Assembly: GCA_964291335.2 (NCBI GenBank)
Contig: OZ219748.1
Location: 683,711-747,710, forward strand
Reading direction: 5' to 3'
Length of the DNA stretch: 64,000 bases
Source of the DNA: Dehalococcoidia bacterium
GTDB taxonomy: Bacteria; Chloroflexota; Dehalococcoidia; Lucifugimonadales; UBA3495
Part shown: piece by piece, positions 1 through 64,000 of the stretch
How positions within the stretch are numbered: the first letter of the stretch is position 1
Layout: each line of letters opens with the position of its first letter
Program-made: the position numbers and the translations under genes
The notes under the pieces: generated by a model
What the model was told of the DNA's origin: nothing
The model's database searches: none
The model's input: the letters and a program-made list of their open reading frames with translations, nothing else

Positions 1-27
1 CCTGTGCCGTAATTAACATAATTATTA

Positions 28-866
28 GGTATTCCCAATGTGTGTTGGTATAAGTGTATGATAGGGTTTGCCGGGAAACCCGACCGCCAGGAGGCAGCAA
101 CATGGCCTAACCTGGAGCATACCGGGACGGAATGCAATGCCCTCGCTGCGGCTCCAACTGGCTCCCCCAATACGGCCTTCCCGAGGCAAGCAGACCTATC
201 GCTGTGGCCACTGCCAATACCACTTTGTCCCGGGAACCGAGCGTCCCCACCAGCCGGAGCCAATCAAGGCCCGGGACGCAGCGATGTACACCGAAGGCAG
301 CAGCATGTCCGCCTGCGGCCGGGTTCTGGGCGTCAAGGAAGGAACCGTCTATTCCTGGATTAAAAAAAGTCCGTCAAGCCCGGGAGTTGCTGAAGCTGCT
401 GTGGGAGCAGCGGCAGAAGCAACCCCCCGGTCAGCCCCGGCTCAGGGTCATTTCTTTTGACGAGACGTGGACCTACCAGCGAGCCCGGCGGCGGGGGAAA
501 CGCCAGGAGGTGTGGTTCTGGACGGCAATAGCAGAAGAGGCCGATGGTCAGCGGTGGGTGGATTTTGGGCCGGAAACCGTTCCGAAGCCCCTTTTCTGTG
601 GCGGTACGGGAGGCTACTGGAGGGGGAAGAATACCGGACAGACGCTTACCGGGTATATAACTAGCTGTCAGCAGACCGTCACAAAGTGGGCAAAGGGGGC
701 GCGGTGAACCGGAATGAGGGGCTGCATTCCCAACTGCGGGACAAGCTGAACCGGCTGCATCGGAAGACGAAGGGGTACAGCAAGAGCTTGCAGCTGCTGG
801 AGGATTTGGTTGCATTGGTCTGCCTGCGGCTGGGCTTGATTTAACACCAACGCGCATTGGGAATAC
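28..866 (+). mobile_element. Degraded IS1-family insertion sequence (transposase split over several frames, pseudogenised)
   Basis: Terminal inverted repeats: ggtattcccaatgtgtgttgg (28-48) and ccaacgcgcattgggaatac (847-866). InsA-like zinc-finger/HTH pieces (MQCPRCGS, KQTYRCGHCQYHF, GVKEGTVYSWIKK) and InsB-like pieces (ISFDETWTY, EEYRTDAYRVY, then GLHSQLRDKLNRLHRKTKGYSKS read by eye at about 708-845) lie in different frames of ORFs 68-460, 132-707 and 467-664. Confidence 0.8.
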
Positions 867-946
867 GGCGGATTTTTCTTCCGCTGCGCCCGCCGTCTTT
901 GTGCTAAACTACAGCCACATCTCAAGAAAAACCGGAGGCCCCGTTT

Positions 947-3532
947 ATGCCCAGCCCTGATGCCGTTGTTCTGCCGGCCCACGTCCGCCCCAGCCACTAC
1001 CAGATTACCCTCCAACCCGATATGGAGAAGTTCACCTTCGACGGGCTGGAAATAATCGACCTGGATATAGCTGAACCCACTTCGGAGATTACCCTCAACG
1101 CCGACGAGCTGCAGGTGCGCGCCGCCACCCTGATGCAGGGGGGCCGCTCAACCCGCGCCGCAACTATTACCCTGGACGGAGCGCGGGAAACCGTTATCTT
1201 GAGCTTCCCTGACCCCCTGCCCGTTGGGCCGGCCCAATTGGACCTGCGCTTCACCGGCGAACTAAACGACAAGCTGCGGGGCTTTTATCGCAGCCAGTAT
1301 GTCAACCCGGAGGGCGAGGTCAGCTACCTGGCAACTACCCAGTTCGAGGCCACCGACGCTCGCCGCGCCTTCCCCTGCTGGGATGAGCCGGCCGGCAAGG
1401 CTACCTTCCAGCTAACCTTGAATATCCCCCGGGAAATGGTGGCGGTATCCAACACCCCCGTAGTTCAGGAAGCCGGATTAGACGCCGGATATAAATCCGT
1501 AATGTTCGCCCGCACCCCGGTTATGTCAACGTATCTGCTGGCTTTCGTTATCGGGGATTTGGCCTGCATCGAACAGGAGGCGGCCAACCACACCAGGGTA
1601 CGGGTCTGGGCCACCCGGGGCAAGGAGGAGCAAGGGCGCTTCGCCCTGGAAACGTCGGCGCGAATGCTGTCTTTCTTTAATGACTACTTCGGGATACCTT
1701 ACCCCCTGGAAAAACTGGACCATATCGCCATCCCCGATTTTGCCGCCGGGGCCATGGAGAATTGGGGCTGCATCACCTACCGGGAAACGGCCCTGCTGGT
1801 GGACCCGGATAACTCATCCCGGGGCACCCGCCAGCGGGTAGCCGAGGTGGTGGCCCACGAGATGGCCCATATGTGGTTCGGCGACCTGGTAACCATGGAA
1901 TGGTGGGACGATTTGTGGCTCAATGAGAGTTTCGCTTCCTGGATGGGGAACAAGGCCGTGGACTGGGCCTTTCCGGAATGGGAAATGTGGACCCAGTTCG
2001 TCAACATGGACACCAACCGGGCCTTGAGCCTGGACGGACTGCGCAACTCCCACCCTATAGAGCAGGAAGTCAAGGACCCGGCGGAGATTAGTCAGCTCTT
2101 CGACGCCATCAGTTACAGCAAGGGCGCTTCAGTAATTCGTATGCTGGAGAACTTTCTGACCGCGGAGGTTTTCCGCCAGGGCCTGCACCAGTACCTGACT
2201 GCCAACCAGTACGCCAATGCGCGCACCGGCGACTTGTGGGCCGCCCTGGAGCAGGTATCCCGGCAGCCGGTAACCAATATCATGAACACCTGGGTGGGGC
2301 AAACCGGCTACCCGGTGGTCAAGGTGGAAACCCGGCCAGCCGGCGCGGGCCTAGAACTGACCCTGTCCCAGGAGCGGTTCATCTACGATAACCTGCTGGG
2401 AGGGGCGGAACCGGAAAACCTGGCCTGGCAGGTCCCAATCAGCGTTGCCCTGAACAGCGGCGACCGCCATTCCATGCTGATGGAGGAACCCCGGGCTCGC
2501 CTGCAAATGCCCCAACCTCCGGCGGATGGCGGCTGGTTCAAGGTTAACCCGTCCCAGACCGGGTTCTTCCGCGTCAACTACTCTGAGGAGGATTGGCGCC
2601 GGCTGATACCGGCCGTCAGCGCCCTGACTTTGCCGGCCACCGACCGCCTGGGCCTCCAGAATGACGCCTATGCCCTCTCCAAAGCCGGCCTGCTGCCGGT
2701 CGGCCAGTTTCTGACCCTGGCTGAAGCTTACGTTAACGAGACCGACGCTTCGGTGTGGAGCGACCTGGCCAGCAACCTGCGGGATATTGAACTGCTGGTG
2801 GCCGGTGAACCGTGCCACGAGAATTACCGGGCCTTTGCCCGGGAGTTGTTCCGTCCGGCGGCCGGCCGAATCGGTTGGGACGCCCGGGAGGACGAGGGCC
2901 ATTTGGACGCCTTGCTTCGCACCACGGTGCTAAGCCAGGCCGGCGCCTACGGGGATTCAGCAACGCTGAGCCAGGCCCGGGAACGGTTCGCCGCCTACGC
3001 AGCCGACCAGCAACCCTTGCCGCCCGACCTGCGCGGGCTGGTCTTCAGCCTGGCGGCCCAGGCCGGCGACGAACAAACCTACCGGCAGCTGTGGGAACTG
3101 GAACGGGCCAGCGATTTGCAGGAGGAAAAGCTGCGACTGCTGTTGGCCCTGGGCCGTTTTACCCAGCCCGAACTGCTGCAAGAGACTCTGCGCCGGGCTC
3201 TTACCGACGAGGTGCGTTCCCAGGATACCATTACGGTAATTACCGCGGTGGCCGCTAACCTGAAGGGAAGGGAGTTGGCCTGGCAATTTGTCCAGGATAA
3301 CTGGGCAGAGTTCGACCGCCGCTACGGCGACGGCGGTTTTGGCCTGATGCGCCTGGTGTCTATTTGCAGCAATTTCGTGGACGCGGCCAAAATCGCCGAG
3401 GTGGAGGATTTCTTCCGGGAACACCCGGCGCCTGCGGCAGAGCGCACTATCCGCCAGTCCATCGAGCGCATTCGTCTGAATTCTCGCTGGCTGGAGTTGA
3501 ACCGGTCGGAGCTGGCCGCCAGGTTCGGGTAG
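947..3532 (+). CDS. pepN: Aminopeptidase N (M1 zinc metallopeptidase)
   Basis: 861-aa ORF with the GAMENWG exopeptidase motif, the HEMAHMWFGDLV...WLNESFA zinc-binding HEXXH-(18)-E motif, and a long ERAP1-like C-terminal domain. Confidence 0.93.
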   Translation: MPSPDAVVLPAHVRPSHYQITLQPDMEKFTFDGLEIIDLDIAEPTSEITLNADELQVRAATLMQGGRSTRAATITLDGARETVILSFPDPLPVGPAQLDLRFTGELNDKLRGFYRSQYVNPEGEVSYLATTQFEATDARRAFPCWDEPAGKATFQLTLNIPREMVAVSNTPVVQEAGLDAGYKSVMFARTPVMSTYLLAFVIGDLACIEQEAANHTRVRVWATRGKEEQGRFALETSARMLSFFNDYFGIPYPLEKLDHIAIPDFAAGAMENWGCITYRETALLVDPDNSSRGTRQRVAEVVAHEMAHMWFGDLVTMEWWDDLWLNESFASWMGNKAVDWAFPEWEMWTQFVNMDTNRALSLDGLRNSHPIEQEVKDPAEISQLFDAISYSKGASVIRMLENFLTAEVFRQGLHQYLTANQYANARTGDLWAALEQVSRQPVTNIMNTWVGQTGYPVVKVETRPAGAGLELTLSQERFIYDNLLGGAEPENLAWQVPISVALNSGDRHSMLMEEPRARLQMPQPPADGGWFKVNPSQTGFFRVNYSEEDWRRLIPAVSALTLPATDRLGLQNDAYALSKAGLLPVGQFLTLAEAYVNETDASVWSDLASNLRDIELLVAGEPCHENYRAFARELFRPAAGRIGWDAREDEGHLDALLRTTVLSQAGAYGDSATLSQARERFAAYAADQQPLPPDLRGLVFSLAAQAGDEQTYRQLWELERASDLQEEKLRLLLALGRFTQPELLQETLRRALTDEVRSQDTITVITAVAANLKGRELAWQFVQDNWAEFDRRYGDGGFGLMRLVSICSNFVDAAKIAEVEDFFREHPAPAAERTIRQSIERIRLNSRWLELNRSELAARFG

Positions 3533-3606
3533 AGCCGGCAGCCTCCGGAAACGATGTTCGCTGCCGGGGGCGGGTGCGTTCCGCCCCCGAGCAATACCGG
3601 CCTGGC

Positions 3607-4674
3607 TTACCCCGCCAAGGATACCAGGGCGTCGGCCAGTCTTTCCAGACGTTCCCGCTGGGGGATACAGTCCAGCCACTGCTGCGGAATGGCCGATGCG
3701 CCGTAACGGGCGCCCAGGACGGCCCCGGCCACAGCGCCGTTGGTGTCGGTATCCCCACCGACCGCAACGACGGCGGCCAGGGCGTCGGGAAAGTTCAGGG
3801 TGGTCCGGGTCGCCCAGAGGCCAAACTGCATACACAGCAAAGTGTGGCCCTTGTGCCGGTGGTTCCAGAACAGGCTGTCCACCGTACCGCCCACCGCCCG
3901 GACCCACTCCAGGGTCTCCGTCGGGGCGCCGTCGGCCTCGGCGGCTTGCGCCAAATCCGTCAGCTCCGGTTCGCCGCCCTGCAAGTATCGGGCGATTACC
4001 GCATTGACGATGATGCAAGACCACTGGCAGGCCGGGGCGTAGTGGGTTGCCACGCAGGAACGGCTGCTGTCCTGCACCAAACCGTTCGGGTCGGTGTACC
4101 TGGCCAGGGCCACCGGAGCGCAGCGCATTACCCCGCCATTGGGGGCAATGCCTCCGAAATCCTCATAGACTATCCCGGCTGCCTCGGGCGGCGGTATGCC
4201 GTCTTCCAGGCGGTCAATAACCTCAGACGTAGTAATACCGATACCCCGCCCGTTCTCCCGCCGCCAACGAACCAGTCGGCGGGCAAAATCGGCAACCAGC
4301 TCCCCTTCGGTCAGCAAGGCTTCAGCCAGTTCCACCGCCTGGGCCAGGTCGTCATCCATCGGCCTCAACCTTTCCGCCGGGTCAATATCGGTAACGCCAT
4401 CCGGGTAGAAACGCCGGATTTCGCTGCTGCTAGAGCCTTCGATTGGCAGCCCCAACAGGTTGCCGGCAGCCAGGCCCAGCATTACACCCCGGGCCCGGGC
4501 TTGCAGTGTATCCGGGGGCAAAGCTGCGGCGGGGGTCAGCAATTTCGCAATCGCCGGCGCATTGGCAACTACCGTCGGGTCTGGCAGCATAACGAAACCT
4601 CCGTAGCGAAGAAGTTGACCGTCTGACAATACCGGATTGCGCCCTTCCCGGCAACCTGCCCGGGCCAGGCCCAT
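3607..4674 (-). CDS. ADP-ribosylglycohydrolase family protein
   Basis: Family-typical N-terminal RARGVMLGLAAGNLLG and C-terminal GGDTDTNGAVAGAVLGARYG metal-binding motif. The true start may be the internal Met (MLPDPT, about 4590). Confidence 0.8.
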   Translation of the reverse strand: MGLARAGCREGRNPVLSDGQLLRYGGFVMLPDPTVVANAPAIAKLLTPAAALPPDTLQARARGVMLGLAAGNLLGLPIEGSSSSEIRRFYPDGVTDIDPAERLRPMDDDLAQAVELAEALLTEGELVADFARRLVRWRRENGRGIGITTSEVIDRLEDGIPPPEAAGIVYEDFGGIAPNGGVMRCAPVALARYTDPNGLVQDSSRSCVATHYAPACQWSCIIVNAVIARYLQGGEPELTDLAQAAEADGAPTETLEWVRAVGGTVDSLFWNHRHKGHTLLCMQFGLWATRTTLNFPDALAAVVAVGGDTDTNGAVAGAVLGARYGASAIPQQWLDCIPQRERLERLADALVSLAG

Positions 4675-4851
4675 GCCAAAGGAAACCCGATGCCAACACC
4701 CGATGATTGAAGCCCTTGCCCATTGCGGCCCGGCAAAGGGAAACCCGTCTGTCCGAAACCGGGGTGCCGGTTTTCCATTGGCCCAATTTGACAGCCTTCG
4801 CCCCGGTAGGTAGGCTTAAAGACCGAAATCGGTTTCTTTAAGTGTGAAATT

Positions 4852-7800
4852 ATGGAACGTGTCAACCGCATTGCCGCGCTGAAATCGTTGCTGAGTCAAC
4901 GAATACTGGTCGTTGACGGGGCCATGGGGACTTTAATCCAGAACAAAAACCTGGGGCCGGAGGACTTCGGCGGCCCGGAGTACGAGGGCTGCAACGAATA
5001 TTTGACCCTTACCCGGCCCGATGTAATTACTGAAATCCACCAGGTTTACCTGGCGGCCGGCGCCGATATTCTGGAAACCAACACCTTCGGCGCTACTTCA
5101 GTAGTGCTGAGCGAGTATGACCTGGCCCACGCAGCGCGGCGCTTAAATCGCACCGCCGCCGAACTGGCCCGGCAGGCAGCCGAGGCCGCCGCTACCCCGG
5201 AACGGCCCCGCTTTGTCGCCGGAGCGATGGGGCCCACCACCAAAACCATCTCGGTTACTGGCGGCATTACCTTCGACGAACTATCCGAAGCTTACCGGGA
5301 GCAGGCCCTAGGCCTGGTTGAAGGCGGAGTTGACCTGCTGCTTCTGGAAACCACCCAGGACACGATTAACCTGAAGGCTGGCCTAATCGGCATTGACCGC
5401 GCCCTGGCGGAACTGGGTATCGACGTGCCGGTGGCAGTGCAGGGCACCATTGAACCTATGGGAACCCTGCTGGCCGGGCAGGATGCTGAAGCCTTTTATA
5501 CTTCGCTGGCCCACCGGGATTTGCTCTGGATTGGCTTTAACTGCGCTACCGGCCCCAACTTTATGACCGACCACATTCGCACCCTGGCCGGGCTGGCTCG
5601 CTTTCCGGTGGCTTGCCTGCCCAACGCCGGCTTGCCGGACGAGGACGGCAATTACAACGAAACGCCGGAGATGATGTCCGACGCCATTGGCCGGTTTGTC
5701 GAATCGGGCTGGCTCAACGTAGTCGGCGGCTGCTGCGGCACCGGGCCGGAGCATATCCGGCAGTTGGCGCAAAGGGCGGTGGGCGCTGCACCGCGAAAGC
5801 CGGTCTGCATCCGGGAAACCCGGGTCTCCGGCATTGAGGCTCTGGTAATTGATGAAGATACCCGGCCGGCTATCATCGGGGAGCGCACCAACGTGCTGGG
5901 CAGCCGCCGCTTCCGCCGGCTGATTGGCCGGGGGGCCTTTGAAGAGGCCGCCGAAATTGGCCGCCGGCAAGTGCGCAACGGCGCCCACGTGCTGGACGTG
6001 TGCCTGCAGGACCCGGACCGGGATGAGCTGGCCGATATTACCCGGTTTCTCGACCTGGTAACCCGCAAGGTCAAATGCCCCATAATGCTCGACTCTACCG
6101 ACGCCTTCGTCATCGAAGAATCGCTGAAAAGGCTGCAAGGCAAATCCATCATCAACTCGGTCAACCTGGAGGACGGGGAGGCCCGGTTCCAGGCGGTGGC
6201 GCCCCTGGCTCGTTCCTATGGGGCCTCCCTAGTGGTGGGTTGTATCGACGACGACCCGGAACAAGCCCAGGCCATTACCCGGGAGCGCAAGCTGGCAATC
6301 GCCCTCCGTTCCCGGAAGCTGCTCACTGAAAAGTACGGCATCCCGGAGGAGGATTTAATCTTTGACTCTTTGGTCTTTCCGGCCGGCACCGGCGATGAAA
6401 ATTACGTCGGCTCTGCCGCTGAAACCATTGAAGGAGTGCGGCTGATTAAGGAAGCGATGCCCAACGCTAAAACGGTCCTGGGCATTTCCAACGTTTCCTT
6501 TGGCCTGCCGGCGGCGGGCCGCGAGGTTTTCAATTCGGTGTTTCTGTACCATTGCGTGCAGGCCGGGCTGGATATGGCGATTGTCAACTCGGAGATGATG
6601 CAGCGGTACGGCTCCATTCCTGAAGCGGAACGCCGCCTTTCCGAGGACTTAATCTGGAACCGGGGCGATGACCCGGTAGCCGCCTTTGCCGCCTACTTTC
6701 GGGATAAAGCGCCCCGGGCCACCAACGAAGAACGGCGAAACCTGCCCCTGGATGAACGCTTGTCCCTGGCCATTATCGAGGGAACCCGGGAAGGGTTGGC
6801 CGAAGACCTGGACATGGCCCTGCGGGAAAGGGCGCCTCTGGAAGTAATCAACGGCCCGTTGATGGCCGGCATGGACGAAGTAGGGCGTCAGTTCAACGCC
6901 AACCAGCTTATCGTGGCCGAGGTGCTTCAGTCGGCGGAAGCGATGAAGTTCGCCGTCGCCCACCTGGAACCCCATATGGAACGGACCGACTCGGCGGCCA
7001 AAGGCAAGGTTATCCTGGCCACCGTCAAGGGCGACGTGCACGACATCGGCAAAAACCTGGTGGACATCATCCTTTCCAACAACGGCTATCAAGTGATTAA
7101 CCTGGGCATTAAGGTGCCGCCCCAGGACCTGATCGCTGCCTGCCGCGAACACCGGCCCGACATCGTGGGGCTCTCCGGCCTGCTGGTCAAGTCGGCCCAG
7201 ATGATGGTGGAAACGGTGCGGGACTTCCGCCAGGCTGGAGTCAACCCGCCCATATTGGTCGGCGGCGCCGCCCTGTCTAACCGGTTCACTCGTTTGCGCA
7301 TTGGCCCGGAGTATGAAGGCCTGGTGGCTTATGCTCAAGACGCCATGAGCGGCCTGGCCCTGGCCAACACCTTGCAGGATGCCGACGAACGGCAGCAGCT
7401 GGCGGCCCGGATTGAGGCCGAGACGGATGAGTTGCTGCGGTCAGCAGCAGAACGGGAACCAACCCAGGCCCAAACTGCCGATGCGGTGGCGCCGGCCCGG
7501 GTTTCCCACGATTTCGCGCCGCCTAACCCGCCGGATTTGCGGCTGCACGTCCTCCGGGACTACGACCTGACGGAAATCTTCCCTTACATCAATCCCCAAA
7601 TGCTGTACGTGCGGCACCTGGGCTACAAAGGCCGCTTTGCCGAGGCTTTGGCGCAAGAGGAGGCCAATGCCCTGGAACTGCGCGCTTCAGTGCGGCGGGT
7701 GGAAGACGTTATGCTGGCCCAGCCCGACATTCAAGCCAATGGGGTATTCAAGTTTTTCCCTTGCCACTCGGAAGGGCAGAACCTGTTGATTTACGGGCCT

Positions 7801-8358
7801 GATGGGCGCACGGCGCTGGAACGGTTCTACTTTGGCCGTCAAGCCCAGCGGGAAGGCTTGTGCCTCTCCGACTATGCTCGGCCCGTCAGGTCAGGGCAGC
7901 CAGATTACATAGCCCTGTTTGCCACCACCATCGGCCCCGGGGTACGCGCCCTGTCTGAGGAATGGAAGGCCCAGGGCCGGTTTCTTGACTCCCATATCCT
8001 GCAAGCGCTGGCTCTGGAGTCTGCCGAGGCCTTTGCCGAACTGCTTCACCAGCAAATAAGGCAAATGTGGGGCATCGGAGACCCGCCGGGGCTGACCTAT
8101 CAAGACTTGTTCCGCACCCAATACCGGGGACGGCGTTACTCCTTTGGCTACCCGGCCTGCCCCCGGCTGGAAGACCAGGAACAGCTATTTCGCCTGCTGG
8201 ACGTTACCGGCAATATCGGCGTCGCGCTGACCGAAGGCTATATGATGGACCCGGAAGGGTCGGTCTCCGCCCTGGTCTTCCACCACCCGGAGGCCCGGTA
8301 CTTCAACCTGAGCGAGCAGGACATTGAACGTCTGGAGCAAGAGGCCGGGCAGCCTTAG
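4852..8358 (+). CDS. metH: Cobalamin-dependent methionine synthase
   Basis: 1168-aa ORF with four modules: homocysteine-binding N-terminus (VVDGAMGT, GGCCGT), pterin-binding module, B12-binding DVHDIGKNLV (DxHxxG) with SGLL, and a C-terminal AdoMet reactivation domain. Confidence 0.95.
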   Translation: MERVNRIAALKSLLSQRILVVDGAMGTLIQNKNLGPEDFGGPEYEGCNEYLTLTRPDVITEIHQVYLAAGADILETNTFGATSVVLSEYDLAHAARRLNRTAAELARQAAEAAATPERPRFVAGAMGPTTKTISVTGGITFDELSEAYREQALGLVEGGVDLLLLETTQDTINLKAGLIGIDRALAELGIDVPVAVQGTIEPMGTLLAGQDAEAFYTSLAHRDLLWIGFNCATGPNFMTDHIRTLAGLARFPVACLPNAGLPDEDGNYNETPEMMSDAIGRFVESGWLNVVGGCCGTGPEHIRQLAQRAVGAAPRKPVCIRETRVSGIEALVIDEDTRPAIIGERTNVLGSRRFRRLIGRGAFEEAAEIGRRQVRNGAHVLDVCLQDPDRDELADITRFLDLVTRKVKCPIMLDSTDAFVIEESLKRLQGKSIINSVNLEDGEARFQAVAPLARSYGASLVVGCIDDDPEQAQAITRERKLAIALRSRKLLTEKYGIPEEDLIFDSLVFPAGTGDENYVGSAAETIEGVRLIKEAMPNAKTVLGISNVSFGLPAAGREVFNSVFLYHCVQAGLDMAIVNSEMMQRYGSIPEAERRLSEDLIWNRGDDPVAAFAAYFRDKAPRATNEERRNLPLDERLSLAIIEGTREGLAEDLDMALRERAPLEVINGPLMAGMDEVGRQFNANQLIVAEVLQSAEAMKFAVAHLEPHMERTDSAAKGKVILATVKGDVHDIGKNLVDIILSNNGYQVINLGIKVPPQDLIAACREHRPDIVGLSGLLVKSAQMMVETVRDFRQAGVNPPILVGGAALSNRFTRLRIGPEYEGLVAYAQDAMSGLALANTLQDADERQQLAARIEAETDELLRSAAEREPTQAQTADAVAPARVSHDFAPPNPPDLRLHVLRDYDLTEIFPYINPQMLYVRHLGYKGRFAEALAQEEANALELRASVRRVEDVMLAQPDIQANGVFKFFPCHSEGQNLLIYGPDGRTALERFYFGRQAQREGLCLSDYARPVRSGQPDYIALFATTIGPGVRALSEEWKAQGRFLDSHILQALALESAEAFAELLHQQIRQMWGIGDPPGLTYQDLFRTQYRGRRYSFGYPACPRLEDQEQLFRLLDVTGNIGVALTEGYMMDPEGSVSALVFHHPEARYFNLSEQDIERLEQEAGQP

Positions 8359-8391
8359 CCGCCAGGCCGAGAATGGGTTGAAGCAGTCTGT

Positions 8392-8427
8392 CCCTGCCGC
8401 CGGTTCCCCGGCGGCAGGGCTTTTTTT
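8392..8427 (+). terminator. Rho-independent terminator after metH
   Basis: 12-bp GC stem ccctgccgccgg / ccggcggcaggg with loop ttcc, followed by c+ttttttt, about 35 nt after the metH stop. Confidence 0.75.
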
Positions 8428-8485
8428 ACCCTTCCGCAAAACTCCACCAACCACTGCTTTCTGTTTCTGACAAATAAAACCGGCC

Positions 8486-8514
8486 TTGACAACATGTAAG
8501 CTATGCATTATTGT
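8486..8514 (+). promoter_or_regulatory. Sigma70-like promoter for the RHH gene
   Basis: TTGACA (8486-8491), 17-nt spacer, TATTGT (8509-8514), upstream of a GGAG RBS and the ATG at 8550. Confidence 0.45.
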
Positions 8515-8549
8515 AATCGTGTAAGTTATATATGGAGTAAGTGGCAGCC

Positions 8550-8957
8550 ATGGAAGAAGCCAATCAAAAGCGCCGGGACCGGGTAATCCGCAACGTCAGC
8601 CGGACAATCGCCGAGGCGGTCATCCGGGGAACTGACGCGGCGGAAAACGCCACCGAGAGCATCAAAGAAACTATCAGAAGCCGTCCGGGTCCAGAGCGGC
8701 AGACCCGGAACAATGTCGTAATGGTCCGAGTGGATCGGGACAGCCTGGAGCGGATGGACGAACTGGTAGAGGTGGAACTGGCGGGCAGCCGTTCTGAAGC
8801 CGCTGCTCTTCTTATTTCCGCCGGCATTGAGGCCCGAAAGAACCTCTTCGCATCAATATACGCCAAGGTGGCGGAAATAAGAAAGGCTAAAGAGGAACTA
8901 AAGGCCATGCTCAACATTCAAGAGGAAGCCCAGGGGCCACAAGACCCCATCGCTTGA
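8550..8957 (+). CDS. Ribbon-helix-helix (CopG-like) domain protein
   Basis: VVMVRVDRDSLERMDELVEVELAGSRSEAAALLISAGI reads as a beta-strand plus two helices, the RHH pattern. The ATG at 8550 has a GGAG RBS; the ORF track opens at GTG 8541. Confidence 0.55.
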   Translation: MEEANQKRRDRVIRNVSRTIAEAVIRGTDAAENATESIKETIRSRPGPERQTRNNVVMVRVDRDSLERMDELVEVELAGSRSEAAALLISAGIEARKNLFASIYAKVAEIRKAKEELKAMLNIQEEAQGPQDPIA

Positions 8958-9625
8958 GCAGTCCCAATCAGGGTTTGATTTGCGCCAGCCTATCCCATCG
9001 CCAGGATTTACCGTTGATGACTACCTATTTCGAAGACCGGCAGTTTTCCGACAAAATGATGCCCCTGGTTGTTACTGCGCTTCACCACATTGACAATCAG
9101 GCGCTATTCGGCTCCCTGCTTAATGACAGCTACAGCATCAACGCTGCCAGCGAAGAGCAAGACCGGCAATACGCCACCGACCTGGTCTTGCAGCCGCGAA
9201 ACCTCAATATATCCGTGCGGGTGCGCCGTACTCCTGCCGCCGATTATTGGCCTCAATTGACCCTGTCTGATGGCAAAGAGCATTGGGGCATTACCCAGCA
9301 GAACTACGTGGACCTTTATTTCGTGGGCGTCGCCAGCTTTGACGAGACCCGTCTTTCGCATTGGATGGTGGTTAACCTGCAACGGTTCAGAGAGTGCCTG
9401 CGCCAGGATACCAGTATTTTCCCATTAAGAAAGTTCCGCAACCAGCGGGGACAATTCTTCCGGGGTTATACCCTGACCGCCGATATTCCCGGGCTGATAG
9501 TTCAAGCCTTCCCTGCCCTTTCAACAAGAGCAGGGATTTTCATGCCGCCCCGAACAGCGATACCAAAGACGCCCGGTTCCAGGACCGTTGGCGGTGGAAT
9601 CAGGATGCTCACAAGGGCCGGATGA
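8954..9625 (+). CDS. Hypothetical protein (no recognisable motif)
   Basis: 223-aa ORF whose TTG start overlaps the stop of the RHH gene (4-nt overlap). An alternative ATG is at 9017. It ends about 75 nt before the trailer end of the CRISPR array. Confidence 0.4.
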   Translation: MSSPNQGLICASLSHRQDLPLMTTYFEDRQFSDKMMPLVVTALHHIDNQALFGSLLNDSYSINAASEEQDRQYATDLVLQPRNLNISVRVRRTPAADYWPQLTLSDGKEHWGITQQNYVDLYFVGVASFDETRLSHWMVVNLQRFRECLRQDTSIFPLRKFRNQRGQFFRGYTLTADIPGLIVQAFPALSTRAGIFMPPRTAIPKTPGSRTVGGGIRMLTRAG

Positions 9626-9756
9626 TTGCCATTCAGAAGGATCAGCCGAAGGTCTTTATTGATTACCGCCGTGGCTCTCTTCAATACCAAGGTGTCGCCG
9701 GTTTCAATTCTCACCCACCCGAGCCGTTCTGCTGACCGGATGCAGAGGTTGTTCAT

Positions 9757-12700
9757 GTTTCAATCCTCACCCACCCTTTCGGGTGGGTGCTACCACCAGA
9801 TTACCTCCGGCCATGCCCGGACCGATGATGTTTCAATCCTCACCCACCCTTTCGGGTGGGTGCTACCCGTCGTCCCGGGTTATCTGATCTGGGTCAAAAT
9901 TGTTTCAATCCTCACCCACCCGAAAGGGTGGGTGCTACCTGACCCCGGGCCGCTGGCTGACGCAGACCCGGAAGTTTCAATCCTCACCCACCCGAAAGGA
10001 TGGGTGCTACCCCATCAGCTGCAGGAGATAGAGATACAGCAGACGGTTTCAATCCTCACCCACCCGAAAGGGTGGGTGCTACTCTTTAAGACACCAACTA
10101 AGTAACGAGCTTCCAAGGTTTCAATCCTCACCCACCCGAAAGGGTGGGTGCTACCTGGGCAGCGACCTGACCGACCCCGAAGTGGGGCGGTTTCAATCCT
10201 CACCCACCCGAAAGGGTGGGTGCTACCACGCTGTCTGACAGATGTCAACCTCTTGTCGGACGTTTCAATCCTCACCCACCCTTTCGGGTGGGTGCTACCA
10301 TTTTGGGCAGGCGCAAAAGCGCTCCCGGCTGACGGGTTTCAATCCTCACCCACCCTTTCGGGTGGGTGCTACGGTGCAGGGAACCGGAACGGGGGCCGGG
10401 GGTATCAGTTTCAATCCTCACCCACCCGAAAGGGTGGGTGCTACGCCGGGGACTTGCAACAATGGATAACGCCAGCCCTGTTTCAATCCTCACCCACCCG
10501 AAAGGGTGGGTGCTACGTTTGATATTGCCGCATTTGACACAGCTAAGCCCGTTTCAATCCTCACCCACCCGAAAGGGTGGGTGCTACACCCCGGTTATCC
10601 CGCCGCCGGCGTCCTGGCCTGGCCGGTTTCAATCCTCACCCACCCGAAAGGGTGGGTGCTACGCGGGGGTCTTCCAGAGCGTCCGCAGCGTCAATGAGTT
10701 TCAATCCTCACCCACCCGAAAGGGTGGGTGCTACCCGGTAGTCCGCCCATTTGCAGATAGCCGCCCACGTTTCAATCCTCACCCACCCGAAAGGGTGGGT
10801 GCTACTTCCCCCCGGCGGGTTTTGCATTGGCTTTTAGACCGTTTCAATCCTCACCCACCCGAAAGGGTGGGTGCTACCCGACTGGATGAGCGAAATCGGC
10901 GCTGCCGCGATGTTTCAATCCTCACCCACCCTTTCGGGTGGGTGCTACGGCTACCAGTTCCTGGACAAGCCCCAGTTCTTTCAGTTTCAATCCACCCACC
11001 CGAAAGGGTGGGTGCTACTACCCGCAAGGCGTTGTCTGTCAGCTGCCCAAAGTGTTTCAATCCTCACCCACCCGAAAGGGTGGGTGCTACTACCAGGACG
11101 CAGGCGATAAGATTGGCAATCGGGGTTTCAATCCTCACCCACCCTTTCGGGTGGGTGCTACCTTTTCGTATCTGGCGGCTCTTATCACCGCCCAGCGCGT
11201 TTCAATCCTCACCCACCCGAAAGGGTGGGTGCTACCTGCTGGACGAGCGCCACCACGGGGCCATCGCTGTTTCAATCCTCACCCACCCGAAAGGGTGGGT
11301 GCTACTTCGGCGGCCAGGGGGGTAAACCGGGCTTTGCTGCTGTTTCAATCCTCACCCACCCGAAAGGGTGGGTGCTACAGGTGGTATTTGGGCATTGCGC
11401 CGCCGCTTTGGTAGTTTCAATCCTCACCCACCCGAAAGGGTGGGTGCTACAGCTTCAACTCTCCTTCAGCGCAATTAGCATTGATGTTTCAATCCTCACC
11501 CACCCGAAAGGGTGGGTGCTACCTTTGTTGCGTGCCGCCGGCGTGTGGCGTGAGCCGTTTCAATCCTCACCCACCCGAAAGGGTGGGTGCTACAGCCAAC
11601 TCCGCCAACAACGGCGTATAACGCTCCTCGTTTCAATCCTCACCCACCCGAAAGGGTGGGTGCTACGTCTTTGCCAGCGTCTCCCCCACCAAACACATAA
11701 AGTTTCAATCCTCACCCACCCGAAAGGGTGGGTGCTACAGGGGCGGCGGCGGCAATCAGGTTTTCCCCGAAAATGTTTCAATCCTCACCCACCCGAAAGG
11801 GTGGGTGCTACGGGACGCCGACCTGGACGCGCCCCGTTCCACCGGGGTTTCAATCCTCACCCACCCGAAAGGGTGGGTGCTACAGGACGGCGCCCTGCCC
11901 CTTGCCCCAGCGGTAGGCGTTTCAATCCTCACCCACCCGAAAGGGTGGGTGCTACCTAGTGCGTTACGCGGGCCCCCCCGTTAATTACTCAGTTTCAATC
12001 CTCACCCACCCGAAAGGGTGGGTGCTACTTTCAGCAGCAGATTCAGCCGCCGGGCTGGGTCAGGTTTCAATCCTCACCCACCCGAAAGGGTGGGTGCTAC
12101 CCGATGAGACCGCCAATCAGGACTACTCCCAGGAAGTTTCAATCCTCACCCACCCGAAAGGGTGGGTGCTACGGGTTTAAAATCGCCGTCAGGTGTTTTA
12201 CTACCTGTTTCAATCCTCACCCACCCGAAAGGGTGGGTGCTACCCGACACACCTACACCACCTCTATGACTCTTGCTGTTTCAATCCTCACCCACCCTTT
12301 CGGGTGGGTGCTACCTTTTGCGGTTTCCCGTCAACCGACACAATCAGGGTTTCAATCCTCACCCACCCGAAAGGGTGGGTGCTACCCCCGGAAGCCGTAG
12401 CCACGAACAAGCAATTCGTGGTTTCAATCCTCACCCACCCGAAAGGGTGGGTGCTACATCTGAACGAAGTCATATGCACCGGTCAGAGTAAGGTTTCAAT
12501 CCTCACCCACCCGAAAGGGTGGGTGCTACGATGTCCATTGTTACCTTCCCTTCTCAAAATATCGGGTTTCAATCCTCACCCACCCGAAAGGGTGGGTGCT
12601 ACAAAAGTGAATGATAACCTGACTTCCCTCAAAGAGGGTTTCAATCCTCACCCACCCGAAAGGGTGGGTGCTACCCGACACTGCAACCTCAACTCCCGAA

Positions 12701-15700
12701 CAAGGAGGTAGTTTCAATCCTCACCCACCCGAAAGGGTGGGTGCTACATCAATTGCATCTGCCAGCCGGGATTGATACACATCATGTTTCAATCCTCACC
12801 CACCCGAAAGGGTGGGTGCTACCGTCAGCGCAGCGGCGGGTGAAACGCAGCGCCCCAAAGTTTCAATCCTCACCCACCCGAAAGGGTGGGTGCTACGCCG
12901 CCGCATAGCCATTATACCACCGCTACCACATGTTTCAATCCTCACCCACCCGAAAGGGTGGGTGCTACCTGATACAAATCGCTGACAACCTGATACAAAT
13001 CGGGCTGTTTCAATCCTCACCCACCCGAAAGGGTGGGTGCTACCGGCGGTGCCTTGCCCCCCTATCCGACCTGGCGGGTTTCAATCCTCACCCACCCGAA
13101 AGGGTGGGTGCTACGTTCCGGCGGGGTTAGCCTTGGGTGCAACGGCAGCAGTTTCAATCCTCACCCACCCGAAAGGGTGGGTGCTACCCGACGGGGGACG
13201 CCCAGGACGCCGGCGTAGGGTCAGTTTCAATCCTCACCCACCCGAAAGGGTGGGTGCTACACGGCCTGAAGGCGGCAACCCCGCCTTGCTGTAAGGGTTT
13301 CAATCCTCACCCACCCGAAAGGGTGGGTGCTACCGGTGGGGGCCCATCTGGTACTGCGTCCCGTGCGGGTTTCAATCCTCACCCACCCGAAAGGGTGGGT
13401 GCTACGCCGGATGGTAGCGTTGCAAACGCTGTAAGGGCAAATGTTTCAATCCTCACCCACCCGAAAGGGTGGGTGCTACTCGGCGGCTGACTCGTCAATG
13501 CAGTCGCAAACGCCGTTTCAATCCTCACCCACCCGAAAGGGTGGGTGCTACTTTTGCCTATTGACAAAATCGGTATATATCCCTAGTTTCAATCCTCACC
13601 CACCCGAAAGGGTGGGTGCTACCGACAGAAGGGCGGGCGGCTACGGAGACGACAGGATGTTTCAATCCTCACCCACCCGAAAGGGTGGGTGCTACACCGT
13701 CAAAAGGTCGGGGCCCAATCTCTCGTAACATAGTTTCAATCCTCACCCACCCGAAAGGGTGGGTGCTACTGTAGCTACCGAGACGTCCCAGACGGGCACT
13801 GGGGGGGTTTCAATCCTCACCCACCCGAAAGGGTGGGTGCTACACTCCAGGGAAAGATTGTGCAGGTCAGGTGATTGTTTCAATCCTCACCCACCCGAAA
13901 GGGTGGGTGCTACCTGACTATTAGAAACGCGACCAGCGTGTTCTAGATGTTTCAATCCTCACCCACCCGAAAGGGTGGGTGCTACCGCCGGCGCCGTTCC
14001 CGGCAGGCGTCGCAAAGGGAGTTTCAATCCTCACCCACCCGAAAGGGTGGGTGCTACCTGGCAAACCCTGGGCCATCCGCCAAAGCTCCGGCGGGTTTCA
14101 ATCCTCACCCACCCGAAAGGGTGGGTGCTACTCCTCGGCCTGGAGCGGGGTAATCCCCCGCCCCTGCCAGTTTCAATCCTCACCCACCCGAAAGGGTGGG
14201 TGCTACTCCAGGGCGGCTGGTAGGGCTCGGCCAGGGCTACCAAGTTTCAATCCTCACCCACCCGAAAGGGTGGGTGCTACAAAATGAGGTGGCACGGCGG
14301 GTGAGAGAGGATGAAGTTTCAATCCTCACCCACCCGAAAGGGTGGGTGCTACGCCACGAATTCCTGTATCCGGGCAAGCTCTTTGAGGTTTCAATCCTCA
14401 CCCACCCGAAAGGGTGGGTGCTACTCCCCCGCCCCTGCCAGAAAGCCAGAAGGCCTGCGGTTTCAATCCTCACCCACCCGAAAGGGTGGGTGCTACCGCC
14501 CCGGGGCCACCCACAGAGCAATCGCCCGCCGTTTCAATCCTCACCCACCCGAAAGGGTGGGTGCTACCCTACCCTTTGTTAGGTTAGGGGCAGGCCCCTA
14601 ACGGTTTCAATCCTCACCCACCCGAAAGGGTGGGTGCTACGGCGTCCCGGCCGCGCTGGGCCGTCTGGTACGCCTGTTTCAATCCTCACCCACCCGAAAG
14701 GGTGGGTGCTACGCCGCTGCCGCCGCCCTATACGGGCGAAACACGGTTTCAATCCTCACCCACCCGAAAGGGTGGGTGCTACGCGAGTGACGCGCCGGGA
14801 GGCCCAACCTGGCTGGGGTTTCAATCCTCACCCACCCGAAAGGGTGGGTGCTACTACGAGGCAAAGTACGCAAAAATGATGGACGGAGCGTTTCAATCCT
14901 CACCCACCCGAAAGGGTGGGTGCTACCGCCGAGGCAGCCCGCCCCCCCACGCCGATTTTGGTGTTTCAATCCTCACCCACCCGAAAGGGTGGGTGCTACT
15001 ATCCTTTCAGCGTCTCCGGGCCACCCCTGTAAGGGTTTCAATCCTCACCCACCCGAAAGGGTGGGTGCTACTTTCGGTCCTCGTCGATTTTATCGTGGCG
15101 ATACGGAGTTTCAATCCTCACCCACCCGAAAGGGTGGGTGCTACGGCCTTGCCGAAGTTACCGGGCCACCGGGCCTTGCCGTTTCAATCCTCACCCACCC
15201 GAAAGGGTGGGTGCTACAACAAGGGCCGCATTTTGCATTGCATTATGTAAACTGTTTCAATCCTCACCCACCCGAAAGGGTGGGTGCTACCTTACATATA
15301 TAATCTGATTGTGTACCTTAAAAGTTGTTTCAATCCTCACCCACCCGAAAGGGTGGGTGCTACCCGGTAACTCGGTGGCCCGGTAACTTCGCCTTATAGC
15401 TGTTTCAATCCTCACCCACCCGAAAGGGTGGGTGCTACACAAATGGCTGGTGGGCTGGCTGACGGCCAACCGGGTTTCAATCCTCACCCACCCGAAAGGG
15501 TGGGTGCTACGAAAGGCTATCGGCGGATGATTTGGGGCATATGGGGTTTCAATCCTCACCCACCCGAAAGGGTGGGTGCTACCTTCCTGCCGTCCGGCTT
15601 CTCCGGCTCCGGCTCGTGGTTTCAATCCTCACCCACCCGAAAGGGTGGGTGCTACTTCTATTGTTTCCGGGTTTTGCCACATAAAGAAAGAGTTTCAATC

Positions 15701-17916
15701 CTCACCCACCCGAAAGGGTGGGTGCTACAGCGCCCTGACAACGGCCGCTGGCTGGGGTGCAGGGTTTCAATCCTCACCCACCCGAAAGGGTGGGTGCTAC
15801 ATTTTGGGCAACCACAAAACGCCCCCGGCTGACCGGTTTCAATCCTCACCCACCCGAAAGGGTGGGTGCTACCCCTGCCGCCGTGGCTTTATCCGGGACG
15901 ACGTGGTAGTTTCAATCCTCACCCACCCGAAAGGGTGGGTGCTACGATGAGCGCCGGCGCGATTTGAGGGGTGGATTGATGGTTTCAATCCTCACCCACC
16001 CGAAAGGGTGGGTGCTACCCGGCTGGCAGCGTTATATCCTCGTTCTCCAGACGGGTTTCAATCCTCACCCACCCTTTCGGGTGGGTGCTACGCCCTGCTG
16101 TACGCTACAGGGTACGCAACCTGTACGGTTTCAATCCTCACCCACCCGAAAGGGTGGGTGCTACATACGCCGCAAGCAGCGCCGGTTAAGCCGTTGCAAG
16201 GTTTCAATCCTCACCCACCCGAAAGGGTGGGTGCTACGCGCAGGTTCGCCCGGCGCTGCCGGTAGTCCTGTAGTTTCAATCCTCACCCACCCGAAAGGGT
16301 GGGTGCTACCGCTCCGGAGGTAGGGGGCGGCGGCGGCAACCAGGGTTTCAATCCTCACCCACCCGAAAGGGTGGGTGCTACGCGGCTATCTGCAAATGGT
16401 CGGACTACCGGGCGGAGTTTCAATCCTCACCCACCCGAAAGGGTGGGTGCTACCGCCCGTAGGCTGCATGATGCTTGGCGGGCGCAGGATGTTTCAATCC
16501 TCACCCACCCGAAAGGGTGGGTGCTACTTGTGCTTTTGCGCCGAGCGGTGATACCAGGGCAGGTTTCAATCCTCACCCACCCGAAAGGGTGGGTGCTACA
16601 ACCTCGGCGACATTTTCGTTGTCGTCCATATCAGGGTTTCAATCCTCACCCACCCGAAAGGGTGGGTGCTACCGTGGCGTGGGCGTGGCCAGTAGCTAAA
16701 ATGACCCAGTTTCAATCCTCACCCACCCGAAAGGGTGGGTGCTACTCTCTGCCCAGAGGTGATAATGTTTGTAGGGAGATGTTTCAATCCTCACCCACCC
16801 GAAAGGGTGGGTGCTACCTCGGTGGCGTGGGCGTGGCGGTACACGCCGGGTTGTTTCAATCCTCACCCACCCGAAAGGGTGGGTGCTACAAGTCGCTTCT
16901 TGAGAGTTACTCTCAATGTAGGCCGGTTTCAATCCTCACCCACCCGAAAGGGTGGGTGCTACCTGCCCGGAAACCGGCGTAGCCGACTGGACAACCCGGG
17001 TTTCAATCCTCACCCACCCTTTCGGGTGGGTGCTACACGGATAACAACATTGTGATTAACAGCGATGATGAGTTTCAATCCTCACCCACCCGAAAGGGTG
17101 GGTGCTACGCCCGGGTTTTGGCTTCCCCGTGCCAGGGCAGGCGTGTTTCAATCCTCACCCACCCGAAAGGGTGGGTGCTACGCCGGTCTGGTAGGCCTCC
17201 TCGGCGGCGTCGTCGAGGTTTCAATCCTCACCCACCCGAAAGGGTGGGTGCTACCGAGCCCGGCTGGACTGTCCAGCACGGCGTACCCGTGTTTCAATCC
17301 TCACCCACCCGAAAGGGTGGGTGCTACCGGCGTTGCAGGCCGCAAAGTGTGCGTCTGCACGGCTGTTTCAATCCTCACCCACCCGAAAGGGTGGGTGCTA
17401 CCTCGGCCTGGGCCCGGCGCCATGCGGATGCGCCGACATGTTTCAATCCTCACCCACCCGAAAGGGTGGGTGCTACGGCACCCCGCTACCCGCTAGCCCC
17501 CCCCGGCCCCGGTTTCAATCCTCACCCACCCGAAAGGGTGGGTGCTACGACCGGCTGCCCCGACTGCGCCGCCGACCCCAGCACTGTTTCAATCCTCACC
17601 CACCCGAAAGGGTGGGTGCTACGCCTGCACGCCGCCGCACGCCCGCCCAGGCCCCCTGGTTTCAATCCTCACCCACCCGAAAGGGTGGGTGCTACTGGAG
17701 ACGGCACTCGACCACCTCTAGGCCCCCCCCCCGGTTTCAATCCTCACCCACCCGAAAGGGTGGGTGCTACGTCCCCAGACGGGCAGAAGAAGACTGTCCG
17801 AGTGATGTTTCAATCCTCACCCACCCGAAAGGGTGGGTGCTACCTCCAGAGAACGTGCCACCCCACGCTATCCCACCGGGTTTCAATCCTCACCCACCCG
17901 AAAGGGTGGGTGCTAC
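9757..17916 (-). repeat. Trailer-side block of 113 repeats: 104 with plus-strand loop GAAA (UUUC in crRNA), 9 with TTTC
   Basis: TTTC-type repeats start at 9757, 9830, 10262, 10336, 10912, 11125, 12278, 16055 and 17000. All other repeats in this block carry GAAA on the plus strand. Confidence 0.9.
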
Positions 17917-17951
17917 TCGAGCGCCTGGTCCACATGCGACTGGGCGGCCTC

Positions 17952-20900
17952 GTTTCAATCCTCACCCACCCTTTCGGGTGGGTGCTACTACCTTCCCGGC
18001 TTCCCGGCCTTTTGCGCGTGGCCGGGTTTCAATCCTCACCCACCCTTTCGGGTGGGTGCTACCTTGAGTAGTATCAGCAGTGGCAAGGCATAAAACGGTT
18101 TCAATCCTCACCCACCCTTTCGGGTGGGTGCTACCTCCAGGGCAGGGAGTGCTAATCCCTGCCCTGTTAGTTTCAATCCTCACCCACCCTTTCGGGTGGG
18201 TGCTACTTGGCTTCAGTCATTGAAGCCGTAACCGCTTCGCTGTTTCAATCCTCACCCACCCTTTCGGGTGGGTGCTACCTTTGGTTGGGTAACCCTACTA
18301 CGAAGCCGGAAACGGTTTCAATCCTCACCCACCCTTTCGGGTGGGTGCTACGCTTTGGCTTCCGCAAATGCGGAAGTTGCTTCCCTGGTTTCAATCCTCA
18401 CCCACCCTTTCGGGTGGGTGCTACCACGCCCACGCCGGGCAGTCGGTACAGGTACACCGTTTCAATCCTCACCCACCCTTTCGGGTGGGTGCTACCTACC
18501 AAACGGACGCTTTATTTTGCATAGCATTATGTGTTTCAATCCTCACCCACCCTTTCGGGTGGGTGCTACCCACCAAAGCGTCTGACGCGGTGGCCAGAGC
18601 AGCTCAAGTTTCAATCCTCACCCACCCTTTCGGGTGGGTGCTACAACTCCGTGCCTCAATGTAACAGCTTTTCCACTGGTGTTTCAATCCTCACCCACCC
18701 TTTCGGGTGGGTGCTACACATAGTCAGGTATTTTATATCCTAGTTGTTTAGTAGTTTCAATCCTCACCCACCCTTTCGGGTGGGTGCTACTGACGCCGCC
18801 CCCGGCATGTTCCGTGACCTGCTAGTTTCAATCCTCACCCACCCTTTCGGGTGGGTGCTACCGGGCAGCCAGGGCAACCCCTGGAGTGGCTGCTGTCGTT
18901 TCAATCCTCACCCACCCTTTCGGGTGGGTGCTACGGCCGCCGTTTCCCCGTCGTAGCAATTAAAGCTGCAGTTTCAATCCTCACCCACCCTTTCGGGTGG
19001 GTGCTACGCTTTGCCATTGCTCCAGCCTACCCCACCGCTGGCGGTTTCAATCCTCACCCACCCTTTCGGGTGGGTGCTACCCTCGGCCGGCATCCGGATG
19101 CCGGCCCAGCCCCCGAGTTTCAATCCTCACCCACCCTTTCGGGTGGGTGCTACCGGCTGACGCCCACCGGTTCCGCTTGCGCAAAATATGGTTTCAATCC
19201 TCACCCACCCTTTCGGGTGGGTGCTACCCGGGTAGTGCGCCGGGTTGCCGCTCTGGGGCCGGATGTTTCAATCCTCACCCACCCTTTCGGGTGGGTGCTA
19301 CGAGCCGCTGCCGGGGCAGCCGCCCCGCGCCGACAGGTTTCAATCCTCACCCACCCTTTCGGGTGGGTGCTACTGTAGGCAATATACAGATTTTGTCAAC
19401 AGGTAAAAGTTTCAATCCTCACCCACCCTTTCGGGTGGGTGCTACCCCAGCCCGACCAGATACACCCCCAGCATTTTCAGGTTTCAATCCTCACCCACCC
19501 TTTCGGGTGGGTGCTACTGGCAATCCGAAGGAAATATACGCAAAACCCAGCAGGTTTCAATCCTCACCCACCCTTTCGGGTGGGTGCTACGGGGCCGTTC
19601 CGGTCGGGAAACCGGGTTTCCGGGCGTTTCAATCCTCACCCACCCTTTCGGGTGGGTGCTACCCCCCAGGACGGCCAAACGGCTTACGGAGAGGCAAGTT
19701 TCAATCCTCACCCACCCTTTCGGGTGGGTGCTACAATCACTCCGCCGGCAATGTTGCCCAAGCTCAAACTGTTTCAATCCTCACCCACCCTTTCGGGTGG
19801 GTGCTACCCGGGTGTCCGGCGGCAAGGGTTCCTGGCAATTCCGGTTTCAATCCTCACCCACCCTTTCGGGTGGGTGCTACGTCAGGCTCTATGGTCTCCT
19901 CGGTCACGTACGGGCTGTTTCAATCCTCACCCACCCTTTCGGGTGGGTGCTACCTCTGCCCGCAGGATGCGATCCAGCCATTCCAGCGGGGTTTCAATCC
20001 TCACCCACCCTTTCGGGTGGGTGCTACGGCCGGCGCCGGCGTCCAGGTCAGCCGATTACGCTGTTTCAATCCTCACCCACCCTTTCGGGTGGGTGCTACA
20101 TTTTTATCCGCAGCGGCCCGTCCTGGTATTCACTAGTTTCAATCCTCACCCACCCTTTCGGGTGGGTGCTACACCGGGGCTTGCGCTGGAGGTGCACGGG
20201 CCAGCACACGTTTCAATCCTCACCCACCCTTTCGGGTGGGTGCTACCGCCGGACGCCTAACCGTAGGAGGATGAGGATTATGGTTTCAATCCTCACCCAC
20301 CCTTTCGGGTGGGTGCTACCTGGGCGCCGCATAGCCATTGTACCACTGCTACCACATGTTTCAATCCTCACCCACCCTTTCGGGTGGGTGCTACCGGCGG
20401 CGGAGTATCGGCGGGCGGCCACCCAAACGAGGGTTTCAATCCTCACCCACCCTTTCGGGTGGGTGCTACCGGCGTGGCGGTAGGTATAACCGGCAGGAGA
20501 ACGTGGTTTCAATCCTCACCCACCCTTTCGGGTGGGTGCTACCATTGCCCCACTAGGCGGCAGCACCCCGGCCCCCGGTTTCAATCCTCACCCACCCTTT
20601 CGGGTGGGTGCTACCGGTTTCGCCCGCGGTTATAATGGCGCAGTAGAAAGGTTTCAATCCTCACCCACCCTTTCGGGTGGGTGCTACCCTTTGACCTTAC
20701 AGCCCATTTTGAGGCTATGCAGGTTTCAATCCTCACCCACCCTTTCGGGTGGGTGCTACGTCCCGTCTGCCCACCCTGACTTTTCAGCATAAGGTTTCAA
20801 TCCTCACCCACCCTTTCGGGTGGGTGCTACCATTTGCGGGGTTAGCCTTGGGTGCAGCGGCAGCAGTTTCAATCCTCACCCACCCTTTCGGGTGGGTGCT

Positions 20901-23580
20901 ACGCCCTGTTCTCTGGATTGCGCTGACGGGCTGCCGGTTTCAATCCTCACCCACCCTTTCGGGTGGGTGCTACCTGCCAGTAGCCGGGTTCGCCGGCGCC
21001 GGCGCAGCGGTTTCAATCCTCACCCACCCTTTCGGGTGGGTGCTACGGCAAGGGCGCCGACAGAAAAACGCTCGACGCCCTGTTTCAATCCTCACCCACC
21101 CTTTCGGGTGGGTGCTACACTACTACGACCCCCTGACGCCGGCCCAGATTGGGGTTTCAATCCTCACCCACCCTTTCGGGTGGGTGCTACCGCCGCTGCC
21201 TCGGTCGGTATATCCCCGGCCAGCCGTTTCAATCCTCACCCACCCTTTCGGGTGGGTGCTACAAGCGCCCTGCGTCAACCGCTGCGGCGCGTGGGTGGGT
21301 TTCAATCCTCACCCACCCTTTCGGGTGGGTGCTACGGCTCTGGCTGGGAGCCAACCACACCCCTAGCCCGGTTTCAATCCTCACCCACCCTTTCGGGTGG
21401 GTGCTACCGGCTACCAGTTCCTGGACGGTCGCCAGTTCTTTGAGGTTTCAATCCTCACCCACCCTTTCGGGTGGGTGCTACCCCACGCCCCGGTGCAGTA
21501 TTTCGCCCTGGACGATGTTTCAATCCTCACCCACCCTTTCGGGTGGGTGCTACCCGTCAGCTGCCGAACCCGGCCAAAGGAACCGGGGGTTTCAATCCTC
21601 ACCCACCCTTTCGGGTGGGTGCTACGTCCATCCCCTCGCCGGCTATCTCACCCACCCAGCTGTTTCAATCCTCACCCACCCTTTCGGGTGGGTGCTACAG
21701 CTACGCTTCCTAGGGTGCGAAGGTACGCAACGCTGTTTCAATCCTCACCCACCCTTTCGGGTGGGTGCTACGGCTGACTATCTAACCGACCTGACGCAAG
21801 TCAGTCTGTTTCAATCCTCACCCACCCTTTCGGGTGGGTGCTACAGCCGGAAGCCGGGAAGGTACGGAAGCGAAGCCGGGTTTCAATCCTCACCCACCCT
21901 TTCGGGTGGGTGCTACCGGCTTCCGGCCTTGCGTACCTTCGCACGCGCAAAGTTTCAATCCTCACCCACCCTTTCGGGTGGGTGCTACCCGTTCCTGGTC
22001 CGTTACGGTTACCGAGTAGTCCCCGTTTCAATCCTCACCCACCCTTTCGGGTGGGTGCTACCTTGGTTGCTGTCGGCATGGCCGTTTACAGCGGAGGGTT
22101 TCAATCCTCACCCACCCTTTCGGGTGGGTGCTACCCAGGATACCCCACTACTCGTTTGTCTTTATTGATGTTTCAATCCTCACCCACCCTTTCGGGTGGG
22201 TGCTACTAGTATCCGGGCCGTAGCCAACCAATACCGGGGGCTGTTTCAATCCTCACCCACCCTTTCGGGTGGGTGCTACTACCGGCATTGTTTCCCCGCG
22301 CTGCCGATGAGGTTGTTTCAATCCTCACCCACCCTTTCGGGTGGGTGCTACGTGGACGCCGAAGACCTGACGGCGCCGGAGATACTGTTTCAATCCTCAC
22401 CCACCCTTTCGGGTGGGTGCTACTTGCTAGGGTTTGATACATTCCTGCGGTGCGTCAGGGTTTCAATCCTCACCCACCCTTTCGGGTGGGTGCTACCAGG
22501 TCATACCAATGCTGCGTTTCAGACTGCCAGGGTTTCAATCCTCACCCACCCTTTCGGGTGGGTGCTACCGCAGGGACCTTTGCCATAGGTGCCGGTCTCA
22601 GCTGTTTCAATCCTCACCCACCCTTTCGGGTGGGTGCTACGCGATATAATCATCCCACCCCTTTTGCTCCCCGCCGGTTTCAATCCTCACCCACCCTTTC
22701 GGGTGGGTGCTACAGGGGAAAATTGCGCCATTCGTTCCAGGCCAGAACGTTTCAATCCTCACCCACCCTTTCGGGTGGGTGCTACTATGCCTTTCAGGAT
22801 ACGGGCGGCGTCCCGGTAGGGGTTTCAATCCTCACCCACCCTTTCGGGTGGGTGCTACCCTCCTTACCTGCGGAATCTGTTCCGGTCATTGGAAGTTTCA
22901 ATCCTCACCCACCCTTTCGGGTGGGTGCTACGGTTGTTTTGACTGCCCAAAATGCGCAAATTTGAGTTTCAATCCTCACCCACCCTTTCGGGTGGGTGCT
23001 ACTCCGGCTTCCGGCCTTGCGTACCTTCGCACGCGCAAAGTTTCAATCCTCACCCACCCTTTCGGGTGGGTGCTACTCGATAATCCCGTCCAATATAATG
23101 CCGACGGCTTCGTTTCAATCCTCACCCACCCTTTCGGGTGGGTGCTACGTGTCCTCAAACTGCAAGGTAGCTCGGTGTCTCCCGTTTCAATCCTCACCCA
23201 CCCTTTCGGGTGGGTGCTACCAGCCCGCTATGGAGATACTGGAGCGGGCCAGAGGTTTCAATCCTCACCCACCCTTTCGGGTGGGTGCTACGGGTGTGGG
23301 GAGCCTGCTTGCGGCAGTTGCGCGTGTTTCAATCCTCACCCACCCTTTCGGGTGGGTGCTACCCCAGGTCCCCCAGCGCAACATCTTCACCCAGCAGGTT
23401 TCAATCCTCACCCACCCTTTCGGGTGGGTGCTACCAAGGTGCAGCAGTATCTGCTGTCGGTGGACGCCGGGTTTCAATCCTCACCCACCCTTTCGGGTGG
23501 GTGCTACCCGCAAAAGTGCGCCAGGCCTTCCGGGGGCTGAAGAGTTTCAATCCTCACCCACCCTTTCGGGTGGGTGCTAC
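17952..23580 (-). repeat. Leader-side block of 78 consecutive repeats, all with plus-strand loop TTTC (GAAA tetraloop in crRNA)
   Basis: Every repeat from 17952 to 23580 reads ...cacccaccctttcgggtgggtg.... The plus-frame repeat peptides change uniformly from PKGWV/TRKGGCY/PERVGAT to PFGWV/TLSGGCY/PFRVGAT. Confidence 0.9.
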
Positions 23581-23732
23581 TGTCATTCGGAGATTTTCTA
23601 TTTGAACATCGCGAACCTCCTCTTTTCCCTCTCTGTGAATGATGAAAATCACGCTTTCGTCGCGTCCACTGAGTACGCTGCAAGTATAAACGCGAACCTC
23701 CTGTTTGCAGCGTCAATCGCAACCGGTTCGCG
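23581..23732 (-). promoter_or_regulatory. CRISPR leader
   Basis: 152-bp non-coding, relatively AT-rich segment between the cas2 stop (23733) and the first intact repeat (23580). It contains the motif cgcgaacctcct twice (23610-23621, 23691-23702) and an inverted partial copy ggttcgcg (23725-23732). Confidence 0.7.
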
Positions 23733-24089
23733 TCACGCGAGCAGCGGACCGCTGAAGTCAATCACGTTGCTTATTCCATATTCCTCGACTCGGTGTTCAC
23801 GTCCGCCGGGAATCTTGTAAAACCGGATGCTGTCTTCATTCTCGTCTATGATGCCAAGTAGCCTGGCCTTCATTTCAAGGAAATTTGTGTCGCTGACCGT
23901 GCATTCAAAAACCGACTTTTGGACCCGCTGACCGTAGTCTTCACAGGTCTTTGCCACCCGCCGCAGACGTGAACGCCCGGCCGCGGTTTCAGTGCTGACA
24001 TCATAAGTAACCAGAATCCACACTATGTTCACCGCTATATATAATATCGAGGTGTGCGTGTGTGAGACCAGAATCCACCCTATGTTCAC
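23733..24089 (-). CDS. cas2: CRISPR-associated endoribonuclease Cas2
   Basis: Cas2 core WILVTYDVSTE...RLRRVAKTCEDYGQRVQKSVFEC...IRFY. Two in-frame GTG starts (24089, overlapping the cas1 stop, and 24032) lie in the two copies of a 25-bp duplication. The shorter form (23733-24032) is probably the functional one. Confidence 0.9.
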   Translation of the reverse strand: MNIGWILVSHTHTSILYIAVNIVWILVTYDVSTETAAGRSRLRRVAKTCEDYGQRVQKSVFECTVSDTNFLEMKARLLGIIDENEDSIRFYKIPGGREHRVEEYGISNVIDFSGPLLA

Positions 24090-24091
24090 CG
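24010..24091. repeat. 25-bp direct duplication of the cas1-stop/cas2-start junction flanking a 32-bp insert (period 57 bp)
   Basis: accagaatccac[a/c]ctatgttcaccg occurs at 24010-24034 and 24067-24091 (24/25 identical). The intervening ctatatataatatcgaggtgtgcgtgtgtgag (24035-24066) has a composition unlike its surroundings. Confidence 0.85.
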
Positions 24092-25120
24092 GGCCACAAA
24101 GGCAGGATAGTGCTCCAGGTCTCCTCGCAAATGGCGTGCCAGTAATCGGGCCTGAAGGTGGGGCAAGAGCCCCACCGGTGTCTTCTGCTGCGCCAACGGA
24201 TGCGTTATCTCCTCTGCCTTTCGCTTCTGATAGGTTACCAGCAGCGTTTTCCTGCCTTCCTCAGTTAGAGAAACTCCACCGCCCAGGCTGCTTGCGAAGT
24301 GCGCTGCGGTCAGCTGTCGCCGGTTAATCAGCGTCAACGCCAGACGGTCAGCCAGGAACGAGCGAAACTCTTCCATCAGATCAAGGGCCAATGATGGACG
24401 ACCAGGTCGGACCGCGTGAAGAAAACCAATTTGAGGGTCCAAACCGACGCCCTCACAGGCGGCCTGGCATTCTGCCCGGACCAGCGCGTAGAGGAAAGAT
24501 AACATGGCGTTAATCGGGTCCCGCGGCGGTCGCCGATTTCTGCCGTCGAAGCTGAAGGCCGAGTCCGGTGAACGTATCAAATGGTTGAAAACTGAGAAGT
24601 AAACCGCGCCGGCACGTCCCTCGTTGCCACGAATTTCGTTCAGGTCACCGGTTTTTTTAAGATCCATAATGGTATCTGCCATGGACTTTGCGGCAAGCCG
24701 TAAATCAGCTTCCGCTTCGGGTTCCCGCGTCTGACGCGCTTCTCGCATCAGGAGTAAGCGCCCGTTCTGCACCTTGGCAGCTACGATGTTTCGGGCAATG
24801 GCGGCAGAGCGCTCGTGGTCCCGATAGGCCTCGTGCTGCGCCAGCCGCAACAGCACATTCCCCGAGGTCGGGCCTACCACTTTTGCTCGAAATCTACCGC
24901 TGCGGCTGAGAAAGACCAGGTCACGCTGGTCTTCAGCGCATTGCGCCATGGCGGCCGGAGATACGCTTACCCTGCCGAAGCAGACCACTGCCCCCAAATG
25001 GTGCACCGGGACCTGCAGGATTGTCCCTCCGTCCGCTTCAACTTTGAGGGTGCGGTGATCAACATGTACGTAGGCCCCTTGCGTGGTAACGTACAGGGTG
25101 TTGAGTAATTCGCGGGCCAC
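24086..25120 (-). CDS. cas1: CRISPR-associated endonuclease Cas1, type I-C
   Basis: 344-aa ORF: N-terminal LLNTLYVTTQGAYV...TLKV beta-domain, then an alpha-helical catalytic domain (GNEGRAGAVYF, RRPPRDPINAMLSFLYALV, GFLH, SLALDLMEEFR). Confidence 0.95.
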   Translation of the reverse strand: MARELLNTLYVTTQGAYVHVDHRTLKVEADGGTILQVPVHHLGAVVCFGRVSVSPAAMAQCAEDQRDLVFLSRSGRFRAKVVGPTSGNVLLRLAQHEAYRDHERSAAIARNIVAAKVQNGRLLLMREARQTREPEAEADLRLAAKSMADTIMDLKKTGDLNEIRGNEGRAGAVYFSVFNHLIRSPDSAFSFDGRNRRPPRDPINAMLSFLYALVRAECQAACEGVGLDPQIGFLHAVRPGRPSLALDLMEEFRSFLADRLALTLINRRQLTAAHFASSLGGGVSLTEEGRKTLLVTYQKRKAEEITHPLAQQKTPVGLLPHLQARLLARHLRGDLEHYPAFVAR

Positions 25121-25151
25121 AACGTTTTCCTCAATCGGTTGCGGACGTCAT

Positions 25152-25823
25152 TCAATCCGACTTCGACATGGACTGCCGGACGGGTTTGTTTGTCCCGACG
25201 ACAAACAACTGAGTCTGGTACTGCCGGTTCCTGTCCTGTTTTGACACCACGAACGGCAGGCAGGATTCTACCAGCGAACAGTTGCGGCATCGGGCGTCGG
25301 CCACCGCCGGCGGCAGTACGGGTTCGCTCATCAGCTGCCGGATTGCCGATACTGCCTTTTTCATTTGCTCACGCAATGCGGTTGTGAATTCTACCTCCCG
25401 TCGTTGACGGGAGGAAAAGTGATAGACGGCGCCCACCGGGACTTCCGTGGCGAGCATTTCTTCAAGGCAAACCGCCTGGCCGCAAAGCTGAAGATCGGCG
25501 TGGCGGCCCTGGCGTGCTGGACCATGCTTGTATTCGACGGGGTATGGCGTAACGCCGTGGAATTCTACCAGGTCGGCTTTGCCCAGCAGCCCCAGCGATT
25601 CGGACCACAGCGGCACAGCGTATTCGGTGCGCACGCCGTCGACGGTAGCAACGCCGGATTGATCCACCCGCTCGTGCACTGCGTTGCCGCGGAGGGTGTA
25701 CACGTTCTCATCATAGGTCTGCTCCCGGTGAATCAGGGCGCATTGCCGCGGGCAGTAGCTGTAGTGTTCCAGCATGGACAGCAGCACATAGTCTTCAAAT
25801 TCTGAAATCAGCGGTTCCATCAT
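25152..25823 (-). CDS. cas4: CRISPR-associated exonuclease Cas4 (RecB-like, Fe-S)
   Basis: YSYCPRQCAL N-terminal Cys, DLVEF...PVEYK nuclease core, and C-terminal CRNCSLVESC cysteine cluster. Confidence 0.93.
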   Translation of the reverse strand: MMEPLISEFEDYVLLSMLEHYSYCPRQCALIHREQTYDENVYTLRGNAVHERVDQSGVATVDGVRTEYAVPLWSESLGLLGKADLVEFHGVTPYPVEYKHGPARQGRHADLQLCGQAVCLEEMLATEVPVGAVYHFSSRQRREVEFTTALREQMKKAVSAIRQLMSEPVLPPAVADARCRNCSLVESCLPFVVSKQDRNRQYQTQLFVVGTNKPVRQSMSKSD

Positions 25824-25923
25824 TGCCTCCAGCCTGACCCTGTGCTAACCCTCTCCTACATTATAGGTATCTGTTCCCTCATCATGGTTCCATCATTGCC
25901 TCCAGCCTGACCCTATGCTAACC
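25813..25923. repeat. 38-bp direct duplication of the cas7-stop/cas4-start junction flanking a 35-bp insert (period 73 bp)
   Basis: ggttccatcattgcctccagcctgaccct[g/a]tgctaacc occurs at 25813-25850 and 25886-25923 (37/38 identical). The insert is ctctcctacattataggtatctgttccctcatcat (25851-25885). Copy 25813-25850 carries the real cas4 RBS and ATGATG start. Confidence 0.9.
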
Positions 25924-25925
25924 GG

Positions 25926-26822
25926 TCAGGCGTCGAGCCTGGCAATGCTGACGCCCGTGGGCAAATCGGTTTCGTCCAGCGTCACCGAATAATCCGCGAA
26001 ACGGCGTGGCACGGTCGCATTACCTTTCTGCTTTACTTCCAGCCTTTCGAATAACCGGTGGGCCGGGGCGTTGCCCAACCGGCTTTCGTGGGAGAACACG
26101 TACAAACCCCGGCAGGCCATCATGCCCCTGGCTGATGAGCGGTCTAGGTCCCACATGTTGACCAGAGCTTCCCAGAACAGTTCCAAATCTGCTGCGTTGG
26201 CGCCGGTGTGCCGGGCAAAGTGGGGGTTGAAAAACCCGTAACCCCGGTAAAGGCCGTAGGGCACAGTGGACTTGCGCCCCAGCGTGCCGTGGGTGGGAGC
26301 CTCGTTTTCGTCTTCCTCGTTTTCGGCCCTGCGTTCACCGCGGTTTTCCAACGCAACCCTGGCTATGGTCGAATCCATCGCCAGAATTGGATCGACCGAA
26401 CGGGAGAAGGTCAGTTGCACTGGGCCGCGTACTTGCCCGGCGTTACGCTCCCGCATACTCATCACGGCGCCGAACATTCGAATATCGTAAAACTGCTCGC
26501 ACAACCATGGTTGCGCCTGCCGCGGCGTGGGGTCGTCGTTCTCGTCGCGTCTTTCCGCAAAGACACGGCCCCGGGTTTCGGTGAGGTAGGTGTCGCGCTG
26601 GACGTAAATCTTGTACCGGGATTCATCCCCTCGGGCAGCATCTACATAGTCCCTGACCTTGCGTTTGAGGGACACATCGGTGACAATGCCCTGCATGGTT
26701 TCGGGGTCCATCCGTGGCTGATTGCCGGCGTCCGGGTCTCCGTTGGGGTTGCCATCCTGCACATCAAACAGGATGATGAAATCCTGCCGTCGGTCAACGT
26801 CGTTGTAGGGTTGGGTGGTCAT
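25926..26822 (-). CDS. cas7: Cascade backbone subunit Cas7 (Csd2), type I-C
   Basis: FDVQDGNPNGDPDAGNQPRMDPETMQGIVTDVSLKRKVRDYV is the characteristic Csd2/Cas7c N-terminal signature. 298 aa. Confidence 0.93.
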   Translation of the reverse strand: MTTQPYNDVDRRQDFIILFDVQDGNPNGDPDAGNQPRMDPETMQGIVTDVSLKRKVRDYVDAARGDESRYKIYVQRDTYLTETRGRVFAERRDENDDPTPRQAQPWLCEQFYDIRMFGAVMSMRERNAGQVRGPVQLTFSRSVDPILAMDSTIARVALENRGERRAENEEDENEAPTHGTLGRKSTVPYGLYRGYGFFNPHFARHTGANAADLELFWEALVNMWDLDRSSARGMMACRGLYVFSHESRLGNAPAHRLFERLEVKQKGNATVPRRFADYSVTLDETDLPTGVSIARLDA

Positions 26823-26846
26823 TCAGTTACGCTCCTTTGACGCCGG

Positions 26847-28553
26847 TTACGCGTCGGTTTCGTTGTGGGCCTCATTCTGCTGCGCATTGCGTCGGGCTGT
26901 GGCTTCCTGCGCCCTTCGACTGTTGTCGGCGCGTTGATGGTAGTATCCGAGGGCAAAGTGTCCTTGCTGTTCCAGGTTCAGCGTCTTGGGGAACCCGTTC
27001 AGGTTGGACATGATTTCTTCCATCGTATTCTCAATGGCTATACGCGCGCCCCGGTCGTTCCGGTTCAGTGTGTGGAGATGCCCGCGCACCCCTTTGAGCA
27101 GCAGGGGGAACACCGCCCCGGGAGCGGTGGACGCCGTGCCATAATACCGGTCAGCGATGGTTGCATTGACGTGGGGTATCGCTCTATTTTGAGCGCGTTC
27201 CAGCGTATAGAACAGCCGCCCGCAGAGGTAGCCCGGATCCGTGTTCTCTTTGTCGATTTCCACCATGTAGTCCTCCTGATGATTGCATTGCCGGGGCTGG
27301 CTGAGCAGCGCCAGCTTGATTAGAGCGGCGCGGCGTCTGGGAACTTTGCGTTCTGCCTGGCAGCGGCGGATCGCCTGCTGCAATATCTGGGGTGGCACCG
27401 GGTCGCCGTTGAATGCCGCCTTGATGAGGGCCCGGGGCGTCGTGACCGGCAGGTCTTTGCGGTCTCTAACGGTGGCGTTAGCCAGCGCTGATACCCCGTA
27501 GTATCGGTTCTCGTTATCATAGCCGGGGGCGACTCGCTGTCGTTGGAAGTAGAGCGCCAGGTTCTCCTTGACGCTGCCCACGGTGGTGTTGAGCCAGTCG
27601 CGCACCACCGCTCTGCCGCCGGACGCTGACAGCGACAGTGCGTAAAAGTCCGCTTCGTCAAGGTTCGTCCGGCGTCCGAGCCTCGCCGATTCAAGCAAGG
27701 CTTGCACATTCTGCGGTTCCGGGGCGGATAATATTCCCAGGAAGTTGAAACCGGGATCCTCGCGGGTCCAGAAGACGAAGGCGCCGTTGCCGGTTATGAA
27801 CCGGGTGGAGGCGCCGGACAGCAGGTCGTTGAGGCCCCGAGTGAACCCTTCGGCGCATTCCTGGCAGATTGGGGCTACCTGGGACGCTTGCAGACCGTAG
27901 GACTCGAAGGCGTCGCTGTTTGCCGAAATGATGCTGGTGCCTGAGGTTTGCCCGCCAGGGATACCCTTGACTTTGGATTGCAGCCTTTCCAGTACGGGAC
28001 GGTTTTCGCCGCAGACCAGGCACTGCATGGTTGTCCCGTCAGGCTCGTTGATGGTGGCCCAGAACCGTTGCACCGCCGGGTTGTCAATCACGTAACGGCC
28101 GTCAACCTCGAAGGTGATGATCGCCCCACTGTCAAAATCGTCGCCCAGTTCCAGGCTTCGCAGCGGCTCGTTCTTGAGGAAAGATAGAACTGCCTGGACA
28201 TCCGGTTCTCCAGTTGCGGCGGCGCAGCGTTCCACCAGGTCCACGTAGGCGGCGTGGGCTTTCTGCGCTCGTTCAGCCTGCTTGCCGGTTTTCGACCGGC
28301 CCAACGTGTAGTCGGACGGACTGGCCAGCAGCAGCGGTCGAATGCCGGAAGTACGCTGCACCTGGGGCAGCAACCGGCGCTTTCCCCGTCTAGTTCGAGG
28401 CGCCTTCGGGTCGCTCAAATCAATCGGCTGCGGGCTGTGGCATTCTCCATTGGGAGACAGCGCAATGACGTAGCGCAGCGCGCCCTCTGCATAGAGTTTG
28501 GGCGCCGGCGTTTCGTTTCTCTGCGCGTATTCAACCAGTTTGTTCAGCATCAT
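26847..28553 (-). CDS. cas8c: Cascade large subunit Cas8c (Csd1), type I-C
   Basis: 568-aa ORF lying between cas5 and cas7, the position and size of Csd1. It has a CLVCG..CQEC zinc-like cysteine pairs region and a helical C-terminus. Its 4-nt overlap with cas5 suggests translational coupling. Confidence 0.85.
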   Translation of the reverse strand: MMLNKLVEYAQRNETPAPKLYAEGALRYVIALSPNGECHSPQPIDLSDPKAPRTRRGKRRLLPQVQRTSGIRPLLLASPSDYTLGRSKTGKQAERAQKAHAAYVDLVERCAAATGEPDVQAVLSFLKNEPLRSLELGDDFDSGAIITFEVDGRYVIDNPAVQRFWATINEPDGTTMQCLVCGENRPVLERLQSKVKGIPGGQTSGTSIISANSDAFESYGLQASQVAPICQECAEGFTRGLNDLLSGASTRFITGNGAFVFWTREDPGFNFLGILSAPEPQNVQALLESARLGRRTNLDEADFYALSLSASGGRAVVRDWLNTTVGSVKENLALYFQRQRVAPGYDNENRYYGVSALANATVRDRKDLPVTTPRALIKAAFNGDPVPPQILQQAIRRCQAERKVPRRRAALIKLALLSQPRQCNHQEDYMVEIDKENTDPGYLCGRLFYTLERAQNRAIPHVNATIADRYYGTASTAPGAVFPLLLKGVRGHLHTLNRNDRGARIAIENTMEEIMSNLNGFPKTLNLEQQGHFALGYYHQRADNSRRAQEATARRNAQQNEAHNETDA

Positions 28554-29212
28554 TCTGAAGCCTCCCGGTCTGAAAGATAAGGTATTCGCAGTACGCCCTG
28601 CTCCAGGCGCGCGTTGAAAAATCGCGGCGTAGCGGCGCCGTTGTTCCGGGGGGCATAGGTCAAATCCAGCAGCATACTGCCCAGGTCTTCGGTAAGGGGA
28701 ATAGGGGTTTCCGTGCCATCCGGCGCAGAGAACCTGGCCCAGAACTCCCGGCAGCCCAGGTAGGGCGTAGCGAAACAGCGGCCGGCATTCACCCGCCGCC
28801 GGAACTGGTCTCGGTACTTGGCCGGGTCTTCAGCCCCGCTTTTGACTATCACCTGAGCTTTGATGATGTAGGCGACGTCGCGAAGGGCGAGGGTGTGCCT
28901 TTGGGCCCGGTTTCTGCTGTTGGCGGCGTCAAAACCGCCGCCCTCTCGCTGCCACCGGCGCGCCGTCTGGGCAGTCTGACGCGAGTCGATTTCATTGCGG
29001 AGGATGGAGGCGTACCGGATGGGCTTGAGCGCCTGGATTTCCTCCACCTGCCAGGCAAATTCCGGCTTCCAGCAAATCGCTTCCAGTATCCCTTTGGCTG
29101 CCGTCGGCGTCATAACCGGGTAAGAGACCCGCTCAACTTTCATCTCCGGCCTGGTGAAGCAGGCGAAGTCGCCTTCAACTTTCACTGCCAGCGGGGGGTG
29201 TTCATCGGTCAT
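28550..29212 (-). CDS. cas5: Cas5d (Cas5, type I-C; pre-crRNA endoribonuclease)
   Basis: VKVEGDFACFTRPEMKVERVSYPVMTPTAAKGILEAICWKPEF is the typical Cas5d N-terminus. 220 aa. Confidence 0.92.
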   Translation of the reverse strand: MTDEHPPLAVKVEGDFACFTRPEMKVERVSYPVMTPTAAKGILEAICWKPEFAWQVEEIQALKPIRYASILRNEIDSRQTAQTARRWQREGGGFDAANSRNRAQRHTLALRDVAYIIKAQVIVKSGAEDPAKYRDQFRRRVNAGRCFATPYLGCREFWARFSAPDGTETPIPLTEDLGSMLLDLTYAPRNNGAATPRFFNARLEQGVLRIPYLSDREASE

Positions 29213-29218
29213 TTATCC

Positions 29219-29282
29219 CTGCCTCGCCGTTTTATCGACCATTATAAATACAGCTTTTCAATCCTCATCCTGTTGGATGCAC
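29219..29282 (-). ncRNA. Orphan degenerate CRISPR repeat (psi-repeat, 29255-29282) plus adjoining psi-spacer; candidate CreR/CreA-like regulatory mini-CRISPR or Cas5d processing site in the cas5 5' UTR
   Basis: Minus strand reads GTG-CATCC-AACA-GGATG-AGGATTGAAAA; the true repeat reads GTAG-CACCCACCC-GAAA-GGGTGGGTG-AGGATTGAAAC. The psi-repeat keeps a hairpin and 10/11 nt of the post-stem handle, and 12 consecutive nt (29256-29267) are identical to the repeat. No second flanking repeat could be supported. Confidence 0.55.
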
Positions 29283-29288
29283 TAGACA

Positions 29289-29320
29289 GCTGGCCGCCAG
29301 GCCGCGGCCTGGCGGCCAGC
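29289..29320. repeat. Perfect 32-bp GC-rich palindrome in the cas3-cas5 spacer
   Basis: gctggccgccaggccgcggcctggcggccagc is fully self-complementary. No U-tract follows it on the cas strand. Confidence 0.85.
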
Positions 29321-29355
29321 CTCAGCTTCAGCCCCCGACTGGCTGGCGGGCAGCA

Positions 29356-29375
29356 TTCGTTGTATTTATTATGGT
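29356..29375 (+). promoter_or_regulatory. TTC-flanked partial match to the psi-spacer (candidate Cascade operator), overlapping an AT-rich palindromic region 3' of cas3
   Basis: TTC (29356-29358) is followed by GTTGTATTTATTATGGT (29359-29375). This matches the psi-spacer 5' end GCTGTATTTATAATGGT at 15/17 positions. The adjacent 8-2-8 palindrome is atggtaatgtattaccat (29371-29388). Confidence 0.4.
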
Positions 29376-29396
29376 AATGTATTACCATGGGGGAAG

Positions 29397-31583
29397 TCAA
29401 GCGATGAGGGTATCTGGGTCAATCGTCGTTACGCCTCCGATGCCGGTGATTTCGTTGTAGGCGCCGCGCCATTCGTACAGGCCAGGCATAATTTCATCGA
29501 GCAGACCGGCGCGTTCCTTTTCGAGCGCTTCCCTCCGGTAAAGCGATACTGCCCATGGCTGCATCTGTCGCAGCAGGTGGCGGGTGTTCTTGCTGCCTCT
29601 GCGCAGCGCAGCTATCGCGTCGAGTATCTTCGGCCATTCTTCAAGTTTATCAGCGGCCCGGAACGCCGTTTCGCCGGTTACTACTGCGGACACCGTATCA
29701 TCGTCAATCATCTTGAACTGCCGGGCAACTTCGGGGTAGTCGAAGGCTTTGCGTTTTTCCTGCACCTGGCAAGCGTCTGTTGCGACATCCTGGTACAGGC
29801 GGCGGAAATATTCCGCTGCTACGTCGGGGTCGTCAAGGTCATCGTGGCCGGCGTTGAGCATGGCTATGGTTCTCTCTGTTGCTGTCCGGTAGTTGCCAGG
29901 GGGGAACGTTCCCGTCTCGGGTTGGAACACTATAACTCGCCCTTCGTCCAGCGATCCGTTGCGGTTGCAGCGCCCGGCGGCCTGGATGATGCTGTCCATT
30001 GGCCCGATGGCGCGCAATACCATGGGGAAGTCGAGGTCAACGCCCGCCTCAACCACCTGGGTCGAAACTACGCGGCACGGTTCCCCGTTGCCCAGACGTT
30101 GGCGTATCTCAGCGATGACCGCCTCGCGGTGTCGTCCGCACAGCAGGGTTGAGAGATGCAGCGCGGTTTCTTCGTTCAAGGCGGCCAGCAGCGCCAGAGC
30201 GTCCTTTTTGGTGTTCACTACCGCCAGGGCTTGCGGCATCTCGCGCATGCTGGCGGCCACTTCGTCCCATGACGGTCGCGGGTCGGTGCGCCACTCGTAA
30301 CGAACCCTTTTCAAGAGATGAAAGTGCTTCTCCGGCGATGGCACGATGTCATGGGCATTCACATCGGCAAAGGGTTTGATTGCCTGAAACGACGGCTGGG
30401 TGGCGGTGGACAGCACTACACTGGAGCCGTAGTTTTCCGCCAGGTCTCGTAGTCCGTCCAGAATTGGCTCCAGAAGCCTTGGGGGCAACGCCTGGGCTTC
30501 GTCCAGGATGATGACGCTGCGGGTCAGATTATGCAGTTTGCGTGTGGAACTGGTGCGGTTTGAGAAGAGGCTGTTGAAAAGCTGAACGGTGGTGGTAACC
30601 ACCACTGAAGCATCCCAGTTTTCGCTGGCCAGTTTGGCCTGAATCGCTTTCGGGGAGTATTCATCCGGGTCGTCAGTCTCTGCTGACGAGTGATGCTCCA
30701 GCACGGCTGAATCCCCGAGGAATTCCCGGTACACGCTGGCCGTCTGTTGGGTGATGGAGATAAAGGGTACGGCGACAATCACCCGGTCCAGGCCGTGACT
30801 TGCCGCGTGGCGCAGGGCAAAACCCATGCCGGATAAGGTCTTGCCGCCGCCGGTAGGGACGGCCAGGCGGAAAATGCCTGGCGGCCTTTCGGCTGCGGTC
30901 AGGCAGGCGTCGTACACTGCCGAGCGGACTTCGTTGACTGAACTGGTCGCCGCGCCGGTTTGGACCGTTTCCCGATGCCGCTTGCTGAATCTCTGCCACA
31001 GGTCCGCCACCGGTATGCTCGGCCTGCGCTGTGCTGCCTGCTGCGGGTTGAAGTGCGCTTCGGTATCCAGATAGTCGGCGTCCACCAGCGCCGAGAACAC
31101 CATCCTTAGCCACATCTCGGCGCGGTAGGGCGTTGTGCTAACCCATTGCGGTAGCTTTACCGGGGTTTGCGGCTCCAGTTGGGGCATGGCTTGGCGTGCG
31201 CAGGCGATTGCGTTTTCCGTTGCCGGGTTGCTGTCTTTCTCATCGAGCCAACTTTTACAGTGCCTCATCTCCCGCAGGCCGCCGTGATGTCCTTGCACCA
31301 ACAGGGCCAGAGGTTCCAGGTATTGCCAGGCCAGTTTGGCGCCGGCGCCTTTGTGGTCCGGCCCCTGTTGGCGCTCCCCGACAAGATACCGCTGGAACTC
31401 TGGGTTGAACTTGCCCAGGTCATGCCACAAGCCGGCGTAGTACCCGGCGTCGTGGCTGTCAAAGGGTTTGCAGAACTCTCCGGCAATTTTCGCCACCGCA
31501 GTCAGGTGGTCAACCAATCCGTGGCAGATGTTGTCCTCGTTGGCCGAGTGCGCGTAAAATTCGATCATTGTTTCACCCTTCAT
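29397..31583 (-). CDS. cas3: Cas3 helicase-nuclease (HD domain plus DEAD/DEAH helicase)
   Basis: N-terminal HD domain (YAHS..., GLWHDLGKFNPEFQ). Helicase motifs AVPTGGGKTLSG (Walker A), VIILDEAQAL (DEAx) and VVSTQVVEAGVDLDF. An alternative start is MIEFY at 31568. Confidence 0.95.
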   Translation of the reverse strand: MKGETMIEFYAHSANEDNICHGLVDHLTAVAKIAGEFCKPFDSHDAGYYAGLWHDLGKFNPEFQRYLVGERQQGPDHKGAGAKLAWQYLEPLALLVQGHHGGLREMRHCKSWLDEKDSNPATENAIACARQAMPQLEPQTPVKLPQWVSTTPYRAEMWLRMVFSALVDADYLDTEAHFNPQQAAQRRPSIPVADLWQRFSKRHRETVQTGAATSSVNEVRSAVYDACLTAAERPPGIFRLAVPTGGGKTLSGMGFALRHAASHGLDRVIVAVPFISITQQTASVYREFLGDSAVLEHHSSAETDDPDEYSPKAIQAKLASENWDASVVVTTTVQLFNSLFSNRTSSTRKLHNLTRSVIILDEAQALPPRLLEPILDGLRDLAENYGSSVVLSTATQPSFQAIKPFADVNAHDIVPSPEKHFHLLKRVRYEWRTDPRPSWDEVAASMREMPQALAVVNTKKDALALLAALNEETALHLSTLLCGRHREAVIAEIRQRLGNGEPCRVVSTQVVEAGVDLDFPMVLRAIGPMDSIIQAAGRCNRNGSLDEGRVIVFQPETGTFPPGNYRTATERTIAMLNAGHDDLDDPDVAAEYFRRLYQDVATDACQVQEKRKAFDYPEVARQFKMIDDDTVSAVVTGETAFRAADKLEEWPKILDAIAALRRGSKNTRHLLRQMQPWAVSLYRREALEKERAGLLDEIMPGLYEWRGAYNEITGIGGVTTIDPDTLIA

Positions 31584-32152
31584 AAACAGTTATGCGACTT
31601 TGTAGCGGTCGATTGCTACGCCTCAGACGTCTCGTTTTTTTACTCATCGCCGGGTCTCCCTGTTGGTCGTGACAGAAGCGTTCTGTTACGATAGTTTTCG
31701 TAATGTGCGCGGTATAGTCGCAGCTTACGGAAAGCGCCGCTTGCTTGCCGCACACCGCAGCCGGCGCCGGTTTTTGCACGGATTTATTTCCGGTACTCTA
31801 TGGATACCCTGCTGTGAATACAACTTTATCCCGAGCAATCGTATCACGTGTTCGTCCGGGACAGAAAAAGGCCTGCCCCGGATTCTGCCCTTCAGCCTTG
31901 CCCGGAGGGCGCTTTGCGGTTCGGCAATCTGGCCCACTTTTCCGCCGGCTGTTCCGTCCGGCATCTGCTGAAGCAGTTGTTCGGTCGAGAATTAGCCCGC
32001 TTTGGATAGAGTCTAACATCAGGATGCCGCAACTTTGTTTATGGCGTCCGGATAGCATTGCCGGCAGGCTTGGCGGGCTTGCTTTTGTATGGCGGGCCAA
32101 GGTTAAAGCCTGATGGCCCGCTTCGCTGGGCTGGAAAGAGCGGGCTGTCTCT

Positions 32153-33091
32153 ATGGTTGAGGTGGCTATGAGCGAAAAACTGGTTACCGTTACCGGCGCG
32201 GCCGGTTATACCGGCCGCTATGTTGCCCGGCAGCTGCTGAACCTCGGTTATCGGGTTCAGTCCATTACCGGACACCCGGAGCGTCCTGACCCTTTTGCAG
32301 GACAGGTTCCGTTTTTTCCTTTTAATTTTGATAACCCCCCGGCGCTGACCGAACAGCTGCGGGGTACGGATACCCTGGTCAACACCTACTGGATCCGGGT
32401 CAATTACCGAAGGCGCACCCACGAGGAATGCGTTGCCCAAACCAGGGTCATGTTTGACTGCGCCCGGGAGGCCGGGGTGCGCCGCATTGTTCATATTTCA
32501 ATTACCAACCCGGATGCCGGCAGCGATCTCCCCTATTTCCGGGGCAAGGGGCTGCTGGAAGATTATCTCCGGGAGTTACCAGGCGTTTCCCACGCCATTC
32601 TTCGCCCCACTGTCCTTTACAGCCTGGAGGATATTCTGCTGAACAATATTGCCTGGTCAGTTCGGAAATTCCCACTGTTTCTACTGCCCGGCAGCGGGAA
32701 GTACCTGATTCAGCCGGTGTACGTGGCGGACCTGGCAAGCCTGGCGGCAGCGTCGGTGGCCTCGGATGAAAATCAGCTGGTTGACGCGGTGGGGCCGGAG
32801 ATTTATTCCTTTCTGGAACTGGTGAATCTGGTACGGGACAAGGTGGGAACTGGCTGTCTGGTAATGCCGGCGCCGGCCGGGGCTGCTTATCTGGCAGGTC
32901 GGGTGCTGGGCGTGGTGCTGGGGGATATTGTATTGACCCAGGATGAAATCAGCGGACTGAGCCGGGGTCTGCTGGTAAGCACCCTGGGGCATCCGGCGCC
33001 GTGTCCTACCAGGTTGTCGGGGTGGCTGGATGAACACGGCAGGCAATTGGGGCAGCGGTACGCCAGCGAAATCAAGCGGCATTATCACTGA
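32153..33091 (+). CDS. NAD(P)-binding Rossmann protein (NmrA/SDR-atypical family)
   Basis: VTVTGAAGYTGRYVARQLL glycine-rich dinucleotide-binding N-terminus. 312 aa. An alternative ATG is at 32168. Confidence 0.7.
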   Translation: MVEVAMSEKLVTVTGAAGYTGRYVARQLLNLGYRVQSITGHPERPDPFAGQVPFFPFNFDNPPALTEQLRGTDTLVNTYWIRVNYRRRTHEECVAQTRVMFDCAREAGVRRIVHISITNPDAGSDLPYFRGKGLLEDYLRELPGVSHAILRPTVLYSLEDILLNNIAWSVRKFPLFLLPGSGKYLIQPVYVADLASLAAASVASDENQLVDAVGPEIYSFLELVNLVRDKVGTGCLVMPAPAGAAYLAGRVLGVVLGDIVLTQDEISGLSRGLLVSTLGHPAPCPTRLSGWLDEHGRQLGQRYASEIKRHYH

Positions 33092-33098
33092 AGCCGGT

Positions 33099-33512
33099 TC
33101 AGGAGCCCAACAGGAACTCCAGAACCTGTTCCATTTCCTGCCAGTTGACTTCTTCGATGAAGATATGGTCTGCACACCATGCTTTCGGCTCTACTGCTGC
33201 CGGGTCTTTGCCCAGCGCCCTGACCATAGCATTGAATACCGCCCGGTCGGCAGCTTCTGGTACGAACTGACCGTCCCGGATCAGTACGCCATGGTCGTAG
33301 CCCTTTTGGGCAAGGTTGACGATAGCGGTATAACGGCCGTCGGGCAGACCGGGCGGCGCGGTCAGATCCAGTCGGATTCGGCTATAGGAATCATCCTCCT
33401 CACTTTCGTTTTCGAAGTCCTTTTGAGTGTGAGCTGCCCAGTCCTGCCGGTTGTAGATACACCATATCATCCGGTAGTGAGGCCAACGCCAGTCGGCTAC
33501 GGTAAGGGTCAT
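33099..33512 (-). CDS. Hypothetical protein
   Basis: 137-aa ORF convergent with the SDR gene. It has coding-like composition but no recognisable motif. Confidence 0.4.
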   Translation of the reverse strand: MTLTVADWRWPHYRMIWCIYNRQDWAAHTQKDFENESEEDDSYSRIRLDLTAPPGLPDGRYTAIVNLAQKGYDHGVLIRDGQFVPEAADRAVFNAMVRALGKDPAAVEPKAWCADHIFIEEVNWQEMEQVLEFLLGS

Positions 33513-33809
33513 GGTCTTCTCCTTGTCGGCATGGCTGGCGCTGCGGAAGTGTCCAAGGTGAACTGGCCGAAGACCAGCAGCGTGGATGCCAGGCCGTTAT
33601 CGGCGCCGGTATGCCGTCTTCGTTGATGGTTACATCGACCCGGGCGGCGCCGGCTCCAGGGGCGGATTGACTTTAGCGGTTGGCCCGGTCAGGGGTAAAG
33701 AAGCAAGTGTCAGTAGGGTTGTCGGATGCGGTTAAGAGAGTGGGCGGTCAGAGGCGGCGGATTGCCCCCGGTCGGTTCCCGTTATCCGGCCAGAGGCATT
33801 AATCTTCGC

Positions 33810-34619
33810 TTACTCCGCTTCCAGTTCTCTTTCGTCCAGTTGATACCACTCAATCTGTCCATCGTTTACCATGGTCTGAACCTGGTAATCGTTGGTCACA
33901 CTGCCAATCATGGGGGCAGCGGGACAGCCGGTAAGTCGGGTCAGGAAACCGGCGTTGCGGATGGCCCGGCTGGTATCCCGCTCGTCGGCGGTAAAGGAGG
34001 CTTCCGCTGCGATGTAACAGGTCTTTCCCTGTTGATCGATGCACTCCATTACCATGTCAGCGGCGTAAAAGCTGCGCCGCTCGCCGAAGGGGAGTTCAGC
34101 GGCCAAATCCGTCTGGCGCATCATTCGCGCCAAATCCTGGTGCGAGAGTATCCGGACAAAGTCCAGCCCCCGGTCGTCCACGATGTCTTCAAAGTGATCC
34201 CGCAGCAGGCGCCGGGCAACGTTCCCTTTCAGCATTCCCACGTCGGTTTGCAATCGTTTCAAGGTGGCTGCCACGTCCCGGTTTATCACCACCTGCTCTT
34301 CCATGAAGGCGGTAGTTTTCTCCATGAAGGCATTGGTTTTCTCCATGAAGGCGGTGGTTTTCTCCATGAAAGCGGTAGTCTGCTCCATGAAGGCATTGGT
34401 TTTCTCCATGAAAGCGGTAGTCTGCTCCATGAAGGCATTGGTTTTCTCCATGAAAGCGGTGGTTTCTTCGATAAAATTATTAACGTAAGCAACGAAATGG
34501 GCGAATTTTTCGGGCAGCTCAATCAGCTCGTCGCTGAGGATTTCCCGACGCACTTCGGCCCGGAACTCGGGGTCTTCCCGCAGGGTGTGAAGAAACATGG
34601 AGCGGAATTCGGAAGTCAT
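33810..34619 (-). CDS. Hypothetical protein with eight tandem heptads (AFMEKT[T/N]) and a globular C-terminal domain
   Basis: The ATG at 34619 is preceded by AAGGAAAG. The central region reads ETTAFMEKTNAFMEQTTAFMEKTNAFMEQTTAFMEKTTAFMEKTNAFMEKTTAFMEE. The C-terminal ~150 aa resembles a nuclease-like fold (CYIAAEASFTADERD), but this is unproven. Confidence 0.6.
   Translation of the reverse strand: MTSEFRSMFLHTLREDPEFRAEVRREILSDELIELPEKFAHFVAYVNNFIEETTAFMEKTNAFMEQTTAFMEKTNAFMEQTTAFMEKTTAFMEKTNAFMEKTTAFMEEQVVINRDVAATLKRLQTDVGMLKGNVARRLLRDHFEDIVDDRGLDFVRILSHQDLARMMRQTDLAAELPFGERRSFYAADMVMECIDQQGKTCYIAAEASFTADERDTSRAIRNAGFLTRLTGCPAAPMIGSVTNDYQVQTMVNDGQIEWYQLDERELEAE
34301..34468. repeat. Tandem repeat, 8 x 21 bp, in-frame inside the 33810-34619 CDS
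   Basis: Units ccatgaa[g/a]gc[ggt|att][a/g]gt[tt|ct][t/g]ct start at 34301, 34322, 34343, 34364, 34385, 34406, 34427 and 34448. Positions 34364-34405 and 34406-34447 are an exact 42-bp duplication. Confidence 0.9.
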
Positions 34620-34919
34620 TATGCTTTCCTTGAAAGGGTATTGTCTCAATTATACCAGTTTCAGGCCGGCGCAGGGCAGGAAAACTGACCAGGCTTTACC
34701 GGCTGCCAGGTATTCCCCAGGCGCAGGCGGGGAAACCCGGGGCAGTGGCGCCGCGCCGGCCCCGGTGATTGGCTTGCTTGGGAGCTTGCTTTCAGGTTGT
34801 GCGCCAGTCCGCAGCCAGCGCCTTGCTCCCACCAGTAATCCAACGGCTGGAGCGGTTTGGAGGAGGCGCTTGAGCGTGCCATTCCGTCTCCATCAGTCGG
34901 TTTAACCGGGAGGCGGCGG

Positions 34920-35057
34920 TCAGGCTTTACCGATTTTGTTCTTCCTGGTGCCGCAGTGGACGCAGAGGCCTCTGGTGGCGGGGCGGCCGTTCTTCATCAC
35001 AACTTCCTCCAGGTCCCTGGTTTCGGTATGGGTTTTGCACTTGAAGCAGTAAATCAT
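34920..35057 (-). CDS. Small zinc-ribbon protein (DUF5679-like), 45 aa
   Basis: Hand translation gives MIYCFKCKTHTETRDLEEVVMKNGRPATRGLCVHCGTRKNKIGKA, with two CxxC pairs. It is a paralogue of the 57487-57630 gene and is too short for the ORF track. Confidence 0.6.
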   Translation of the reverse strand: MIYCFKCKTHTETRDLEEVVMKNGRPATRGLCVHCGTRKNKIGKA

Positions 35058-35154
35058 AGGGGCTGTGGACATGGGGGGCGCTCCTTGTGTTTAATAATTC
35101 CCCGTTGCTGTTCGGGGCGCTGCCGGAATTGTACCACTGACCGGCGGTTGTGTT

Positions 35155-35337
35155 CTAACGGAAGCAGGGTAGTTGTTTCATTCTCACGGGGCGATACAGT
35201 GGGGGGAACTCGTGCCGCGTCTGGCCGTCCGGTTCAAGCCCGGTACGCTTCTGGTGGCAGCATCCCCATTGCTTGAAGAAAAAGTCGATGCCTTGCGTGA
35301 CGCATTGGTCGCTTATGTCCCGCCCCCACTCTGCCAC
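35155..35337 (-). pseudogene. C-terminal fragment of a phage Gp37/Gp68-type (DUF5131) gene
   Basis: ISDQCVTQGIDFFFKQWG...GLEPDGQTRHEFP matches the conserved C-terminal FFFKQWG...LDGR.W.E.P region of that family. The N-terminal ~200 aa are absent. Confidence 0.5.
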
Positions 35338-35394
35338 GACCGGGCGGGCGTCCGGCCCTGACCCGCCGCCGGCGCGGTGGGTGGGCCGGGTGAA

Positions 35395-36165
35395 CTACAC
35401 GGTAGCAAGTCGCCTAATATCCTGTTTTCCCTTATCACAGAATTCACTCAGCGCCGAATACTGGGTATCTGCGTTGTTTGTAAGGTAACGCCTTTCCCTG
35501 ATGCCCAGCGCCTCCATGTTTTCGTGGACTACCAGACTTATGAATGGCAGTTTGGCTTTCTGAAACTCCAGCAAGGCTATGGCTACATTCTTGGCCTTGT
35601 CATTGCCCAGAACCCCGAACAGATAGAAGTTACGCTGGTTGTGTGTCAGCTGCCAATCCACACCAATCAGGTAGTCCGCAACCGGATACTGGTCGGCAAG
35701 CGGCTGGTATTCCGTCAAGTCGGAGGTAATATATGCTTTCAGGTCATCGTAAAATGCGCTGTGGACAACCTCCCTTCTCCAGAATCGCATATTGCACACT
35801 TTTTGCACACAGCCGGCAAATTGCAGAATGCCCTCTTGCAGCATATTGAGGGGTATGTCCAAATAGAGATTGTCATCGTCGTTCCGGATTCCGTTGTTAA
35901 TCAGAATGCTGTCGAAGACACGACGCCTGGTGTCGGTGTTTATATCGAAGGTGTATGAAAGGCGCATCAGCGTCATTCCGAAATCGCAGACGCGGATATA
36001 ATCTTCACCGCAAGGGCTTTCCTGAAGGTAAATGTCCACCATGTCGGCATCTTCGTGAAGTATGGGAAGGATTAGCTGGTACTTTCCGGGGCGGCGCTCG
36101 TATATATCCAGCACCAAATTTTGCGCCGGCTCAAGGGAAGCTCTGATTTTAGCAAGATCCATCAA
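35395..36165 (-). CDS. Hypothetical protein (256 aa), last gene of the helicase-methylase operon
   Basis: Overlaps the upstream 173-aa ORF by 17 nt. It is visibly more AT-rich than its flanks. I have a faint recollection of DUF1828-type proteins, which I cannot substantiate. Confidence 0.55.
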   Translation of the reverse strand: MMDLAKIRASLEPAQNLVLDIYERRPGKYQLILPILHEDADMVDIYLQESPCGEDYIRVCDFGMTLMRLSYTFDINTDTRRRVFDSILINNGIRNDDDNLYLDIPLNMLQEGILQFAGCVQKVCNMRFWRREVVHSAFYDDLKAYITSDLTEYQPLADQYPVADYLIGVDWQLTHNQRNFYLFGVLGNDKAKNVAIALLEFQKAKLPFISLVVHENMEALGIRERRYLTNNADTQYSALSEFCDKGKQDIRRLATV

Positions 36166-36670
36166 AGAGCCTCCCTTGCAGCATTTCTGGGAAATGATCC
36201 GCGGAATTGGTTATGTTCGCATCGGCAAAGAAAACGCGCAATGCCTGCCCGAAAGTAGCATAGCGATCCGTAATTTCCCGCTTCTTTTCTGGAGGCTGAA
36301 TGCTGCCGGATCCGAGCTCCCCGGCAGTAATTCGGTGGATATGTGGTCTGGCATAATGTCCGTCCAGATGCCGGCCACTCTCGCCGTGGGGGCCGTTATA
36401 GCGAACCAGCGTGATGGTTCCCAAACTGCTTTCGTTGGTTTGATACTGTAAACCAAGCGAGAAATTTTCGATGAACTCGGTATTCTGGCGGATGAAAATG
36501 GTGAAAGCAGCGGCAGTGGAATCGCACGCTGGCATGTCGTTCAGTATCAGGTTGCAGCGTCTTTGCCGCTTTTCCTCTCGGTAGCCCTGATCAGGGTTCT
36601 TTTTGACTATGATTTTGCGGCAGGTTATTAAATCGTGAATTTGCTGGTCGGTCAGCACAAGCGCTCCCAT
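36149..36670 (-). CDS. Hypothetical protein (173 aa)
   Basis: Starts 65 nt downstream of the methyltransferase stop on the same strand. No recognisable motif. Confidence 0.5.
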   Translation of the reverse strand: MGALVLTDQQIHDLITCRKIIVKKNPDQGYREEKRQRRCNLILNDMPACDSTAAAFTIFIRQNTEFIENFSLGLQYQTNESSLGTITLVRYNGPHGESGRHLDGHYARPHIHRITAGELGSGSIQPPEKKREITDRYATFGQALRVFFADANITNSADHFPEMLQGRLFDGSC

Positions 36671-36735
36671 ACGCGATCAGCTTGTAAGTCAGGTCATTTT
36701 ATCATGCCTTGCGTTGTCGCTGCCCTCCGGCCTCC

Positions 36736-39700
36736 TCACGCAGAGGGTGAGTGCCTGGCTTTGAGACTCCCGGCTTTGTTCAGCCGGGTGGTTACCAGCT
36801 CCACTACCCCTTCATATACTGCGTCCCGTTCCCCTTGGGTCAGGCCCAGGGCATCGAATACCATTGCATCTATCTGCCGCCGGGCTGGTGAGGGCTTCAG
36901 CACATCCCAGTCGGTTTCCTTGAAAAGGGCGGCGTCAAAAATCGCTAAGCGATTTTTGACGCCGCCCGGATTCGCTATATCTGGCTCAGGCAGTAACTCT
37001 GGTTTCACGATAGCAAGGTTCCCGGTTTCATAGGTTTGAATCTCCAATACGCCTTGCCCGAAATTTGACCTGCTTTCGGTGTTCAACATTAGCTGGAAAA
37101 GCGTTGAGTTAACTGCTACGCACAGCTTTACTACGGAAACCCTACCGGCAACCGGCATTACCTGAAAATTATCACTGAACAGGGATCCCGTTACTATCAG
37201 AAAAGTACGAGCGGTAGTATTGACAAACTTATTCATCCCTAGATAGACATTGCCCCGTTCCCCCAAGTCATACCAACGCTGACGAGAATTGGTGCTGGCG
37301 CGTGTATGGTAGCCCTGCGCTTCACCCTGCCGGATGTAGGCTAATGCGCCGGTTCCGGCCAGTTCCCGCTTCTCCCGGTGGCACATGAACAGGCGTTTGG
37401 GGAGGCTTTCCGGGTCAATCAGCAGGGCGCGGGATTCCTGGGGCGTGGTCATTGCCGGGCGGCAGTATTCCGGTTCGATGCTGAACTCAGCAATGCGTTC
37501 TGGCGTCAGATAAAAGAAAGCATTTGCTCCAGTCTTAATGCCAAACCGCACCGAGGCCACGTCGCCCAGCCTTGCCAGTTTGCCACTGCACCGGTTCAGG
37601 ATGTGGTGGTAAATATCCGGCGCGCGCAGGAACTTGCCACCCCACTTATCGCCGACATATTTGCCGTCGGCCCGTCCGCCGTTCAGCAAGGCGGCCCGGG
37701 TTCGGGCAATTTCCCGCCGCTGCCCGGCGTCGGCCAGGGCGGTTGCGAAGTCGGCCCGCAAGGAAACAAACCGGGTCAAATCCTGACCGTTCTGGTCGGC
37801 CCGGTCGGTTTTGCGCAGGATGCTGATGATGGTGTTGATATCGGCGGTAGCGAACTGCCGTTCAATGGCGCTTTCGTAAATGGCCTGGATATGGGCGTGG
37901 CGCAGCAGGTACTCCTGCAATTTTGCGCCGTAGCCTACGTCCAGCCAGCTGTTAGAGCAGACGAAGACGTGCATTCCGCCGTCGCGGAGCAGTTCCAGTC
38001 CGCGGGCATAGAAGTAGCAGTATAAATCGGAACGAGCGGTAACGGCGTCGTTATACTGTTTGACCAGAGTGTCTTTGTAAGCTTTGGGGGTGATTCCTTC
38101 CTGGCGCACATACGGCGGGTTGCCGATAACCACGTCAAACCCATCGGCCACCCCGAACATATACTTGGCGTCGAACCAGTCGGCGGCGCTTGCGTTCTGG
38201 TCAAAGGGGGCCCAATCGGCCAACTGGTCGGCGGAAGCGGCGGGGAAACCCACGGCTTGCAGCACGGCGGCCAGTTGCCGGCGCAGCTCGGCATCCCGGC
38301 GGCGGCAGTCCAGTTTATCGGCCCGGTTTTTGGCGTGGAAGTACCGTTCACGGTTGGCGGCCAGGTCAGCTTCCAGTCTTTGCACCTTGTCAGTTTGACC
38401 GAGCGGCATCTGGGGCGGTTTTTCCAGTTTGCGCAGCGTGTCGGCAGCCACGAACTTCGTTTCCAGGTTGGGCAGGGGCCGGATGCCGTAGTTATCCGCC
38501 GGGTCGTCATTGGGCTGCTGCTCAATGGCGAGGGAGATGAAGAAGCGCAGTTTGGCAATCTGGGCAGCGATGGGCTGGCGGTCCACGCCGTAGATGCTGT
38601 TCTGGATGAGGTACAGCTTGCGCCCGAAGTCGGATTCGCGGTACTGCTCGAAGGTGCGGCTGATTTCCGCCAGGGCGTTCTCCCGTTCTTCCGGGCGGGA
38701 AACCTGGAAGGCATCGGTGGCGCGCTGGCCGGCCAGTTCCCGCTGCAAGGCCTCCCAAAGCTGGTTGCCGTCGTCCAGCCGGCTCAGGGCCAGGGTGAGC
38801 TTGTGCAGAACTCCCATCGGGAAGGCGCCGGAGCCGACGGCCGGGTCCAGAACTTTGAGGCCGGCAATGGCTCGGACAATGGCCTCCCGTTCCGACGGGG
38901 TGAACCGGGCCCCGGCGTCGGCAAAGGCATAATCAAGCAGGCAGCGCAGCCGCTCCTGCCAATGGTCGAGGTCGCCGTCATCGGCCGACGCCTTTTGCGC
39001 CAGCGTGGCGACGAGGGCCTCATCCACCATATAGTCCACCACGGCGCGGGGCGTGTAGTAGGAGCCGGTTTCCTTGCGGGCGGTAAGCTGCGTTTCCGGG
39101 TTGACGGCGGCCAGCAGGTTCTCGAAGACCTTGCCCAGCAGTTCGGGGTCCAGGGCCACTTCCTGCTCCGTCGGCGTGTTCTCCTCCACGGTGAACTTGT
39201 AGCGGTCGAACAGGTCAATCAGACCGGGGTTGCTGGCGCCGCCGCTGAAGAAGAGGCGATTGGGGATGCTCAACCGGCTACCCTGCTGCGGGTTGTCGGT
39301 AAAGCAGTCGATGCGATAGCCGCCGTCCCTGGTGGCTTCAAAACTGTCCAGGCAATCGAACAGCCCGCCGTTGATGAAGGGCGTTTTGCGGAACAACGCC
39401 AGCAGCGCGTCCGGGTCGGCCATTTCCCGGCGGTAGCGGTAGCAGGAAAAGTCCCGATGGGTTGAGTTTTTACCGGCGCTGAACATCCTGCGGTCAATCC
39501 CGGTGTTCAGGGTGGCGAAGAAAAGGTTTTGCAGCACGGCGCGGTAGTAGGAATCGCCATTGTCCCGGTCGTAGTCTTTAAGCAGCTGCGCCACCCGGTT
39601 TTCGATGAACAGGTCTTCGGACACCAGCCGTTTCTCTTTGATGAACCAGACGAACATCAGGCGGGTGATGAGGCGGATAACGTGTTCCTCGGCCGGCTGC

Positions 39701-40470
39701 GTCCTGGCCTGGTCGGTAGGGAACCTGGCGGTTCTGACGGCATGCTCAAACCATCGGAATAGTTCGCGGTAGAAACTGCGGTTCAGTTCCTCGGTATCCA
39801 GGGCGGCCAGCCAGGCTTCCAGCAGGCCGTCGAAGTTGCGGGGTTTGCCGTGATTATCCATCCAGCACAACCGTTCCGGCAGGGACAGCTCGGCCAGGAT
39901 GTCCTGGTGGGCGCGGTGCGGGTTGACAGGATCGATTTCGCGGATGATGGACACGCTGCCCAGCACATCGCGCTCCGGGTCCCGCCGGTTGGGCCGGCGG
40001 TGGACAAAGGCGAGGGAGATACGGTTGGCGGCGGTGCGGAACAGTACGACCATCGGTATCGGGAAGCGCCGGTTCAGTTCACGGGTGAAAGCGGCGTACC
40101 GGGCTCGGGAGTAGGCGCTGCCGCGCAGCTGCACGGCGGCGAACAGGAAGCTGCGGGCGTTGCTGTCGTCAAAGCCGGCGGCATCCGGCAGCGATTGCCG
40201 GCCTCCCGCCTGAATTTCCTCGCTGGTGAACTGGAACAGAACCTGAACCGACTTCGCATTGTCCAGGAACACCTGCTCCGACTGCGTGCCGGGATTGGCG
40301 GCCGGGAAGCGCCGGGTGAAGTCGCCGGCATTCCCGGATTGACCGGGCAGCGTCCGCTCGCTCCGGTAGCCGCAAACAGCCAGCAGATTGGCAGCTGCCG
40401 CTGCCAGGTCGCGGTCAACCATTGCCGCCAGGGCATCGCAGATAGCGTTTCTGACGTTGGTAGCGCTCAT
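36736..40470 (-). CDS. Large gamma-class N6-adenine DNA methyltransferase with C-terminal specificity domain (Eco57I/PglX/Type IIG-like)
   Basis: 1244 aa. Motifs: GSYYTPRAVVDYMV, motif I LDPAVGSGAFP, motif IV VIGNPPYV, and the TaqI-like C-terminal FGIKTGANAFFYL. Its ATG overlaps the helicase stop (ATGA). Confidence 0.85.
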   Translation of the reverse strand: MSATNVRNAICDALAAMVDRDLAAAAANLLAVCGYRSERTLPGQSGNAGDFTRRFPAANPGTQSEQVFLDNAKSVQVLFQFTSEEIQAGGRQSLPDAAGFDDSNARSFLFAAVQLRGSAYSRARYAAFTRELNRRFPIPMVVLFRTAANRISLAFVHRRPNRRDPERDVLGSVSIIREIDPVNPHRAHQDILAELSLPERLCWMDNHGKPRNFDGLLEAWLAALDTEELNRSFYRELFRWFEHAVRTARFPTDQARTQPAEEHVIRLITRLMFVWFIKEKRLVSEDLFIENRVAQLLKDYDRDNGDSYYRAVLQNLFFATLNTGIDRRMFSAGKNSTHRDFSCYRYRREMADPDALLALFRKTPFINGGLFDCLDSFEATRDGGYRIDCFTDNPQQGSRLSIPNRLFFSGGASNPGLIDLFDRYKFTVEENTPTEQEVALDPELLGKVFENLLAAVNPETQLTARKETGSYYTPRAVVDYMVDEALVATLAQKASADDGDLDHWQERLRCLLDYAFADAGARFTPSEREAIVRAIAGLKVLDPAVGSGAFPMGVLHKLTLALSRLDDGNQLWEALQRELAGQRATDAFQVSRPEERENALAEISRTFEQYRESDFGRKLYLIQNSIYGVDRQPIAAQIAKLRFFISLAIEQQPNDDPADNYGIRPLPNLETKFVAADTLRKLEKPPQMPLGQTDKVQRLEADLAANRERYFHAKNRADKLDCRRRDAELRRQLAAVLQAVGFPAASADQLADWAPFDQNASAADWFDAKYMFGVADGFDVVIGNPPYVRQEGITPKAYKDTLVKQYNDAVTARSDLYCYFYARGLELLRDGGMHVFVCSNSWLDVGYGAKLQEYLLRHAHIQAIYESAIERQFATADINTIISILRKTDRADQNGQDLTRFVSLRADFATALADAGQRREIARTRAALLNGGRADGKYVGDKWGGKFLRAPDIYHHILNRCSGKLARLGDVASVRFGIKTGANAFFYLTPERIAEFSIEPEYCRPAMTTPQESRALLIDPESLPKRLFMCHREKRELAGTGALAYIRQGEAQGYHTRASTNSRQRWYDLGERGNVYLGMNKFVNTTARTFLIVTGSLFSDNFQVMPVAGRVSVVKLCVAVNSTLFQLMLNTESRSNFGQGVLEIQTYETGNLAIVKPELLPEPDIANPGGVKNRLAIFDAALFKETDWDVLKPSPARRQIDAMVFDALGLTQGERDAVYEGVVELVTTRLNKAGSLKARHSPSA

Positions 40471-43400
40471 TTCCTCTCCTTGATGACCAGCCAGGTTATC
40501 AGTTCGAAGTCAGTGTTGTCGCCGGGGGATTCGGAGGCTTTGGGCAGCACGAAGTCGCGCCCGCTGCCCAGGCCTTGCGTTTGTACGGCAAAGTGGCTCT
40601 GCCGGATGTGGGCGATGGCGTCAGTGAGCAGTTTATTATAGCGCGCCATATTACGGCCCTGGTCGGTTTCGCGGTCAAAACGGTCGCACAGTTCGGTAAT
40701 GGGGTGGCTTTCCCCGACGGCGGCCGCTTCGAACACGGTCAGCGCCTGCCGCGCGTTGGCGCAACCGTAACGGATACTGCCGTTATCGTGCAGATAGACA
40801 AAGTAGAAGGGGTGTACCGGGCTGGCGGCCTGCTGGCGTGAACCGACATCGCCGGCGTTGCGCTGGCGCAGGCAGAAGAGTACGCCGGGTTGAATGTCGG
40901 CGCCCGGCCCGTCGCCGGCGACCGCGTACACGCCGGGCGGCATGGCTTCCAGGGCGTCTTTGTTGGCCTCCAGATAGCGCAGCAGCTGGGTCAAAAAATG
41001 GTCCAAGGTGAAGTCGCCCAAGGCCGGCCCGTCGTTCAGGTCTTCGAGGTCAAGGACTTCTTCGCGCAGTCTGAGCAGCTGCTCATCGCGAAAGTTCAGT
41101 TCCAGTTGGGCGTCTTCCTCCGTGAACGGGTCTTCGTCGCCACTGGCGGCCAGGTCGGCCAGCGCCATCCGCGCCTGCACCCGGCTCTCCAGTTTCAGGT
41201 ACACGTCCATATCCGCCGTGGGCCAGTAGTTGAGCATCCGCACCGATTTGTTGCGGCTCCCGATGCGGTCAATGCGCCCGAACCGCTGGATGATTCGCAC
41301 CGGGTTCCAGTGAATGTCATAGTTGATCACCGTATCGCAGTCTTGCAGGTTCTGGCCCTCGGAAATGCAGTCGGTGGCAATCAGCAGGTCGATGTCGGCG
41401 TTGGCGCCGGCGCTGCCGCGGTTGCGGGCCACGGGAGCGAAATTGCTCAGGATGGCATTAAAGTTGTTGTCGCCGACGGCGGTGCGGGTTTCGTCCCCGG
41501 AAACCATTGCCATATTGATGTCCAGCTCTTTGGCCAGGCCGGAAAGGTTGTCGTACAGGTACAACGCCGTGTCCTTGAAGGTAGTGAACACCAGCAGCTT
41601 GCGGTTGGGGCTGCCGTCCTGGTCGATAGCAGGGTTCCGGGCCTTGTCGCGGACGGCCTGCTTGATTTCGCACAGCTTGCCGTCCCGTTCCGGGGTGATG
41701 GCAGCGACTTGCTGCCTTACCCTCTCCAGGGTAGATTTGTCCGCCTGCAAATCAGCCTGCCAGCGAGCCACGTCCAGTTCCGCCAGATGGTAGGCCTGGC
41801 GGCGCCCGCCGACGAAGAATTCTTCGTCTTCCTCATCTGCGTCGGGTCGAGTATCCGTCTCCGTTGCTTCCAGGTTAGCCAATCCGCCCGGTTCATAGCG
41901 CTCAATCTTGTCCAGCAGGCGGTCAATCTTGTCGATGGTGCGCTTCAGGGTCAGCGCCAGGGACCCGGGGGAGCTTTCCAGCCGTTTGAGGAAGTTGGTT
42001 CGCATCATCCCGACCAGAAAACGCTCGCTGTCCCGCTGGTTGAAGTTCTGCCGCTGGCGGGTTTCGGCCAGCTTTTGCAGCCGCGCCGGATCGGTTACGT
42101 ACTCGCTGGGCTGGTACACGGACAGCTTGAACTGACCGATGCGCTCGGCCGTATCCTGATAGGAGAGTTCGCCCTGCAAGTCCGTCTGCGGGTGGCGGTT
42201 CGTTGGGTTTTCCCGCCGGGGGAACTGCCCGATGCGTTCCATTTCGGCAGCGTAGAATTGCTCAATCTGCCGCCGCGAACGCGAGATTGACACGCCATCC
42301 AGCAAACGGAGGAAGTCGGCGCCCAGCCTTTCCAGCAGTTGCGCCTTGCTGCGGCGGCTCCGGTTGGCCTGTTCGGTTTCCCACTGCTTGAACACTCGTT
42401 GGGCTGCCGCCATCACGTTGCGGATGCTGCCTACGCCCAAGCTTGCGCGGAAAGCGCCTTCCCGCCCCTCGGTCATCAGGTAAATCTGGTTTCTCAGGTC
42501 AATCAGCGAGGTATTCACCGGCGTCGCCGACAGCAGCAAAACCCTGGTCCTGGCGCCAGCCCTGATTACTTCGTCCAGCAGACGCCGGTAGCGTTGTCCT
42601 CCGTCGTTGCGGAAATTGTGCGACTCGTCGATAACCACCAGGTCGTAGTTCTGCCAGTTAAAGTTCGCCAGGTTTATGCCGCCCGACGCGCCGGAGTTCC
42701 GGGACAGATCGGTGTGCGCCAGCACAGTGAAGCCGAAACGGTCTTCCGGAAACGGGTTCTGCCGGTGGCCGTAGATGGCCGGATAGAGCGACCAGTTTTC
42801 GAACAGCTTGCGCGGGCACAGCACCAGCGCCCGCTGGTTGCGCAGTTCAAAGTACCTGATTACCGCCAGAGCGGTGTAGGTTTTGCCCAAACCCACACTG
42901 TCGGCCAGGATACAGCCGTTGTGGGCTAACAGCTTGGCGATGGCGCTTTTCGCGCCGTCCTTCTGGAATTCGTAAAGTGCGTTCCAGACCTGGCTGTCCA
43001 TAAAGCCGGTCGCGGTGGCTGCCGCGTCGCCAGCCAATCGGGCATCAATGTCTTTACGGAACAGTTCATACAGTGTCCGGTAATAGATGGCCTCCGGTGC
43101 ATAGTCGCCGCCAAGGCGCTTCAGGGCGTCCAGCACCTCCTGCTTCACGTCCCTGGTGCGCCGTCCGTCGCTCCATAGTCGGTTGAACCAGTCCAGCAAT
43201 TCGGCGAGCGTATCCGCATCTTCAGTAGCCAGATTGATTTCCAGGTTGGGCTGGTCGTTGCCGCCCAGGCCGCGTTTGGTGAAGTTGGAGCTCCCGACAA
43301 CTCCGGTTGCGCTGTCCGCCGACTGGGTGAGGTACATCTTGCCGTGCAGGAAGTTAGCGCGGCTGACCGAGCGGACGGCTACGCTGTCGCGACTCACCCA

Positions 43401-43703
43401 GTCGGCGCACTGCCTGGCCAGGGCCTTCTGCTGCAGGGTATGGTTGGGCGCCAAGCCCCGCTCGGTCAGCTCGAATGACCTGGGGTCGCTGGCGCCGGGG
43501 TCAAGCTCATCTACCGACGTTGGGTCGCCGAAAAGGAAGCGGACGCTGCCAACCCGGGCCAACTCCTCCGCCAGCAGTTCGTAGCCGTAGATTGTGATGT
43601 ACGCCGAGGCCAGGCTGAAGGTATCAGCGTTGCGCAGGCTGCGACGCAGGTGGTCGGCGACGGTGGCGGCCTGGTTGTCCAGTATGCGGTTTGGTAACGG
43701 CAT
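40467..43703 (-). CDS. PLD-family (HKD) nuclease domain fused to an SNF2-type helicase
   Basis: 1078 aa. N-terminal HKD motif FLHGKMYL...VVGSSNFT. Helicase motifs ADSVGLGKTYTAL, VVIDESHNFRN and QRFGRIDRIGS. Confidence 0.85.
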   Translation of the reverse strand: MPLPNRILDNQAATVADHLRRSLRNADTFSLASAYITIYGYELLAEELARVGSVRFLFGDPTSVDELDPGASDPRSFELTERGLAPNHTLQQKALARQCADWVSRDSVAVRSVSRANFLHGKMYLTQSADSATGVVGSSNFTKRGLGGNDQPNLEINLATEDADTLAELLDWFNRLWSDGRRTRDVKQEVLDALKRLGGDYAPEAIYYRTLYELFRKDIDARLAGDAAATATGFMDSQVWNALYEFQKDGAKSAIAKLLAHNGCILADSVGLGKTYTALAVIRYFELRNQRALVLCPRKLFENWSLYPAIYGHRQNPFPEDRFGFTVLAHTDLSRNSGASGGINLANFNWQNYDLVVIDESHNFRNDGGQRYRRLLDEVIRAGARTRVLLLSATPVNTSLIDLRNQIYLMTEGREGAFRASLGVGSIRNVMAAAQRVFKQWETEQANRSRRSKAQLLERLGADFLRLLDGVSISRSRRQIEQFYAAEMERIGQFPRRENPTNRHPQTDLQGELSYQDTAERIGQFKLSVYQPSEYVTDPARLQKLAETRQRQNFNQRDSERFLVGMMRTNFLKRLESSPGSLALTLKRTIDKIDRLLDKIERYEPGGLANLEATETDTRPDADEEDEEFFVGGRRQAYHLAELDVARWQADLQADKSTLERVRQQVAAITPERDGKLCEIKQAVRDKARNPAIDQDGSPNRKLLVFTTFKDTALYLYDNLSGLAKELDINMAMVSGDETRTAVGDNNFNAILSNFAPVARNRGSAGANADIDLLIATDCISEGQNLQDCDTVINYDIHWNPVRIIQRFGRIDRIGSRNKSVRMLNYWPTADMDVYLKLESRVQARMALADLAASGDEDPFTEEDAQLELNFRDEQLLRLREEVLDLEDLNDGPALGDFTLDHFLTQLLRYLEANKDALEAMPPGVYAVAGDGPGADIQPGVLFCLRQRNAGDVGSRQQAASPVHPFYFVYLHDNGSIRYGCANARQALTVFEAAAVGESHPITELCDRFDRETDQGRNMARYNKLLTDAIAHIRQSHFAVQTQGLGSGRDFVLPKASESPGDNTDFELITWLVIKERK

Positions 43704-43985
43704 CTTTTTCTCCCGTTAGACTATCTGGCGTTACACAACTGCTTGCCTGGCGTCTTCGTTGTGCGCCATACAGGGCTGCCGCGGGCCGGCGCTACAAGGT
43801 TTCCGGGGCTTGCGATATACGTCGGGGATAGGTATCAGCTGGGGTTATGGGGCGACAGGATGTTCAGTGCCTTGCCTATATACCACGACGGGGCTGTTCC
43901 GGTTCCGTGTTCCCCATAGCCCAGGTTTTTAAGATATATACCCGGATTTCCGTAGTTATTTCCCGTGAGGTTTGGGGAGCGCTGA

Positions 43986-46814
43986 TTACCGGTTCAGGGG
44001 GCCGGCCCACCACCGCAGTCTTCCCTGGGCCTGCCGGTAGGATTCCGGATCGGTAGTTACCCGGCGAGTGATGCCTTGCGGATCGGTCAGTTGCCAATGT
44101 TTGGGGCCGACTTCCCTGACGCGCCAGCCCGGGGGGAGCAGCTCCGGCTGCGCCAGGGGTTTTTCCAGGTCTGCCATGGTAATGCTGGAGGGGGCTGGCG
44201 CGTTGGGGGTTTCTTCCCAGTCGGTGTTAAGTTGATTCAGGTCAAATTCCTTCTCGTGTCGTTCAATCAGTTCAGCCACTTCGGCTTCGATGTTCGCTTC
44301 ATCCCGGATAATGCCCGAAATACCGGCGGCGATAATCGGCGGGTATTCCCCCACGTTGTGCTGAATGTCCCTGAAACGGCGGGCTACCGCATCGTAGGCG
44401 TCATGTTCGGCAGTATTGGCGTAGAACAGGTTGACGATGTGCACCACCGCCCGGGTTTGCCCGATGCGGTCAACGCGTCCGGCGCGCTGTTCCAGGGTCA
44501 TGGGGTTCCAGGGAATGTCGTAATTAATCACGGCGGAGCAGAATTGCAGGTTCAGGGATTCCGAGGCGGTTTCGGTACACAGCAGCAAGCCCCGGGGTTG
44601 TTCCTGAAATTGTTTCAACCGGGTTTCCCGGTCGCCTAACTCTCCGTCCTGCCCGTAAAGTTCGGCAATGTTGGCGCAGCCTTCCTGCCGCAGTTTTTCC
44701 GAGAGCCATTTCTGGGTGTCCCGGAACTGGGTAAACAGCAGAATATAACTATGTCCCTCACCCCGCAGGTCTTCGATCAGCCCGGCCAGTCTCTTTCGCT
44801 TGCTGTCTTGTCCGGTCAGCCGGTCGGCCTGGTCAGCCGCCTCCAGCAGGGCGGCGACGTCGCCGGCGTTGTTCAGGGCCGCGGCGTCCTGCTCGGTAAT
44901 TTCATCCAGGTCGGCATCATCCAGCAGGGTGTTCCAGTCCTCCGAGTCTTCGGAGTCTTCAGAGACTTTGAGGCGCCGCTGGGCGGCGTTGCGCAGGGTC
45001 TGGGCGTAGGCATACGTTGAGGAACCCAGACGCTTGCGGAAAACGGTAGCGATGAAGCCCAAAGCCTGCTGGTTGATGCGGCTGAGGCCATAGCATTGCT
45101 GAATCAGGGGCTTGATGCCTTCGTACAGCTTCCGTTCTGCTTCGGACATATCGATGACGACGTCCTCCGCCCGGCGTTCCGGCACCGGCATGTTCAGCAG
45201 CCCGCGCTGGTGGTATTGGCGCAGGAGTTCCCGGGTATGGCGGCTCATCAGCCGCCTGGCCGGCGCGCTTTTCCGCATGGCCGTCAGGGTGGCATCAAGA
45301 ACGCCGGGTTCGGCCAACTGGCGGGCAACATACTCCTCATTGTCGCTGTTCAGCACAAAGTCCTGGGGTTCCGGCGGGCCGCTCTTGCGCCAGAGGTCCC
45401 GGCAGAATTTCCACTCGGCCAGGTCGGGCTCGTCGGTTCGGTAGAACTGGCGGTATTCAGTGGCGTTCCAGCCTTTGGGTTCCAGCAGTTCCAGCAGCGC
45501 CCAAAGTTCCGCCTGGTTGAGCTGCATCGGCGTGGCGGTAAGCAGCAGCAGTTCCCCGGTTCGGGTGGCCAGCTGCTGCAACAGCTGCAGGTATTTATTG
45601 GGCTGGCGCCGGCTTTCAACGTTCACGTCCCGGAACCGGGCCCGGTGGGCTTCATCCACAATAATCAGGTCGTATTCTCCGCAGGTGGCGAGGAACTCCT
45701 CGGTGTGGCGCACCAGCCACTGGTGGCCGGCAATGGCCAGCGGCGCCTGCCAGGGAGGGCTGGCGGGGGGTTCCTGGTGTCCCCGGTAGTAAAAGCAGCC
45801 GCGGGCATCGATTATCGGCGCGTCGATGGCGAACTTCAGCAGCAATTCGCTCTGCCACTGCCTGACCGCCGCTTTAGGGGCAATGACCAGCGTCCGGCCA
45901 GCCTTTCGCTGGTTGAGCCGGGTTTTCAGGATGATGCCGGCTTGCAGGGTTTTGCCCAGCCCCACTTCATCGGCAATCAGTTTGCGGACGGGGTAGCTGA
46001 AAACGTTCTGCTGGCGGAAACGTTCCTGGTGGGGCCAGAGGGACGTTGGAATGGTGGCGGGGGTGCTGTTCGGGTCAGCAGCCAGCCGGTCATACAGGTT
46101 ATCCCAGTAATCCTTTGCGGCGAGGGACGGGTCGGCGGGCGGCGCGGCCGGGGCCTGTTCAGCAAGCAATTGGCGGAAATTGGCCGGCAGGTCAATAACC
46201 TGGAGGCCAACGGCCTGGTTGTTCCACAGGGTCTCAAACTCGGCCTGGGTATTATCCAGGTATTCGACGCCGCGTTCGCTGGTGTAAACGTGGAAGGACT
46301 CCCAGTTTTTCTGCCAGCCGGCGAGGGTTTCGTTGAGGCTGCCGCTGAAGGCGACCCGGTTGCCCCAGACGTCCGCGACGATGCCGCTCTTGCTGTGGAA
46401 GATGTGGCCGGCCCGGAGGGCGATTTTCACTTCCATAATGCCCCTGGCTGCCAGCCAGTAAGCCAGCTCCAGGTGGCTGCGGCGGGTCAGGTCTTCGGCC
46501 GCGGTAGTCAGCAGCAGGTCTTCCGGCCGGGCCGTCTGCTGCAAAGCGGCTTCGGCGGACATTCGGCCGCGGTGAACCGCCTCAAGCACTTCCGGCGCGA
46601 CGCTGTGGTCGCAGATGAGGCGGATGTGTCCGCCGTTGCGGATGAAGGCGGCGGCCCCGGCAGCGGCGGCCATCAACCCTTCGGCCGTGAAGGTATAGGT
46701 AGTGCGGTCATAGCGCACCGCTTCGGCCAGCAGCGGCTGGTAAAAGCCGGTCAGCAGGTCGGGGCAGTTGCTGTGGTTATAAACCGGCCGCAGGTTCAGG
46801 TCTTTAAGGGACAT
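43986..46814 (-). CDS. PLD-family (HKD) nuclease domain fused to an SNF2-type helicase (helicase component of the Hma-type system)
   Basis: 942 aa. HKD motif HIFHSKSGIV...FSGSLNET. Helicase motifs ADEVGLGKTLQAG, IIVDEAHRAR and QRAGRVDRIGQ. Confidence 0.85.
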   Translation of the reverse strand: MSLKDLNLRPVYNHSNCPDLLTGFYQPLLAEAVRYDRTTYTFTAEGLMAAAAGAAAFIRNGGHIRLICDHSVAPEVLEAVHRGRMSAEAALQQTARPEDLLLTTAAEDLTRRSHLELAYWLAARGIMEVKIALRAGHIFHSKSGIVADVWGNRVAFSGSLNETLAGWQKNWESFHVYTSERGVEYLDNTQAEFETLWNNQAVGLQVIDLPANFRQLLAEQAPAAPPADPSLAAKDYWDNLYDRLAADPNSTPATIPTSLWPHQERFRQQNVFSYPVRKLIADEVGLGKTLQAGIILKTRLNQRKAGRTLVIAPKAAVRQWQSELLLKFAIDAPIIDARGCFYYRGHQEPPASPPWQAPLAIAGHQWLVRHTEEFLATCGEYDLIIVDEAHRARFRDVNVESRRQPNKYLQLLQQLATRTGELLLLTATPMQLNQAELWALLELLEPKGWNATEYRQFYRTDEPDLAEWKFCRDLWRKSGPPEPQDFVLNSDNEEYVARQLAEPGVLDATLTAMRKSAPARRLMSRHTRELLRQYHQRGLLNMPVPERRAEDVVIDMSEAERKLYEGIKPLIQQCYGLSRINQQALGFIATVFRKRLGSSTYAYAQTLRNAAQRRLKVSEDSEDSEDWNTLLDDADLDEITEQDAAALNNAGDVAALLEAADQADRLTGQDSKRKRLAGLIEDLRGEGHSYILLFTQFRDTQKWLSEKLRQEGCANIAELYGQDGELGDRETRLKQFQEQPRGLLLCTETASESLNLQFCSAVINYDIPWNPMTLEQRAGRVDRIGQTRAVVHIVNLFYANTAEHDAYDAVARRFRDIQHNVGEYPPIIAAGISGIIRDEANIEAEVAELIERHEKEFDLNQLNTDWEETPNAPAPSSITMADLEKPLAQPELLPPGWRVREVGPKHWQLTDPQGITRRVTTDPESYRQAQGRLRWWAGPLNR

Positions 46815-46871
46815 GGCTATCCTCGCCGGGCTGCGACTCCGGATATGGCAGCTGCACCCGGTAATCTGAGT

Positions 46872-49800
46872 CTATTCGCCGCCCAGGTTCTGCAACTCCT
46901 GAAATGCCAGCTGCACCCCGGCCGGCGGGGGCGCCGGTTCCTGGTAGAGGAACTGCCACAGGTTCCGCTGGGCCTGATAGTCGTCATGGCCCGGCCGGGT
47001 AGTGCGCGCCAGCGCCTCCAGGGTGGCCTTGAACCGCGGGTCATCGCGGGACAGCCCCTGCCGGGTCAGCCACTCCCCGGCGTCCCCGGTATTGCGGCGG
47101 TCGGTCAGGGCAACGGCGGTATGGGCCGCATCCAGGCTGGATTCGGCCGGCCGGTCTTCCTCGATGTTCCGCGCCGCCAGCCGGTCCCGGGCGCTGAGCA
47201 GCTGCACCTTGTCGCCGTTGAAACGGACCATCCGCTTCAGCGCCGGGTCATTCTTCTCCAGCGGCACCCCCAGGGCGCGGGCCAGCAGGTTAGCTTCATC
47301 GAAGAGCAGGGTATCGTTTTCGGCGGCATCCTTCGCCAGAACGTAAAACCTGGTGGCGGCGTCCACCGGGTCGCTGCTCCACCGCTCGCTGATTTCCCGG
47401 GCCCGGTGGCGGCTGACCTCCCGCCGGGCCACCTGCAGGGCGTCGGTGGGGGTAACCTGGTAAGGCGCCTCCGGCCGCGCCGGGTTGGGCGTATCCCGCC
47501 GGGCGCCCCAATGCCGGCTGATAATCCGCAGCGCCGGCCCAAAGGCGCTCAAGTACAAATCAATGGGCCGCAGCGCCGCCCCGCTCAGGTTCTCCGCAAT
47601 ATCCTTCCGGACAGCTTCGGCAATCAACTCTTCCACCTCATGCCACGGTTCAGGCGCCAGGTTTTCGACCCGGGGCCGGCAGACCAGCAAGAGGGTGGTG
47701 CGGGCGGCGGCCTTGCCCTTGATGTGCAGGCTGGATTCGGCCTCGGTTTTGACCGGCCAGGTGCGGGTGATGGTGAAGCCGGCTTCAATCAGGGCGACGG
47801 TAAGGGCGTCCCAGGCGCTGGTGGATTTGTGGTTGAACATGACCACCATAACGCCCGCCCGCTTGATTACCCGGCGGCATTCGGCGAAGATTTCGGCCAT
47901 CTTCCGCTGGTAGTCGGCCAGGGCCAGGGCGGCGGCGGATTGAGCTTTATCGGCCCGGTTCCGGAAGCGGACCGGGCTGGCGATGGCCTCCTGCTCCTTT
48001 TCGGTGAGGTAGTGGGCAAAGTTCGCCGGGAAGACATAGCCGGCAGTCCGCTTGAGCCAGACGTAGAAGAAGTCGGACAGTTCGGCGAAGCAGACGTTCT
48101 GCTCGTAGGGCGGGTCGAAGACGATGCAGTCGACGGAGGCGTCATCCAAAGGCAGGTCGCGGGCGTCGCCCTGGATGACTTCGGACGGCCGGGCTATATT
48201 CGGCCTGACCGTTTCGGTCAGCAGCCGGCCGTCGCTATTACTGGCCTGCTTGCCATAGCCGACCATATAGATAATTTGGGACAGACATTCGTCAATATCA
48301 TCCAGGGCCCACTCAAGGCCCAAGCCTCGACAGATTATCGCCATCTCGGAGTAGTTCCACTTAAACCCGAAGTCATGGGTATCAAAAATCCCGGCAACTA
48401 CTTGCCGGTTGGGATGCCATCTACACAGCAGGTTATTGTTGTTAATCATCTTGTCCAAAGCAATGGCGATGTAGCCCCAGGCGGCCTGGCGGCACTCATC
48501 CAGCCGGCCGGCGGCCCGGTCCTTTTCTACGCCCTGGCGGAAGGCCTGCACGCAATGGCCGTGGGCCAGCTGCTGCCGCGGGTTGAACATATCGCTCCAG
48601 GCAGGCATCCCGTAGTAAATGGCGTCTTTGGTTTTGTTGCCCTCGGGCAGGGCCTCATTGGGCAGCACATCTTCGGCCTCCCATTGGGGGGACAGGCGGG
48701 CCAGTGCGGCGGCGGCGTAGGTATTGCCGGCGAAGTGGCGTTCCCCGGGTTCGGCGAAGACGCGGCAGGTGGTTTCCTTCTTCTTCTGTTTGCCGGCTTT
48801 GGTCCGGTCATACCAGCTGTCCCGGTAAACGATGCAGTAGAGGCGGTGGCCCATGCGGCCGGCCTGGGCTTCCTGTGCCAGGTACGCTTTGGGGGTGGTG
48901 CTGCCGCAGGCGGGGCAGGTGGCGATGGCCCGGGCGACGGTGCCGCTGCTGGGCGTCCGGTCGGGGTACAAAGCGGCCAGGTGGCAGGTTCGGCCGGCGG
49001 CCCGGCAGTCGGCGCAGTCGGCCCGGTGATGCACAATGCCCATCCCAATCGGGTCGGCGGCCGGGTCCAGCCGAATGCCGGTGCCTTTGTTATCCAGCCG
49101 CCAGTTGGGGCTGAGGGGAATCCGGCGTTGGCAGGACAGGCAGGCGGCCGTGCGGGCCCACAGATACGTTTGGGCGTATCTGTGGGCCCGCACGGCCCGG
49201 TGCAATTTTTTAGAACAAGTGTTTGTATTATGCTGACAGCCTTTAATGGCGCAGGCAGCCTGCGGGTGGGGGCAATCGCCGCCGGCGCAGTCGGGAGCCG
49301 GCTCTTCCGGGTAAACGCCGGTCACCAGCTCGTTTACCCGTTCCAGGTAATCCTTGCTGATTTCCCGGTAGTGGGCCAGCAGCGGGTAGCCGTACTGCTG
49401 CGGCCACTGGCAGGTGGCCCGCAGGATGTGGCCGGCCACCGGGTTAAGCTCGTTGGCAACGGTCGGCAGGCCCAGCCGCCCGGCCTCAAAGGGGATGGAG
49501 CCGCCCCCGGCGGTTACGTCCAGCACCAGCGGGGCGTCAACAGCGTCAGCCAGGTGGTCATTGAGCCATTGCCGTTCCCGGCTGGTCGGGTTATGGGTGA
49601 AGGCGCGGCGGCGGGCGCCGTAGCCCTCCTTGTCCCGTTGGCCGGATTCGGCAGCGGCGGCCAGCCGCCGGGCCGTTTCGTGAATATCATGACTGGTTCC
49701 CAGCAGGTGATATACCGACTGGCGGGTTTGCTCAGAGTCGGCAGATTGGGGAAGCAGGGACAGCAGCACGGAAGCGCGCGAAGGGGCCAACGGCCGCCGC

Positions 49801-49988
49801 GCCCACCAGACATGGAGCCAGTTTACCGGAGGCAAAGCAGAGGCAGCAGAGCGCTCCCGTATGGATTCGGTTGATATTTGGTTCACCGGGAACCACTTTT
49901 CGATGAGGCGGGGCTGTATCGCTGTATCCGCTTCGCCGGGGAAGTAACCCTCCGCCGGGGTTTCTGCCGCAGGTATCATCCGGTTCAT
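46872..49988 (-). CDS. DUF1156-type DNA methyltransferase with zinc-ribbon inserts
   Basis: 1038 aa. N-terminal WFPVNQIS...WLHVWWARRPLAPSRA (DUF1156 signature), CxxC pairs (CLSCQ, CPACGS), and the catalytic IVFDPPYEQN (DPPY). Confidence 0.85.
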   Translation of the reverse strand: MNRMIPAAETPAEGYFPGEADTAIQPRLIEKWFPVNQISTESIRERSAASALPPVNWLHVWWARRPLAPSRASVLLSLLPQSADSEQTRQSVYHLLGTSHDIHETARRLAAAAESGQRDKEGYGARRRAFTHNPTSRERQWLNDHLADAVDAPLVLDVTAGGGSIPFEAGRLGLPTVANELNPVAGHILRATCQWPQQYGYPLLAHYREISKDYLERVNELVTGVYPEEPAPDCAGGDCPHPQAACAIKGCQHNTNTCSKKLHRAVRAHRYAQTYLWARTAACLSCQRRIPLSPNWRLDNKGTGIRLDPAADPIGMGIVHHRADCADCRAAGRTCHLAALYPDRTPSSGTVARAIATCPACGSTTPKAYLAQEAQAGRMGHRLYCIVYRDSWYDRTKAGKQKKKETTCRVFAEPGERHFAGNTYAAAALARLSPQWEAEDVLPNEALPEGNKTKDAIYYGMPAWSDMFNPRQQLAHGHCVQAFRQGVEKDRAAGRLDECRQAAWGYIAIALDKMINNNNLLCRWHPNRQVVAGIFDTHDFGFKWNYSEMAIICRGLGLEWALDDIDECLSQIIYMVGYGKQASNSDGRLLTETVRPNIARPSEVIQGDARDLPLDDASVDCIVFDPPYEQNVCFAELSDFFYVWLKRTAGYVFPANFAHYLTEKEQEAIASPVRFRNRADKAQSAAALALADYQRKMAEIFAECRRVIKRAGVMVVMFNHKSTSAWDALTVALIEAGFTITRTWPVKTEAESSLHIKGKAAARTTLLLVCRPRVENLAPEPWHEVEELIAEAVRKDIAENLSGAALRPIDLYLSAFGPALRIISRHWGARRDTPNPARPEAPYQVTPTDALQVARREVSRHRAREISERWSSDPVDAATRFYVLAKDAAENDTLLFDEANLLARALGVPLEKNDPALKRMVRFNGDKVQLLSARDRLAARNIEEDRPAESSLDAAHTAVALTDRRNTGDAGEWLTRQGLSRDDPRFKATLEALARTTRPGHDDYQAQRNLWQFLYQEPAPPPAGVQLAFQELQNLGGE

Positions 49989-49992
49989 TTAA

Positions 49993-50574
49993 TTACCTCA
50001 CAGCTTGTGAGAACATCAAATTCTTCGTAAGGCGGCCCCGTCGCAAAGCCGCCAAATACGGCAGCTTCCTCCTTCTGTTTTCCCAATGCAGCCGGCGCCC
50101 CGCTTTAAGTTCCGGTTTGACAACTTTTGTCCCTCTCCGATGCAGGTATTTCCGTTTTTTGATGCGCAGCGGCGTGCGCGTCGCTGCCTTTACCCGGAGC
50201 GGAGGCTGTTTTGTGTCTGCCGGTCGGGTTTGGCCGGGAGTATCGGTTCTTACGTAATAGTCCGTTTCCAGCAAGTCTGCCTGGTCCGTGATGGGGGTGG
50301 ACTGACGGAGCAGGGTTATCCCGTCGGCGTCCGCGCCCATTCTGGCGGTGTACCACTCGCCGGCGGGGGAAGCCCGCAGCAGGCTGCGCAGGCCGACTTG
50401 CCCGGCCTTGAACGCGGCCAGGTCTTCGCGGGTAGCCGGCGCCATGAAGTACTCGCACCCGGTTTGGCAGTCGTCGTCATGCACTGCGATATAACGCCGT
50501 CCGGTTTCGTCCTCAGCTTCGAAAATCAGTTCACAATCGTAGTAGAGTATCGATTCTTTGAACGCGACTTTCAT
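49993..50574 (-). CDS. Hypothetical protein (193 aa) with a strongly basic C-terminal tail, embedded in the Hma-type operon
   Basis: The Met at 50574 forms an ATGA overlap with the upstream stop. The stop lies 4 nt before the methyltransferase ATG. The N-terminal half is acidic/globular (MKVAFKESILYYDCELIFEAEDETGRRYIAVHDDD) and the C-terminal ~70 aa are K/R-rich. Confidence 0.55.
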   Translation of the reverse strand: MKVAFKESILYYDCELIFEAEDETGRRYIAVHDDDCQTGCEYFMAPATREDLAAFKAGQVGLRSLLRASPAGEWYTARMGADADGITLLRQSTPITDQADLLETDYYVRTDTPGQTRPADTKQPPLRVKAATRTPLRIKKRKYLHRRGTKVVKPELKAGRRLHWENRRRKLPYLAALRRGRLTKNLMFSQAVR

Positions 50575-50984
50575 GCTGTCACCTTGCAGTTTCCGCTCGG
50601 GTCGAATGCTTGCGACGGCCACCAGGTTTGATGCCAGTTTTTTTCAACCGGGTTCAGTTTACCGGCCCCGGCGGAAATGGTCAGTTCGCCGATAGCCTGC
50701 CACCGGGGCGTTCTGCTCCGACCTTTCCTGTTGGGGGTTCCCAGCAGCAGACTTTGCGCGGCTTCCAGCGATGCCCATAAGGACACGCCACTCTGTTCAC
50801 AGGGTGTCCTGGGGATTTCCGGGTTCGGCGCTCCGTGATTCTTCACATAGGAATCAAAGTCGCCTTGCTCGGGGGTTGTGGTTTTCAATAGTCGATACCG
50901 CACCGTCCGCTCTGCTATGTCCTGCGCGCCGGGCGGAGGGCAATTCGGCGGCAAGGTCTCGCGGTATTGCAATCTGCGCTCCAT
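50571..50984 (-). CDS. Hypothetical protein (137 aa) embedded in the Hma-type operon
   Basis: The internal Met at 50984 shares one nt with the upstream stop (TGATG). The sequence is MERRLQYRETLPPNCPPPGAQDIAERTVRYRLL...CEQSGVSLWASLEAAQ...HQTWW. No family name can be assigned. Confidence 0.5.
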   Translation of the reverse strand: MERRLQYRETLPPNCPPPGAQDIAERTVRYRLLKTTTPEQGDFDSYVKNHGAPNPEIPRTPCEQSGVSLWASLEAAQSLLLGTPNRKGRSRTPRWQAIGELTISAGAGKLNPVEKNWHQTWWPSQAFDPSGNCKVTA

Positions 50985-51421
50985 CACCCATACATCAAGG
51001 TCAAGGCGTCCAGCACCCGGCGGGGGCGGTTGCGGTTCTTGTGGCAGGCGTACCACCAGCTGCTTTCGCAGGGGTGGAAATCGGCGATGGCCCGGGCCAG
51101 CCGTTCCGCTTTATCGGCTCTTTCCGTTCCGCTTACCGCATCCAGCAGCAACCTTACCTGGACGGCGGTTTCCTCGGTAATGGGGTGATACTGGCGTCCC
51201 GCTGCTTCCTGGGGACGCAGCCGCCGGCCCTGGTGGTTCCACAGGATGGTGGAAATGTGCGCCACACAGCGATTATACAGCGTTCCGGTGGCGTATTGCA
51301 GGCGGCGTCCGTTGCGGCGGGACGATTTGCCGGCCAGGGTAACCGACAGCCGCCGGTTGCCCCTGGAATCGTGGTCCAGCAGCAGGCCGTAGTCCCTGGG
51401 GGTTTCGCGCAGCAGGGTCAT
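50984..51421 (-). CDS. Small partner protein of the DUF499 ATPase (possibly DUF3780-type)
   Basis: 145 aa, starting 1 nt after the ATPase stop. The family name rests on gene context and memory only. Confidence 0.5.
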   Translation of the reverse strand: MTLLRETPRDYGLLLDHDSRGNRRLSVTLAGKSSRRNGRRLQYATGTLYNRCVAHISTILWNHQGRRLRPQEAAGRQYHPITEETAVQVRLLLDAVSGTERADKAERLARAIADFHPCESSWWYACHKNRNRPRRVLDALTLMYG

Positions 51422-51422
51422 T

Positions 51423-54386
51423 TCAGGTTCCTTTCAAGTCGCGAAAAGAAACGTGGATGGTGGCATCAACCTGGTTATTCAGCTTTTCCAGCACGCCCGG
51501 AGCGATTTCCGGCGGCAGCTGAATATCGATATCGGCAATAGCGGCGCCGGCCTTATCCATAATCCGCCTGACCGAATTGGCGTAGTCCTTGAACTCGCTG
51601 GGCGTTGCCCCGATGATAGCCAGCTGGAGTTTGGCGTTCTGGGCCTTCAGGGTAATGGCAATGCCCTGGTCGCCGCCCTGGGCAATGCTGGCCACCTGGT
51701 CGGCCAGGACCGGGTTGGCCCCCTGAACTCGGCAGGAGGCCAGGGCAGCCCAATCGTGCCGGTGCTGCTCCGCGAACTCCCGGACCGCCTGCCAGGCGGC
51801 CCGGCCGGGCCTGGAGCCGCTGGTGAACTGCATCTGATGCTTCTCCTCGCGCACAACGTCGGGATCATCAGGCTTATTTGGTGGCGGAGGTGGGGGTGGG
51901 GGAGGGGGCGGCGGTTTTGGTTCAAACCCCTTCACCCAAACCCGCCAGCCAGCGTCGTAGCCGGCCGGGTTGATTTCGCCCTGGAGAGTTTTCAGGTGCA
52001 GGGCCTCGTTTCTGACGCCGTCGGCAAGCATGGCCTGCCAGACAGCCTGATTGAGGACGATGCGGAGTTGGGGGGTGCGGGCGAAATGTTCCCGCAGTTC
52101 CCCCAGGGTGGAACCCTTTTCGTTGGCGATGATGCTTATGCCGGCCCAGACGTCCTTGTGCAGGCCGGCGTTGTCCGACTTCAGGATTTGGTCGGCCAGG
52201 GCGCGGAAGATAGCGTCCTGCCCCTTGCCGACAGCGTCGGTCATGGATTCCAGGGCCCGATGTTCCAGGTGGGTATTGGCTTCGGGCCATTGATGCTGGA
52301 CGCTGTTGCCGGCGGAGAAGAGGTGGGTAAACTTGTTCTGAATTCCAACGGTGGCGTTCTTCTCGGCATTGGCGCGGACAGACTCCAGGGTATCCCGCCG
52401 GTGGGGAGCCAACGGCCCGGAAGGGTTTTTCAGCAGCCGGTCGGCGGCTTCCATCACGGCCAAATCTTCACGGATACCAGCAAGGTTGGCGTCATGGGCG
52501 GCCAGCAGCAGGGCGTTGTTGGGGTACTGCCGGGCGGCGCTGCCATTGTTGGCGCTGCTGTGGCGGTGCAGCTCCAGCAGTTCCTCGTTCTGCATGCCGT
52601 TGCCGGCATTGCCGGCGTCCGTCCAGTTCCAGTGTTCCGGGTTGATGATGCCCAGCGCCGCCTGGCGCGGGTCATCCGGCAGGTTGGACTCCCGGGAGGG
52701 GAATAGGACGATTTCCAGCCGGTCTGCCTGGCGGCTGTTCCCCCCGTAAGCGCTTCTGACGGCGTTCTGAAACAAGCCGGCCATAACGTCAGAACCGGAG
52801 CGGATAGCGTCTTTAGCGGCAATCAGCTCCTTCATTACGTTGGCCTCTTTGTTGAACCGTTTCCGCTGCGTATCGAGGCTGTCATCCAGGTAGATTGCCT
52901 GGCTGAGGAACCGCTTTACCGCCTCGACGATGACGCCAAAGTCGTCGTTCCGGGGCGAGAGCAGGGCTTCGGCGATTTCGTCGGCATAGAGGCCGCTGCT
53001 GCTGTCGGGGGCGATGCTGCCCAGCAGCATGGTCACGGCGACCGGCCCGGCCAGGCTGTCGTTGGTTCTGCCGACGGCGCTGTTCGGGGCCAGGATGTCG
53101 GATTCAATTGCCGGGTCCAGCATCGCAAACCCCTGCCGGTTGATTAGTTCATCCCGAATGGCCGGCGCTTCAGGGGTAACGTGGCAGGGGTGGACCAGGA
53201 AGGCCTGGGGGTCCCGGTTTTGTATCTCCAGCAGGGTATTTACCATCAGCCGCAGGGTGCCCCGAACCCTCTGAAAGTTGGTGTTGGCCGACATTTTGTC
53301 GGTGATGATGCCGATAAGGGCCGGGTGAAAGGGGTAGGCGTCATAGAAGGCCTGGTAGTTCAGCCTCTCCCCGGAGCGCCCGTTGCGGCCGGCGATACCG
53401 GCGTAGGCGTGGGCGGTGTTTTGCCGGGCGGTTTGGTCGATGCTGCGGAACAGCCGCTTGCGCAGAATCTCCGGCAGGTCGCTGGCTCCGGAGGGCGCCA
53501 AAGGGCGGTTATACCGCGCCAGCTGGGAGTTGATTCGCTCCAGCATTTCGGTAACCTGAATAACCCGAAAGGCATCCGGCGGGGATTTCCGCTCTTCATC
53601 CGCACAGGGTTTCAGCTCTTCGTGGGAATCCTCCGGGGAGGTGATAACCAGCGCAGCGTTGGGGCAGCTGGCCACCGCGTCGGCGATGGCGCTGATTGTG
53701 GTCAGCACCCCTTCCCTGCTGGCCCCGGAATTAGCGTCAGCATACTGGTTGACCCGGCTGATGTATTGCACCAGCTCATCGATGACAATCAGGGTTGGCT
53801 CGTCGCCAATCAGCCGCTGCAAGGTTCCAGCGCCCGGGTCAAGCAAGTTCCGGTCGGCCCCGCCCTCGACAAAGGCCTGATATTCCCGTCGGCTGGACGG
53901 GTTGCCCAACTCGTAAAGCAGGAAACCGGCCAGGCTGTAAGCCCGGCTGCCATCCCCTCTCAGTTCCGCTCCGGTGGCTACGTTATGCTTGGCGCCGTCG
54001 AAGGCCACCACCCGGGCGGCAGTCGGGGCGATCCCGGCAACGCTGCGCCACCAGGGGAGTTCCGGGTGCCTGGCAGCGGCGGCCAGCAGCAGCAGGCTGT
54101 GGGTCTTGCCGCCGCCGTAGCGGTTATACAGTTGATAGACTGACGGGCTGGTGGCGGTATGTTCCCGGTTCAGCCGGGCGGTTGCCATCCGGAGAAAATC
54201 GGCGGTTGCCCTGGTAAGAAAGGTGCTGTCCAGGAATTCAGCAGCAGATTGCGGAGTAGCCAGTTCCCGCTCCAGGCCGTCAGTCAGGTCGGCGGCGTAC
54301 TGGTCGCCGGCTATCTGCACATCCCGGGTAGGACAGGCCGTCAACAGAGGCGTTAAATCAGCCATCAAGACATTTCCTCCTGCCAT
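51423..54386 (-). CDS. DUF499-type AAA/P-loop ATPase (ATPase component of the Hma-type system)
   Basis: 987 aa. Walker A YNRYGGGKTHSLLLL and Walker B LIVIDELVQY. A run of 12 prolines (DNA 51879-51914) separates the body from a C-terminal domain. Confidence 0.8.
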   Translation of the reverse strand: MAGGNVLMADLTPLLTACPTRDVQIAGDQYAADLTDGLERELATPQSAAEFLDSTFLTRATADFLRMATARLNREHTATSPSVYQLYNRYGGGKTHSLLLLAAAARHPELPWWRSVAGIAPTAARVVAFDGAKHNVATGAELRGDGSRAYSLAGFLLYELGNPSSRREYQAFVEGGADRNLLDPGAGTLQRLIGDEPTLIVIDELVQYISRVNQYADANSGASREGVLTTISAIADAVASCPNAALVITSPEDSHEELKPCADEERKSPPDAFRVIQVTEMLERINSQLARYNRPLAPSGASDLPEILRKRLFRSIDQTARQNTAHAYAGIAGRNGRSGERLNYQAFYDAYPFHPALIGIITDKMSANTNFQRVRGTLRLMVNTLLEIQNRDPQAFLVHPCHVTPEAPAIRDELINRQGFAMLDPAIESDILAPNSAVGRTNDSLAGPVAVTMLLGSIAPDSSSGLYADEIAEALLSPRNDDFGVIVEAVKRFLSQAIYLDDSLDTQRKRFNKEANVMKELIAAKDAIRSGSDVMAGLFQNAVRSAYGGNSRQADRLEIVLFPSRESNLPDDPRQAALGIINPEHWNWTDAGNAGNGMQNEELLELHRHSSANNGSAARQYPNNALLLAAHDANLAGIREDLAVMEAADRLLKNPSGPLAPHRRDTLESVRANAEKNATVGIQNKFTHLFSAGNSVQHQWPEANTHLEHRALESMTDAVGKGQDAIFRALADQILKSDNAGLHKDVWAGISIIANEKGSTLGELREHFARTPQLRIVLNQAVWQAMLADGVRNEALHLKTLQGEINPAGYDAGWRVWVKGFEPKPPPPPPPPPPPPNKPDDPDVVREEKHQMQFTSGSRPGRAAWQAVREFAEQHRHDWAALASCRVQGANPVLADQVASIAQGGDQGIAITLKAQNAKLQLAIIGATPSEFKDYANSVRRIMDKAGAAIADIDIQLPPEIAPGVLEKLNNQVDATIHVSFRDLKGT

Positions 54387-54720
54387 TTGTTTCAGTGATG
54401 ATGCTCCTCTGCCAGTTTTTGCACCAATATGTTATACATCGGATCGGGAAAATGCGCTACAAGCGGGGGCCGATTGCCGGCCAAGGCAATATTGGCGGAC
54501 ATTATGCCGAACCGGTTGCCGGAATCACCATCCGCAAACCCCGTTGCGGCCGCGCTGAAGCCGGTCGCGGGCCGAATTGGCCCCAAACCTTCGGGGGTTA
54601 TCCGATATACGCAACGGGGTACGGGCCGGCGGCAATGCTGGCGCAGACGCCGGCGTCCACAGTGGCGCGCGCGGTTTTCGGCAGCTTCGGGCTGCCTGGC
54701 ACGGGGTTCTTCGGCAGCAA

Positions 54721-55425
54721 TCAGGTTTCCCGGAGACGCCGAAGCTCTGCCTCCAGTTCCATTACCCGCTGCTCTGCTTGCGTCCGCCTATGTTCCGCCT
54801 CAATGCGGCGCTGCTCTGCTGCTGCCAGGCTGATGATTGGTTGGTTGGTCTGCGGGTCATACCAGAGCAGCCGGCCCTGTTCCCACCGCAGAAACAGGTT
54901 AAGGGCTTCGCTGTAACCCTGGTATATCCCTTCCGCCAGTTGGCGCACCGGCATCGGCTGGTAGGCGCTTCCCGTCAGCCGGTCGCCGGCCAGTTTAACC
55001 AGGTTGGGGGAATCGGTTTGGTCGAAGCGCCAGTATTCCCGAACCCGGAGTCGGGCGTAGAACTCCCGCTTGACGGTGTTGTCCACCGCTCTGGTGGAAG
55101 GGGAGGCGATTTCCAGTACGAAGTCCGGCGGTTTTCCCTGTTCGGAAACGATATAGCCGTTGTTCCGTTCATAGAGTTCCGGGTCGGCATTGAAGGCAAC
55201 CAGCAGGTCCGGCACCCGGTGGCCCGGCCCAGGCCCGCGGCGGTCCATTACCAGGTAACGTTCCGCTTTGACAACGGTTGATTCCGGGCTGCCGAGGTGG
55301 TATTTAAGGGCGTGCATGCTGCCGGTTTCGGCCAGATGTTCGGCGCTGGTCATATCCTCAGGCGCTTTCTCCGGTGGGTAGGGTAGCTGGATGGTTTGGG
55401 CTGTATTGGTGTAGGGAAGGTTCAT
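54721..55425 (-). CDS. Uma2-family (DUF820) PD-(D/E)XK endonuclease with a coiled-coil tail
   Basis: PDLLVAF...PDFVLEIASPST...K...YARLRVREYW core, with C-terminal AEQRRIEAEHRRTQAEQRVMELEAELRRL. The start is taken at MNLPY (55425); the longer tracked ORF runs into the IS remnant. Confidence 0.8.
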   Translation of the reverse strand: MNLPYTNTAQTIQLPYPPEKAPEDMTSAEHLAETGSMHALKYHLGSPESTVVKAERYLVMDRRGPGPGHRVPDLLVAFNADPELYERNNGYIVSEQGKPPDFVLEIASPSTRAVDNTVKREFYARLRVREYWRFDQTDSPNLVKLAGDRLTGSAYQPMPVRQLAEGIYQGYSEALNLFLRWEQGRLLWYDPQTNQPIISLAAAEQRRIEAEHRRTQAEQRVMELEAELRRLRET

Positions 55426-55498
55426 GACTTCCTCGACGGCAGGCTTTCCGGTCATTGTAACTGTCAACGGCGGCGTTGTTAAGCCGGTGGGGTACTCG

Positions 55499-56063
55499 GT
55501 ATTTCCAACGTGCGTTGGTGTAGGTGTATATATAGAGCCATCAGGGAAATCAGACCGCCGGGAGGCAGCAACCGGGCCAACCTGGAGCATACAGTCCCGG
55601 TATGCAATCCCCCCGCTGCGGCGCCAACCGGCTCACCCAATACGGCCATTCCCGCGGCAAGCAGACTTATCGCTGCGGCCAGCGCCAATACCACTTCGTC
55701 CCGGGAACCGGGCGTCCCCACCAGCCGAGGCAGCTCAAGGCCCAGGCCGTAGCGCGGTACGCCGAAGGCAGCAGCATGGCCGCCAGCAGCCGGCTCCTGG
55801 GCAGCAAGGAAGGAACCCTGGCCAGCCAGCGGGCGGTCAAAGCGGCGGCCGTGCCGGCTCCTGGGCAGCAAGGAAGCAAGGAAGGAACCGTCTATTCACG
55901 GGTTAAAAAAGCCCGTCAGGCCCGGGAGTTGCTGAAGCTGCTACGGAAGCGGCGGCAGGAGCGGCGGCCCGGTCAACCCCGGCCCGCGGATGCTGGGGGG
56001 TTCCATTGCGTTCGTCTGCCGGCGGTTGGGCTTGATTTAATGCCAATACCCGTTGGGAATACC
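55499..56063 (+). mobile_element. Second, internally deleted IS1-family remnant (same family and orientation as 28-866)
   Basis: Left end ggtatttccaacgtgcgttgg (55499-55519, 18/21 identical to copy 1). Right end ccaatacccgttgggaatacc (56043-56063). It carries InsA-like MQSPRCGANRL...KQTYRCGQRQYHF...KEGTVYSRVKK with an internal duplication; the InsB part is missing. Confidence 0.75.
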
Positions 56064-56078
56064 CATGTCAAGGTAGCC

Positions 56079-56124
56079 TTGACAGCCCAGGTTGGCTTTG
56101 CTATCTTAATAAGAACATAAGTTT
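56079..56124 (+). promoter_or_regulatory. lexA promoter with Cheo-type SOS box
   Basis: TTGACA (56079-56084), 17-nt spacer, TATCTT (56102-56107), then GAACATAAGTTT (56113-56124). The box matches GAAC-N4-GTTC with one mismatch and lies 13 nt before the lexA ATG. Confidence 0.55.
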
Positions 56125-56136
56125 TAAGGGTGAGCT

Positions 56137-56790
56137 ATGCCATCGAAGAAAGAAATGCCGGCCCGTAGAAGAAGAATTCTGGAGTTTATACAGGCCTTCA
56201 TCCAGGAGAACGGGTTGCCGCCTACGGTTAGAGACATCCAGAAAGCCTGTGAAATCAGCTCCACATCGGTAGTGGACTACAATCTTCGTTTGCTGGACCG
56301 GGAAGGCTATTTGAACCGCCGTCCCGACGTTGCCAGAGGCATTGAGTTGCTGGACCAATCCGGTAATCCAGTAGGAGCAGTGCCACGGGTGCAGGTTGTA
56401 GGCCGCATTGCCGCCGGGGCGCCTTTGCCGGCCTTCTCCGCTGAAGGCAATGCAGCCAGCCAGGAATTCGATACCGTAGAAGTGTCGCCGGAATTGCCCC
56501 GTCGCTTTGGTCAGCTCTACGCCCTGGAAGTGCGGGGGCAATCTATGATCGATGCTCTGATTGATGATGGCGACATGGTCATTGTGCAGCCGGCACGGCG
56601 GGCTGAACTGGGAGAAATGGTAGTGGCCTGGCTCAAGAAAGAAGAAGAGGCCACGCTGAAGAAATACTACCCGGAAGGCGGTCAGATACGCCTCCAGCCA
56701 GCCAACAGTAATATGCAGCCCATCTACAGCGCTGCCGATAACGTGGAAATACGCGGCAAGGTAGTTGGTGTCATTCGCAAGTTTGCCTAG
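56137..56790 (+). CDS. lexA: LexA repressor (SOS regulator, S24 autopeptidase)
   Basis: Winged-helix N-terminus (ILEFIQAFIQENGLPPTVRDIQKA), cleavage-site region VVGRIAAGAPL, catalytic Ser in GQSMIDA, and Lys in ATLKKYY. Confidence 0.93.
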   Translation: MPSKKEMPARRRRILEFIQAFIQENGLPPTVRDIQKACEISSTSVVDYNLRLLDREGYLNRRPDVARGIELLDQSGNPVGAVPRVQVVGRIAAGAPLPAFSAEGNAASQEFDTVEVSPELPRRFGQLYALEVRGQSMIDALIDDGDMVIVQPARRAELGEMVVAWLKKEEEATLKKYYPEGGQIRLQPANSNMQPIYSAADNVEIRGKVVGVIRKFA

Positions 56791-56906
56791 CCGTTCCCTA
56801 CGCTGACCGGAAAGCCGGCAGACCAGGGCTTGGCGAATTTGGGGGGAAGAGCCGGGGAAGCAGAAGCTTATCAGGCAACGTTTGCCGGAAGCCGGGCCGC
56901 CCCGGT

Positions 56907-57125
56907 TCAGCGGCGGCTGTTGACCAACGCACCGTAGGTTGCCACCAGGAAGGGAACACAATAAGTCAAAGGTATTTTCCAGTAGAACGCGCTACTCCAT
57001 TGGCCGGTCAGCAGAACATCGCCCTGGTTCAGCAGGGTCAGAATAGTGCCAACTACCAGCGAGGCGATGAATGATCGTTTCAGCAGGGGCCAATGCAATA
57101 GAGAGCATCTGATGCATTTTACCAT
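56907..57125 (-). CDS. Small two-TM membrane protein, NrtS-like (putative nitrate/nitrite transporter family)
   Basis: LLKRSFIASLVVGTILTLLNQGDVLL...KIPLTYCVPFLVATYGAL. The start is taken at the internal Met (57125); the tracked ORF extends to 57320. Confidence 0.5.
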   Translation of the reverse strand: MVKCIRCSLLHWPLLKRSFIASLVVGTILTLLNQGDVLLTGQWSSAFYWKIPLTYCVPFLVATYGALVNSRR

Positions 57126-57486
57126 TTCACCGGTCGGGCGCAATGACCGGTCAGGCCCCTGGTTACCCGAGGCAGGGTTGACGGTACTGAAAGAAAAGGA
57201 AAGGCGTCGGCTTACGTCTTTGTTGCAGCGTTGGCAAGAGGCATTTGGAGCGGCTCCCATTCCTGCATAAACCATCGACCATACCTGACCTGAAGGCGTT
57301 TGGCCTCTTGGCATTGCCATTGTTAAGCATAAGGGGCGGGACTTCTGTTGAAAAAGCTGCGCCCCTTCTAAAAGTTCACCAGGAACATACGTGGCAGTTC
57401 AGCGTTTCACATCAGTTTTCCAGTTGTTGAAAAGCAGCTAATTCGCAGCCGTTGCTGGGGCCCTGGCTTATGGATCCCGTACAAAC

Positions 57487-57630
57487 CTAGCTGGATTTGC
57501 CGATGCGAAATACCTTGGTTCCGCATTCCGGACAAGTGCCTCGGGTGGCCGGCCGCCCGTTTTTCAGCACTACCTCTTCCGGGTTGCTAATCTCATGCTT
57601 GCTCCGACACTTGAAGCAATAAGCCTCCAT
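57487..57630 (-). CDS. Small zinc-ribbon protein (DUF5679-like), 47 aa
   Basis: Hand translation gives MEAYCFKCRSKHEISNPEEVVLKNGRPATRGTCPECGTKVFRIGKSS. The GGAGG RBS lies 8 nt upstream. It is a paralogue of 34920-35057. Confidence 0.65.
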   Translation of the reverse strand: MEAYCFKCRSKHEISNPEEVVLKNGRPATRGTCPECGTKVFRIGKSS

Positions 57631-57772
57631 CCCTACTATCCTCCATTACTGTTTTCTGAATTCCTTGAACGACCGGCGGGTTTCCAGTTTCAGAGAAGCT
57701 GAATGTCGCTTGCCGAGATACTCGAAGCGCCTGTGCCAGTTCAACGGAAACAAGAACTTCAAGCGTTTATGT

Positions 57773-57800
57773 AATATACATACAGGCAATGTTTTGTCAA
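57773..57800 (-). promoter_or_regulatory. Possible sigma70-like promoter reading toward the DUF5679-like gene
   Basis: On the minus strand: TTGACA (57800-57795), 16-nt spacer, TATATT (57778-57773). This would give a 5' UTR of about 140 nt. Confidence 0.3.
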
Positions 57801-57815
57801 GTTAATCTTGAGCCA

Positions 57816-57866
57816 GGTATTCCCAATGGGTGTTGGCGTTAAATCAAGCCCTGCCGCCGGCAGACC
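57816..57866 (-). mobile_element. Solo right-end fragment of the IS1-family element (inverted orientation)
   Basis: ggtattcccaatgggtgttggcgttaaatcaagccctgccgccggcagacc is the near reverse complement of copy-1 positions ~816-866 (ggtctgcctgcggctgggcttgatttaacaccaacgcgcattgggaatac). Confidence 0.7.
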
Positions 57867-57878
57867 ATGGGCGAAATA

Positions 57879-58865
57879 TTACTGGCAGGGAATAGCATCA
57901 GCGGCGAAGGGTGAAGGCGATTCCAGGTCAAAAACCTTAATCGGCTGCCAGGCATTGGTGGCTGGGTCATGTTTGACCAGGGCTAAAAATCTCCCTTCCG
58001 AATTGTAAGCGCGGAAACGCTCCAGGTAGCCGGCATCCAGTGACATACGACCGGCGCTGATGCTCTGCCCATGCCGCAGGCTTTCCTCGCCGTGGCGGTT
58101 AACCCGAATGGCTTTCAGGCTGCGCAATGGAACGTCCACAGACAGAAGATATTGCTGCCAACCGTCGGGTTCAGCGGCAGCGGCCTCCAGGGCTTCCAGG
58201 GTTACGCCGTCCGCGGCGCTGAAGCCGCCGCACAACCGGCGCTCCAGGTCGGTAACGTAAGCGCCGCAGCCCAGGGCAAGACCCAGGTCGTGGGCCAGGG
58301 AGCGCATATACACGCCACGTCCGCACTCTACTTCCAGAGTTACTGAAGGCACGGCAAATTCCGTTATACGGATGTCGAAAATCTCTACTTCCCGAGCTTC
58401 CCGTTCCACTTCCATACCAGCGCGGGCCAGCTTGTAAAGACGTTGGCCCTTTACCTTTACGGCGCTGTACATAGGGGGTTGCTGCCAGATAACGCCAACA
58501 AAGGGCTTCAGGGCTTGTGCCAGCAAGTCTGTAGTTATCCCGCCCGGGTCGCCAGCTTCGGTAATTTCCCCTTCCGAATCATAGGTAACGCTCGTTGCCC
58601 CCAAGCGCATCTCAAGCAGGTAACGTTTGGTTCCGTCCACGATGTAATCCATCAAACGGGTGGCCTGGCCAAAGCAGATGGGCAGCACACCCCGGGCCAG
58701 GGGATCCATCGTTCCGCCATGCCCCACCTTCTGCCTTTGACCGGTGATGCGCTTGATTTGGCGCAGGGCTTCCATAGAGGTGATGCCGGCCGGCTTGTAG
58801 AAGTTGAGGAATCCGTTGACCTTCAGGGCGGCTTCTTTCGGGTTATTCCGTCTGTCGCGGGGCAT
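57879..58865 (-). CDS. truB: tRNA pseudouridine(55) synthase
   Basis: GFLNFYKPAGITS...VGHGGTMDPLARGVLPICFG (catalytic Asp motif) plus a C-terminal PUA-like region. Confidence 0.93.
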   Translation of the reverse strand: MPRDRRNNPKEAALKVNGFLNFYKPAGITSMEALRQIKRITGQRQKVGHGGTMDPLARGVLPICFGQATRLMDYIVDGTKRYLLEMRLGATSVTYDSEGEITEAGDPGGITTDLLAQALKPFVGVIWQQPPMYSAVKVKGQRLYKLARAGMEVEREAREVEIFDIRITEFAVPSVTLEVECGRGVYMRSLAHDLGLALGCGAYVTDLERRLCGGFSAADGVTLEALEAAAAEPDGWQQYLLSVDVPLRSLKAIRVNRHGEESLRHGQSISAGRMSLDAGYLERFRAYNSEGRFLALVKHDPATNAWQPIKVFDLESPSPFAADAIPCQ

Positions 58866-58871
58866 CGCTTT

Positions 58872-59288
58872 TCACCTGACCGGCGGAAAGGCCGGCGGAC
58901 CCGGGCAATCGGAACGCCCTTCGCCGGGCCTGGGGCCGGCCTCGGATACCGCATGCAAGTCGTTCATAATGCGCAGTACCGCATCGGCAGTTTCCATAGA
59001 ATCATCCAGGTGGAAACTGAAGAACGGCACGTAGCGCAGTTTAAGGCGGTCTCGCAGCTCGCGGCGCAGGTAGGCCGCCGCCGACTGAATCCCTTCCAGA
59101 GCGGTCTCCCTGGTTTCAGCATCCCCCATTACGCTGACGAATACTCGCGCATTGCGCAAGTCGCTGGAAGTTTTGACCTGCGTAATGCTGATAACGCCCT
59201 GAAGCCGGGGATCTTTAATTTGCCGGGACAAGAGCAGGCTTATTTCTTCACGCAACAAGCCGTTTATGCGGTCAGTACGCCTGGACAT
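58872..59288 (-). CDS. rbfA: Ribosome-binding factor A
   Basis: RTDRINGLLREEISLLLSRQIKDPRL...ITQVKTSSDLRNARVFVS is the RbfA signature. It carries a Pro/Gly-rich C-terminal extension. Confidence 0.9.
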   Translation of the reverse strand: MSRRTDRINGLLREEISLLLSRQIKDPRLQGVISITQVKTSSDLRNARVFVSVMGDAETRETALEGIQSAAAYLRRELRDRLKLRYVPFFSFHLDDSMETADAVLRIMNDLHAVSEAGPRPGEGRSDCPGPPAFPPVR

Positions 59289-59363
59289 AGGTGTACCCTC
59301 GGTAATGATGGAATGTCGGAAGATGATACGGCCGGCAGCGCTAACCGGCAGGGTTTCTGGCTT

Positions 59364-61163
59364 CTAGCGCTGCCGCCGTTCTTGTCGGTGGGCTTGCACC
59401 ATATCGCCGACTTGAAAGTCGTTGAAGTTGGTTAGCAAGATGCCGCAGTCCATGCCATTGGTAACCTCATTGACCTCGTCCCGGAAGTGGCGCAAGCTGG
59501 CAATGTCAGTTTCGAATACCGACTTCCCTTCCCGCAGCACCCGTACGGCTGCCCCCCGGGGTATGCGGCCATCCATAACACGGCAACCGGCAATCTTAAC
59601 GCCGCGACGGGACGGGAATATCTCGCGGATTTCAGCCTGCCCCAGGATAACGTCGTTAAATGTGGGTTCCAGCATACCGTGAAGGGCCTGCTCCACATCC
59701 TCAATCATCTGGTAAATAATGTCGTAGTGGCGTATTTCCACGCCCGCCCTTTCGGCTATCCGATCCACGCCGATTTCATTGCCCACGGAAAAACCAATAA
59801 TAATGGCGTCCGAGGCGCTGGCCAGCAGGACATCGGATTCAGTAATGTTGCCGCTGCCGGCGTGGAGAATACGCACCCGCGCTTCGGCCTCGGCTAAATG
59901 CTCCAGGGATTGCCGTAATGCCTCCACGCTGCCCTGCACATCGGCTTTAAGGACCAGGTTCAACTCCTTAATGTCGCCGGCGTCGATTTGCTTGACCACT
60001 TCCTCGAGGGTCAAAGCCCGTGCTTGAGACTGTTGGGAAGATTTGGCCCGTACCCGTTCCTGAACGGCGGCACGGGCGGTTCGTTCACTGGGAAATACCG
60101 CCATTAAATCGCCGGCCTCGGGCAGGGCGCTGAACCCCAGCACCTCGGCGGGCTCGGCGGGCGCCGCTTTCTCGATTGGGAGGCCGCGGTCATTGGACAG
60201 GGCTTTCACCCGCCCCCAGGCAGTGCCAGCAACCACATGATCGCCCACCGTTAAGGTGCCGCGCTGCACCAGAACCGTTGCCGTAGGGCCCCGCTTGCGA
60301 TCCAGCTTGGCCTCAATCACTACCCCGCTGGCAGGCCGTTCCGGGTTGGCTTTCAGTTCGGCCAGCTCGGACACCACCAGCAAATTCTCCAGCAGGTCGT
60401 CAATGCCCTCGCCAGTACGAGCGGAAACCGGCACAGAAACCACGTCTCCGCCCCAGTCTTCCACCAGCAGGTTATGCTGGCTGAGCTGCCGCTTGACCCG
60501 TTCCGGGTCGGCGCCGGGCAAATCCATCTTGTTAATGGCAATGACGATTGGCACATCTGCTGCCTTGGCGTGGTCGATAGCTTCCTCGGTTTGGGGCATA
60601 ATGCCGTCGTCGGCGGCCACTACCAGCACGGCGATGTCCGTTACTCGCGCCCCGCGGGAGCGAATGGAAGTAAAGGCTTCATGGCCCGGCGTATCCAGAA
60701 AGGTAATCCGCTGGCCATTGTATTCTACCTGGTAGGCGCCGATATGCTGCGTAATGCCGCCGATTTCCCGGTCGGCTACGTGGGCATTGCGAATTGTGTC
60801 CAGCAGGCTGGTCTTGCCATGATCAACGTGCCCCAGGATTGTAACCACCGGCGGCCTTCCTGCCAGGACGGATTCATCCTCGGCGGTGGCGCTGCCGGCT
60901 GCGCTGGACAGGGAGCCGGTTTCGGCTACCGGCTCTGCCACACGGGTACGGATGCCATATGCGGCAGTTACCAGGGAAGCTACTTCGTGGTCGATGACCT
61001 GGTTCATGGATACCATGATGCCGTTACGCATCAGCTGCTTGATGACGTCCACCGGGCTCTGGCCCACCAGGTCAGAAAGTTCCTTGACGGTCAGAGTCTG
61101 TGGCAGCACCAAGGTTCGCGATGGGCCGCGCCGCAGGCTCCGGGTTTGTGATTCAGTCGTCAT
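59364..61163 (-). CDS. infB: Translation initiation factor IF-2
   Basis: G-domain motifs [20 protein letters not shown] and NKMD, with the C-terminal domain conserved. The start is taken at MTTESQ (61163), just after the ylxR stop; the tracked ORF extends to 61304. Confidence 0.93.
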
Positions 61164-61164
61164 T

Positions 61165-61461
61165 CTATCCCTCCAACGACGCTCGGCCGGCCATCCGCTC
61201 TCGGAAGAAAGCCAGTAGTGCCTCCCGTTCCTCCGGGGGCATGGCAACTTTAAGGCTGCGTTCCAGGCCGCCTTTGCGGACACCCTTTTCCCAGCATTCA
61301 GCATTGGCGCACAGGTAGGCGCCCCGGCCTGAGGATTTACCGGTGGCGTCTGGTTGCACTGCGCCCTGGGGAGTACGGACTATGCGAGTCAACTCGCGCT
61401 TGGCCTTCCTCTGCCCACAGGCCACACAGCGGCGTTCCGGTATATGCCGAACCCTGACCAA
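61165..61461 (-). CDS. ylxR: YlxR/RnpM family RNA-binding protein (DUF448)
   Basis: RRCVACGQRKAKRELTRIV...GRGAYLC motif. It sits at the position between nusA and infB typical of this operon. TTG start. Confidence 0.85.
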   Translation of the reverse strand: MVRVRHIPERRCVACGQRKAKRELTRIVRTPQGAVQPDATGKSSGRGAYLCANAECWEKGVRKGGLERSLKVAMPPEEREALLAFFRERMAGRASLEG

Positions 61462-61511
61462 CGCTTCCTCTCTCGATGACTGCGAGTGCCGGTTGAGTTG
61501 CCTTGCTCGGC

Positions 61512-63140
61512 CTAGCGTCCGCCCCGGCGGGGCCCGCGTCCGCCGCCGGCATTCCGGCGCGCCCGGCGGCCGCCGCGTCCCCCGCCCCTGGTTTCATTCA
61601 CCAAATCCTCGGCAAACCTGATTTTGCCGGCATCGGGAGTCAAAACGGGAACCTGAGGCAATTCAGGGAAGAAATCTTCCTCTTCCTCCTCCGCCGCTTC
61701 ATCCATAACATCGGTAAGAGTGAAGGAGGCCAGTTCCTCCACACTGATGCTGGCTGCTTCCGCATCGGAATCCCGGGAATTCGCTTCCTCTTCACGAATC
61801 AGGGCCTCCAGCAAGGAATCCTCGTCCAGTTCGGCGACCGGAGCCTCAAGGTTCGGCTCGGCGACCGTCTCGACCGTCTCCTCGGCAACCCCGGCGGCCG
61901 GCTGGAAAACGGCCTCCGCGGCGGCTCCGGAGACATCAACCGTAGTATCAGCTTCTGCCGGGTCGGGCAGTTGAACTTCCGCGGCTTCGTCAGCAATGGC
62001 AGTTGCAGTAGATGCAGCAACCTGCGCCGCCTCGGCCAAGGCGGCCGAGCGCCGCCGCTCTTCCAGCTCCCGCTGGCGGGTTTCCTGAATTTCCTCCCAT
62101 TCAGAAACCCCCTTAATATCCAGACGCCAGCCGACCAACCGAGCTGCCAGCCGCGCGTTTTGCCCCTCCTTGCCGATGGCCAGGGAAAGCTGACGGTCCG
62201 GCACTACCACAATAGCTGTCTGATCCGCCGGGGCCAACTCCACATGGACCACCTCCGACGGGCTGATCGCCCTGGCAATAAACCCCTTGGGGTCTGGCTC
62301 CCAGGGCACTACATCAATCTTTTCCCCCTGAAGCTCGTTGACAATGCTCTGGATACGGTTGCCGCGCATACCGATGCAGGCGCCCACCGGGTCCACGCCT
62401 TCCTGGGTTGAACGCACCGCCACCTTGCTCCGGAAACCGGCGTCCCGGGATATAGCCTTGATTTCCACCGTGCCGTTATATACTTCGGGCACTTCAATCT
62501 CAAAGAGGCGTTTCAGCATCTCCCGGTCGCTGCGGGAAACCAGAATCTCCGGCCCCTTGGGGCCGCTCCGCACGTCCAGCACGAACACCTTGATTCGCTG
62601 GCCCTTCTTGTACCGCTCCATCGGCACCTGCTCATCAAAGGGCATAATGGCCTGGGCGCGCCCCATGTCGAGAAGCACCGACCGGTTGGGTTCCAGCTGC
62701 TCAATCACGCCGGAGATAATATCGTGCTTATGCTGGAGAAACTCCTGGTAAAGAAGCTCCCGCTCGGCTTCCCGCAAGCGCTGCAAGACCACCTGCTTGG
62801 CGGTCTGCGCTGCGATGCGGCTGGGGTTATAGGGTACTGGCGCGTCCGCAGCTATTTCATCGCCGAGGACGGCGTTCCGCTTGATATTCAAGGCTTCCTG
62901 CAAAGTCATTTCGCGGGCCGGGTCGGCCACGTCCTCAACCACTGTCCGCAGCGGGAAAATGCTGACATCGCCGGTATTCGGGTTAAGGGTAACGGTGATG
63001 TTCTGTCCGGTTGCCGGGTTGTCCTTCTTGAACGCCGATACCAGGGCCACCTCAATGGCATGGAGGGCCTGTTCCCTGGGCAGGTGGCGTTCTGCGGCCA
63101 ACTGAGTTAAAGCTATCAAAAAATCGCTTTTCACTGCCAA
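61512..63140 (-). CDS. nusA: Transcription termination/antitermination factor NusA with acidic and RGG-rich C-terminal extension
   Basis: N-terminal domain, S1 (GVIEQLEPNRSVLLDMG), KH1/KH2 (ACIGMRGNRIQSIVNEL, LAIGKEGQNARLAARL), then a D/E-rich segment and an RGGGRGGRRARR tail. TTG or GTG start. Confidence 0.93.
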   Translation of the reverse strand: MAVKSDFLIALTQLAAERHLPREQALHAIEVALVSAFKKDNPATGQNITVTLNPNTGDVSIFPLRTVVEDVADPAREMTLQEALNIKRNAVLGDEIAADAPVPYNPSRIAAQTAKQVVLQRLREAERELLYQEFLQHKHDIISGVIEQLEPNRSVLLDMGRAQAIMPFDEQVPMERYKKGQRIKVFVLDVRSGPKGPEILVSRSDREMLKRLFEIEVPEVYNGTVEIKAISRDAGFRSKVAVRSTQEGVDPVGACIGMRGNRIQSIVNELQGEKIDVVPWEPDPKGFIARAISPSEVVHVELAPADQTAIVVVPDRQLSLAIGKEGQNARLAARLVGWRLDIKGVSEWEEIQETRQRELEERRRSAALAEAAQVAASTATAIADEAAEVQLPDPAEADTTVDVSGAAAEAVFQPAAGVAEETVETVAEPNLEAPVAELDEDSLLEALIREEEANSRDSDAEAASISVEELASFTLTDVMDEAAEEEEEDFFPELPQVPVLTPDAGKIRFAEDLVNETRGGGRGGRRARRNAGGGRGPRRGGR

Positions 63141-63459
63141 GCTCCCTGGCTGAAGCTGATTCAGCTGCCAGCGTCCTTAAAGTTCCACTGATAAACCAAT
63201 TAGCAAGAAAGCGGGACTAACCCCGCTTGCGGCCCAACGGCACAGCTAAAGTATAGCATTCATCAGTATTGCTTTCAATCTCTGTCGGCGAAACTGCCGG
63301 CAGCTATTTCCCCGACTTTATTTCAGGAAGACCGGCTATTGTCCGGTTCCCCGGCTATATTGAACCTGCTTTGCGCCGGGGCGTTGTACCGGAAAGCGCC
63401 GGCGGGTGGCGGCGGGTATTGTTTAATGGATTTAGCGACGGTTGTTTACATAAACCTGA

Positions 63460-63488
63460 TTGACACCTCAACCCCGGAGTAGTAATCT
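63460..63488 (+). promoter_or_regulatory. Sigma70-like promoter for the dienelactone hydrolase gene
   Basis: TTGACA (63460-63465), 17-nt spacer, TAATCT (63483-63488). Confidence 0.4.
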
Positions 63489-63581
63489 GCCAATCAGAGC
63501 CGGGTCGCCGGCATGGGGTGGGAGGTGCGGCGCATACCTGGAACTCGAACTGAATTGGACTGAATTGGGAGGTAAAGGAAC

Positions 63582-64000
63582 ATGCCTTACGAAGGTTTAA
63601 TGGCTGAGACGGTTAATATCCGTGGCCATAATGGCGACCTGATTGACGCTTACCTGGCCAGGCCCCTGGGCGCCGGGCCCTTTCCGGGCGTGGTAATGAT
63701 TCACCATATGCCCGGATGGGATGAGGCTACCAAAGAGATGGCGCGCAAGCTGGCCCATAACGGCTTTGTCTGTATTTCCCCTAACCTGCATTTCCGGGAA
63801 GGACAGGGCGACCCGGCGGCTAATAGCGCCAGTGTCCGGGAGGCCGGTGGTATGCCTGACGAGCGAACCCTGGGCGACGTGGCCGGAGCCCGCGATTACC
63901 TGCGCACCCTGCCCTACCACAACGACAAGGTAGGCGTTATCGGGTTCTGCTCCGGCGGCCGTCAGACTTACCTGGTAGCCTGCCGACTGGACGGCATCGA
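63582..64000 (+). CDS. Dienelactone hydrolase family protein (5' part; runs off the window)
   Basis: Hand translation from the ATG at 63582 (RBS GGGAGG) gives MPYEGLMAETVNIRGHNGDLIDAYLARPLGAGPFPGVVMIHHMPGWDE...VGVIGFCSGGRQ, which contains the G-x-C/S-x-G nucleophile elbow. Confidence 0.75.
   Translation, partial: MPYEGLMAETVNIRGHNGDLIDAYLARPLGAGPFPGVVMIHHMPGWDEATKEMARKLAHNGFVCISPNLHFREGQGDPAANSASVREAGGMPDERTLGDVAGARDYLRTLPYHNDKVGVIGFCSGGRQTYLVACRLDGI

Follow-up and report, generated by a model that had tools for sequence, protein, structure and literature searches.

The analysed window is a stretch of 64 kb from a metagenome-assembled contig of an uncultured Dehalococcoidia bacterium, and it harbours a complete canonical type I-C CRISPR-Cas locus on the minus strand with the order cas3-cas5c-cas8c-cas7-cas4-cas1-cas2, leader and array. 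Type I-C systems are characterized by cas8c (csd1), cas7 (csd2) and a catalytic cas5c (cas5d), which is the pre-crRNA endonuclease, together with cas3, cas4, cas1 and cas2, and they do not contain cas6. In the window the cas genes are contiguous (23733-31583), and cas6 is absent. The locus comprises cas2 (23733-24089; TIGR01573), the type I-C cas1 (24086-25120; TIGR03640, 495.6 bits with a cut-off of 385), cas4 (25152-25823; TIGR00372), cas7/csd2 (25926-26822; TIGR02589), cas8c/csd1 (26847-28553; TIGR01863), cas5c (28550-29212; TIGR01876) and cas3 with an HD nuclease and a helicase part (29397-31583; TIGR01587, TIGR01596). As TIGR01863, TIGR02589, TIGR01876 and TIGR03640 all exceeded their curated cut-offs, the type I-C assignment of the initial annotation was verified. 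The leader (23581-23732, minus strand) lies between cas2 and the first repeat, and the leader sequence adjoining the repeat (GGAGGTTCGCG.TGTTCAAATAGAAAATCTCCGAAT) is conserved in the compared loci L001 and L009. The annotation had placed the leader at the high-coordinate end and the crRNAs on the minus strand, in agreement with the operon and leader layout and with the strand of the Rfam match given below. A search for protospacers of the array in IMG/VR yielded none. Judged from its sequence, the locus is apparently active, and the CRISPR-Cas system itself is ordinary.

The array adjoins cas2 across the leader and occupies positions 9757-23580 of the minus strand. A script scan revealed 191 repeats, of which 190 have the full length of 37 nt and one has 35 nt, separated by spacers of 33-38 nt with a perfectly regular spacing throughout. 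On the plus strand the repeat consists of GTTTCAATCCTCACCCACCC, a loop of GAAA or TTTC, and GGGTGGGTGCTAC, which in crRNA sense corresponds to GTAGCACCCACCC, GAAA or UUUC, and GGGTGGGTGAGGATTGAAAC. The repeat centre is a 22-bp palindrome with 9-bp arms that is interrupted only by the asymmetric 4-nt loop. Positions 5-26 of the repeat form the hairpin, after which comes the 11-nt tail AGGATTGAAAC that yields the 5′ handle, identical for both forms. Both forms fold into the same hairpin (-19.8 and -18.9 kcal/mol), and both match Rfam CRISPR-DR9 (RF01322) on the minus strand (50.6 and 49.9 bits; gathering score 45). Further repeat copies outside the array were found on neither strand of the 64-kb window. 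The array had been called very long for type I-C; it is indeed long, but not exceptional, as four other surveyed I-C arrays reach 110-131 or more repeats each, counted within a 10-kb flank.

The scripted recount matched the annotated numbers exactly: on the plus strand 104 of the 191 repeats carry GAAA and 87 carry TTTC, and a third loop sequence did not occur among them. All annotated TTTC positions were also reproduced. They comprise the 78 leader-proximal repeats without exception (17952-23580, starts from 17952 to 23544), which thus have GAAA in the crRNA, and nine repeats further away from the leader. Two of these, starting at 9757 and 9830, are the oldest full repeats (9757-9866). The other seven are flipped copies within an older block of 111 repeats (9902-17916), the remaining 104 of which carry GAAA on the plus strand (UUUC in the crRNA). 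They form one adjacent pair (10262-10372, with repeats at 10262-10298 and 10336-10372) and five singletons (10912-10948, 11125-11161, 12278-12314, 16055-16091 and 17000-17036). Two damaged repeats were confirmed as well, one with a G-to-A point mutation in the stem (GGGTGGGTG to GGATGGGTG on the plus strand; 9974-10010) and the 35-nt repeat, which lacks TC, i.e., AG in crRNA sense immediately 3′ of the hairpin (10984-11018). At the trailer end a degenerate terminal repeat (9701-9737) is reduced to its 3′ arm plus handle (GGGTGGGTGAGAATTGAAAC), and the copy in L001 is identical. All of these features lie on the minus strand.

The two loops have equal length, lie between perfect 9-bp arms and are exact reverse complements, with four simultaneous differences and no intermediates, in line with the annotated view of a true inversion. 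The two forms are clustered far beyond chance, with 15 runs observed versus 95.7 expected (z = -11.8). The 64-kb window held no second array with the alternate repeat, and no block spacers were shared with L001 or any other compared locus.

The polarity of these changes was revealed by a sister strain (L001), whose flanks are 99.58% identical to the window. Only the two oldest spacers are common to both, and all 18 repeats of the sister strain carry GAAA in the crRNA. Because L001 shares the oldest spacers and is GAAA throughout, the ancestral loop state is GAAA in the crRNA. The trailer pair at 9757 and 9830 had been interpreted as a flip, but this turned out to be wrong, since it represents the ancestral state, with the same form and spacers in L001. 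Likewise, at least four heritable flips had been proposed, while only two are required. The adjacency of the repeats at 10262 and 10336 is not significant (p = 0.33), and the pair could represent two independent flips.

Short inversions between perfect inverted repeats arise by intramolecular template switching. Loop inversions of this origin are documented in rRNA hairpins (PMC8794818). It is probable that the pattern in the window was generated by neutral hairpin-loop inversions, in such a way that a flip of the leader-proximal repeat founds a block and a flip of an internal repeat leaves a singleton. The loop, sometimes with part of the stem, would occasionally be inverted, most likely because a DNA polymerase changes from one complementary strand to the other across the arms, a cause that is suggested by the shape of the mutation only. 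Each new repeat is copied from the leader-proximal one, and because of this copying a leader-proximal flip would pass to all later repeats and produce blocks. An internal flip would stay single, and singletons would build up with age. The history of the array may have started, in crRNA sense, with two repeats of the ancestral GAAA form. A leader-proximal flip to UUUC would then have been followed by about 111 acquisitions, and within this block seven repeats would have reverted in situ, unless two of them stem from a short heritable excursion. A flip back to GAAA would finally have preceded the last 78 acquisitions. It should be mentioned that recombination between short inverted repeats, or gene conversion between repeats, would yield the same product as a template switch. 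A programmed switch operated by a site-specific invertase was considered and rejected from the genes next to the array and the length of the inverted segment. Such switches have a dedicated recombinase gene alongside and longer inverted repeats around a functional segment; the array is neighboured by cas2 and, on the other side, by two unassigned ORFs and metH, and the inverted segment comprises only 4 nt.

When related and other I-C arrays were surveyed, at least six further arrays proved to contain loop forms that are precise inversions of one another. The loop pairs are GCAA/TTGC in L009, where the two forms are interleaved over about 17 repeats, and in L034 (Accumulibacter), CAGG/CCTG in L016, CGTA/TACG in L095-L098, and CACCGT/ACGGTG, a 6-nt loop, in L018; in L010 two GAAA loops occur among 28 TTTC loops. 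A second array of L009 contains TCCC and GGGA, and CATCCAGTC-GGGA-GGCTGGATG is the inverse of the precursor CATCCAGCC-TCCC-GACTGGATG, so that the inversion included part of the stem and a mismatch was transferred to the opposite arm. Such a transfer was not seen in the window array itself. In L097 and L098 the leader-proximal repeat is freshly flipped. The annotated inheritance of blocks from the leader-proximal repeat was supported by L096 and L098, sister strains from two different samples that have spacers and the block boundary in common. Such inheritance is general, as blocks formed by ordinary point mutations show, namely of 29 and then 31 repeats in L024 and of 18 and then 17 repeats in L055. 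Flips were found in 6 of 14 lineages with a perfect stem of at least 9 bp and in 1 of 34 lineages otherwise (Fisher p = 0.0014). No flips were present in two Planctomycetes arrays with perfect 9-bp stems, L064 (92 repeats) and L071 (127 repeats), nor in the closest relative, L011, which has 115 repeats and a closing-pair mismatch; therefore, stem length alone fails to explain the flip rate.

The annotation had also proposed that Cas5c and Cascade tolerate either loop, and this is consistent with the spacers of the two blocks, which are alike in length (35.6 versus 35.5 nt), GC content (61.5% versus 61.7%) and end-base composition. In addition, the same protospacers were re-acquired in both blocks, with an identical 5′ end. 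According to the passage of PMC8524198 that cites Nam 2012, loop mutations do not inhibit processing by BhaCas5c. By analogy, it probably makes no difference to Cas5c processing or Cascade function which of the two loops is present. It is very unlikely that the loops were instead selected for distinct roles, e.g., that a GNRA tetraloop affects crRNA stability, Cascade loading or the binding of another factor. GAAA is a GNRA tetraloop that folds 0.9 kcal/mol better and is found in the newest 78 repeats and throughout L001, but the flips run in both directions, the equal spacer properties and the enzyme data just mentioned argue against selection, and close relatives mostly have UUUC (L010, L011, L012), palindromic loops (TTAA and TGCA in L002-L004) or unrelated loops. 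A graft of the 78-repeat GAAA block onto a UUUC array, without a leader-proximal flip at that point, is unlikely, whether through homologous recombination or through assembly joining between two strains whose arrays differ in loop form. A conspecific strain with an all-GAAA array does exist (L001), the cas side diverges more from it than the trailer flank (98.39% versus 99.58% identity), and in related samples the arrays on some metaMDBG-style contigs are visibly irregular (L100, L097, L103). However, the window array is perfectly regular, none of the 16 unshared L001 spacers occurs in the window, and one intergenic patch of 180 bp (29248-29428) accounts for half of the excess cas-side divergence, leaving 0.8% versus 0.42%. 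Moreover, the spacers of the two blocks are indistinguishable and re-sample the same protospacers, recombination could create neither the singletons nor the original dimorphism, and in another lineage sister strains from different samples share the same block pattern. An artefact of sequencing or assembly at the palindromic hairpin is hardly credible, in spite of the metagenomic source and the known trouble of some chemistries with palindromes. Only two loop states occur, as exact reverse complements and in long blocks rather than as scattered noise, the same class of change is present in independent assemblies (a TARA scaffold, a SPAdes NODE contig and several long-read assemblies), and orthologous repeats of L096 and L098 agree in loop state.

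A further alternative concerns the time of flipping. New CRISPR repeats arise by gap filling of the two separated strands of the leader-proximal repeat. These strands flank the new spacer, are single-stranded and are prone to form hairpins, and the gap-filling polymerase might switch between them, so that flips would mainly be a by-product of integration and singletons would stem from errors made in the leader-distal daughter. This is possible, but rather doubtful. When flip rates per acquisition step were fitted to the window array, the leader-proximal repeat (0.0085) exceeded the internal repeats (0.00047) 18-fold, with p = 0.049 in a likelihood ratio test that presumes a constant acquisition rate, and L096 showed the same trend (p = 0.07). 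The flipped leader-proximal repeat of L097 and L098 also bears a new stem mutation, and in a survey of 11,384 arrays I-C mutations amounted to 6.65 per 1000 nt in proximal versus 4.12 in internal repeats (PMC12839519). In contrast, a pure acquisition model (log-likelihood -41.39, two parameters) performed worse than flipping in place only (-39.96, one parameter), the derived flips lean to the old end (p = 0.063), they are absent from the newest 78 repeats (Fisher p = 0.043), and L010, L016 and L034 have internal singletons only. The annotated gap intermediates received marginal support as a source of flips from the rate test. Concerning the non-heritable flips, which had been attributed to the leader-distal daughter or to events in situ, age-dependent flipping in place fitted slightly better than daughter-copy errors. 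If integration-coupled flipping were true, a long perfect stem with an asymmetric loop would make any array record by itself how faithfully its repeats are duplicated, and the palindromic loops of the relatives would mask the same process.

Hairpin-loop inversions are usually observed singly on a phylogeny. If the neutral inversions proposed here occurred, the array documents a single kind of small mutation in dated order, with 191 ordered copies in one locus and more in related arrays, from which even relative rates can be read (about 5 × 10⁻⁴ per internal and about 8 × 10⁻³ per leader-proximal repeat and acquisition step). It is also a natural loop experiment, as the array gained more than 100 spacers in succession with one loop and then 78 with the other, with spacer uptake visibly unaffected, which suggests that a type I-C system is indifferent to the loop sequence. 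The pattern offers a means to test the fidelity of repeat duplication in adaptation, and the loop state is a free lineage marker for array tracing. Software for repeat clustering, array orientation and repeat conservation will score the two forms as four mismatches.

Compared with known type I-C (Dvulg) systems with Cas5c-processed hairpin repeats, the locus has the same gene order, an array after the leader and no cas6, as well as a GC-rich hairpin, an 11-nt tail ending with ATTGAAAC and spacers of 33-38 nt. In model systems the repeat has 32 nt, a stem of 7 bp and a pentaloop (PMC8524198), whereas here it has 37 nt, a stem of 9 bp and a tetraloop, and, as a further difference, this array carries two loop forms in near-equal numbers. 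With ordinary CRISPR repeat polymorphism (surveyed in PMC12839519) it shares a degenerate terminal repeat and blocks that begin at a change of the leader-proximal repeat, but the change is a 4-nt inversion and not a substitution or indel. The words inversion, loop, hairpin and reverse complement are all absent from the text of that survey; as a mutation class hairpin-loop inversion is known, but in CRISPR repeats it appears to be undescribed. The array also resembles template-switch inversions of rRNA and microRNA hairpins (PMC8794818) and of chloroplast trnH-psbA and other plastid hairpins (PMC2903610), in which the loop is also replaced by its exact reverse complement with its length kept, the change arises repeatedly and can revert (homoplasy), and stem mismatches can cross to the other arm. 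In contrast to these, a dedicated integrase pathway also copies the hairpin here and is a possible second source of flips, and up to 191 ordered, time-stamped copies are present at one locus, and therefore the direction, order, reversibility and heritability of the flips can be read directly.

A script scan retrieved 190 full-length repeats of the form GTTTCAATCCTCACCCACCC-loop-GGGTGGGTGCTAC, with either GAAA or TTTC as the loop, from the plus strand between 9757 and 23580, together with a 35-nt copy at 10984-11018 that lacks TC. The total of 191 repeats, with 104 GAAA and 87 TTTC loops on the plus strand, exactly matched the hand count of the initial annotation. No third loop type occurred among all 191 repeats, as had been claimed from the start, and the two damaged repeats reported before, one with the TC deletion and one with a G-to-A change in the stem (9974-10010), were both recovered. 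The terminal repeat at 9701-9737 is degenerate, and the whole 64-kb window contains no further copies outside the array. The two loop forms were strongly clustered (15 runs versus 95.7 expected, z = -11.8). All 78 repeats of the newest block, with starts from 17952 to 23544, have TTTC, and in the older part this form is confined to the repeats starting at 9757, 9830, 10262, 10336, 10912, 11125, 12278, 16055 and 17000. The array is transcribed from the minus strand, and in the sense of the crRNA the newest 78 repeats carry GAAA and the older repeats mostly UUUC.

The array belongs to a standard type I-C system. Directly past its high-coordinate end the genes cas2, cas1, cas4, cas7/csd2, cas8c/csd1, cas5c and cas3 follow in this order on the minus strand, and cas1 matched the type I-C model with 495.6 bits. 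The leader between cas2 and the first repeat comprises 152 bp, and a promoter scan of it yielded no minus-strand candidate. In minus-strand sense the repeat reads GTAGCACCCACCC-loop-GGGTGGGTGAGGATTGAAAC. Its 9-bp stem closes a tetraloop, and the 11-nt tail behind the stem has the length of the 5′ handle that is left by Cas5c (PMC8524198). On the minus strand both forms exceeded the gathering score of the Rfam family CRISPR-DR9 (50.6 and 49.9 bits), and both have an identical predicted hairpin fold (-19.8 and -18.9 kcal/mol). The nearest genome matches were Dehalococcoidia MAGs, with 98% identity for Cas1 and 92.6-94.7% for the cas genes at the DNA level. The trailer end of the array is separated from metH by two plus-strand ORFs of 135 and 202 aa (8550-9625), neither of which has a Pfam or NCBIfam match. 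An ORF of 320 aa (33726-34688), for which Pfam gave no match, contains a tandem repeat (34300-34465) of 7.9 copies with a 21-nt period, a 42-nt super-period and 92% matches. The minus strand of 36736-54386, a few kb away from the CRISPR-cas locus, is likely to be a defence island, with genes for an Eco57I-like N6 methylase (1244 aa), two PLD-nuclease/SNF2-helicase fusions (1078 and 942 aa), a DUF1156 methyltransferase (1038 aa) and a DUF499 protein (987 aa).

Exact-protein look-ups with Cas1, Cas2 and a trailer-side ORF each returned one other contig only, that of a sister strain (L001/L006, ERZ24894574:ctg6022l). Its Cas1, Cas2 and trailer-side proteins, including the 202-aa protein, are identical to those of the window, and its trailer flank is 99.58% identical. 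The sister array has 18 repeats, 18 of 18 with GAAA in crRNA sense, and what it has in common with the window array is limited to the two oldest spacers and the degenerate terminal repeat. Because an array that is GAAA throughout has the same two oldest spacers and the same terminal repeat, the GAAA pair at 9757/9830 is, judged from this sequence comparison, the ancestral state and not a flip, as which it had initially been counted. Given ancestral GAAA, at least two leader-proximal flips are needed in the window lineage. The first would have led to UUUC after the second repeat, and the second would have led back to GAAA at 17952. The minimal number of heritable flips is thus two instead of the four initially proposed. 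The pair at 10262/10336 may represent a short heritable excursion or two independent flips, and its adjacency by chance has a p-value of 0.33. In the intergenic region of cas3 and cas5 (29248-29428), 55 of the 107 cas-side differences to L001 were found, while the neighbouring genes differ by less than 1%; a promoter region may have been replaced here or may evolve fast.

In CRISPR arrays each new repeat is copied from the leader-proximal one, and therefore the loop forms occur in blocks. The same inheritance pattern was observed for point mutations in two related loci, L024 (11507-15446) and L055 (11480-13986), which can serve as controls for leader-end inheritance. In each of them point mutations divide the array into two near-equal blocks, with GCGCGAATTG versus GCGTGAATTG in L024 and GAAG versus AAAC in the loop region of L055. 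A hidden-state model was fitted to the ordered loop states of the window array. With age-dependent in-place flips only, the log-likelihood was -39.96 at a rate of 5.9e-4 per repeat and acquisition step. An origin of the singletons from acquisition errors only fitted worse (-41.39, with rates of 0.011 for the proximal and 0.038 for the distal copy). In addition, the derived flips tended towards the old end of the array (p = 0.063), and the newest 78 repeats contained none (Fisher p = 0.043). The singletons are therefore best read, within these models, as in-place flips that accumulate with age; of the two origins initially proposed for non-heritable flips, the one in situ fitted slightly better than the one in the leader-distal daughter. 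In-place flips combined with a separate leader-proximal rate (0.0085 proximal, 0.00047 internal) gave a log-likelihood of -38.03, better than in-place flips only (likelihood ratio test, p = 0.049). The early idea that integration intermediates are a source of flips, according to which the leader-proximal repeat would flip at a higher rate, thus gained only marginal support from the modelling. In one survey, proximal repeats were more mutated than internal repeats in type I-C, and the words inversion, loop, hairpin and reverse complement are absent from this 2026 study, which covered repeat mutations across 11,384 arrays (PMC12839519).

Relatives were fetched via Cas1, and their arrays were extracted and compared. 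Exact loop inversions were found in both arrays of L009, with GCAA/TTGC interleaved over about 17 repeats in the first and TCCC/GGGA in the second, the last repeat of which has a stem mismatch transferred to the opposite arm, so that the inverted segment extends into the stem. Further cases were L010 (identical to L013; GAAA in two repeats beside 28 with TTTC), L016 (CAGG/CCTG, one flipped repeat, CCTG also in the degenerate terminal repeat), L018 (CACCGT/ACGGTG, a loop of 6 nt), L034 from an Accumulibacter MAG (GCAA/TTGC) and the sister strains L095-L098 (CGTA/TACG). L096 and L098, which stem from two different samples, have spacers in common and also the boundary between an older TACG and a newer CGTA block, and in L097 and L098 the leader-proximal repeat is freshly flipped. 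L007 (TTCG/CGAA) is a probable case and was left out of the counts, its flipped copy being the degenerate terminal repeat. Flips occurred in 6 of 14 lineages with a perfect stem of at least 9 bp and an asymmetric loop, but in only 1 of the 34 whose stems are shorter or imperfect (Fisher p = 0.0014). None was found in the long arrays of L011 (115 repeats), L079 (131), L071 (127), L037 (110) and L064 (92), nor in L091-L094 and L100-L105, which all have imperfect stems.

Several apparent inversions from a first automatic screen (L017, L025, L056, L061) were discarded as single G/C or A/T transversions. The sole repeat that was discordant between orthologous positions of sister strains, in L097, was not relied on as proof of in-place flipping, because it lies on a contig of 3x coverage with garbled spacers. 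In L100 (11485-13115), L097 and L103, all low-coverage long-read contigs, spacers are garbled or truncated (7-48 nt) and units duplicated, and thus arrays from such assemblies need care. L009, the relative with the most interleaved loop forms, has two IS-type transposase pairs (DUF4096 and DDE_Tnp_1), one that separates cas3 from cas5 inside the cas operon and one downstream of the array (5119-5903 and 14989-15877), and CBASS-like genes (SMODS, patatin) nearby. The exact repeat had no match in GTDB species genomes, and a metagenome scan returned only three contigs, the JGI metagenome contigs L002, L003 and L004, with exactly the stem and flanks of the window repeat and the loops TTAA or TGCA. 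These loops are palindromic, a flip would be invisible, and the contigs are thus uninformative. The AT-rich spacers of L004 suggest another host or target pool.

The spacers of the two blocks did not differ in length (35.6 versus 35.5 nt), GC content (61.5% versus 61.7%) or end-base composition, and protospacers were re-acquired with the same 5′ end across both blocks (spacers 38/144 and 45/147), and adaptation was therefore equally effective under either loop. According to a study on BhaCas5c, loop mutations do not inhibit cleavage, and the stem base and downstream bases matter (PMC8524198). By analogy with this tolerance, and because adaptation is equal, the flip is likely to be functionally neutral. 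Four spacer pairs, counted from the leader (8/23, 38/144, 45/147 and 99/177), stem from the same or nearly the same protospacer acquired more than once. They have a common 5′ end, a variable 3′ end and 1-2 mismatches, with 99/177 on opposite strands, and these sequences suggest repeated sampling of one evolving target. IMG/VR had no match to two re-acquired spacers or to the repeat itself. Spacer 27 from the leader (21626-21661, AGCTGGGTGGGTGAGATAGCC... in crRNA sense) has 11 nt identical to the repeat, namely its 3′ stem arm and the next two bases (GGGTGGGTGAG), which may be due to chance or to capture from a CRISPR array.

A selected functional dimorphism of the loops is unlikely, because the loops of the relatives vary widely and flips run in both directions. 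It is also unlikely that the dimorphism is an artefact, as just two exact states occur in long blocks, the same inversion class is found in assemblies of different types, and orthologous repeats from different samples agree in loop state. That the 78-repeat block was grafted from another strain is a less likely alternative and is not supported: no common spacer backs a block transfer, the singletons would be left unexplained, and about half of the extra cas-side divergence to L001 is a single 180-bp intergenic patch.

The flip product is an exact reverse complement of unchanged length that is bounded within perfect inverted arms, with occasional transfer of a stem mismatch across the arms. In sequence terms these features are the signature of template-switch loop inversion, and the loop would be inverted by a strand switch, which we infer, across the hairpin arms. 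A full-text literature search, with most subscription journals outside its scope, yielded no account of CRISPR repeats varying through loop inversion. As an ordered natural record of a small inversion, the array is also a possible probe of the fidelity of repeat duplication. There is nothing unusual about the CRISPR system itself, and the class of mutation is already known, template-switch loop inversions having been described for hairpins of rRNA (PMC8794818) and of plastids (PMC2903610).

Follow-up and report, generated by a model that had tools for sequence, protein, structure and literature searches.

A candidate off-target spacer integration, matched by empty sites in relatives, within the type I-C cas operon of a Dehalococcoidia bacterium

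Introduction

During CRISPR adaptation, Cas1-Cas2 attaches both 3' ends of a prespacer to the first repeat, one on each strand and at either end of it, and repair of the gaps then duplicates that repeat. The distance between the joins is set by a ruler anchored by motifs within the repeat, and altered spacing of these motifs leads to duplications of aberrant size (PMC4872114; PMC6698737). Off-target integration by Cas1-Cas2 has been reported in E. coli in vivo (Nivala et al., 2018, as cited by PMC7054753, PMC6698737 and 10.1101/148544), and the 'neo-CRISPR' units produced by such non-canonical integration are cited by 10.1101/148544, PMC6698737, PMC7054753 and PMC9456107. The process is already known experimentally, and the scars described here, as we interpret them, are new natural examples of it.

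These scars, which we call A, B and C, lie in a 64-kb window (64,000 nucleotides, the whole stretch of DNA analysed) from a Dehalococcoidia bacterium. Like the E. coli events of Nivala, Shipman and Church (2018; Nat Microbiol 3:310), as described in the papers that cite them, they combine a spacer-sized insert with a duplication of roughly one repeat length of ordinary genomic sequence, in the presence of active Cas1-Cas2 and at a site only partly like the native target. The E. coli system is of type I-E, with overproduced Cas1-Cas2 and supplied oligonucleotides, whereas the present one is of type I-C and includes Cas4. Natural cases have been described as circumstantial only, whereas the scars here are natural, fixed, dated by empty sites and, in scars A and B, placed in the bacterium's own cas operon. 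Our scars also vary among themselves in duplication length, unlike the neo-CRISPR units.

Ectopic acquisition at CRISPR1 and CRISPR3 of Streptococcus thermophilus (PMC5338259, PMC7999890) likewise takes place away from the leader-proximal repeat, but it hits genuine internal repeats of an array, whereas the target of scar A is non-CRISPR sequence. CreR, CreTA and related crRNA-like RNAs (PMC10120712, 10.1101/2023.03.10.532045) share with scar A a repeat-spacer-repeat layout inside a cas operon. Those elements, however, are derived from CRISPR repeats, have kept hairpin and handle, and carry spacers that partly match promoters; scar A has none of these properties.

Results

The window carries a complete type I-C operon with all genes on the minus strand: cas3 (29397-31583), cas5c (28550-29212), cas8c (26847-28553), cas7 (Csd2; 25926-26822, 298 aa), cas4 (25152-25823, 222-223 aa), a type I-C cas1 encoding the presumed integrase subunit (24086-25120) and cas2 (23733-24089, an ORF of 118 aa). 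The last three of these genes are intact, and the assignments around the cas7-cas4 junction made in an earlier, sequence-only reading of this DNA hold. Beyond the leader (23581-23732) lies the CRISPR array (9757-23580, minus strand), with 190 copies of a 37-nt repeat, GTAGCACCCACCC[GAAA/TTTC]GGGTGGGTGAGGATTGAAAC, and spacers that range over 33-38 nt and have modes of 35 nt (74 spacers) and 36 nt (63 spacers). The operon also contains a true standalone repeat-like element upstream of cas5, at 29255-29287.

A direct-repeat search of the window found the 38-nt plus-strand segment GGTTCCATCATTGCCTCCAGCCTGACCCTGTGCTAACC at 25813-25850 and again, with one mismatch (G versus A on the plus strand), at 25886-25923, the starts being 73 nt apart; 100 dinucleotide-preserving shuffles yielded no equivalent pair. 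The earlier description of a 38-bp duplication bracketing a 35-bp insert between cas7 and cas4 is thereby confirmed. The bases immediately beyond the two copies differ, which fixes the repeat at exactly 38 nt and the insert at exactly 35 nt. The resulting 73-bp period is, as had been remarked, typical of the array, with its 37-nt repeat and 33-38-nt spacers.

Read on the cas strand, scar A runs from the cas7 stop codon through CC, GGTTAGCATAGGGTCAGGCTGGAGGCAATGATGGAACC, ATGATGAGGGAACAGATACCTATAATGTAGGAGAG and GGTTAGCACAGGGTCAGGCTGGAGGCAATGATGGAACC into cas4, which continues as GCTGATTTCAG. The cas7-proximal copy (GGTTAGCATAGGGTCAGGCTGGAGGCAATGATGGAACC, 25886-25923, minus strand) begins 2 nt past the cas7 stop; it includes a GGAGG ribosome-binding site and ATGATG, and now opens only a four-codon upstream ORF (uORF). 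After it comes the unique insert (ATGATGAGGGAACAGATACCTATAATGTAGGAGAG, 25851-25885, minus strand, 35 nt), with a perfect TATAAT inside, and then the cas4-proximal copy (25813-25850, minus strand), from which cas4 takes its working ribosome-binding site and start; P0001 begins at the second ATG there. The proposal that the duplication regenerated an intact ribosome-binding site and start for cas4 stands up on a reading of the sequence, and the full turnover of the array after the event, described below, agrees with it.

Related operons were sought by a Cas7 scan of species-representative genomes, which led to Dehalococcoidia genomes; by cluster look-ups, the clade at 90% protein identity or more comprises only four genomes, and exact look-ups of the window's Cas4 and Cas7 and of P0001 retrieved no record. 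Two relatives, L001 (OZ220464.1) and L013 (ERZ24894574, contig ctg6603l), are 92-95% identical to the window in DNA across the cas operon (about 93%), and in both the 38-nt segment is single, as GGTTGACATAGAGCCAGGCTGGAAGCAATGATGGAACC, directly abutting cas4 GCTGATTTCAGAATTTGAAGAC (GCTGATTTCAG). The outgroup L004 has the homologous segment once, and L003, L018 and L019 have single, shorter cas7-cas4 junctions. When the window was compared with L001 by BLAST, the two flanks of scar A overlapped by exactly 38 nt (L001 4900-4937), and a multiple alignment of the junction showed one clean 73-nt gap. The insert is missing from L001, L013 and L004; the single-copy empty site whose existence had been proposed as a check is thus found in all three, with flanks that align to both boundaries. 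Since the outgroups carry single junctions, the insertion is the derived state. Apart from scars A and B, no indel of 7 nt or more separates the window from L001 over the 7.1 kb of the cas operon.

Scar A recurs in a further contig, L014 (ctg6022l, from the sample that also gave L013), whose cas operon is 98.35% identical to that of the window; its two copies show the same T/C difference, and a single base of its insert is changed (ACGATG...). As L014 has the same scar, scar A predates the split of the two strains and is no assembly error. These alignments date the event: the L001/L013 lineage had already split off, and the window strain and L014 had yet to diverge. The uORF, predicted earlier as MMEP-stop, does span four codons in the window, but it reads MMEPR-stop in L014 because the insert there begins ACGATG. 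All that the arrays of the window and L014 have in common is the spacer nearest the trailer and a degenerate terminal repeat, so adaptation went on after scar A arose. The adaptation machinery is present and active in this lineage and kept working after the event. While the true arrays turned over completely, the scar A unit stayed single and has not grown into an array.

Scanning about 50 kb of non-array DNA for direct repeats around a short unique sequence returned three scars, against none in 20 shuffles: scar A (25813-25923) and the two that we call B and C. Scar B (24010-24091) lies at the cas1 stop and cas2 start, where the 25-nt duplication CGGTGAACATAG[G/T]GTGGATTCTGGT stands on both sides of an insert. 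On the minus strand its upstream copy (CGGTGAACATAGGGTGGATTCTGGT, 24067-24091, 25 nt) includes the cas1 stop codon and a GTG, and the downstream copy (CGGTGAACATAGTGTGGATTCTGGT, 24010-24034) includes the ancestral cas2 start. The insert between them (CTCACACACGCACACCTCGATATTATATATAG, 24035-24066, minus strand, 41% GC) is 32 nt long, or 33 given the ambiguity of its boundary, with slippage-prone CA and TA runs. The window and L014 both carry scar B; L001 and L013 lack it. Through scar B the cas2 ORF, formerly 99 codons long, gained 19 in-frame codons to reach 118; with the ancestral GTG start at 24032-24030 the product would be 99 aa, as in L013.

Scar C (55789-55889, plus strand) lies in an IS-type transposase-like ORF (55602-56120). 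Its first copy (GCCGGCTCCTGGGCAGCAAGGAAGGAACC, 55789-55817) is 29 nt, its unique insert (CTGGCCAGCCAGCGGGCGGTCAAAGCGGCGGCCGT, 55818-55852) 35 nt, and its second copy (55853-55889) 37 nt, with an 8-nt unit, AGCAAGGA, doubled. It interrupts the helix-turn-helix of the ORF, where homologues read an uninterrupted LGVKxGTVYSW, so that its empty site is seen at the protein level only; those of scars A and B are seen at the DNA level. Set against the 37-nt repeat, the duplications measure 38 nt in scar A (37 if a boundary base matches by chance), 29 or 37 nt in scar C, depending on slippage, and 25 nt in scar B; set against spacers of 33-38 nt, the inserts measure 35, 35 and 32 or 33 nt, respectively.

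The duplicated segment of scar A is not a CRISPR repeat, being ordinary cas7-cas4 junction sequence in the relatives. The CRISPR-DR9 profile gave no score on either copy even at E values up to 1 and detected all true repeats in the stretch searched. The copies fold like their shuffles (z about 0), in contrast to the true repeat (-19.8 kcal/mol, z -5.9). Ungapped, the target matches the repeat at 16 of 37 positions, and overall it ranks in the top 2-6% of 38-mers; when the ends only are scored, it rises to the top 0.03-0.17%, and 27-169 other 38-mers, out of 99,848 scored on the two strands of about 50 kb outside the array, match the repeat ends equally well. The resemblance of the proposed pseudo-repeat to the true repeat is modest, and it is the ends alone that stand out. 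The TAGCAC said to be common to the duplicated segment and the 5' end of the repeat occurs in the cas4-proximal copy only; the cas7-proximal copy reads TAGCAT. In the lineage of the window, GTTGACA had changed to GTTAGCA before the event, which raised the likeness to the repeat start GTAGCAC.

At the other end, the repeat terminus GGATTGAAAC is matched at 7 of 10 positions by the 3' ends of the duplications of scar A (TGATGGAACC) and scar C (GGAAGGAACC) and at 5 of 10 by that of scar B (GGATTCTGGT, as GGATT). Matches of at least 7/10 occur at 0.31% of background positions (0.0031), and two of them among six end-orientations would have a probability of about 1e-4 under that background, in a comparison defined post hoc: it was chosen after the sites had been seen, though motif and boundaries were fixed by the data. 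We also considered whether the 38-nt segment might be a decayed standalone CRISPR repeat, comparable to those between cas7 and cas4 in L002, L004 and L017, and rejected this: the standalone repeat of L017 and L004 sits upstream of a cas7 3' remnant, apart from the homologous junction. The solitary repeats of L002 and L004 were likewise rejected as integration products, having no flanking duplication.

The scar A insert has 40% GC in a genome of 60% GC, a value as low being found in 2.8% of genomic 35-mers and 5% of array spacers. In a shuffle-tested comparison it showed no relation to either flank, which disposes of its being a diverged copy of flanking sequence. The likeness between its start and the end of the duplicated segment, raised earlier as a caveat, is not significant, 158 of 500 shuffles scoring equally. 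Its longest match elsewhere in the 64-kb window is 9 nt, the chance level. A weak likeness to the cas4 codons for REQTYDE (GGGAGCAGACCTATGATG) was equalled by 8 of 500 shuffles, requires a 2-nt indel and was one of several comparisons; we dismiss a foreign cas4 fragment as chance.

The three inserts show no mutual similarity, each is unique in the window, none has a template within the 64 kb, and none matches an array spacer of the loci compared; direct reading finds no terminal inverted repeats in them. Against phage and plasmid collections insert A gave chance-level matches only, and two of its 18-mers had no match in IMG/VR; inserts B and C returned nothing from phages or IMG/VR. A 20-mer of insert A has two metagenome matches (L015 and L016), in one low-GC gene, with a 22-nt core and unrelated flanks. 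As a protospacer this match is probably due to chance, given the low-GC organism and the flanks. The phage, plasmid, IMG/VR and metagenome collections offered no credible source for any of the three inserts, an absence that carries little weight.

Discussion

We suggest, with a probability of roughly three in four, that scar A is best explained by off-target Cas1-Cas2 integration, and the analysis supports the earlier interpretation of it as an ectopic acquisition. What we observe directly is the anatomy of the scar, its empty sites, its timing with respect to the divergence of the strains and the end motif of its duplication; from these we infer the enzyme responsible and the order of the steps. 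A prespacer of 35-36 nt would have been joined to both strands of the cas7-cas4 junction at points 37-38 bp apart, on the cas strand between ...CTGACC and GGTTAGCA... and on the opposite strand between ...CAGC and GGTTCCAT..., and gap filling would have copied the stretch between the joins to give the duplication. A base beside a boundary may be identical by coincidence, so the actual division into duplication and insert could be 38+35, 37+36 or 36+37, each within the values of the array. The site was probably chosen because its 3' end, TGATGGAACC, resembles the repeat terminus, and the insertion would have been survived with the cas7 stop undamaged and a full ribosome-binding site and start ahead of cas4.

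Off-target integration fits scar A in the lengths of duplication and insert, the empty site, the unique insert, the active machinery and the terminus-like motif. Scars B and C fit in part, on insert length and motif; their duplication lengths do not fit, or not clearly. Scar B lies outside the array values in both its duplication (25 nt) and its 32-nt insert, and since its duplication is 25 nt, the rule of one repeat length is sometimes broken in this lineage. The simplest account of scars B and C is that they, too, came from the process that made scar A, with the joins closer together; their varied duplication lengths may reflect a ruler relaxed on targets that have no internal repeat motifs. 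That the scars lie where two genes meet, or within an IS gene that is dispensable, is probably due to duplication there leaving both neighbours whole.

Several other origins were weighed against off-target integration. A repair or replication accident independent of CRISPR, whether end joining at a staggered break with filler DNA or template switching, would be at ease with duplications that vary among scars (25, 29 or 37, 38), with a scar B outside both repeat length and spacer range, and with the failure of the phage, plasmid, IMG/VR and metagenome collections to link any insert to adaptation by a protospacer or PAM. Against it, all three inserts (32-35 nt) fall in or beside the 33-38-nt spacer range, two of the duplications end with 7 of 10 positions matching the repeat terminus (background frequency 0.0031), the 64 kb hold no templates for the inserts, and junctions of the microhomology type are not evident. 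To our knowledge, moreover, no process besides Cas1-Cas2 integration sets nicks about 37 bp apart, and we consider such an accident unlikely. We give a good deal less credence to a tandem duplication of 73 bp, with later divergence or partial gene conversion, or to a small mobile element that inserted and decayed, both of which strike us as highly improbable. The regular period and the REQTYDE likeness would suit the duplication, yet the empty-site alignment shows no 73-bp unit in the ancestor, and, as the sequence-only reading had argued against a simple tandem event, copies identical at 37 of 38 positions enclose an insert unlike either flank. As for a mobile element, the inserts have neither terminal inverted repeats nor second copies nor mutual similarity. 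Typical insertion sequences make duplications shorter than the 25-38 bp seen here, and casposons are kilobase-scale and duplicate about 14-15 bp. Casposon integration by casposases, homologues of Cas1 (PMC5137440, PMC6977970), would have in common with our scars a Cas1-family chemistry with target-site duplication, but casposons are large self-synthesizing elements, unlike inserts of 32-35 nt between duplications of 25-38 bp. The chance of an assembly or sequencing artefact, which metagenome-assembled sequences might invite, is negligible: the same structure, with one insert base changed, was assembled independently from a strain that differs by 1.65%.

A selected regulatory insertion is a very unlikely account of scar A. 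The insert would then be a promoter, a uORF or a crRNA-like guide, as in a mini-array of the CreR/CreTA type, controlling cas4-cas1-cas2. In keeping with this, insert A holds its perfect TATAAT 47 nt upstream of cas4, a hexamer found only 7 times in 100 kb of sequence, both strands counted; inserts A and B are TA-rich, at about 40% GC, and lie beside the downstream gene; scar A has been retained through 1.65% divergence; and standalone repeat-like elements are frequent in cas loci, occurring in 34% of I-C loci (PMC10120712). A two-hexamer scan of the cas strand nevertheless gave no promoter and so did not support one in insert A, despite the TATAAT. The duplicated segments stem from ordinary junction sequence and not from CRISPR repeats, with neither hairpin nor CRISPR-DR9 score, and insert A has no partial match longer than 9 nt in the window that would point to complementarity with a promoter or gene of the locus. 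Regulation would in any case address the retention of scar A and not its origin, and is compatible with Cas1-Cas2 integration as the cause. A fold across the scar A unit gave a z-score of 0.06 for structured RNA; the unit is probably inert today, and processing of it by Cas5c is unlikely.

If off-target integration by Cas1-Cas2 did produce scar A, integration at the single-copy cas7-cas4 junction would be expected to depend on GATGGAACC. There appear to be very few examples of a natural, fixed off-target integration with a matching empty site, and scar A adds a dated one from a type I-C system that contains Cas4; its interest comes from the empty-site control, from its place within the system's own operon and from the two scars that accompany it and have a bearing on the ruler. 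That three scars of unequal duplication length share one end motif suggests hypotheses on what fixes the second cut, which may be the terminal repeat motif, possibly read by Cas4, and on how strict the repeat-length ruler is where no genuine repeat is present. The signature of a unique, spacer-length insert within a 25-38 bp duplication, if applied genome-wide, could give the rate at which adaptation damages its host.

For this lineage, the scars indicate that off-target integration can be survived, the adaptation genes themselves having been struck with their function kept. A broader proposal is that off-target spacer integration is a recurrent mutational force in these Dehalococcoidia, which would have remodelled the genome repeatedly, its own cas operon included, by a relaxed ruler acting on GGAxxGAAxC-like motifs, putting promoter-like stretches rich in TA before cas4 and cas2 and lengthening the cas2 ORF by 19 codons. 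We hold this proposal to be doubtful at present; if it were true, such scars could be raw material for new arrays or for regulatory repeat-spacer units.

Further duplication-plus-insert scars

A second scar, scar B, lies at the cas1-cas2 junction (window 24010-24091, - strand; 25-nt duplication plus a 32-nt TA-rich insert), and the cas2 ORF of the window is lengthened through it by 19 in-frame codons. Scar B is also carried, at about 5728-5810, by L014, a strain 98.35% identical to the window over the cas operon, and is absent from L001 and L013, the two loci with about 93% DNA identity. A third, scar C (window 55789-55889, + strand), falls inside ORF 55602-56120, an IS-type transposase-like gene, at its helix-turn-helix. 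Its two copies, of 29 nt and 37 nt, one of which holds the 8-nt unit AGCAAGGA twice, enclose a GC-rich insert of 35 nt, and the 24 extra residues of the ORF are missing from homologues. Further degenerate copies of this IS-type gene are present in the same genome (proteins P0137, P0138 and P0142).

A 22-nt core, GGAACAGATACCTATAATGTAG, is identical between insert A, the insert of the scar at the cas7-cas4 junction, and a gene of a low-GC organism represented by two metagenome matches (L015 73-92 and L016 6147-6166). Beyond this core, neither L015 nor L016 showed similarity to insert A, and we judged the match to be due to chance; less probably, it reflects a mosaic or mutated protospacer.

Repeats in related loci and in the array

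Between cas7 and cas4, solitary full-length CRISPR repeats occur in the related cas loci L002 (4961-4997) and L017 (about 5836-5874) and in the outgroup L004 (4984-5020). Those of L002 and L004 are of a family (GTTGCGCCCGG...) that differs from that of each locus's own array. Those of L004 and L017 lie beside a 3' remnant of a second cas7. Together, the solitary repeats and cas7 remnants suggest module swapping at this junction. Another relative, L009, has a degenerate locus (4475-6730) in which about 1.5 kb interrupts cas7; after the interrupted gene, no alignment was found for cas4, cas1 or upstream cas2 sequence, and a repeat-like element (…GCTGAGGATTGAAAA) immediately precedes sequence matching window 23725-23818, the cas2 3' end and leader start.

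The hairpin of the repeats has a 4-nt loop that switches between GAAA and TTTC along the array of the window (9757-23580). Read on the cas strand from the trailer end, two GAAA repeats come first, then a long stretch of TTTC in which GAAA appears sporadically, and last about 78 leader-proximal GAAA repeats. The same flips occur in L002. This pattern is consistent with the loop having inverted across the palindromic stem, the first repeat then being copied at each acquisition. An apparent 105-nt 'spacer' at 10949-11053 consists of two spacers around one repeat short by 2 nt (GTTTCAATCCACCCACCCGAAAGGGTGGGTGCTAC).

Elsewhere in the window, a 21-nt unit, TCCATGAAGGCGGTGGTTTTC, is repeated in tandem at 34300-34465 (7.9 copies; a 42-nt period was also called), within overlapping ORFs on both strands.

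Elements upstream of cas5c

The cas3-cas5 intergenic region (window 29340-29400, - strand) contains a perfect palindrome, GGTAATACATTACC, that adjoins TTGACT, and then a strong GC hairpin, GGCTGGCCGCCAGGCCGCGGCCTGGCGGCCAGC; these are possibly an operator and a terminator or processing structure. Just downstream, a standalone repeat-like element (window 29255-29287, - strand), comprising a short hairpin and then GAGGATTGAAAN, lies immediately in front of the crRNA-processing nuclease gene, about 45 nt before cas5c starts. Searched against Rfam with E up to 1, it received no score. The element is conserved across related loci (L014 about 527-566; L001 and L002 about 1535-1573; L003 about 1543-1581; L013 about 605-643; L018 about 2635-2673; L019 about 2623-2661), with a stem that varies on both sides between them (CATCC/GGATG, CACCC/GGGTG, GCGGC/GCCGC, GCGCG/CGCGC). 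The element may serve as a cleavage site for Cas5c or as a regulator of the CreR type.

Follow-up and report, generated by a model that had tools for sequence, protein, structure and literature searches.

The gap between cas3 and cas5c in a type I-C CRISPR-Cas locus of the Chloroflexota raises the question of what a lone, degenerate copy of the CRISPR repeat might do in front of the genes for Cascade. The locus lies on the minus strand of the window, by which we mean the whole 64-kb stretch of DNA analysed here. It forms a complete type I-C system, whose genes were identified by profile models: cas3 (29397..31583; 728 aa, with Cas3 HD and helicase models), cas5c (28550..29212; TIGR01876, 1.9e-43), the further Cascade genes cas8c (26847-28553) and cas7 (25926-26822), and the adjoining cas4 (25152-25823), cas1 (24086-25120) and cas2 (23733-24089). 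Cas5c is the predicted processing nuclease, and its gene would be the first of the regulated operon. A CRISPR array of 190 repeats on the same strand (9757..23580) supplied the repeat consensus, which reads on the cas strand GTAGCACCCACCC-(GAAA/TTTC)-GGGTGGGTG-AGGATTGAAAC.

Results

A solitary repeat-like unit directly upstream of cas5c

The cas3-cas5c gap is 184 bp long and on the cas strand holds a hairpin, a handle and a guide that adjoin one another. The repeat-like (psiR) hairpin, CATCC-AACA-GGATG (29266..29279, minus strand), has a 5-bp stem and folds at -6.1 kcal/mol. It abuts an equivalent of the 11-nt 5' handle, AGGATTGAAAA (29255..29265, minus strand), which agrees with the AGGATTGAAAC of the repeat at 10/11 positions; the same arrangement is found in the true repeat, where GGGTGGGTG runs directly into AGGATTGAAAC. 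Cas5c (Cas5d) cuts type I-C pre-crRNA at the 3' base of the repeat hairpin and leaves an 11-nt 5' handle. The 12-mer TGAGGATTGAAA occurs in 190 copies in the array and in a single other copy within the 64 kb, at 29256-29267, where shuffles led us to expect 0.00; the earlier judgement that this 12-nt identity with the repeat lies beyond chance is borne out. The handle bases GGATTGAAA were unchanged in six homologous loci.

The guide (psiS; 29213..29254, minus strand) is at the same time the cas5 5'UTR. Its first 17 nt, GCTGTATTTATAATGGT (29254..29238, minus strand), match the target site, positions 30-33 are the Shine-Dalgarno sequence GAGG (29225..29222), and the ATG follows as positions 43-45. 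The repeat-like unit therefore stands 42 nt upstream of the cas5c ATG, directly before the effector genes; this distance, previously given for the hairpin unit, was confirmed as 42 nt when counted from the handle.

Downstream of the guide, neither a 3' hairpin nor a second repeat was found in the clade of the window, and the region was less structured than shuffles (z=+1.1). A 3' hairpin is a feature of the characterised cases and is probably not essential to the mechanism. A second repeat upstream was also rejected, as local alignments of the true repeat against the two leader hairpins, HP1 and HP2, were no better than shuffles in four loci. The first-pass annotation, made from the window's sequence, had counted the missing second repeat among its weak points. 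The absence is real but does not weaken the case, as type I-C units have, as a rule, a single repeat.

The guide partly matches a PAM-flanked site in the same gap

A 5'-TTC PAM on the non-target strand (29356..29358, plus strand) precedes the target site (protospacer) GTTGTATTTATTATGGTA (29359..29376, plus strand), which matches the guide at 15/18 positions, with mismatches at positions 2, 12 and 18. Over the first 17 nt of the site, GTTGTATTTATTATGGT (29359-29375, plus strand), 15/17 positions agree, the exceptions being 2 and 12, and pairing ends at position 17. The site is inverted relative to the guide and lies 105 nt upstream of it; an inverted-repeat search found the same pair independently (pair I2). 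None of 500 shuffled guides matched the intergenic region equally well, and this target was the only strong PAM-flanked site for the guide within the 64-kb window. Further guide targets were sought in the window, including its defence island and the CRISPR leader, and only background matches without a PAM were obtained. On re-reading, the original description of the hairpin, the 10/11 handle, the 12-nt identity, the 15/17 match and the TTC held in every particular.

The mismatches at positions 12 and 18 fall on bases that Cascade leaves unpaired. That at position 2 lies in the seed, with rC opposite dA in the window, and could weaken binding, as had been noted with caution before. The mismatch exists, but it is confined to the window and one close relative (L163) and is absent in four others (L081, L162, L190 and L192).

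A predicted promoter overlaps the target site

A predicted -35 box, TTGACT (29395..29400, minus strand), includes the TGA stop of cas3, and a predicted -10 box, TACCAT (29371..29376, minus strand), follows 18 nt past it. This arrangement, TTGACT-N18-TACCAT, was the sole sigma-70-like match in 28900-29700 and agrees with the consensus at 9/12 positions. In the clade of the window, TTGAC together with the cas3 TGA stop was invariant in six of six loci, and a -10-like hexamer lay 17-18 nt past the -35 box in each: TACCAT in the window, L163, L081 and L190, TAAAGT in L162 and TATTAT in L192. The spacer between the two boxes has diverged across the clade while both boxes were kept. With these boxes conserved, an internal cas5-cas8c-cas7 promoter is plausible, as the first-pass annotation had thought.

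The PAM is at about +7 relative to the predicted promoter. Guide-match positions 13-18 overlap the -10 box, so that bound Cascade would cover this box together with the start site. Other lineages had the site at about +10 to +35 (L001, L002, L003) or abutting the -35 box (L071, L075). A palindrome at 29371-29388, to which attention had been drawn earlier, is real in the window, but the relatives do not conserve it, and it was ruled out as an operator.

Guide, site and leader hairpins co-vary among close relatives

The clade alignment (A4) comprised the window and the loci L163, L081, L162, L190 and L192, which share the whole architecture and whose Cas5 proteins are 77-100% identical; the repeat-like unit lies 38-42 nt before the cas5 ATG throughout. 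The window and L163 combine the guide GCTGTATTTATAATGGTC with the PAM TTC and the site GTTGTATTTATTATGGTA. In L081 the guide GCTGTAGTTATAATGGTC meets the PAM TTA and the site GCTGTCTTTATCATGGTA, and L162 has GCTGTAGCTATGATGGTC with TTC and GCTGTAGCTATCACTTTA. The PAM is TTT in both L190 (guide GCTGTGGCTATGATGGTC, site GCTGTACGTATCATGGTA) and L192 (guide GCTGCGAACATGATAGTC, site GCTGCTAATATAATAGTC). Among these six loci, guide positions 5, 7, 8 and 15 changed in both partners with the match kept, and position 12 was unmatched in every locus. Over all helices of the alignment, 17 pairs were changed on both sides, compared with 7.2±1.8 in shuffles (0/500) and 2-5 in slid controls. Four of these double changes belong to the guide/site helix, 4/6 pairs to HP1, 7/15 to HP2 and 2/5 to the repeat-like hairpin, where, for example, a T-A pair in the window is C-G in L081 and in the true repeat.

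HP1 and HP2 are two co-varying hairpins between the target site and the repeat-like unit. HP1 (29334..29350, minus strand) has a 6-bp stem and the loop AGCCA, with 94% of cells paired, and HP2 (29289..29320, minus strand; pair I1) is a GC-rich, perfect palindrome of 32 nt that is not followed by a U-run. Their conservation is unexplained by a CreR-type model. A search of Rfam gave nothing near threshold for the leader, the best E values being 0.15-0.6; Chloroflexi-1, one of these best matches, reached 18 bits where the cutoff is 80. The alignment of the six loci contained no conserved ORF in the 184-bp gap. A 24-codon frame for a small leader peptide, MLPASQSGAEAEAGRQAAAWRPAV, was considered and rejected: the frame lacks a Shine-Dalgarno sequence, L190 and L192 do not have the ATG, and substitutions track stem pairing, not codons.

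Mismatches recur at every sixth guide position across type I-C loci

We searched collections of genomes, metagenomes and proteins for similar Cas5 sequences and read the cas3-cas5 gaps of the type I-C loci gathered in this way. Scans of species-representative genomes and JGI metagenomes gave a closest Cas5 only about 71% identical; nearer relatives came from a large protein collection. Most of the gaps were shorter than 60 nt, and many of the long ones hold a handle like ATTGAAAC. The 18 nt after the handle were then compared with the same gap, and the best ungapped match was taken with the PAM ignored. Guide-site identities were 13-16/18, locus after locus. The trinucleotide flanking the site in 19 distinct guide/site pairs was TTC in 12, TTT in 5, TTA in 1 and CTC in 1; at background, about 2% of sites would have TTC (12/19, P=1.8e-16). 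Guide and site occurred in direct or inverted orientation, and the guide always began directly after the handle. The repeat unit was on the cas strand in 13 pairs, and antisense, adjoining cas3, in 6. Hairpin, handle, PAM and match were thus conserved together among related loci, the outcome to which the first-pass annotation had looked for a decision; this was observed both in the 19 pairs and in the co-variation of the clade.

Mismatches at guide positions 1-18 numbered 0, 2, 1, 0, 0, 15, 3, 4, 2, 0, 0, 16, 1, 2, 3, 3, 7 and 16 over the 19 pairs. Positions 6, 12 and 18 accounted for 47 mismatches in 57 comparisons, against 28 in 285 elsewhere (Fisher p=2.9e-28), and the same test with one representative of the window's clade gave p=6.8e-23. 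Type I Cascade flips out every sixth base of the guide, which stays unpaired. To our knowledge, a six-base mismatch pattern is produced neither by protein operators nor by the ends of mobile elements or RNA hairpins. In these alignments, the six-base period fits Cascade-type pairing and no other mechanism that we considered. The pattern of every sixth base unpaired has also been stated for type I-C (bioRxiv 10.1101/2024.12.27.630466).

The surroundings of the unit vary among lineages. Strong hairpins begin at guide positions 27-39 in L002, L071, L075 and L133. The geometry in which the guide doubles as the cas5 5'UTR recurs in L190 and L192 (38 nt to the ATG), in L028 and L186 (45 nt each) and also in L001. 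In L186 the repeat unit is present and a target is not detectable, L188 and L191 have short gaps from which the unit is absent, and in L187 and L189 the cas3-cas5 gap is occupied by a HEPN-domain gene instead. A circuit of this kind would seem to be common but dispensable, given L186 without a target and L188 and L191 without the unit.

A phage-encoded mimic of the unit was also considered; phage mimics directed against type I-C loci are listed in a further preprint. Scanning IMG/VR with an 18-mer, we obtained 22 matches, all in one unrelated conserved phage region. Their identity ends after GCTGTA, which marks them as a single chance event, and the candidate was dropped.

A proposed model of Cascade autorepression

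We consider that the element is probably a solitary repeat unit that encodes a CreR-type crRNA-like regulatory RNA (crlRNA) in the leader of the Cascade operon, and we put the probability of this reading at roughly 0.7. At the level of sequence, both the anatomy of the element and selection for PAM-flanked complementarity of the Cascade pattern are demonstrated. The periodic mismatches, the co-variation of guide and site and the plausible promoter all favour the CreR-type interpretation at which the first-pass annotation had arrived.

According to this model, the conserved, predicted sigma-70-type promoter would fire just past cas3 and yield a leader of ~150 nt that comprises HP1 and HP2 and, after them, the repeat-like hairpin with its handle and guide; the transcript would run on into cas5c-cas8c-cas7. 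From Cas5c biochemistry and the small-RNA sequencing of Neisseria units, Cas5c would be expected to cut 3' of the repeat-like hairpin and to leave the 11-nt handle AGGAUUGAAAA. Cascade would then assemble on handle and guide and bind at the TTC-flanked site, spanning the -10 box and the transcription start, where it would block RNA polymerase. Because pairing ends at ~17 nt, no full R-loop should form and Cas3 should not be recruited. The result would be negative feedback on the Cascade genes cas5c-cas8c-cas7. Published CreR work suggests, by analogy, two ways in which this repression would be relieved: by crRNAs of the 190-repeat array, which would vie with the guide for Cascade, and by anti-CRISPRs.

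A cis variant of the model is tentative, and we think it rather unlikely. Here the Cascade mRNA itself would supply the guide as its 5' end, with no separate small RNA. Once cut by Cas5c, the cas5c-cas8c-cas7 message would start with handle and guide, and Cascade assembled on this leader would mask the ribosome-binding site. Were the leader trimmed to 48-50 nt, like the crlRNAs of Neisseria, the cut would fall past the Shine-Dalgarno sequence and before the AUG, so that each transcript would be either translated or made into a repressor guide. HP1 and HP2 might tune the balance between these two fates.

Discussion

Several other explanations were weighed against autorepression by a CreR-type guide. 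The structured leader with HP1 and HP2 might itself be the main payload, a toxic or otherwise active RNA released on inhibition of Cascade, as in cargo control of the CreTA/CRISIS type. The strong co-variation of both hairpins speaks for this, as does the place of the leader between target and repeat unit, the slot in which type I-C loci carry cargo; gaps elsewhere contain small ORFs, which have a Shine-Dalgarno sequence in L071 and L075 and are hydrophobic in L049, L057, L140 and L148, or the HEPN-domain gene of L187 and L189. We regard it as improbable, because the 24-codon ORF lacks a Shine-Dalgarno sequence and, in L190 and L192, its ATG, the leader resembles no Rfam family, no terminator separates leader from cas5, and cas5, being co-directional, would be repressed either way. 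The conserved hairpin and handle, 38-42 nt before the cas5 ATG across the clade, would also be expected of a mere processing site, at which Cas5c cuts the cas3-cas5 transcript and thereby uncouples or stabilises the Cascade mRNA, with the inverted match being incidental. This leaves the PAM, the mismatches at positions 6, 12 and 18 and the co-variation of guide and site unexplained, and we consider it very unlikely.

AT-rich arms around a GC-rich palindromic core could suggest an operator bound by a regulatory protein, or a MITE-like insertion whose ends form the inverted repeat, and in either case the repeat-like 12-mer would be a relic. Our search for copies covered the 64-kb window, and within it no second copy of the leader or the element was present. 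The position of the element is conserved among loci with 77-100% identical Cas5, in unrelated loci guide and site are in some cases direct and in others inverted, with the guide always beginning directly after the handle, and a six-base mismatch period is not a property of protein operators. Such an origin is therefore scarcely credible. We give just as little credence to the view that a former repeat-spacer unit has lost its function here and is decaying. The degenerate repeat, the mismatch at seed position 2 and the relatives that lack the target or the unit are what decay would leave; compensatory changes and invariant handle bases, in intergenic sequence that has otherwise diverged around them, are not.

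The kind of mechanism proposed here has already been described, since solitary repeat units have been shown upstream of cas5c in type I-C systems. In Neisseria, small-RNA sequencing and reporters were applied to such units, which lie just upstream of cas5c and give rise to crRNA-like RNAs of 48-50 nt with an 11-nt 5' handle and a 3' end in the loop of a 3' hairpin (bioRxiv 10.1101/2024.12.27.630466). With a 16-bp match, a mismatch at position 6 and a PAM of TTC or TTA, they repress the promoters of defence genes inserted between cas3 and cas5c, at Nezha, Gabija and 'CRISIS' loci, and a repression of roughly 21-fold is reported; at the Nezha promoter the target abuts the -35 box (bioRxiv 10.1101/2024.12.27.630466). 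The element of the window resembles these units in its single repeat-like unit right before cas5c, in its hairpin followed by a conserved 11-nt handle, in a PAM-proximal match of about 16-17 nt with positions 6 and 12 unpaired, in the PAM (TTC or TTA) and in a target at a promoter, here a predicted one, downstream of cas3. It differs in that it has no 3' hairpin, its guide runs straight into the Shine-Dalgarno sequence and ATG of cas5, its target overlaps the predicted -10 box instead of flanking the -35 box, and its host belongs to the Chloroflexota. Unlike in Neisseria, no protein cargo lies between target and unit in the window, so that the regulated genes would be the Cascade genes themselves.

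CreR has been demonstrated in I-B, I-E and V-A systems, and I-C candidates were only predicted manually (Liu et al., bioRxiv 10.1101/2023.03.10.532045). The first-pass annotation had placed the mechanism mainly in these three types. For CreR this is correct, but type I-C solitary units had already been shown (bioRxiv 10.1101/2024.12.27.630466), and the element is less novel than was supposed. With CreR it shares the placing of a degenerate unit within the cas locus, the partial match of its guide to a PAM-flanked effector promoter, here a predicted one, and an autorepression logic that would sense crRNA load and anti-CRISPRs. Published CreR elements have two degenerate repeats (psiR1 and psiR2), whereas the window has one, inside a 5'UTR. 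The CreTA modules of haloarchaeal type I-B systems pair the CreA antitoxin RNA with the CreT toxin. As there, a partly matching crRNA-like RNA would send Cascade to repress a nearby promoter without DNA cleavage; in contrast to CreTA, the window has no recognisable toxin gene, and its small leader ORF is not conserved. The type II tracr-L and scaRNA are similar in that a natural guide of limited complementarity makes the effector a repressor of its own or other promoters, although they use Cas9, another RNA architecture and another PAM logic.

If the proposed reading is right, the locus would bring cargo-free type I-C loci, from a Chloroflexota lineage that has received little study, within the range of Cascade self-regulation through degenerate repeats; for I-C, autoregulation of the Cascade genes by such guides has so far only been predicted. 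Automatic annotation could draw on a signature readable from sequence alone: a handle, a partial match next to a PAM, and mismatches at positions 6, 12 and 18. A guide that doubles as the cas5 5'UTR is a compact case for asking whether guide production and translation compete, and the cis variant, if true, would place a post-transcriptional layer in cis on top of transcriptional feedback. With a competing array of 190 spacers, the circuit would scale the synthesis of the effector to the crRNA load and raise it when anti-CRISPRs sequester Cascade.

Predicted promoter and repeat units at the cas3-cas5 gap

Each of the six loci of the clade (the window, L081, L162, L163, L190 and L192, which share their architecture and have Cas5 proteins 77-100% identical) had the same arrangement at the end of cas3: the TGA stop codon of the gene lay within TTGAC, the predicted -35 box of the downstream promoter (29395-29400 in the window). 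In the Oscillochloris locus L001, two handles were found 31 nt apart at 3900-4000, reading GGATTGAAAC both times and followed by near-identical short guides, an arrangement that amounts to a mini-array made up of truncated repeats. The first of its guides matched a TTT-flanked site at 16/18 positions. The targets of L001 and L002 were homologous (TATTTAGTGGATGTACA and TATTTAGTAGATGTACA), and each was located within a hairpin loop, but in opposite orientations; the stretch flanked by the inverted stem arms appears to have been flipped.

The CRISPR array of the window (9757-23580) contained 190 repeats of two variants, and their sole difference was the hairpin loop, which was reverse-complemented between them. 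The form with a GAAA loop (read on the plus strand) accounted for 102-103 copies at 9913-17891, and the TTTC form for 87 copies, which lay at 17963-23555 except for the two oldest, found at 9768 and 9841. Near 9700, a terminal copy of the repeat was degenerate.

Surroundings of the locus and phage sequences

Upstream of cas3, a cluster resembling a defence island occupied 35395-46814 on the minus strand of the window, and encoded a DUF1828 protein, a DUF6978-like protein, an Eco57I-type methylase (1244 aa) and a pair of PLD+SNF2 helicases (1078 aa and 942 aa). This cluster is similar to the SNF2/methylase clusters reported as regulated by type I-C systems; a search for a guide match within it found none. 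At 34300-34465, a 21-nt unit was repeated in tandem 7.9 times (a 42-nt period can also be read), inside ORFs that overlap on opposite strands (33726-34688, plus; 33810-34649, minus), and neither ORF had a Pfam match. An 18-mer scan of IMG/VR for phage-encoded mimics of the repeat unit returned 22 viral contigs (L164-L185) with GAGGATTGAAAAGCTGTA in common. All 22 came from a single conserved region of phage sequence that has no relation to the element, and they were rejected as mimics of the unit.

Genes in the cas3-cas5 gap of other loci

In the sister loci L187 and L189 (Cas5 identity 84% and 80%), the cas3-cas5 gap was filled by a HEPN-domain gene (5974-6504 and 5986-6504, respectively) of 172-176 aa overlapping the cas5 start, and no repeat unit was detected in either gap. 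Possibly, this gene belongs to the class of cargo that has been termed CRISPR-supervised. The gaps of four other type I-C loci (L049, L057, L140 and L148) carried an antisense repeat unit beside the cas3 stop and a hydrophobic ORF of ~55 aa before cas5, and ORFs of 28-30 aa preceded by a Shine-Dalgarno sequence lay between promoter and unit in L071 (about 3800-3890) and L075. The ORFs in these gaps possibly encode small CreT-type toxins as cargo.

Follow-up and report, generated by a model that had tools for sequence, protein, structure and literature searches.

The window analysed here, a 64,000-nt stretch of a Dehalococcoidia genome, contains two short genes, A and B, on the minus strand directly downstream of a helicase-methylase operon. 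The two overlapping minus-strand ORFs that an earlier, sequence-only reading of this DNA had pointed out are present; their sizes and spacing needed small corrections. The ORF of gene A (36149..36670) opens at ATG 36670 and codes for 173 aa. Its translation probably starts at GTG 36658, giving 169 aa that open with MLTDQQ, like its homologues and its own database entry (P0123). GGGAG at 36668-36664 provides a Shine-Dalgarno sequence upstream of this GTG, and the TAA stop codon lies at 36151-36149. Gene B (35395..36162) probably begins at ATG 36162 rather than TTG 36165, with GGGAGG at 36175-36170 as Shine-Dalgarno sequence 7 nt upstream of the ATG. It then encodes 255 aa, the length of the same genome's B entry in the database (P0003), instead of the 256 aa given previously. 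With these starts, gene B overlaps the 3′ end of gene A on the same strand by 14 nt and not by 17 nt. Gene A does follow the methylase gene on the same strand, as had been described, at a distance of 77 nt from the methylase stop to the probable GTG start and not of 65 nt.

The gene directly upstream of the pair (36736..40470, minus strand) encodes an Eco57I-type N6-adenine methyltransferase of 1244 aa (Pfam Eco57I, E = 1.1e-33; type IIG-like according to PADLOC). It is translationally coupled to the gene for a PLD-nuclease/SNF2 helicase of 1078 aa (40467..43703, minus strand), in which the Pfam domains PLDc_2, SNF2-rel_dom and Helicase_C were identified and which corresponds to PADLOC C3a139 'HKD+Snf2' (E = 3e-108). 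A sigma-70 type promoter was not found on the minus strand in the gap before gene A. The window holds an already dense defence island, to which the pair adds one more module.

The pair is clearly richer in AT than its surroundings, as had been supposed: its GC content is 0.502 compared to a genome mean of 0.609, which falls within the lowest 1.1% of 1.3-kb windows of this Dehalococcoidia genome, and its GC3 is 0.58-0.60 compared to 0.75-0.79 in the adjoining genes. The low-GC tract extends into the methylase gene over its 3′-terminal 666 nt, where GC3 is 0.58 (36736-37400) as opposed to 0.79 for the remaining gene. A common origin of this low-GC 3′ end with other methylase-pair loci was not supported, only locus L018 being similar (26% over the whole length).

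On the other side of the pair, what is left of a DUF5131 (phage Gp37/Gp68) gene is its C-terminal part (35155..35373, minus strand; Pfam PF07505, E = 2.5e-8, model positions 193-243), which in a whole-genome search covered model positions 180-243 only, at 35203-35373 of the window. The truncated Gp37/Gp68 fragment that had been placed at the island boundary is real; it ends about 20 nt from the stop of gene B and forms the border of the inserted DNA on the downstream side. Intact DUF5131 copies are present elsewhere in the same genome. Just downstream of the gene B stop, a GC-rich imperfect palindrome (inverted repeat I1, 35352..35389) may form a transcript-end hairpin; it is not followed by a T-run, and the minus strand yielded no call of a terminator-like site. 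Flanking repeats that might point to transposition amounted to just an 11-nt direct repeat, which is at about chance level.

Protein families and predicted structures

Gene A encodes a small DUF6978-family protein. Its own match to Pfam DUF6978 (PF22398) is weak and covers the full model, with 20 bits compared to a gathering cut-off of 29.6 (E = 9e-4); phage and viral homologues of A score up to 46 bits. A further match was obtained to phrog_27326 (E = 2.7e-19). The 353 homologues of A are 54-64% identical to it, and PF22398 is on record for many of them (55-64% identity). The family of A alone falls into about 1,400 clusters when grouped at 50% identity, and no domain fusion that might serve as a functional clue was found among the best 150 of 1,377 clusters.

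The AlphaFold model of A (pLDDT 85, pTM 0.83) consists of one N-terminal helix, seven antiparallel strands and helices. The sequence-only reading had suggested a fold search on predicted structures; Foldseek against the PDB gave no significant solved neighbour for either A or B. For A, nothing was found below E = 0.7, and p32-like and START-like folds were rejected with TM scores of just 0.2-0.3. Likewise, solved structural relatives were not found when PDB chains were searched with both proteins and both family profiles, and an NCBIfam search returned no matches. Against BFVD, Foldseek matched A to a single uncharacterised phage protein (TM 0.56-0.62), which is probably a member of the same family.

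Residues K19, R61, S71, G73, R90, N92, G93, H95, H110 and H112 are invariant family-wide in A, with K19, R61, R90, N92, G93, H95, H110 and H112 being 94-100% conserved across 135 diverse representatives. The invariant Arg/Asn/three-His centre resembles an active site and suggests that A is a small enzyme-like effector. Cupin, HNH, HIT, JAMM, SRA and ADP-ribosyltransferase motifs were dropped as candidates, their spacing or fold not matching and searches giving them no support.

For gene B, the earlier impression of a DUF1828-like protein was well founded. Residues 34-122 match Pfam DUF1828 (PF08861) with E = 7e-14 and 52.3 bits compared to a cut-off of 22, and the protein matches phrog_5059 with E = 7.5e-21. 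The Pfam scan gave no direct match of B to DUF1829 (PF08862). Using hhalign, residues 1-229 were aligned to a set of 20 DUF1828-DUF1829 proteins, 7 of which have a PF08862 match, with a probability of 98.9% (E = 1.3e-17); on this alignment, the C-terminal domain of B is classified as a divergent DUF1829 homologue. Homologues of B number 857, the best being 62-71% identical, and D38, D40, D60, G62, M66, Y70, F137 and F207 are invariant throughout the family. Within the close subfamily (56-sequence alignment), 49 columns are fully invariant and mean column identity is 74%.

The AlphaFold model of B (pLDDT 80) has two domains. All Foldseek matches were weak (E > 0.01), the N-domain being secretion-chaperone-like and the C-domain resembling restriction endonucleases and Holliday-junction resolvases. 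A restriction-endonuclease identity of the C-domain was not upheld, as K189, H213, E214 and others are invariant in the subfamily and not family-wide. A literature search for functional work on DUF1828, DUF6978, PDC-M24, PF08861 or PF22398 found none.

Pairing, uneven decay and spread of the two genes

In a neighbourhood survey, the two genes proved to travel together, a point that the sequence-only reading had raised as a question. Among 80 species-representative loci, 72 have gene A directly upstream of gene B, and across 401 genomes of the class, a DUF1828 gene adjoins A in all 29 A loci, A never occurring alone. Gene B occurs without A in 8 of the 80 loci and additionally in G408, G124 and G243, and B-family genes were found in 64 of the 401 genomes compared to 28 for A-family genes. 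The pairwise identity matrices of A and B are correlated (r = 0.70), a value reached by none of 2000 permutations. Clustering of all flanking ORFs revealed no conserved third gene: the largest non-pair clusters are each limited to at most 13 of the 80 loci, and their annotated members are restriction-modification genes.

The two genes decay unevenly. Of 78 loci, 26 lack gene A or have it frameshifted or truncated, whereas gene B is undamaged at all 80 loci (Fisher p = 8e-10). Deletions of 4 nt and 7 nt are among the lesions in A, so that read errors alone do not account for them. The conservation of B is equal with or without an intact A. An intact B lacking A would fit a lingering or useful orphan antitoxin, and would fit equally well a B with a function of its own. 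At the level of genomic evidence, the pair has the features that characterise type II toxin-antitoxin systems: A is always partnered, B is sometimes an orphan, and the genes are bicistronic and coupled.

Relatives at 59-72% identity were identified in more than 12 phyla, and a close copy of the pair is present in only 2 of 24 sister genera. Across relatives, the GC content of the pair is about 0.50 compared to about 0.60 in the flanks and is nearly always below that of the host. No match to the pair was found in a collection of 72,556 plasmids. Low GC content, patchy presence in the family and this level of identity across phyla mark the cassette as a horizontally acquired two-gene module, in agreement with the acquisition that the sequence-only reading had proposed.

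Genomic neighbourhoods and likeness to known systems

Restriction-modification genes are the commonest immediate neighbours of the pair; in a set of 143 such neighbours, the leading Pfam families are N6_Mtase, HsdM_N, N6_N4_Mtase, Methylase_S, HNH, Eco57I, Mrr, ResIII and PIN. Its arrangements include hsdM-[A-B]-hsdS-hsdR, res-[A-B]-mod and a place downstream of Eco57I-type methylases, and the pair thus lies within type I, type III-like and Eco57I-type restriction operons. Restriction-modification genes are located within 6 kb in 31 of 80 loci compared to 11.7% of background windows in this genome, an enrichment that is inflated because the restriction-gene seeds were partly drawn from the tested loci; with the same seeds, 49 of the 80 loci have no restriction genes within 6 kb. 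At locus L018, a related helicase (E = 1e-66) directly follows the pair. In at least 3 prophage lineages, the pair is found just after a cI-type HTH+S24 repressor and adjoining the integrase. Several other loci look like housekeeping contexts, and at some the neighbours are metabolic, e.g., molybdopterin oxidoreductases and pantoate ligase. The occurrence in housekeeping contexts and in prophage immunity regions argues for an autonomous cassette and not a dedicated part of the helicase-methylase operon. The proposal that the pair is an add-on to the restriction module therefore holds for the company it keeps and fails for dedication to one operon. Phages also carry stand-alone DUF1828 domains.

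The sequence-only reading had hinted at a novel small system; the pair is already catalogued. A and B are assigned to a divergent subfamily of the PADLOC phage-defence candidate PDC-M24 (Payne et al., bioRxiv 10.1101/2024.01.29.577857). PDC systems are candidates that owe their prediction to "guilt by embedding", having been found inside BREX, DISARM or type I restriction systems. Gene B matches the PDC-M24B profiles PDLC04539 (E = 8.7e-14) and PDLC04540 (E = 1.2e-6). The window's gene A has no match to the PDC-M24A profile at E ≤ 1, and its link to the family runs via an intermediate phage homologue only: the proteins of a pair from Pseudomonas phage 5371 each share about 34% identity with their window counterparts (tblastn E = 6e-13 for A), and that phage pair itself matches PDC-M24A (1.2e-8), PDC-M24B (1.3e-13) and DUF6978 (7e-12). 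Since A itself has no PDC-M24A match and scores under the DUF6978 cut-off, and the phage homologue matches both, the membership of A is transitive only. The window pair shares with PDC-M24 the identical order of a small DUF6978 protein followed by a DUF1828 protein of ~255 aa, as well as the habit of sitting within restriction operons. It differs in belonging to a tightly conserved subfamily of Dehalococcoidia and many mostly uncultured phyla, and in that its A itself falls short of the PDC-M24A model. PDC-M24 is one of many catalogued defence candidates; its family is large and spans over a dozen phyla, with an identity between them that is unusually high, and the pair occupies two typical defence-gene sites, inside restriction operons and after prophage repressors.

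With regard to gene A, the closest parallel is TumE (DUF6516, PF20126), the validated toxin of the TumE-TumA toxin-antitoxin superfamily (Durairaj et al., Nature 2023, PMC10584680). Like A, TumE is a small stand-alone protein, is described as two helices on a seven-stranded antiparallel sheet without a PDB neighbour, and is bicistronic with varied unrelated partners; its motif R-[YW]-D-N-x-x-H ... P-H-x-H can be set beside R-[YC]-N-G-x-H ... H-I-H in A. With hhalign, the two are collinear over 127 columns (pairwise E = 0.003, reversed control 0.12), at a probability of about 10%, which is not significant, and the Pfam scan of A gave no match to PF20126. A may be a distant relative of this translation-inhibiting toxin. 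In contrast to TumE, the presumed toxin A comes first in the window pair, the gene order being reversed, and its partner is a DUF1828-DUF1829 protein instead of a RelB-like or HTH antitoxin.

With regard to gene B, a parallel is DS-6/HipAD, a two-gene system whose role in defence has been validated and which, in the hypothesis of its authors, works as a toxin-antitoxin system (DefensePredictor, Science 2026, PMC13092281). DUF1829 is present in its non-toxin partner, DS-6B, for which binding to both the toxin-like kinase and DNA is predicted. B shares DUF1829 with this partner, in divergent form and as its C-terminal domain. The toxin-like component of DS-6/HipAD is a HipA-type kinase, whereas the presumed toxin here is a DUF6978 protein, and the other domain of the partner is DUF3037 instead of DUF1828. 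In position, the pair resembles PrrC/EcoprrI, a small defence module embedded in hsdMSR and expressed with the host immunity genes, and lambda RexAB, a module after the prophage repressor and co-transcribed with cI. Both are unrelated to the pair in sequence and fold, the former being an ABC-ATPase anticodon nuclease and the latter a sensor combined with an ion channel.

Possible functions of the pair

A toxin-antitoxin or abortive-infection pair, as raised in the sequence-only reading, stays the best account of the genomic evidence. We favour, with slightly more confidence than doubt, a horizontally acquired PDC-M24-family A-B module that most likely acts as a toxin-antitoxin type abortive-infection system; the toxicity of A, its neutralisation by B, the trigger and the defence itself we infer. 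A would be the toxin, a small enzyme-like effector with an Arg/Asn/three-His centre, and B would bind and restrain it through the DUF1828 domain, with the DUF1829 domain possibly binding DNA or sensing the trigger. A phage cue or the loss of B would free A, and the growth of the infected cell would be stopped. The two genes would be translationally coupled and, in the window, are probably co-transcribed with the methylase operon; by riding in restriction operons or the prophage repressor operon, the pair would be expressed where defence genes are. That A is the toxin and B its lock is a concrete hypothesis derived from the uneven decay, for which the invariant centre names candidate residues. 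If true, phage defence would gain either an effector with a new fold or a branch of the TumE superfamily, and a role would be assigned to DUF1828 and DUF1829.

The same genomic pattern would be left by a plain addiction module, which would stabilise the mobile DNA that carries it, such as restriction islands and prophages, and play no anti-phage role of its own. That A never occurs without B and decays where B persists would be expected of such a module, as would the strong horizontal spread, the persistently foreign composition and the copies in housekeeping contexts with defence genes absent nearby. However, the sites to which the pair recurs, the prophage repressor operon and restriction operons, are classic positions of defence cargo, and many toxin-antitoxin modules in restriction or prophage-immunity positions turned out to defend against phages. 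Addiction modules are also common on plasmids, yet no copy was found in the 72,556 plasmids. We consider plain addiction fairly unlikely.

In operons of the type I, Eco57I-type and methylase-HNH kinds, the one in the window included, the pair comes right behind the methylase gene. This position raises the idea of a PrrC-like guard: the adjoining methylase or restriction complex would keep the pair silent, and a phage anti-restriction protein would release it by disabling that complex. PrrC, the gene for which is embedded in a type I operon, sets a precedent for this mode of action, and the helicase-methylase type of the window flanks the pair at L018 as well, in another gene order. Nevertheless, the partners come from at least 4 unrelated restriction types, and 49 of the 80 loci as well as the prophage copies have no restriction genes nearby; dependence on one host complex is hard to expect of a cassette working in so many settings, and we regard such a guard as improbable. 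A more general form, to which we likewise give little credence, would make DUF6978 a new-fold, metal-dependent (three-His) effector, at most distantly akin to TumE, and DUF1828 a portable lock, the pair guarding restriction in general by sensing phage anti-restriction proteins or damaged complexes and responding with translation shutdown. If true, this would explain why the pair is found behind methylase genes in restriction operons of four unrelated types, as well as the stand-alone phage DUF1828 domains, as possible counter-locks.

Alternatively, B could be the working enzyme or effector, through an acidic DGD/DxG site in DUF1828 or a degenerate nuclease-like DUF1829 domain, and A a dispensable accessory that tunes or triggers it. 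The persistence of B, intact at every one of the 80 loci and equally conserved without A, would suit this arrangement, as would the B-family genes, which outnumber the A-family genes more than twofold (64 compared to 28 of 401 genomes), the 49 invariant columns and 74% mean column identity of the close subfamily (56 sequences), and the nuclease- and resolvase-like fold matches of the C-domain. Yet these matches are not significant (E > 0.01), the subfamily-invariant C-domain residues (K189, H213, E214 and others) vary family-wide, and the sharper enzyme-like invariant centre lies in A. Moreover, never occurring alone and yet being broken in many loci is more what one would expect of a costly toxin than of an accessory. 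We regard B as effector as improbable. A housekeeping or metabolic role unrelated to conflict, which the molybdopterin oxidoreductases and pantoate ligase at some loci might suggest, is very improbable for a pair that no conserved third gene accompanies, that is patchily present even within one family, foreign in composition and spread across phyla, and that prophages carry.

A divergent member of a catalogued defence candidate

The sequence-only reading had described two minus-strand ORFs at 36149-36670 (here A) and 35395-36165 (here B) with a 17-nt overlap. Reading of the DNA found both ORFs, while their starts and the overlap had to be revised. B most likely starts at ATG 36162, with GGGAGG at 36175-36170, 7 nt upstream; it then comprises 255 aa, as does its entry from the same genome in the protein collection (P0003), and overlaps A through the A stop codon (36151-36149) by 14 nt. 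For A, the most likely start is GTG 36658, with GGGAG 5' of it (36668-36664); this yields 169 aa with the N-terminus MLTDQQ, the same as in homologues and in its own entry (P0123).

A vague DUF1828 impression for B was borne out by Pfam (E = 7e-14, 52 bits compared to a cut-off of 22), and B also matches the PADLOC model PDC-M24B (E = 8.7e-14) and phrog_5059. The C-terminal half of B has no direct Pfam match. When a profile of the B subfamily was compared with that of 20 DUF1828-DUF1829 proteins of its class, the alignment spanned residues 1-229 (hhalign probability 98.9%, E = 1.3e-17). Of these 20, 7 match PF08862, and B therefore represents the classic DUF1828-DUF1829 architecture in a divergent form. 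A matches phrog_27326 (E = 2.7e-19) and, weakly and under the cut-off, DUF6978 (20 bits); PF22398 is on record for many homologues that share 55-64% identity with it. Furthermore, 3 temperate Pseudomonas phages carry a pair approximately 34% identical to both window proteins, which matches PDC-M24A (1.2e-8), PDC-M24B (1.3e-13), DUF1828, and, over the cut-off, DUF6978 (7e-12). Since this phage pair links both proteins to the PDC-M24 models, the cassette is a divergent subfamily of the catalogued phage-defence candidate PDC-M24 and not new in kind. The finding is real and the sequence-only interpretation, a horizontally acquired accessory module, possibly toxin/antitoxin-like, was broadly right, while its newness as a kind is not upheld. 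The authors of the PDC set describe it as 145 candidates derived from genes that lie within BREX, DISARM, and type I restriction systems (PMC11811056). A literature search found no functional papers on DUF1828, DUF6978, or PDC-M24.

Spread, composition and genomic neighbourhoods

In a large protein collection, 857 relatives of B were found, the best of them 62-71% identical and nearly all 254-263 aa long. With each species represented by a single genome, a B relative is encoded at 262 loci, and the best 80 of these (59-72% identity) are scattered over many lineages: Dehalococcoidia, other Chloroflexota, Caldilineaceae, Spirochaetia, Latescibacterota, Binatia, Vicinamibacterales, Bryobacterales, Limisphaerales, Longimicrobiales, Nitrospinales, Thermodesulfobacteriota, Tectimicrobiota, Arenicellales, and Owenweeksia. 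Within the window's own family, a close copy was found in only 2 of 24 sister genera, and none of the PLSDB plasmids carries the pair. Judged by names only, many host genomes (e.g., at loci L013, L022, L029, L069, and L087) appear to be metagenome bins from marine, possibly sponge-associated groups such as SAR202, Caldilineaceae, Latescibacterota, Tectimicrobiota, and Nitrospinales; a common habitat could explain the spread across phyla at high identity.

That the pair is AT-richer than its surroundings had been judged by eye, and the computed profile agrees: its GC content of 0.502 lies in the lowest 1.1% of 1.3-kb windows of the genome (mean 0.609, sd 0.04), and its GC3 of 0.58-0.60 falls below that of the methylase, the helicases, and cas3 (0.75-0.79). 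The pair is GC-poorer than the flanking DNA at almost every locus (typically 0.50 compared to 0.60). The last 666 nt of the adjoining methylase gene (36736-37400), its C-terminal and probably target-recognition part, resemble the pair with a GC3 of 0.58, while the rest of the gene reaches 0.79; this part may have arrived together with the pair or have been swapped separately.

The proposed island boundary holds as well, with a DUF5131 (Gp37/Gp68) remnant at 35203-35373 that retains only positions 180-243 of the 243-position model and whose edge lies approximately 20 nt from the B stop; intact DUF5131 copies are present elsewhere in the genome. An exact 11-nt direct repeat, ATGCCTTGCGT, occurs on both sides of the pair, within the remnant (35288-35298) and in the gap 5' of A (36704-36714), but it may mean nothing, since chance alone would give approximately 0.4 such repeats in the stretch. 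The window as a whole is a dense defence island: besides the helicase-methylase module, it contains type I-C CRISPR-Cas including cas3 and another PLD/SNF2 helicase.

Restriction-modification (RM) families also rank first among the genes next to the pair at other loci. In a Pfam census of the 143 genes immediately flanking the pair at 74 loci, the top families were N6_Mtase (9), HsdM_N (8), N6_N4_Mtase (6), Methylase_S (4), and HNH (4), followed by Eco57I, Mrr_cat_2, ResIII, and PIN (3 each). RM genes lie within 6 kb at at least 31 of the 80 loci, compared to 11.7% of equal-sized segments of the genome that contains the window (binomial p = 5e-10), although the use of some seeds taken from the loci themselves biases the comparison upward. 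Loci without RM genes nearby have ordinary-looking surroundings, and clustering of all flanking ORFs revealed no conserved third gene. Annotated representatives and profile propagation place the pair, in the same orientation as its neighbours, within several kinds of operon: hsdM-[A-B]-hsdS-hsdR of type I (L026, L031, and others), type III-like res-[A-B]-mod (L049, L081), directly 3' of an Eco57I-type methylase (L018, L032, L061, and the window), and directly 3' of a methylase-HNH fusion (L055, L077, L080). The genes at L018 run methylase-[A-B]-PLD/SNF2 helicase, and this helicase resembles that of the window (E = 1e-66). In phage 5371 and its relatives as well as the unrelated viral contigs L097 and L100, the pair follows an HTH and peptidase S24 repressor on the repressor strand, adjoined by an integrase or serine recombinase, while at L095 it follows a 1064-aa ResIII helicase. 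The pair travels as an autonomous cassette, inserted into restriction operons and into the immunity regions of prophages.

Molybdopterin-dependent aldehyde oxidase/xanthine dehydrogenase genes adjoin several pairs, including two distant subfamilies: L025/L001 (3185-5437; called by Pfam), L012, L016, and L050, as well as L108 (873-3209) and L112 (24-629), the last two by reading of the sequence. This adjacency may reflect only the many paralogues in those genomes.

Unequal fates of A and B

The two genes travel as a pair, as their pairwise identities correlate across 52 intact loci (r = 0.70; none of 2000 permutations as high). Their fates differ. Among 401 genomes of the class, a B-family gene was found in 64 and an A-family gene in 28, and each of the 29 A-family loci is immediately followed by a DUF1828 gene, which in genomes G143, G360, and G384 encodes a short DUF1828-domain-only partner. 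Conversely, full-length B occurs without A at 8 of the 80 loci and in G408, G124, and G243. While B is intact at all 80 loci, A is frameshifted at 12, truncated at 6, and absent from 8 (at 2 more, a contig end cuts it), i.e., disrupted in 26 of 78 compared to 0 of 80 for B (Fisher p = 8e-10). Since deletions of 4 nt and 7 nt are among the lesions, as are single-base losses away from long homopolymers, read errors alone do not account for them. The conserved columns of B are kept equally whether A is intact or not (Mann-Whitney p = 0.25).

Never found alone and often broken, with its partner always kept, A shows the pattern expected of a toxin with its antitoxin; the asymmetry also leaves room for a separate use of B. 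Most likely, A would act as a toxin and B as its neutralising and sensing partner. We infer all four elements of this scheme, the defence role, the toxicity of A, its neutralisation by B, and the trigger.

Many independent A lesions fall in or beside the loop bearing the conserved His residues (approximately model positions 83-108), at L014 (4-nt deletion), L030 (7-nt deletion), L049, L060, L062, L063, and L089. At L027 (4665-5900, minus strand; Spirochaetia), a 411-aa opposite-strand gene, probably an insertion splitting the pair, separates a frameshifted A from an intact B.

Predicted structures and comparison systems

The A model is confident (pLDDT 85, pTM 0.83) and shows seven antiparallel strands, one helix at the N-terminus, and further helices at the C-terminus. 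It has no neighbour among PDB structures (best E = 0.78) and a single one in BFVD, an uncharacterised phage protein. Searching 1.84 billion representatives by profile returned 1,377 clusters; the best 150 are all single-domain, and no informative fusions emerged among them. Across 135 representatives (median 32% identity to the window's A), K19, R61, S71, G73, R90, N92, G93, H95, H110, and H112 are 94-100% conserved, which looks like a catalytic or metal-binding centre.

The validated toxin TumE (DUF6516, PF20126) reduces protein synthesis; its described fold is a seven-stranded antiparallel sheet carrying two helices, without a PDB match, and diverse unrelated partners neutralise it (PMC10584680). 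Its motif, R-[YW]-D-N-x-x-H ... P-H-x-H, compares with R-[YC]-N-G-x-H ... H-I-H in A. When a profile of TumE proteins, gathered from the protein collection and from genomes of Chloroflexota, was aligned with that of A, the alignment was collinear over 127 columns with the motifs in register, but the probability is only approximately 10% (pairwise E = 0.003 compared to 0.12 for a reversed control). Kinship with TumE is thus a lead, short of membership. In the validated defence pair DS-6/HipAD, a DUF1829 protein partners a toxin-like HipA-type kinase, and its authors hypothesise a toxin-antitoxin mechanism (PMC13092281).

For B, the model has two domains (pLDDT 80, pTM 0.50) with only weak fold matches (all E > 0.01), of DUF1828 to secretion-chaperone-like structures and of the C-domain to structures like those of restriction endonucleases or resolvases. 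The invariants across the wide family lie mostly in DUF1828 (D38, D40, D60, G62, M66, Y70), while C-domain residues invariant in the close subfamily vary in other relatives.

Stand-alone DUF1828 proteins were also observed. The window's own genome carries a cassette twice (C1:2660378-2662935, plus strand; C2:54685-57181, minus strand) that reads as an MT-A70-like methylase, a macro-domain protein, a Uma2-like endonuclease, and then a DUF1828-only protein of 128 aa, 41-45% identical to the B N-domain, with no A gene nearby. Short DUF1828-only ORFs, 43-47% identical to the B N-domain, are also present on the viral contigs L099 (1677-2147), which has no A upstream, and L098 (2-433), where the contig end cuts the upstream region; these could be putative phage-borne mimics of the lock that a DUF1828 partner would provide.
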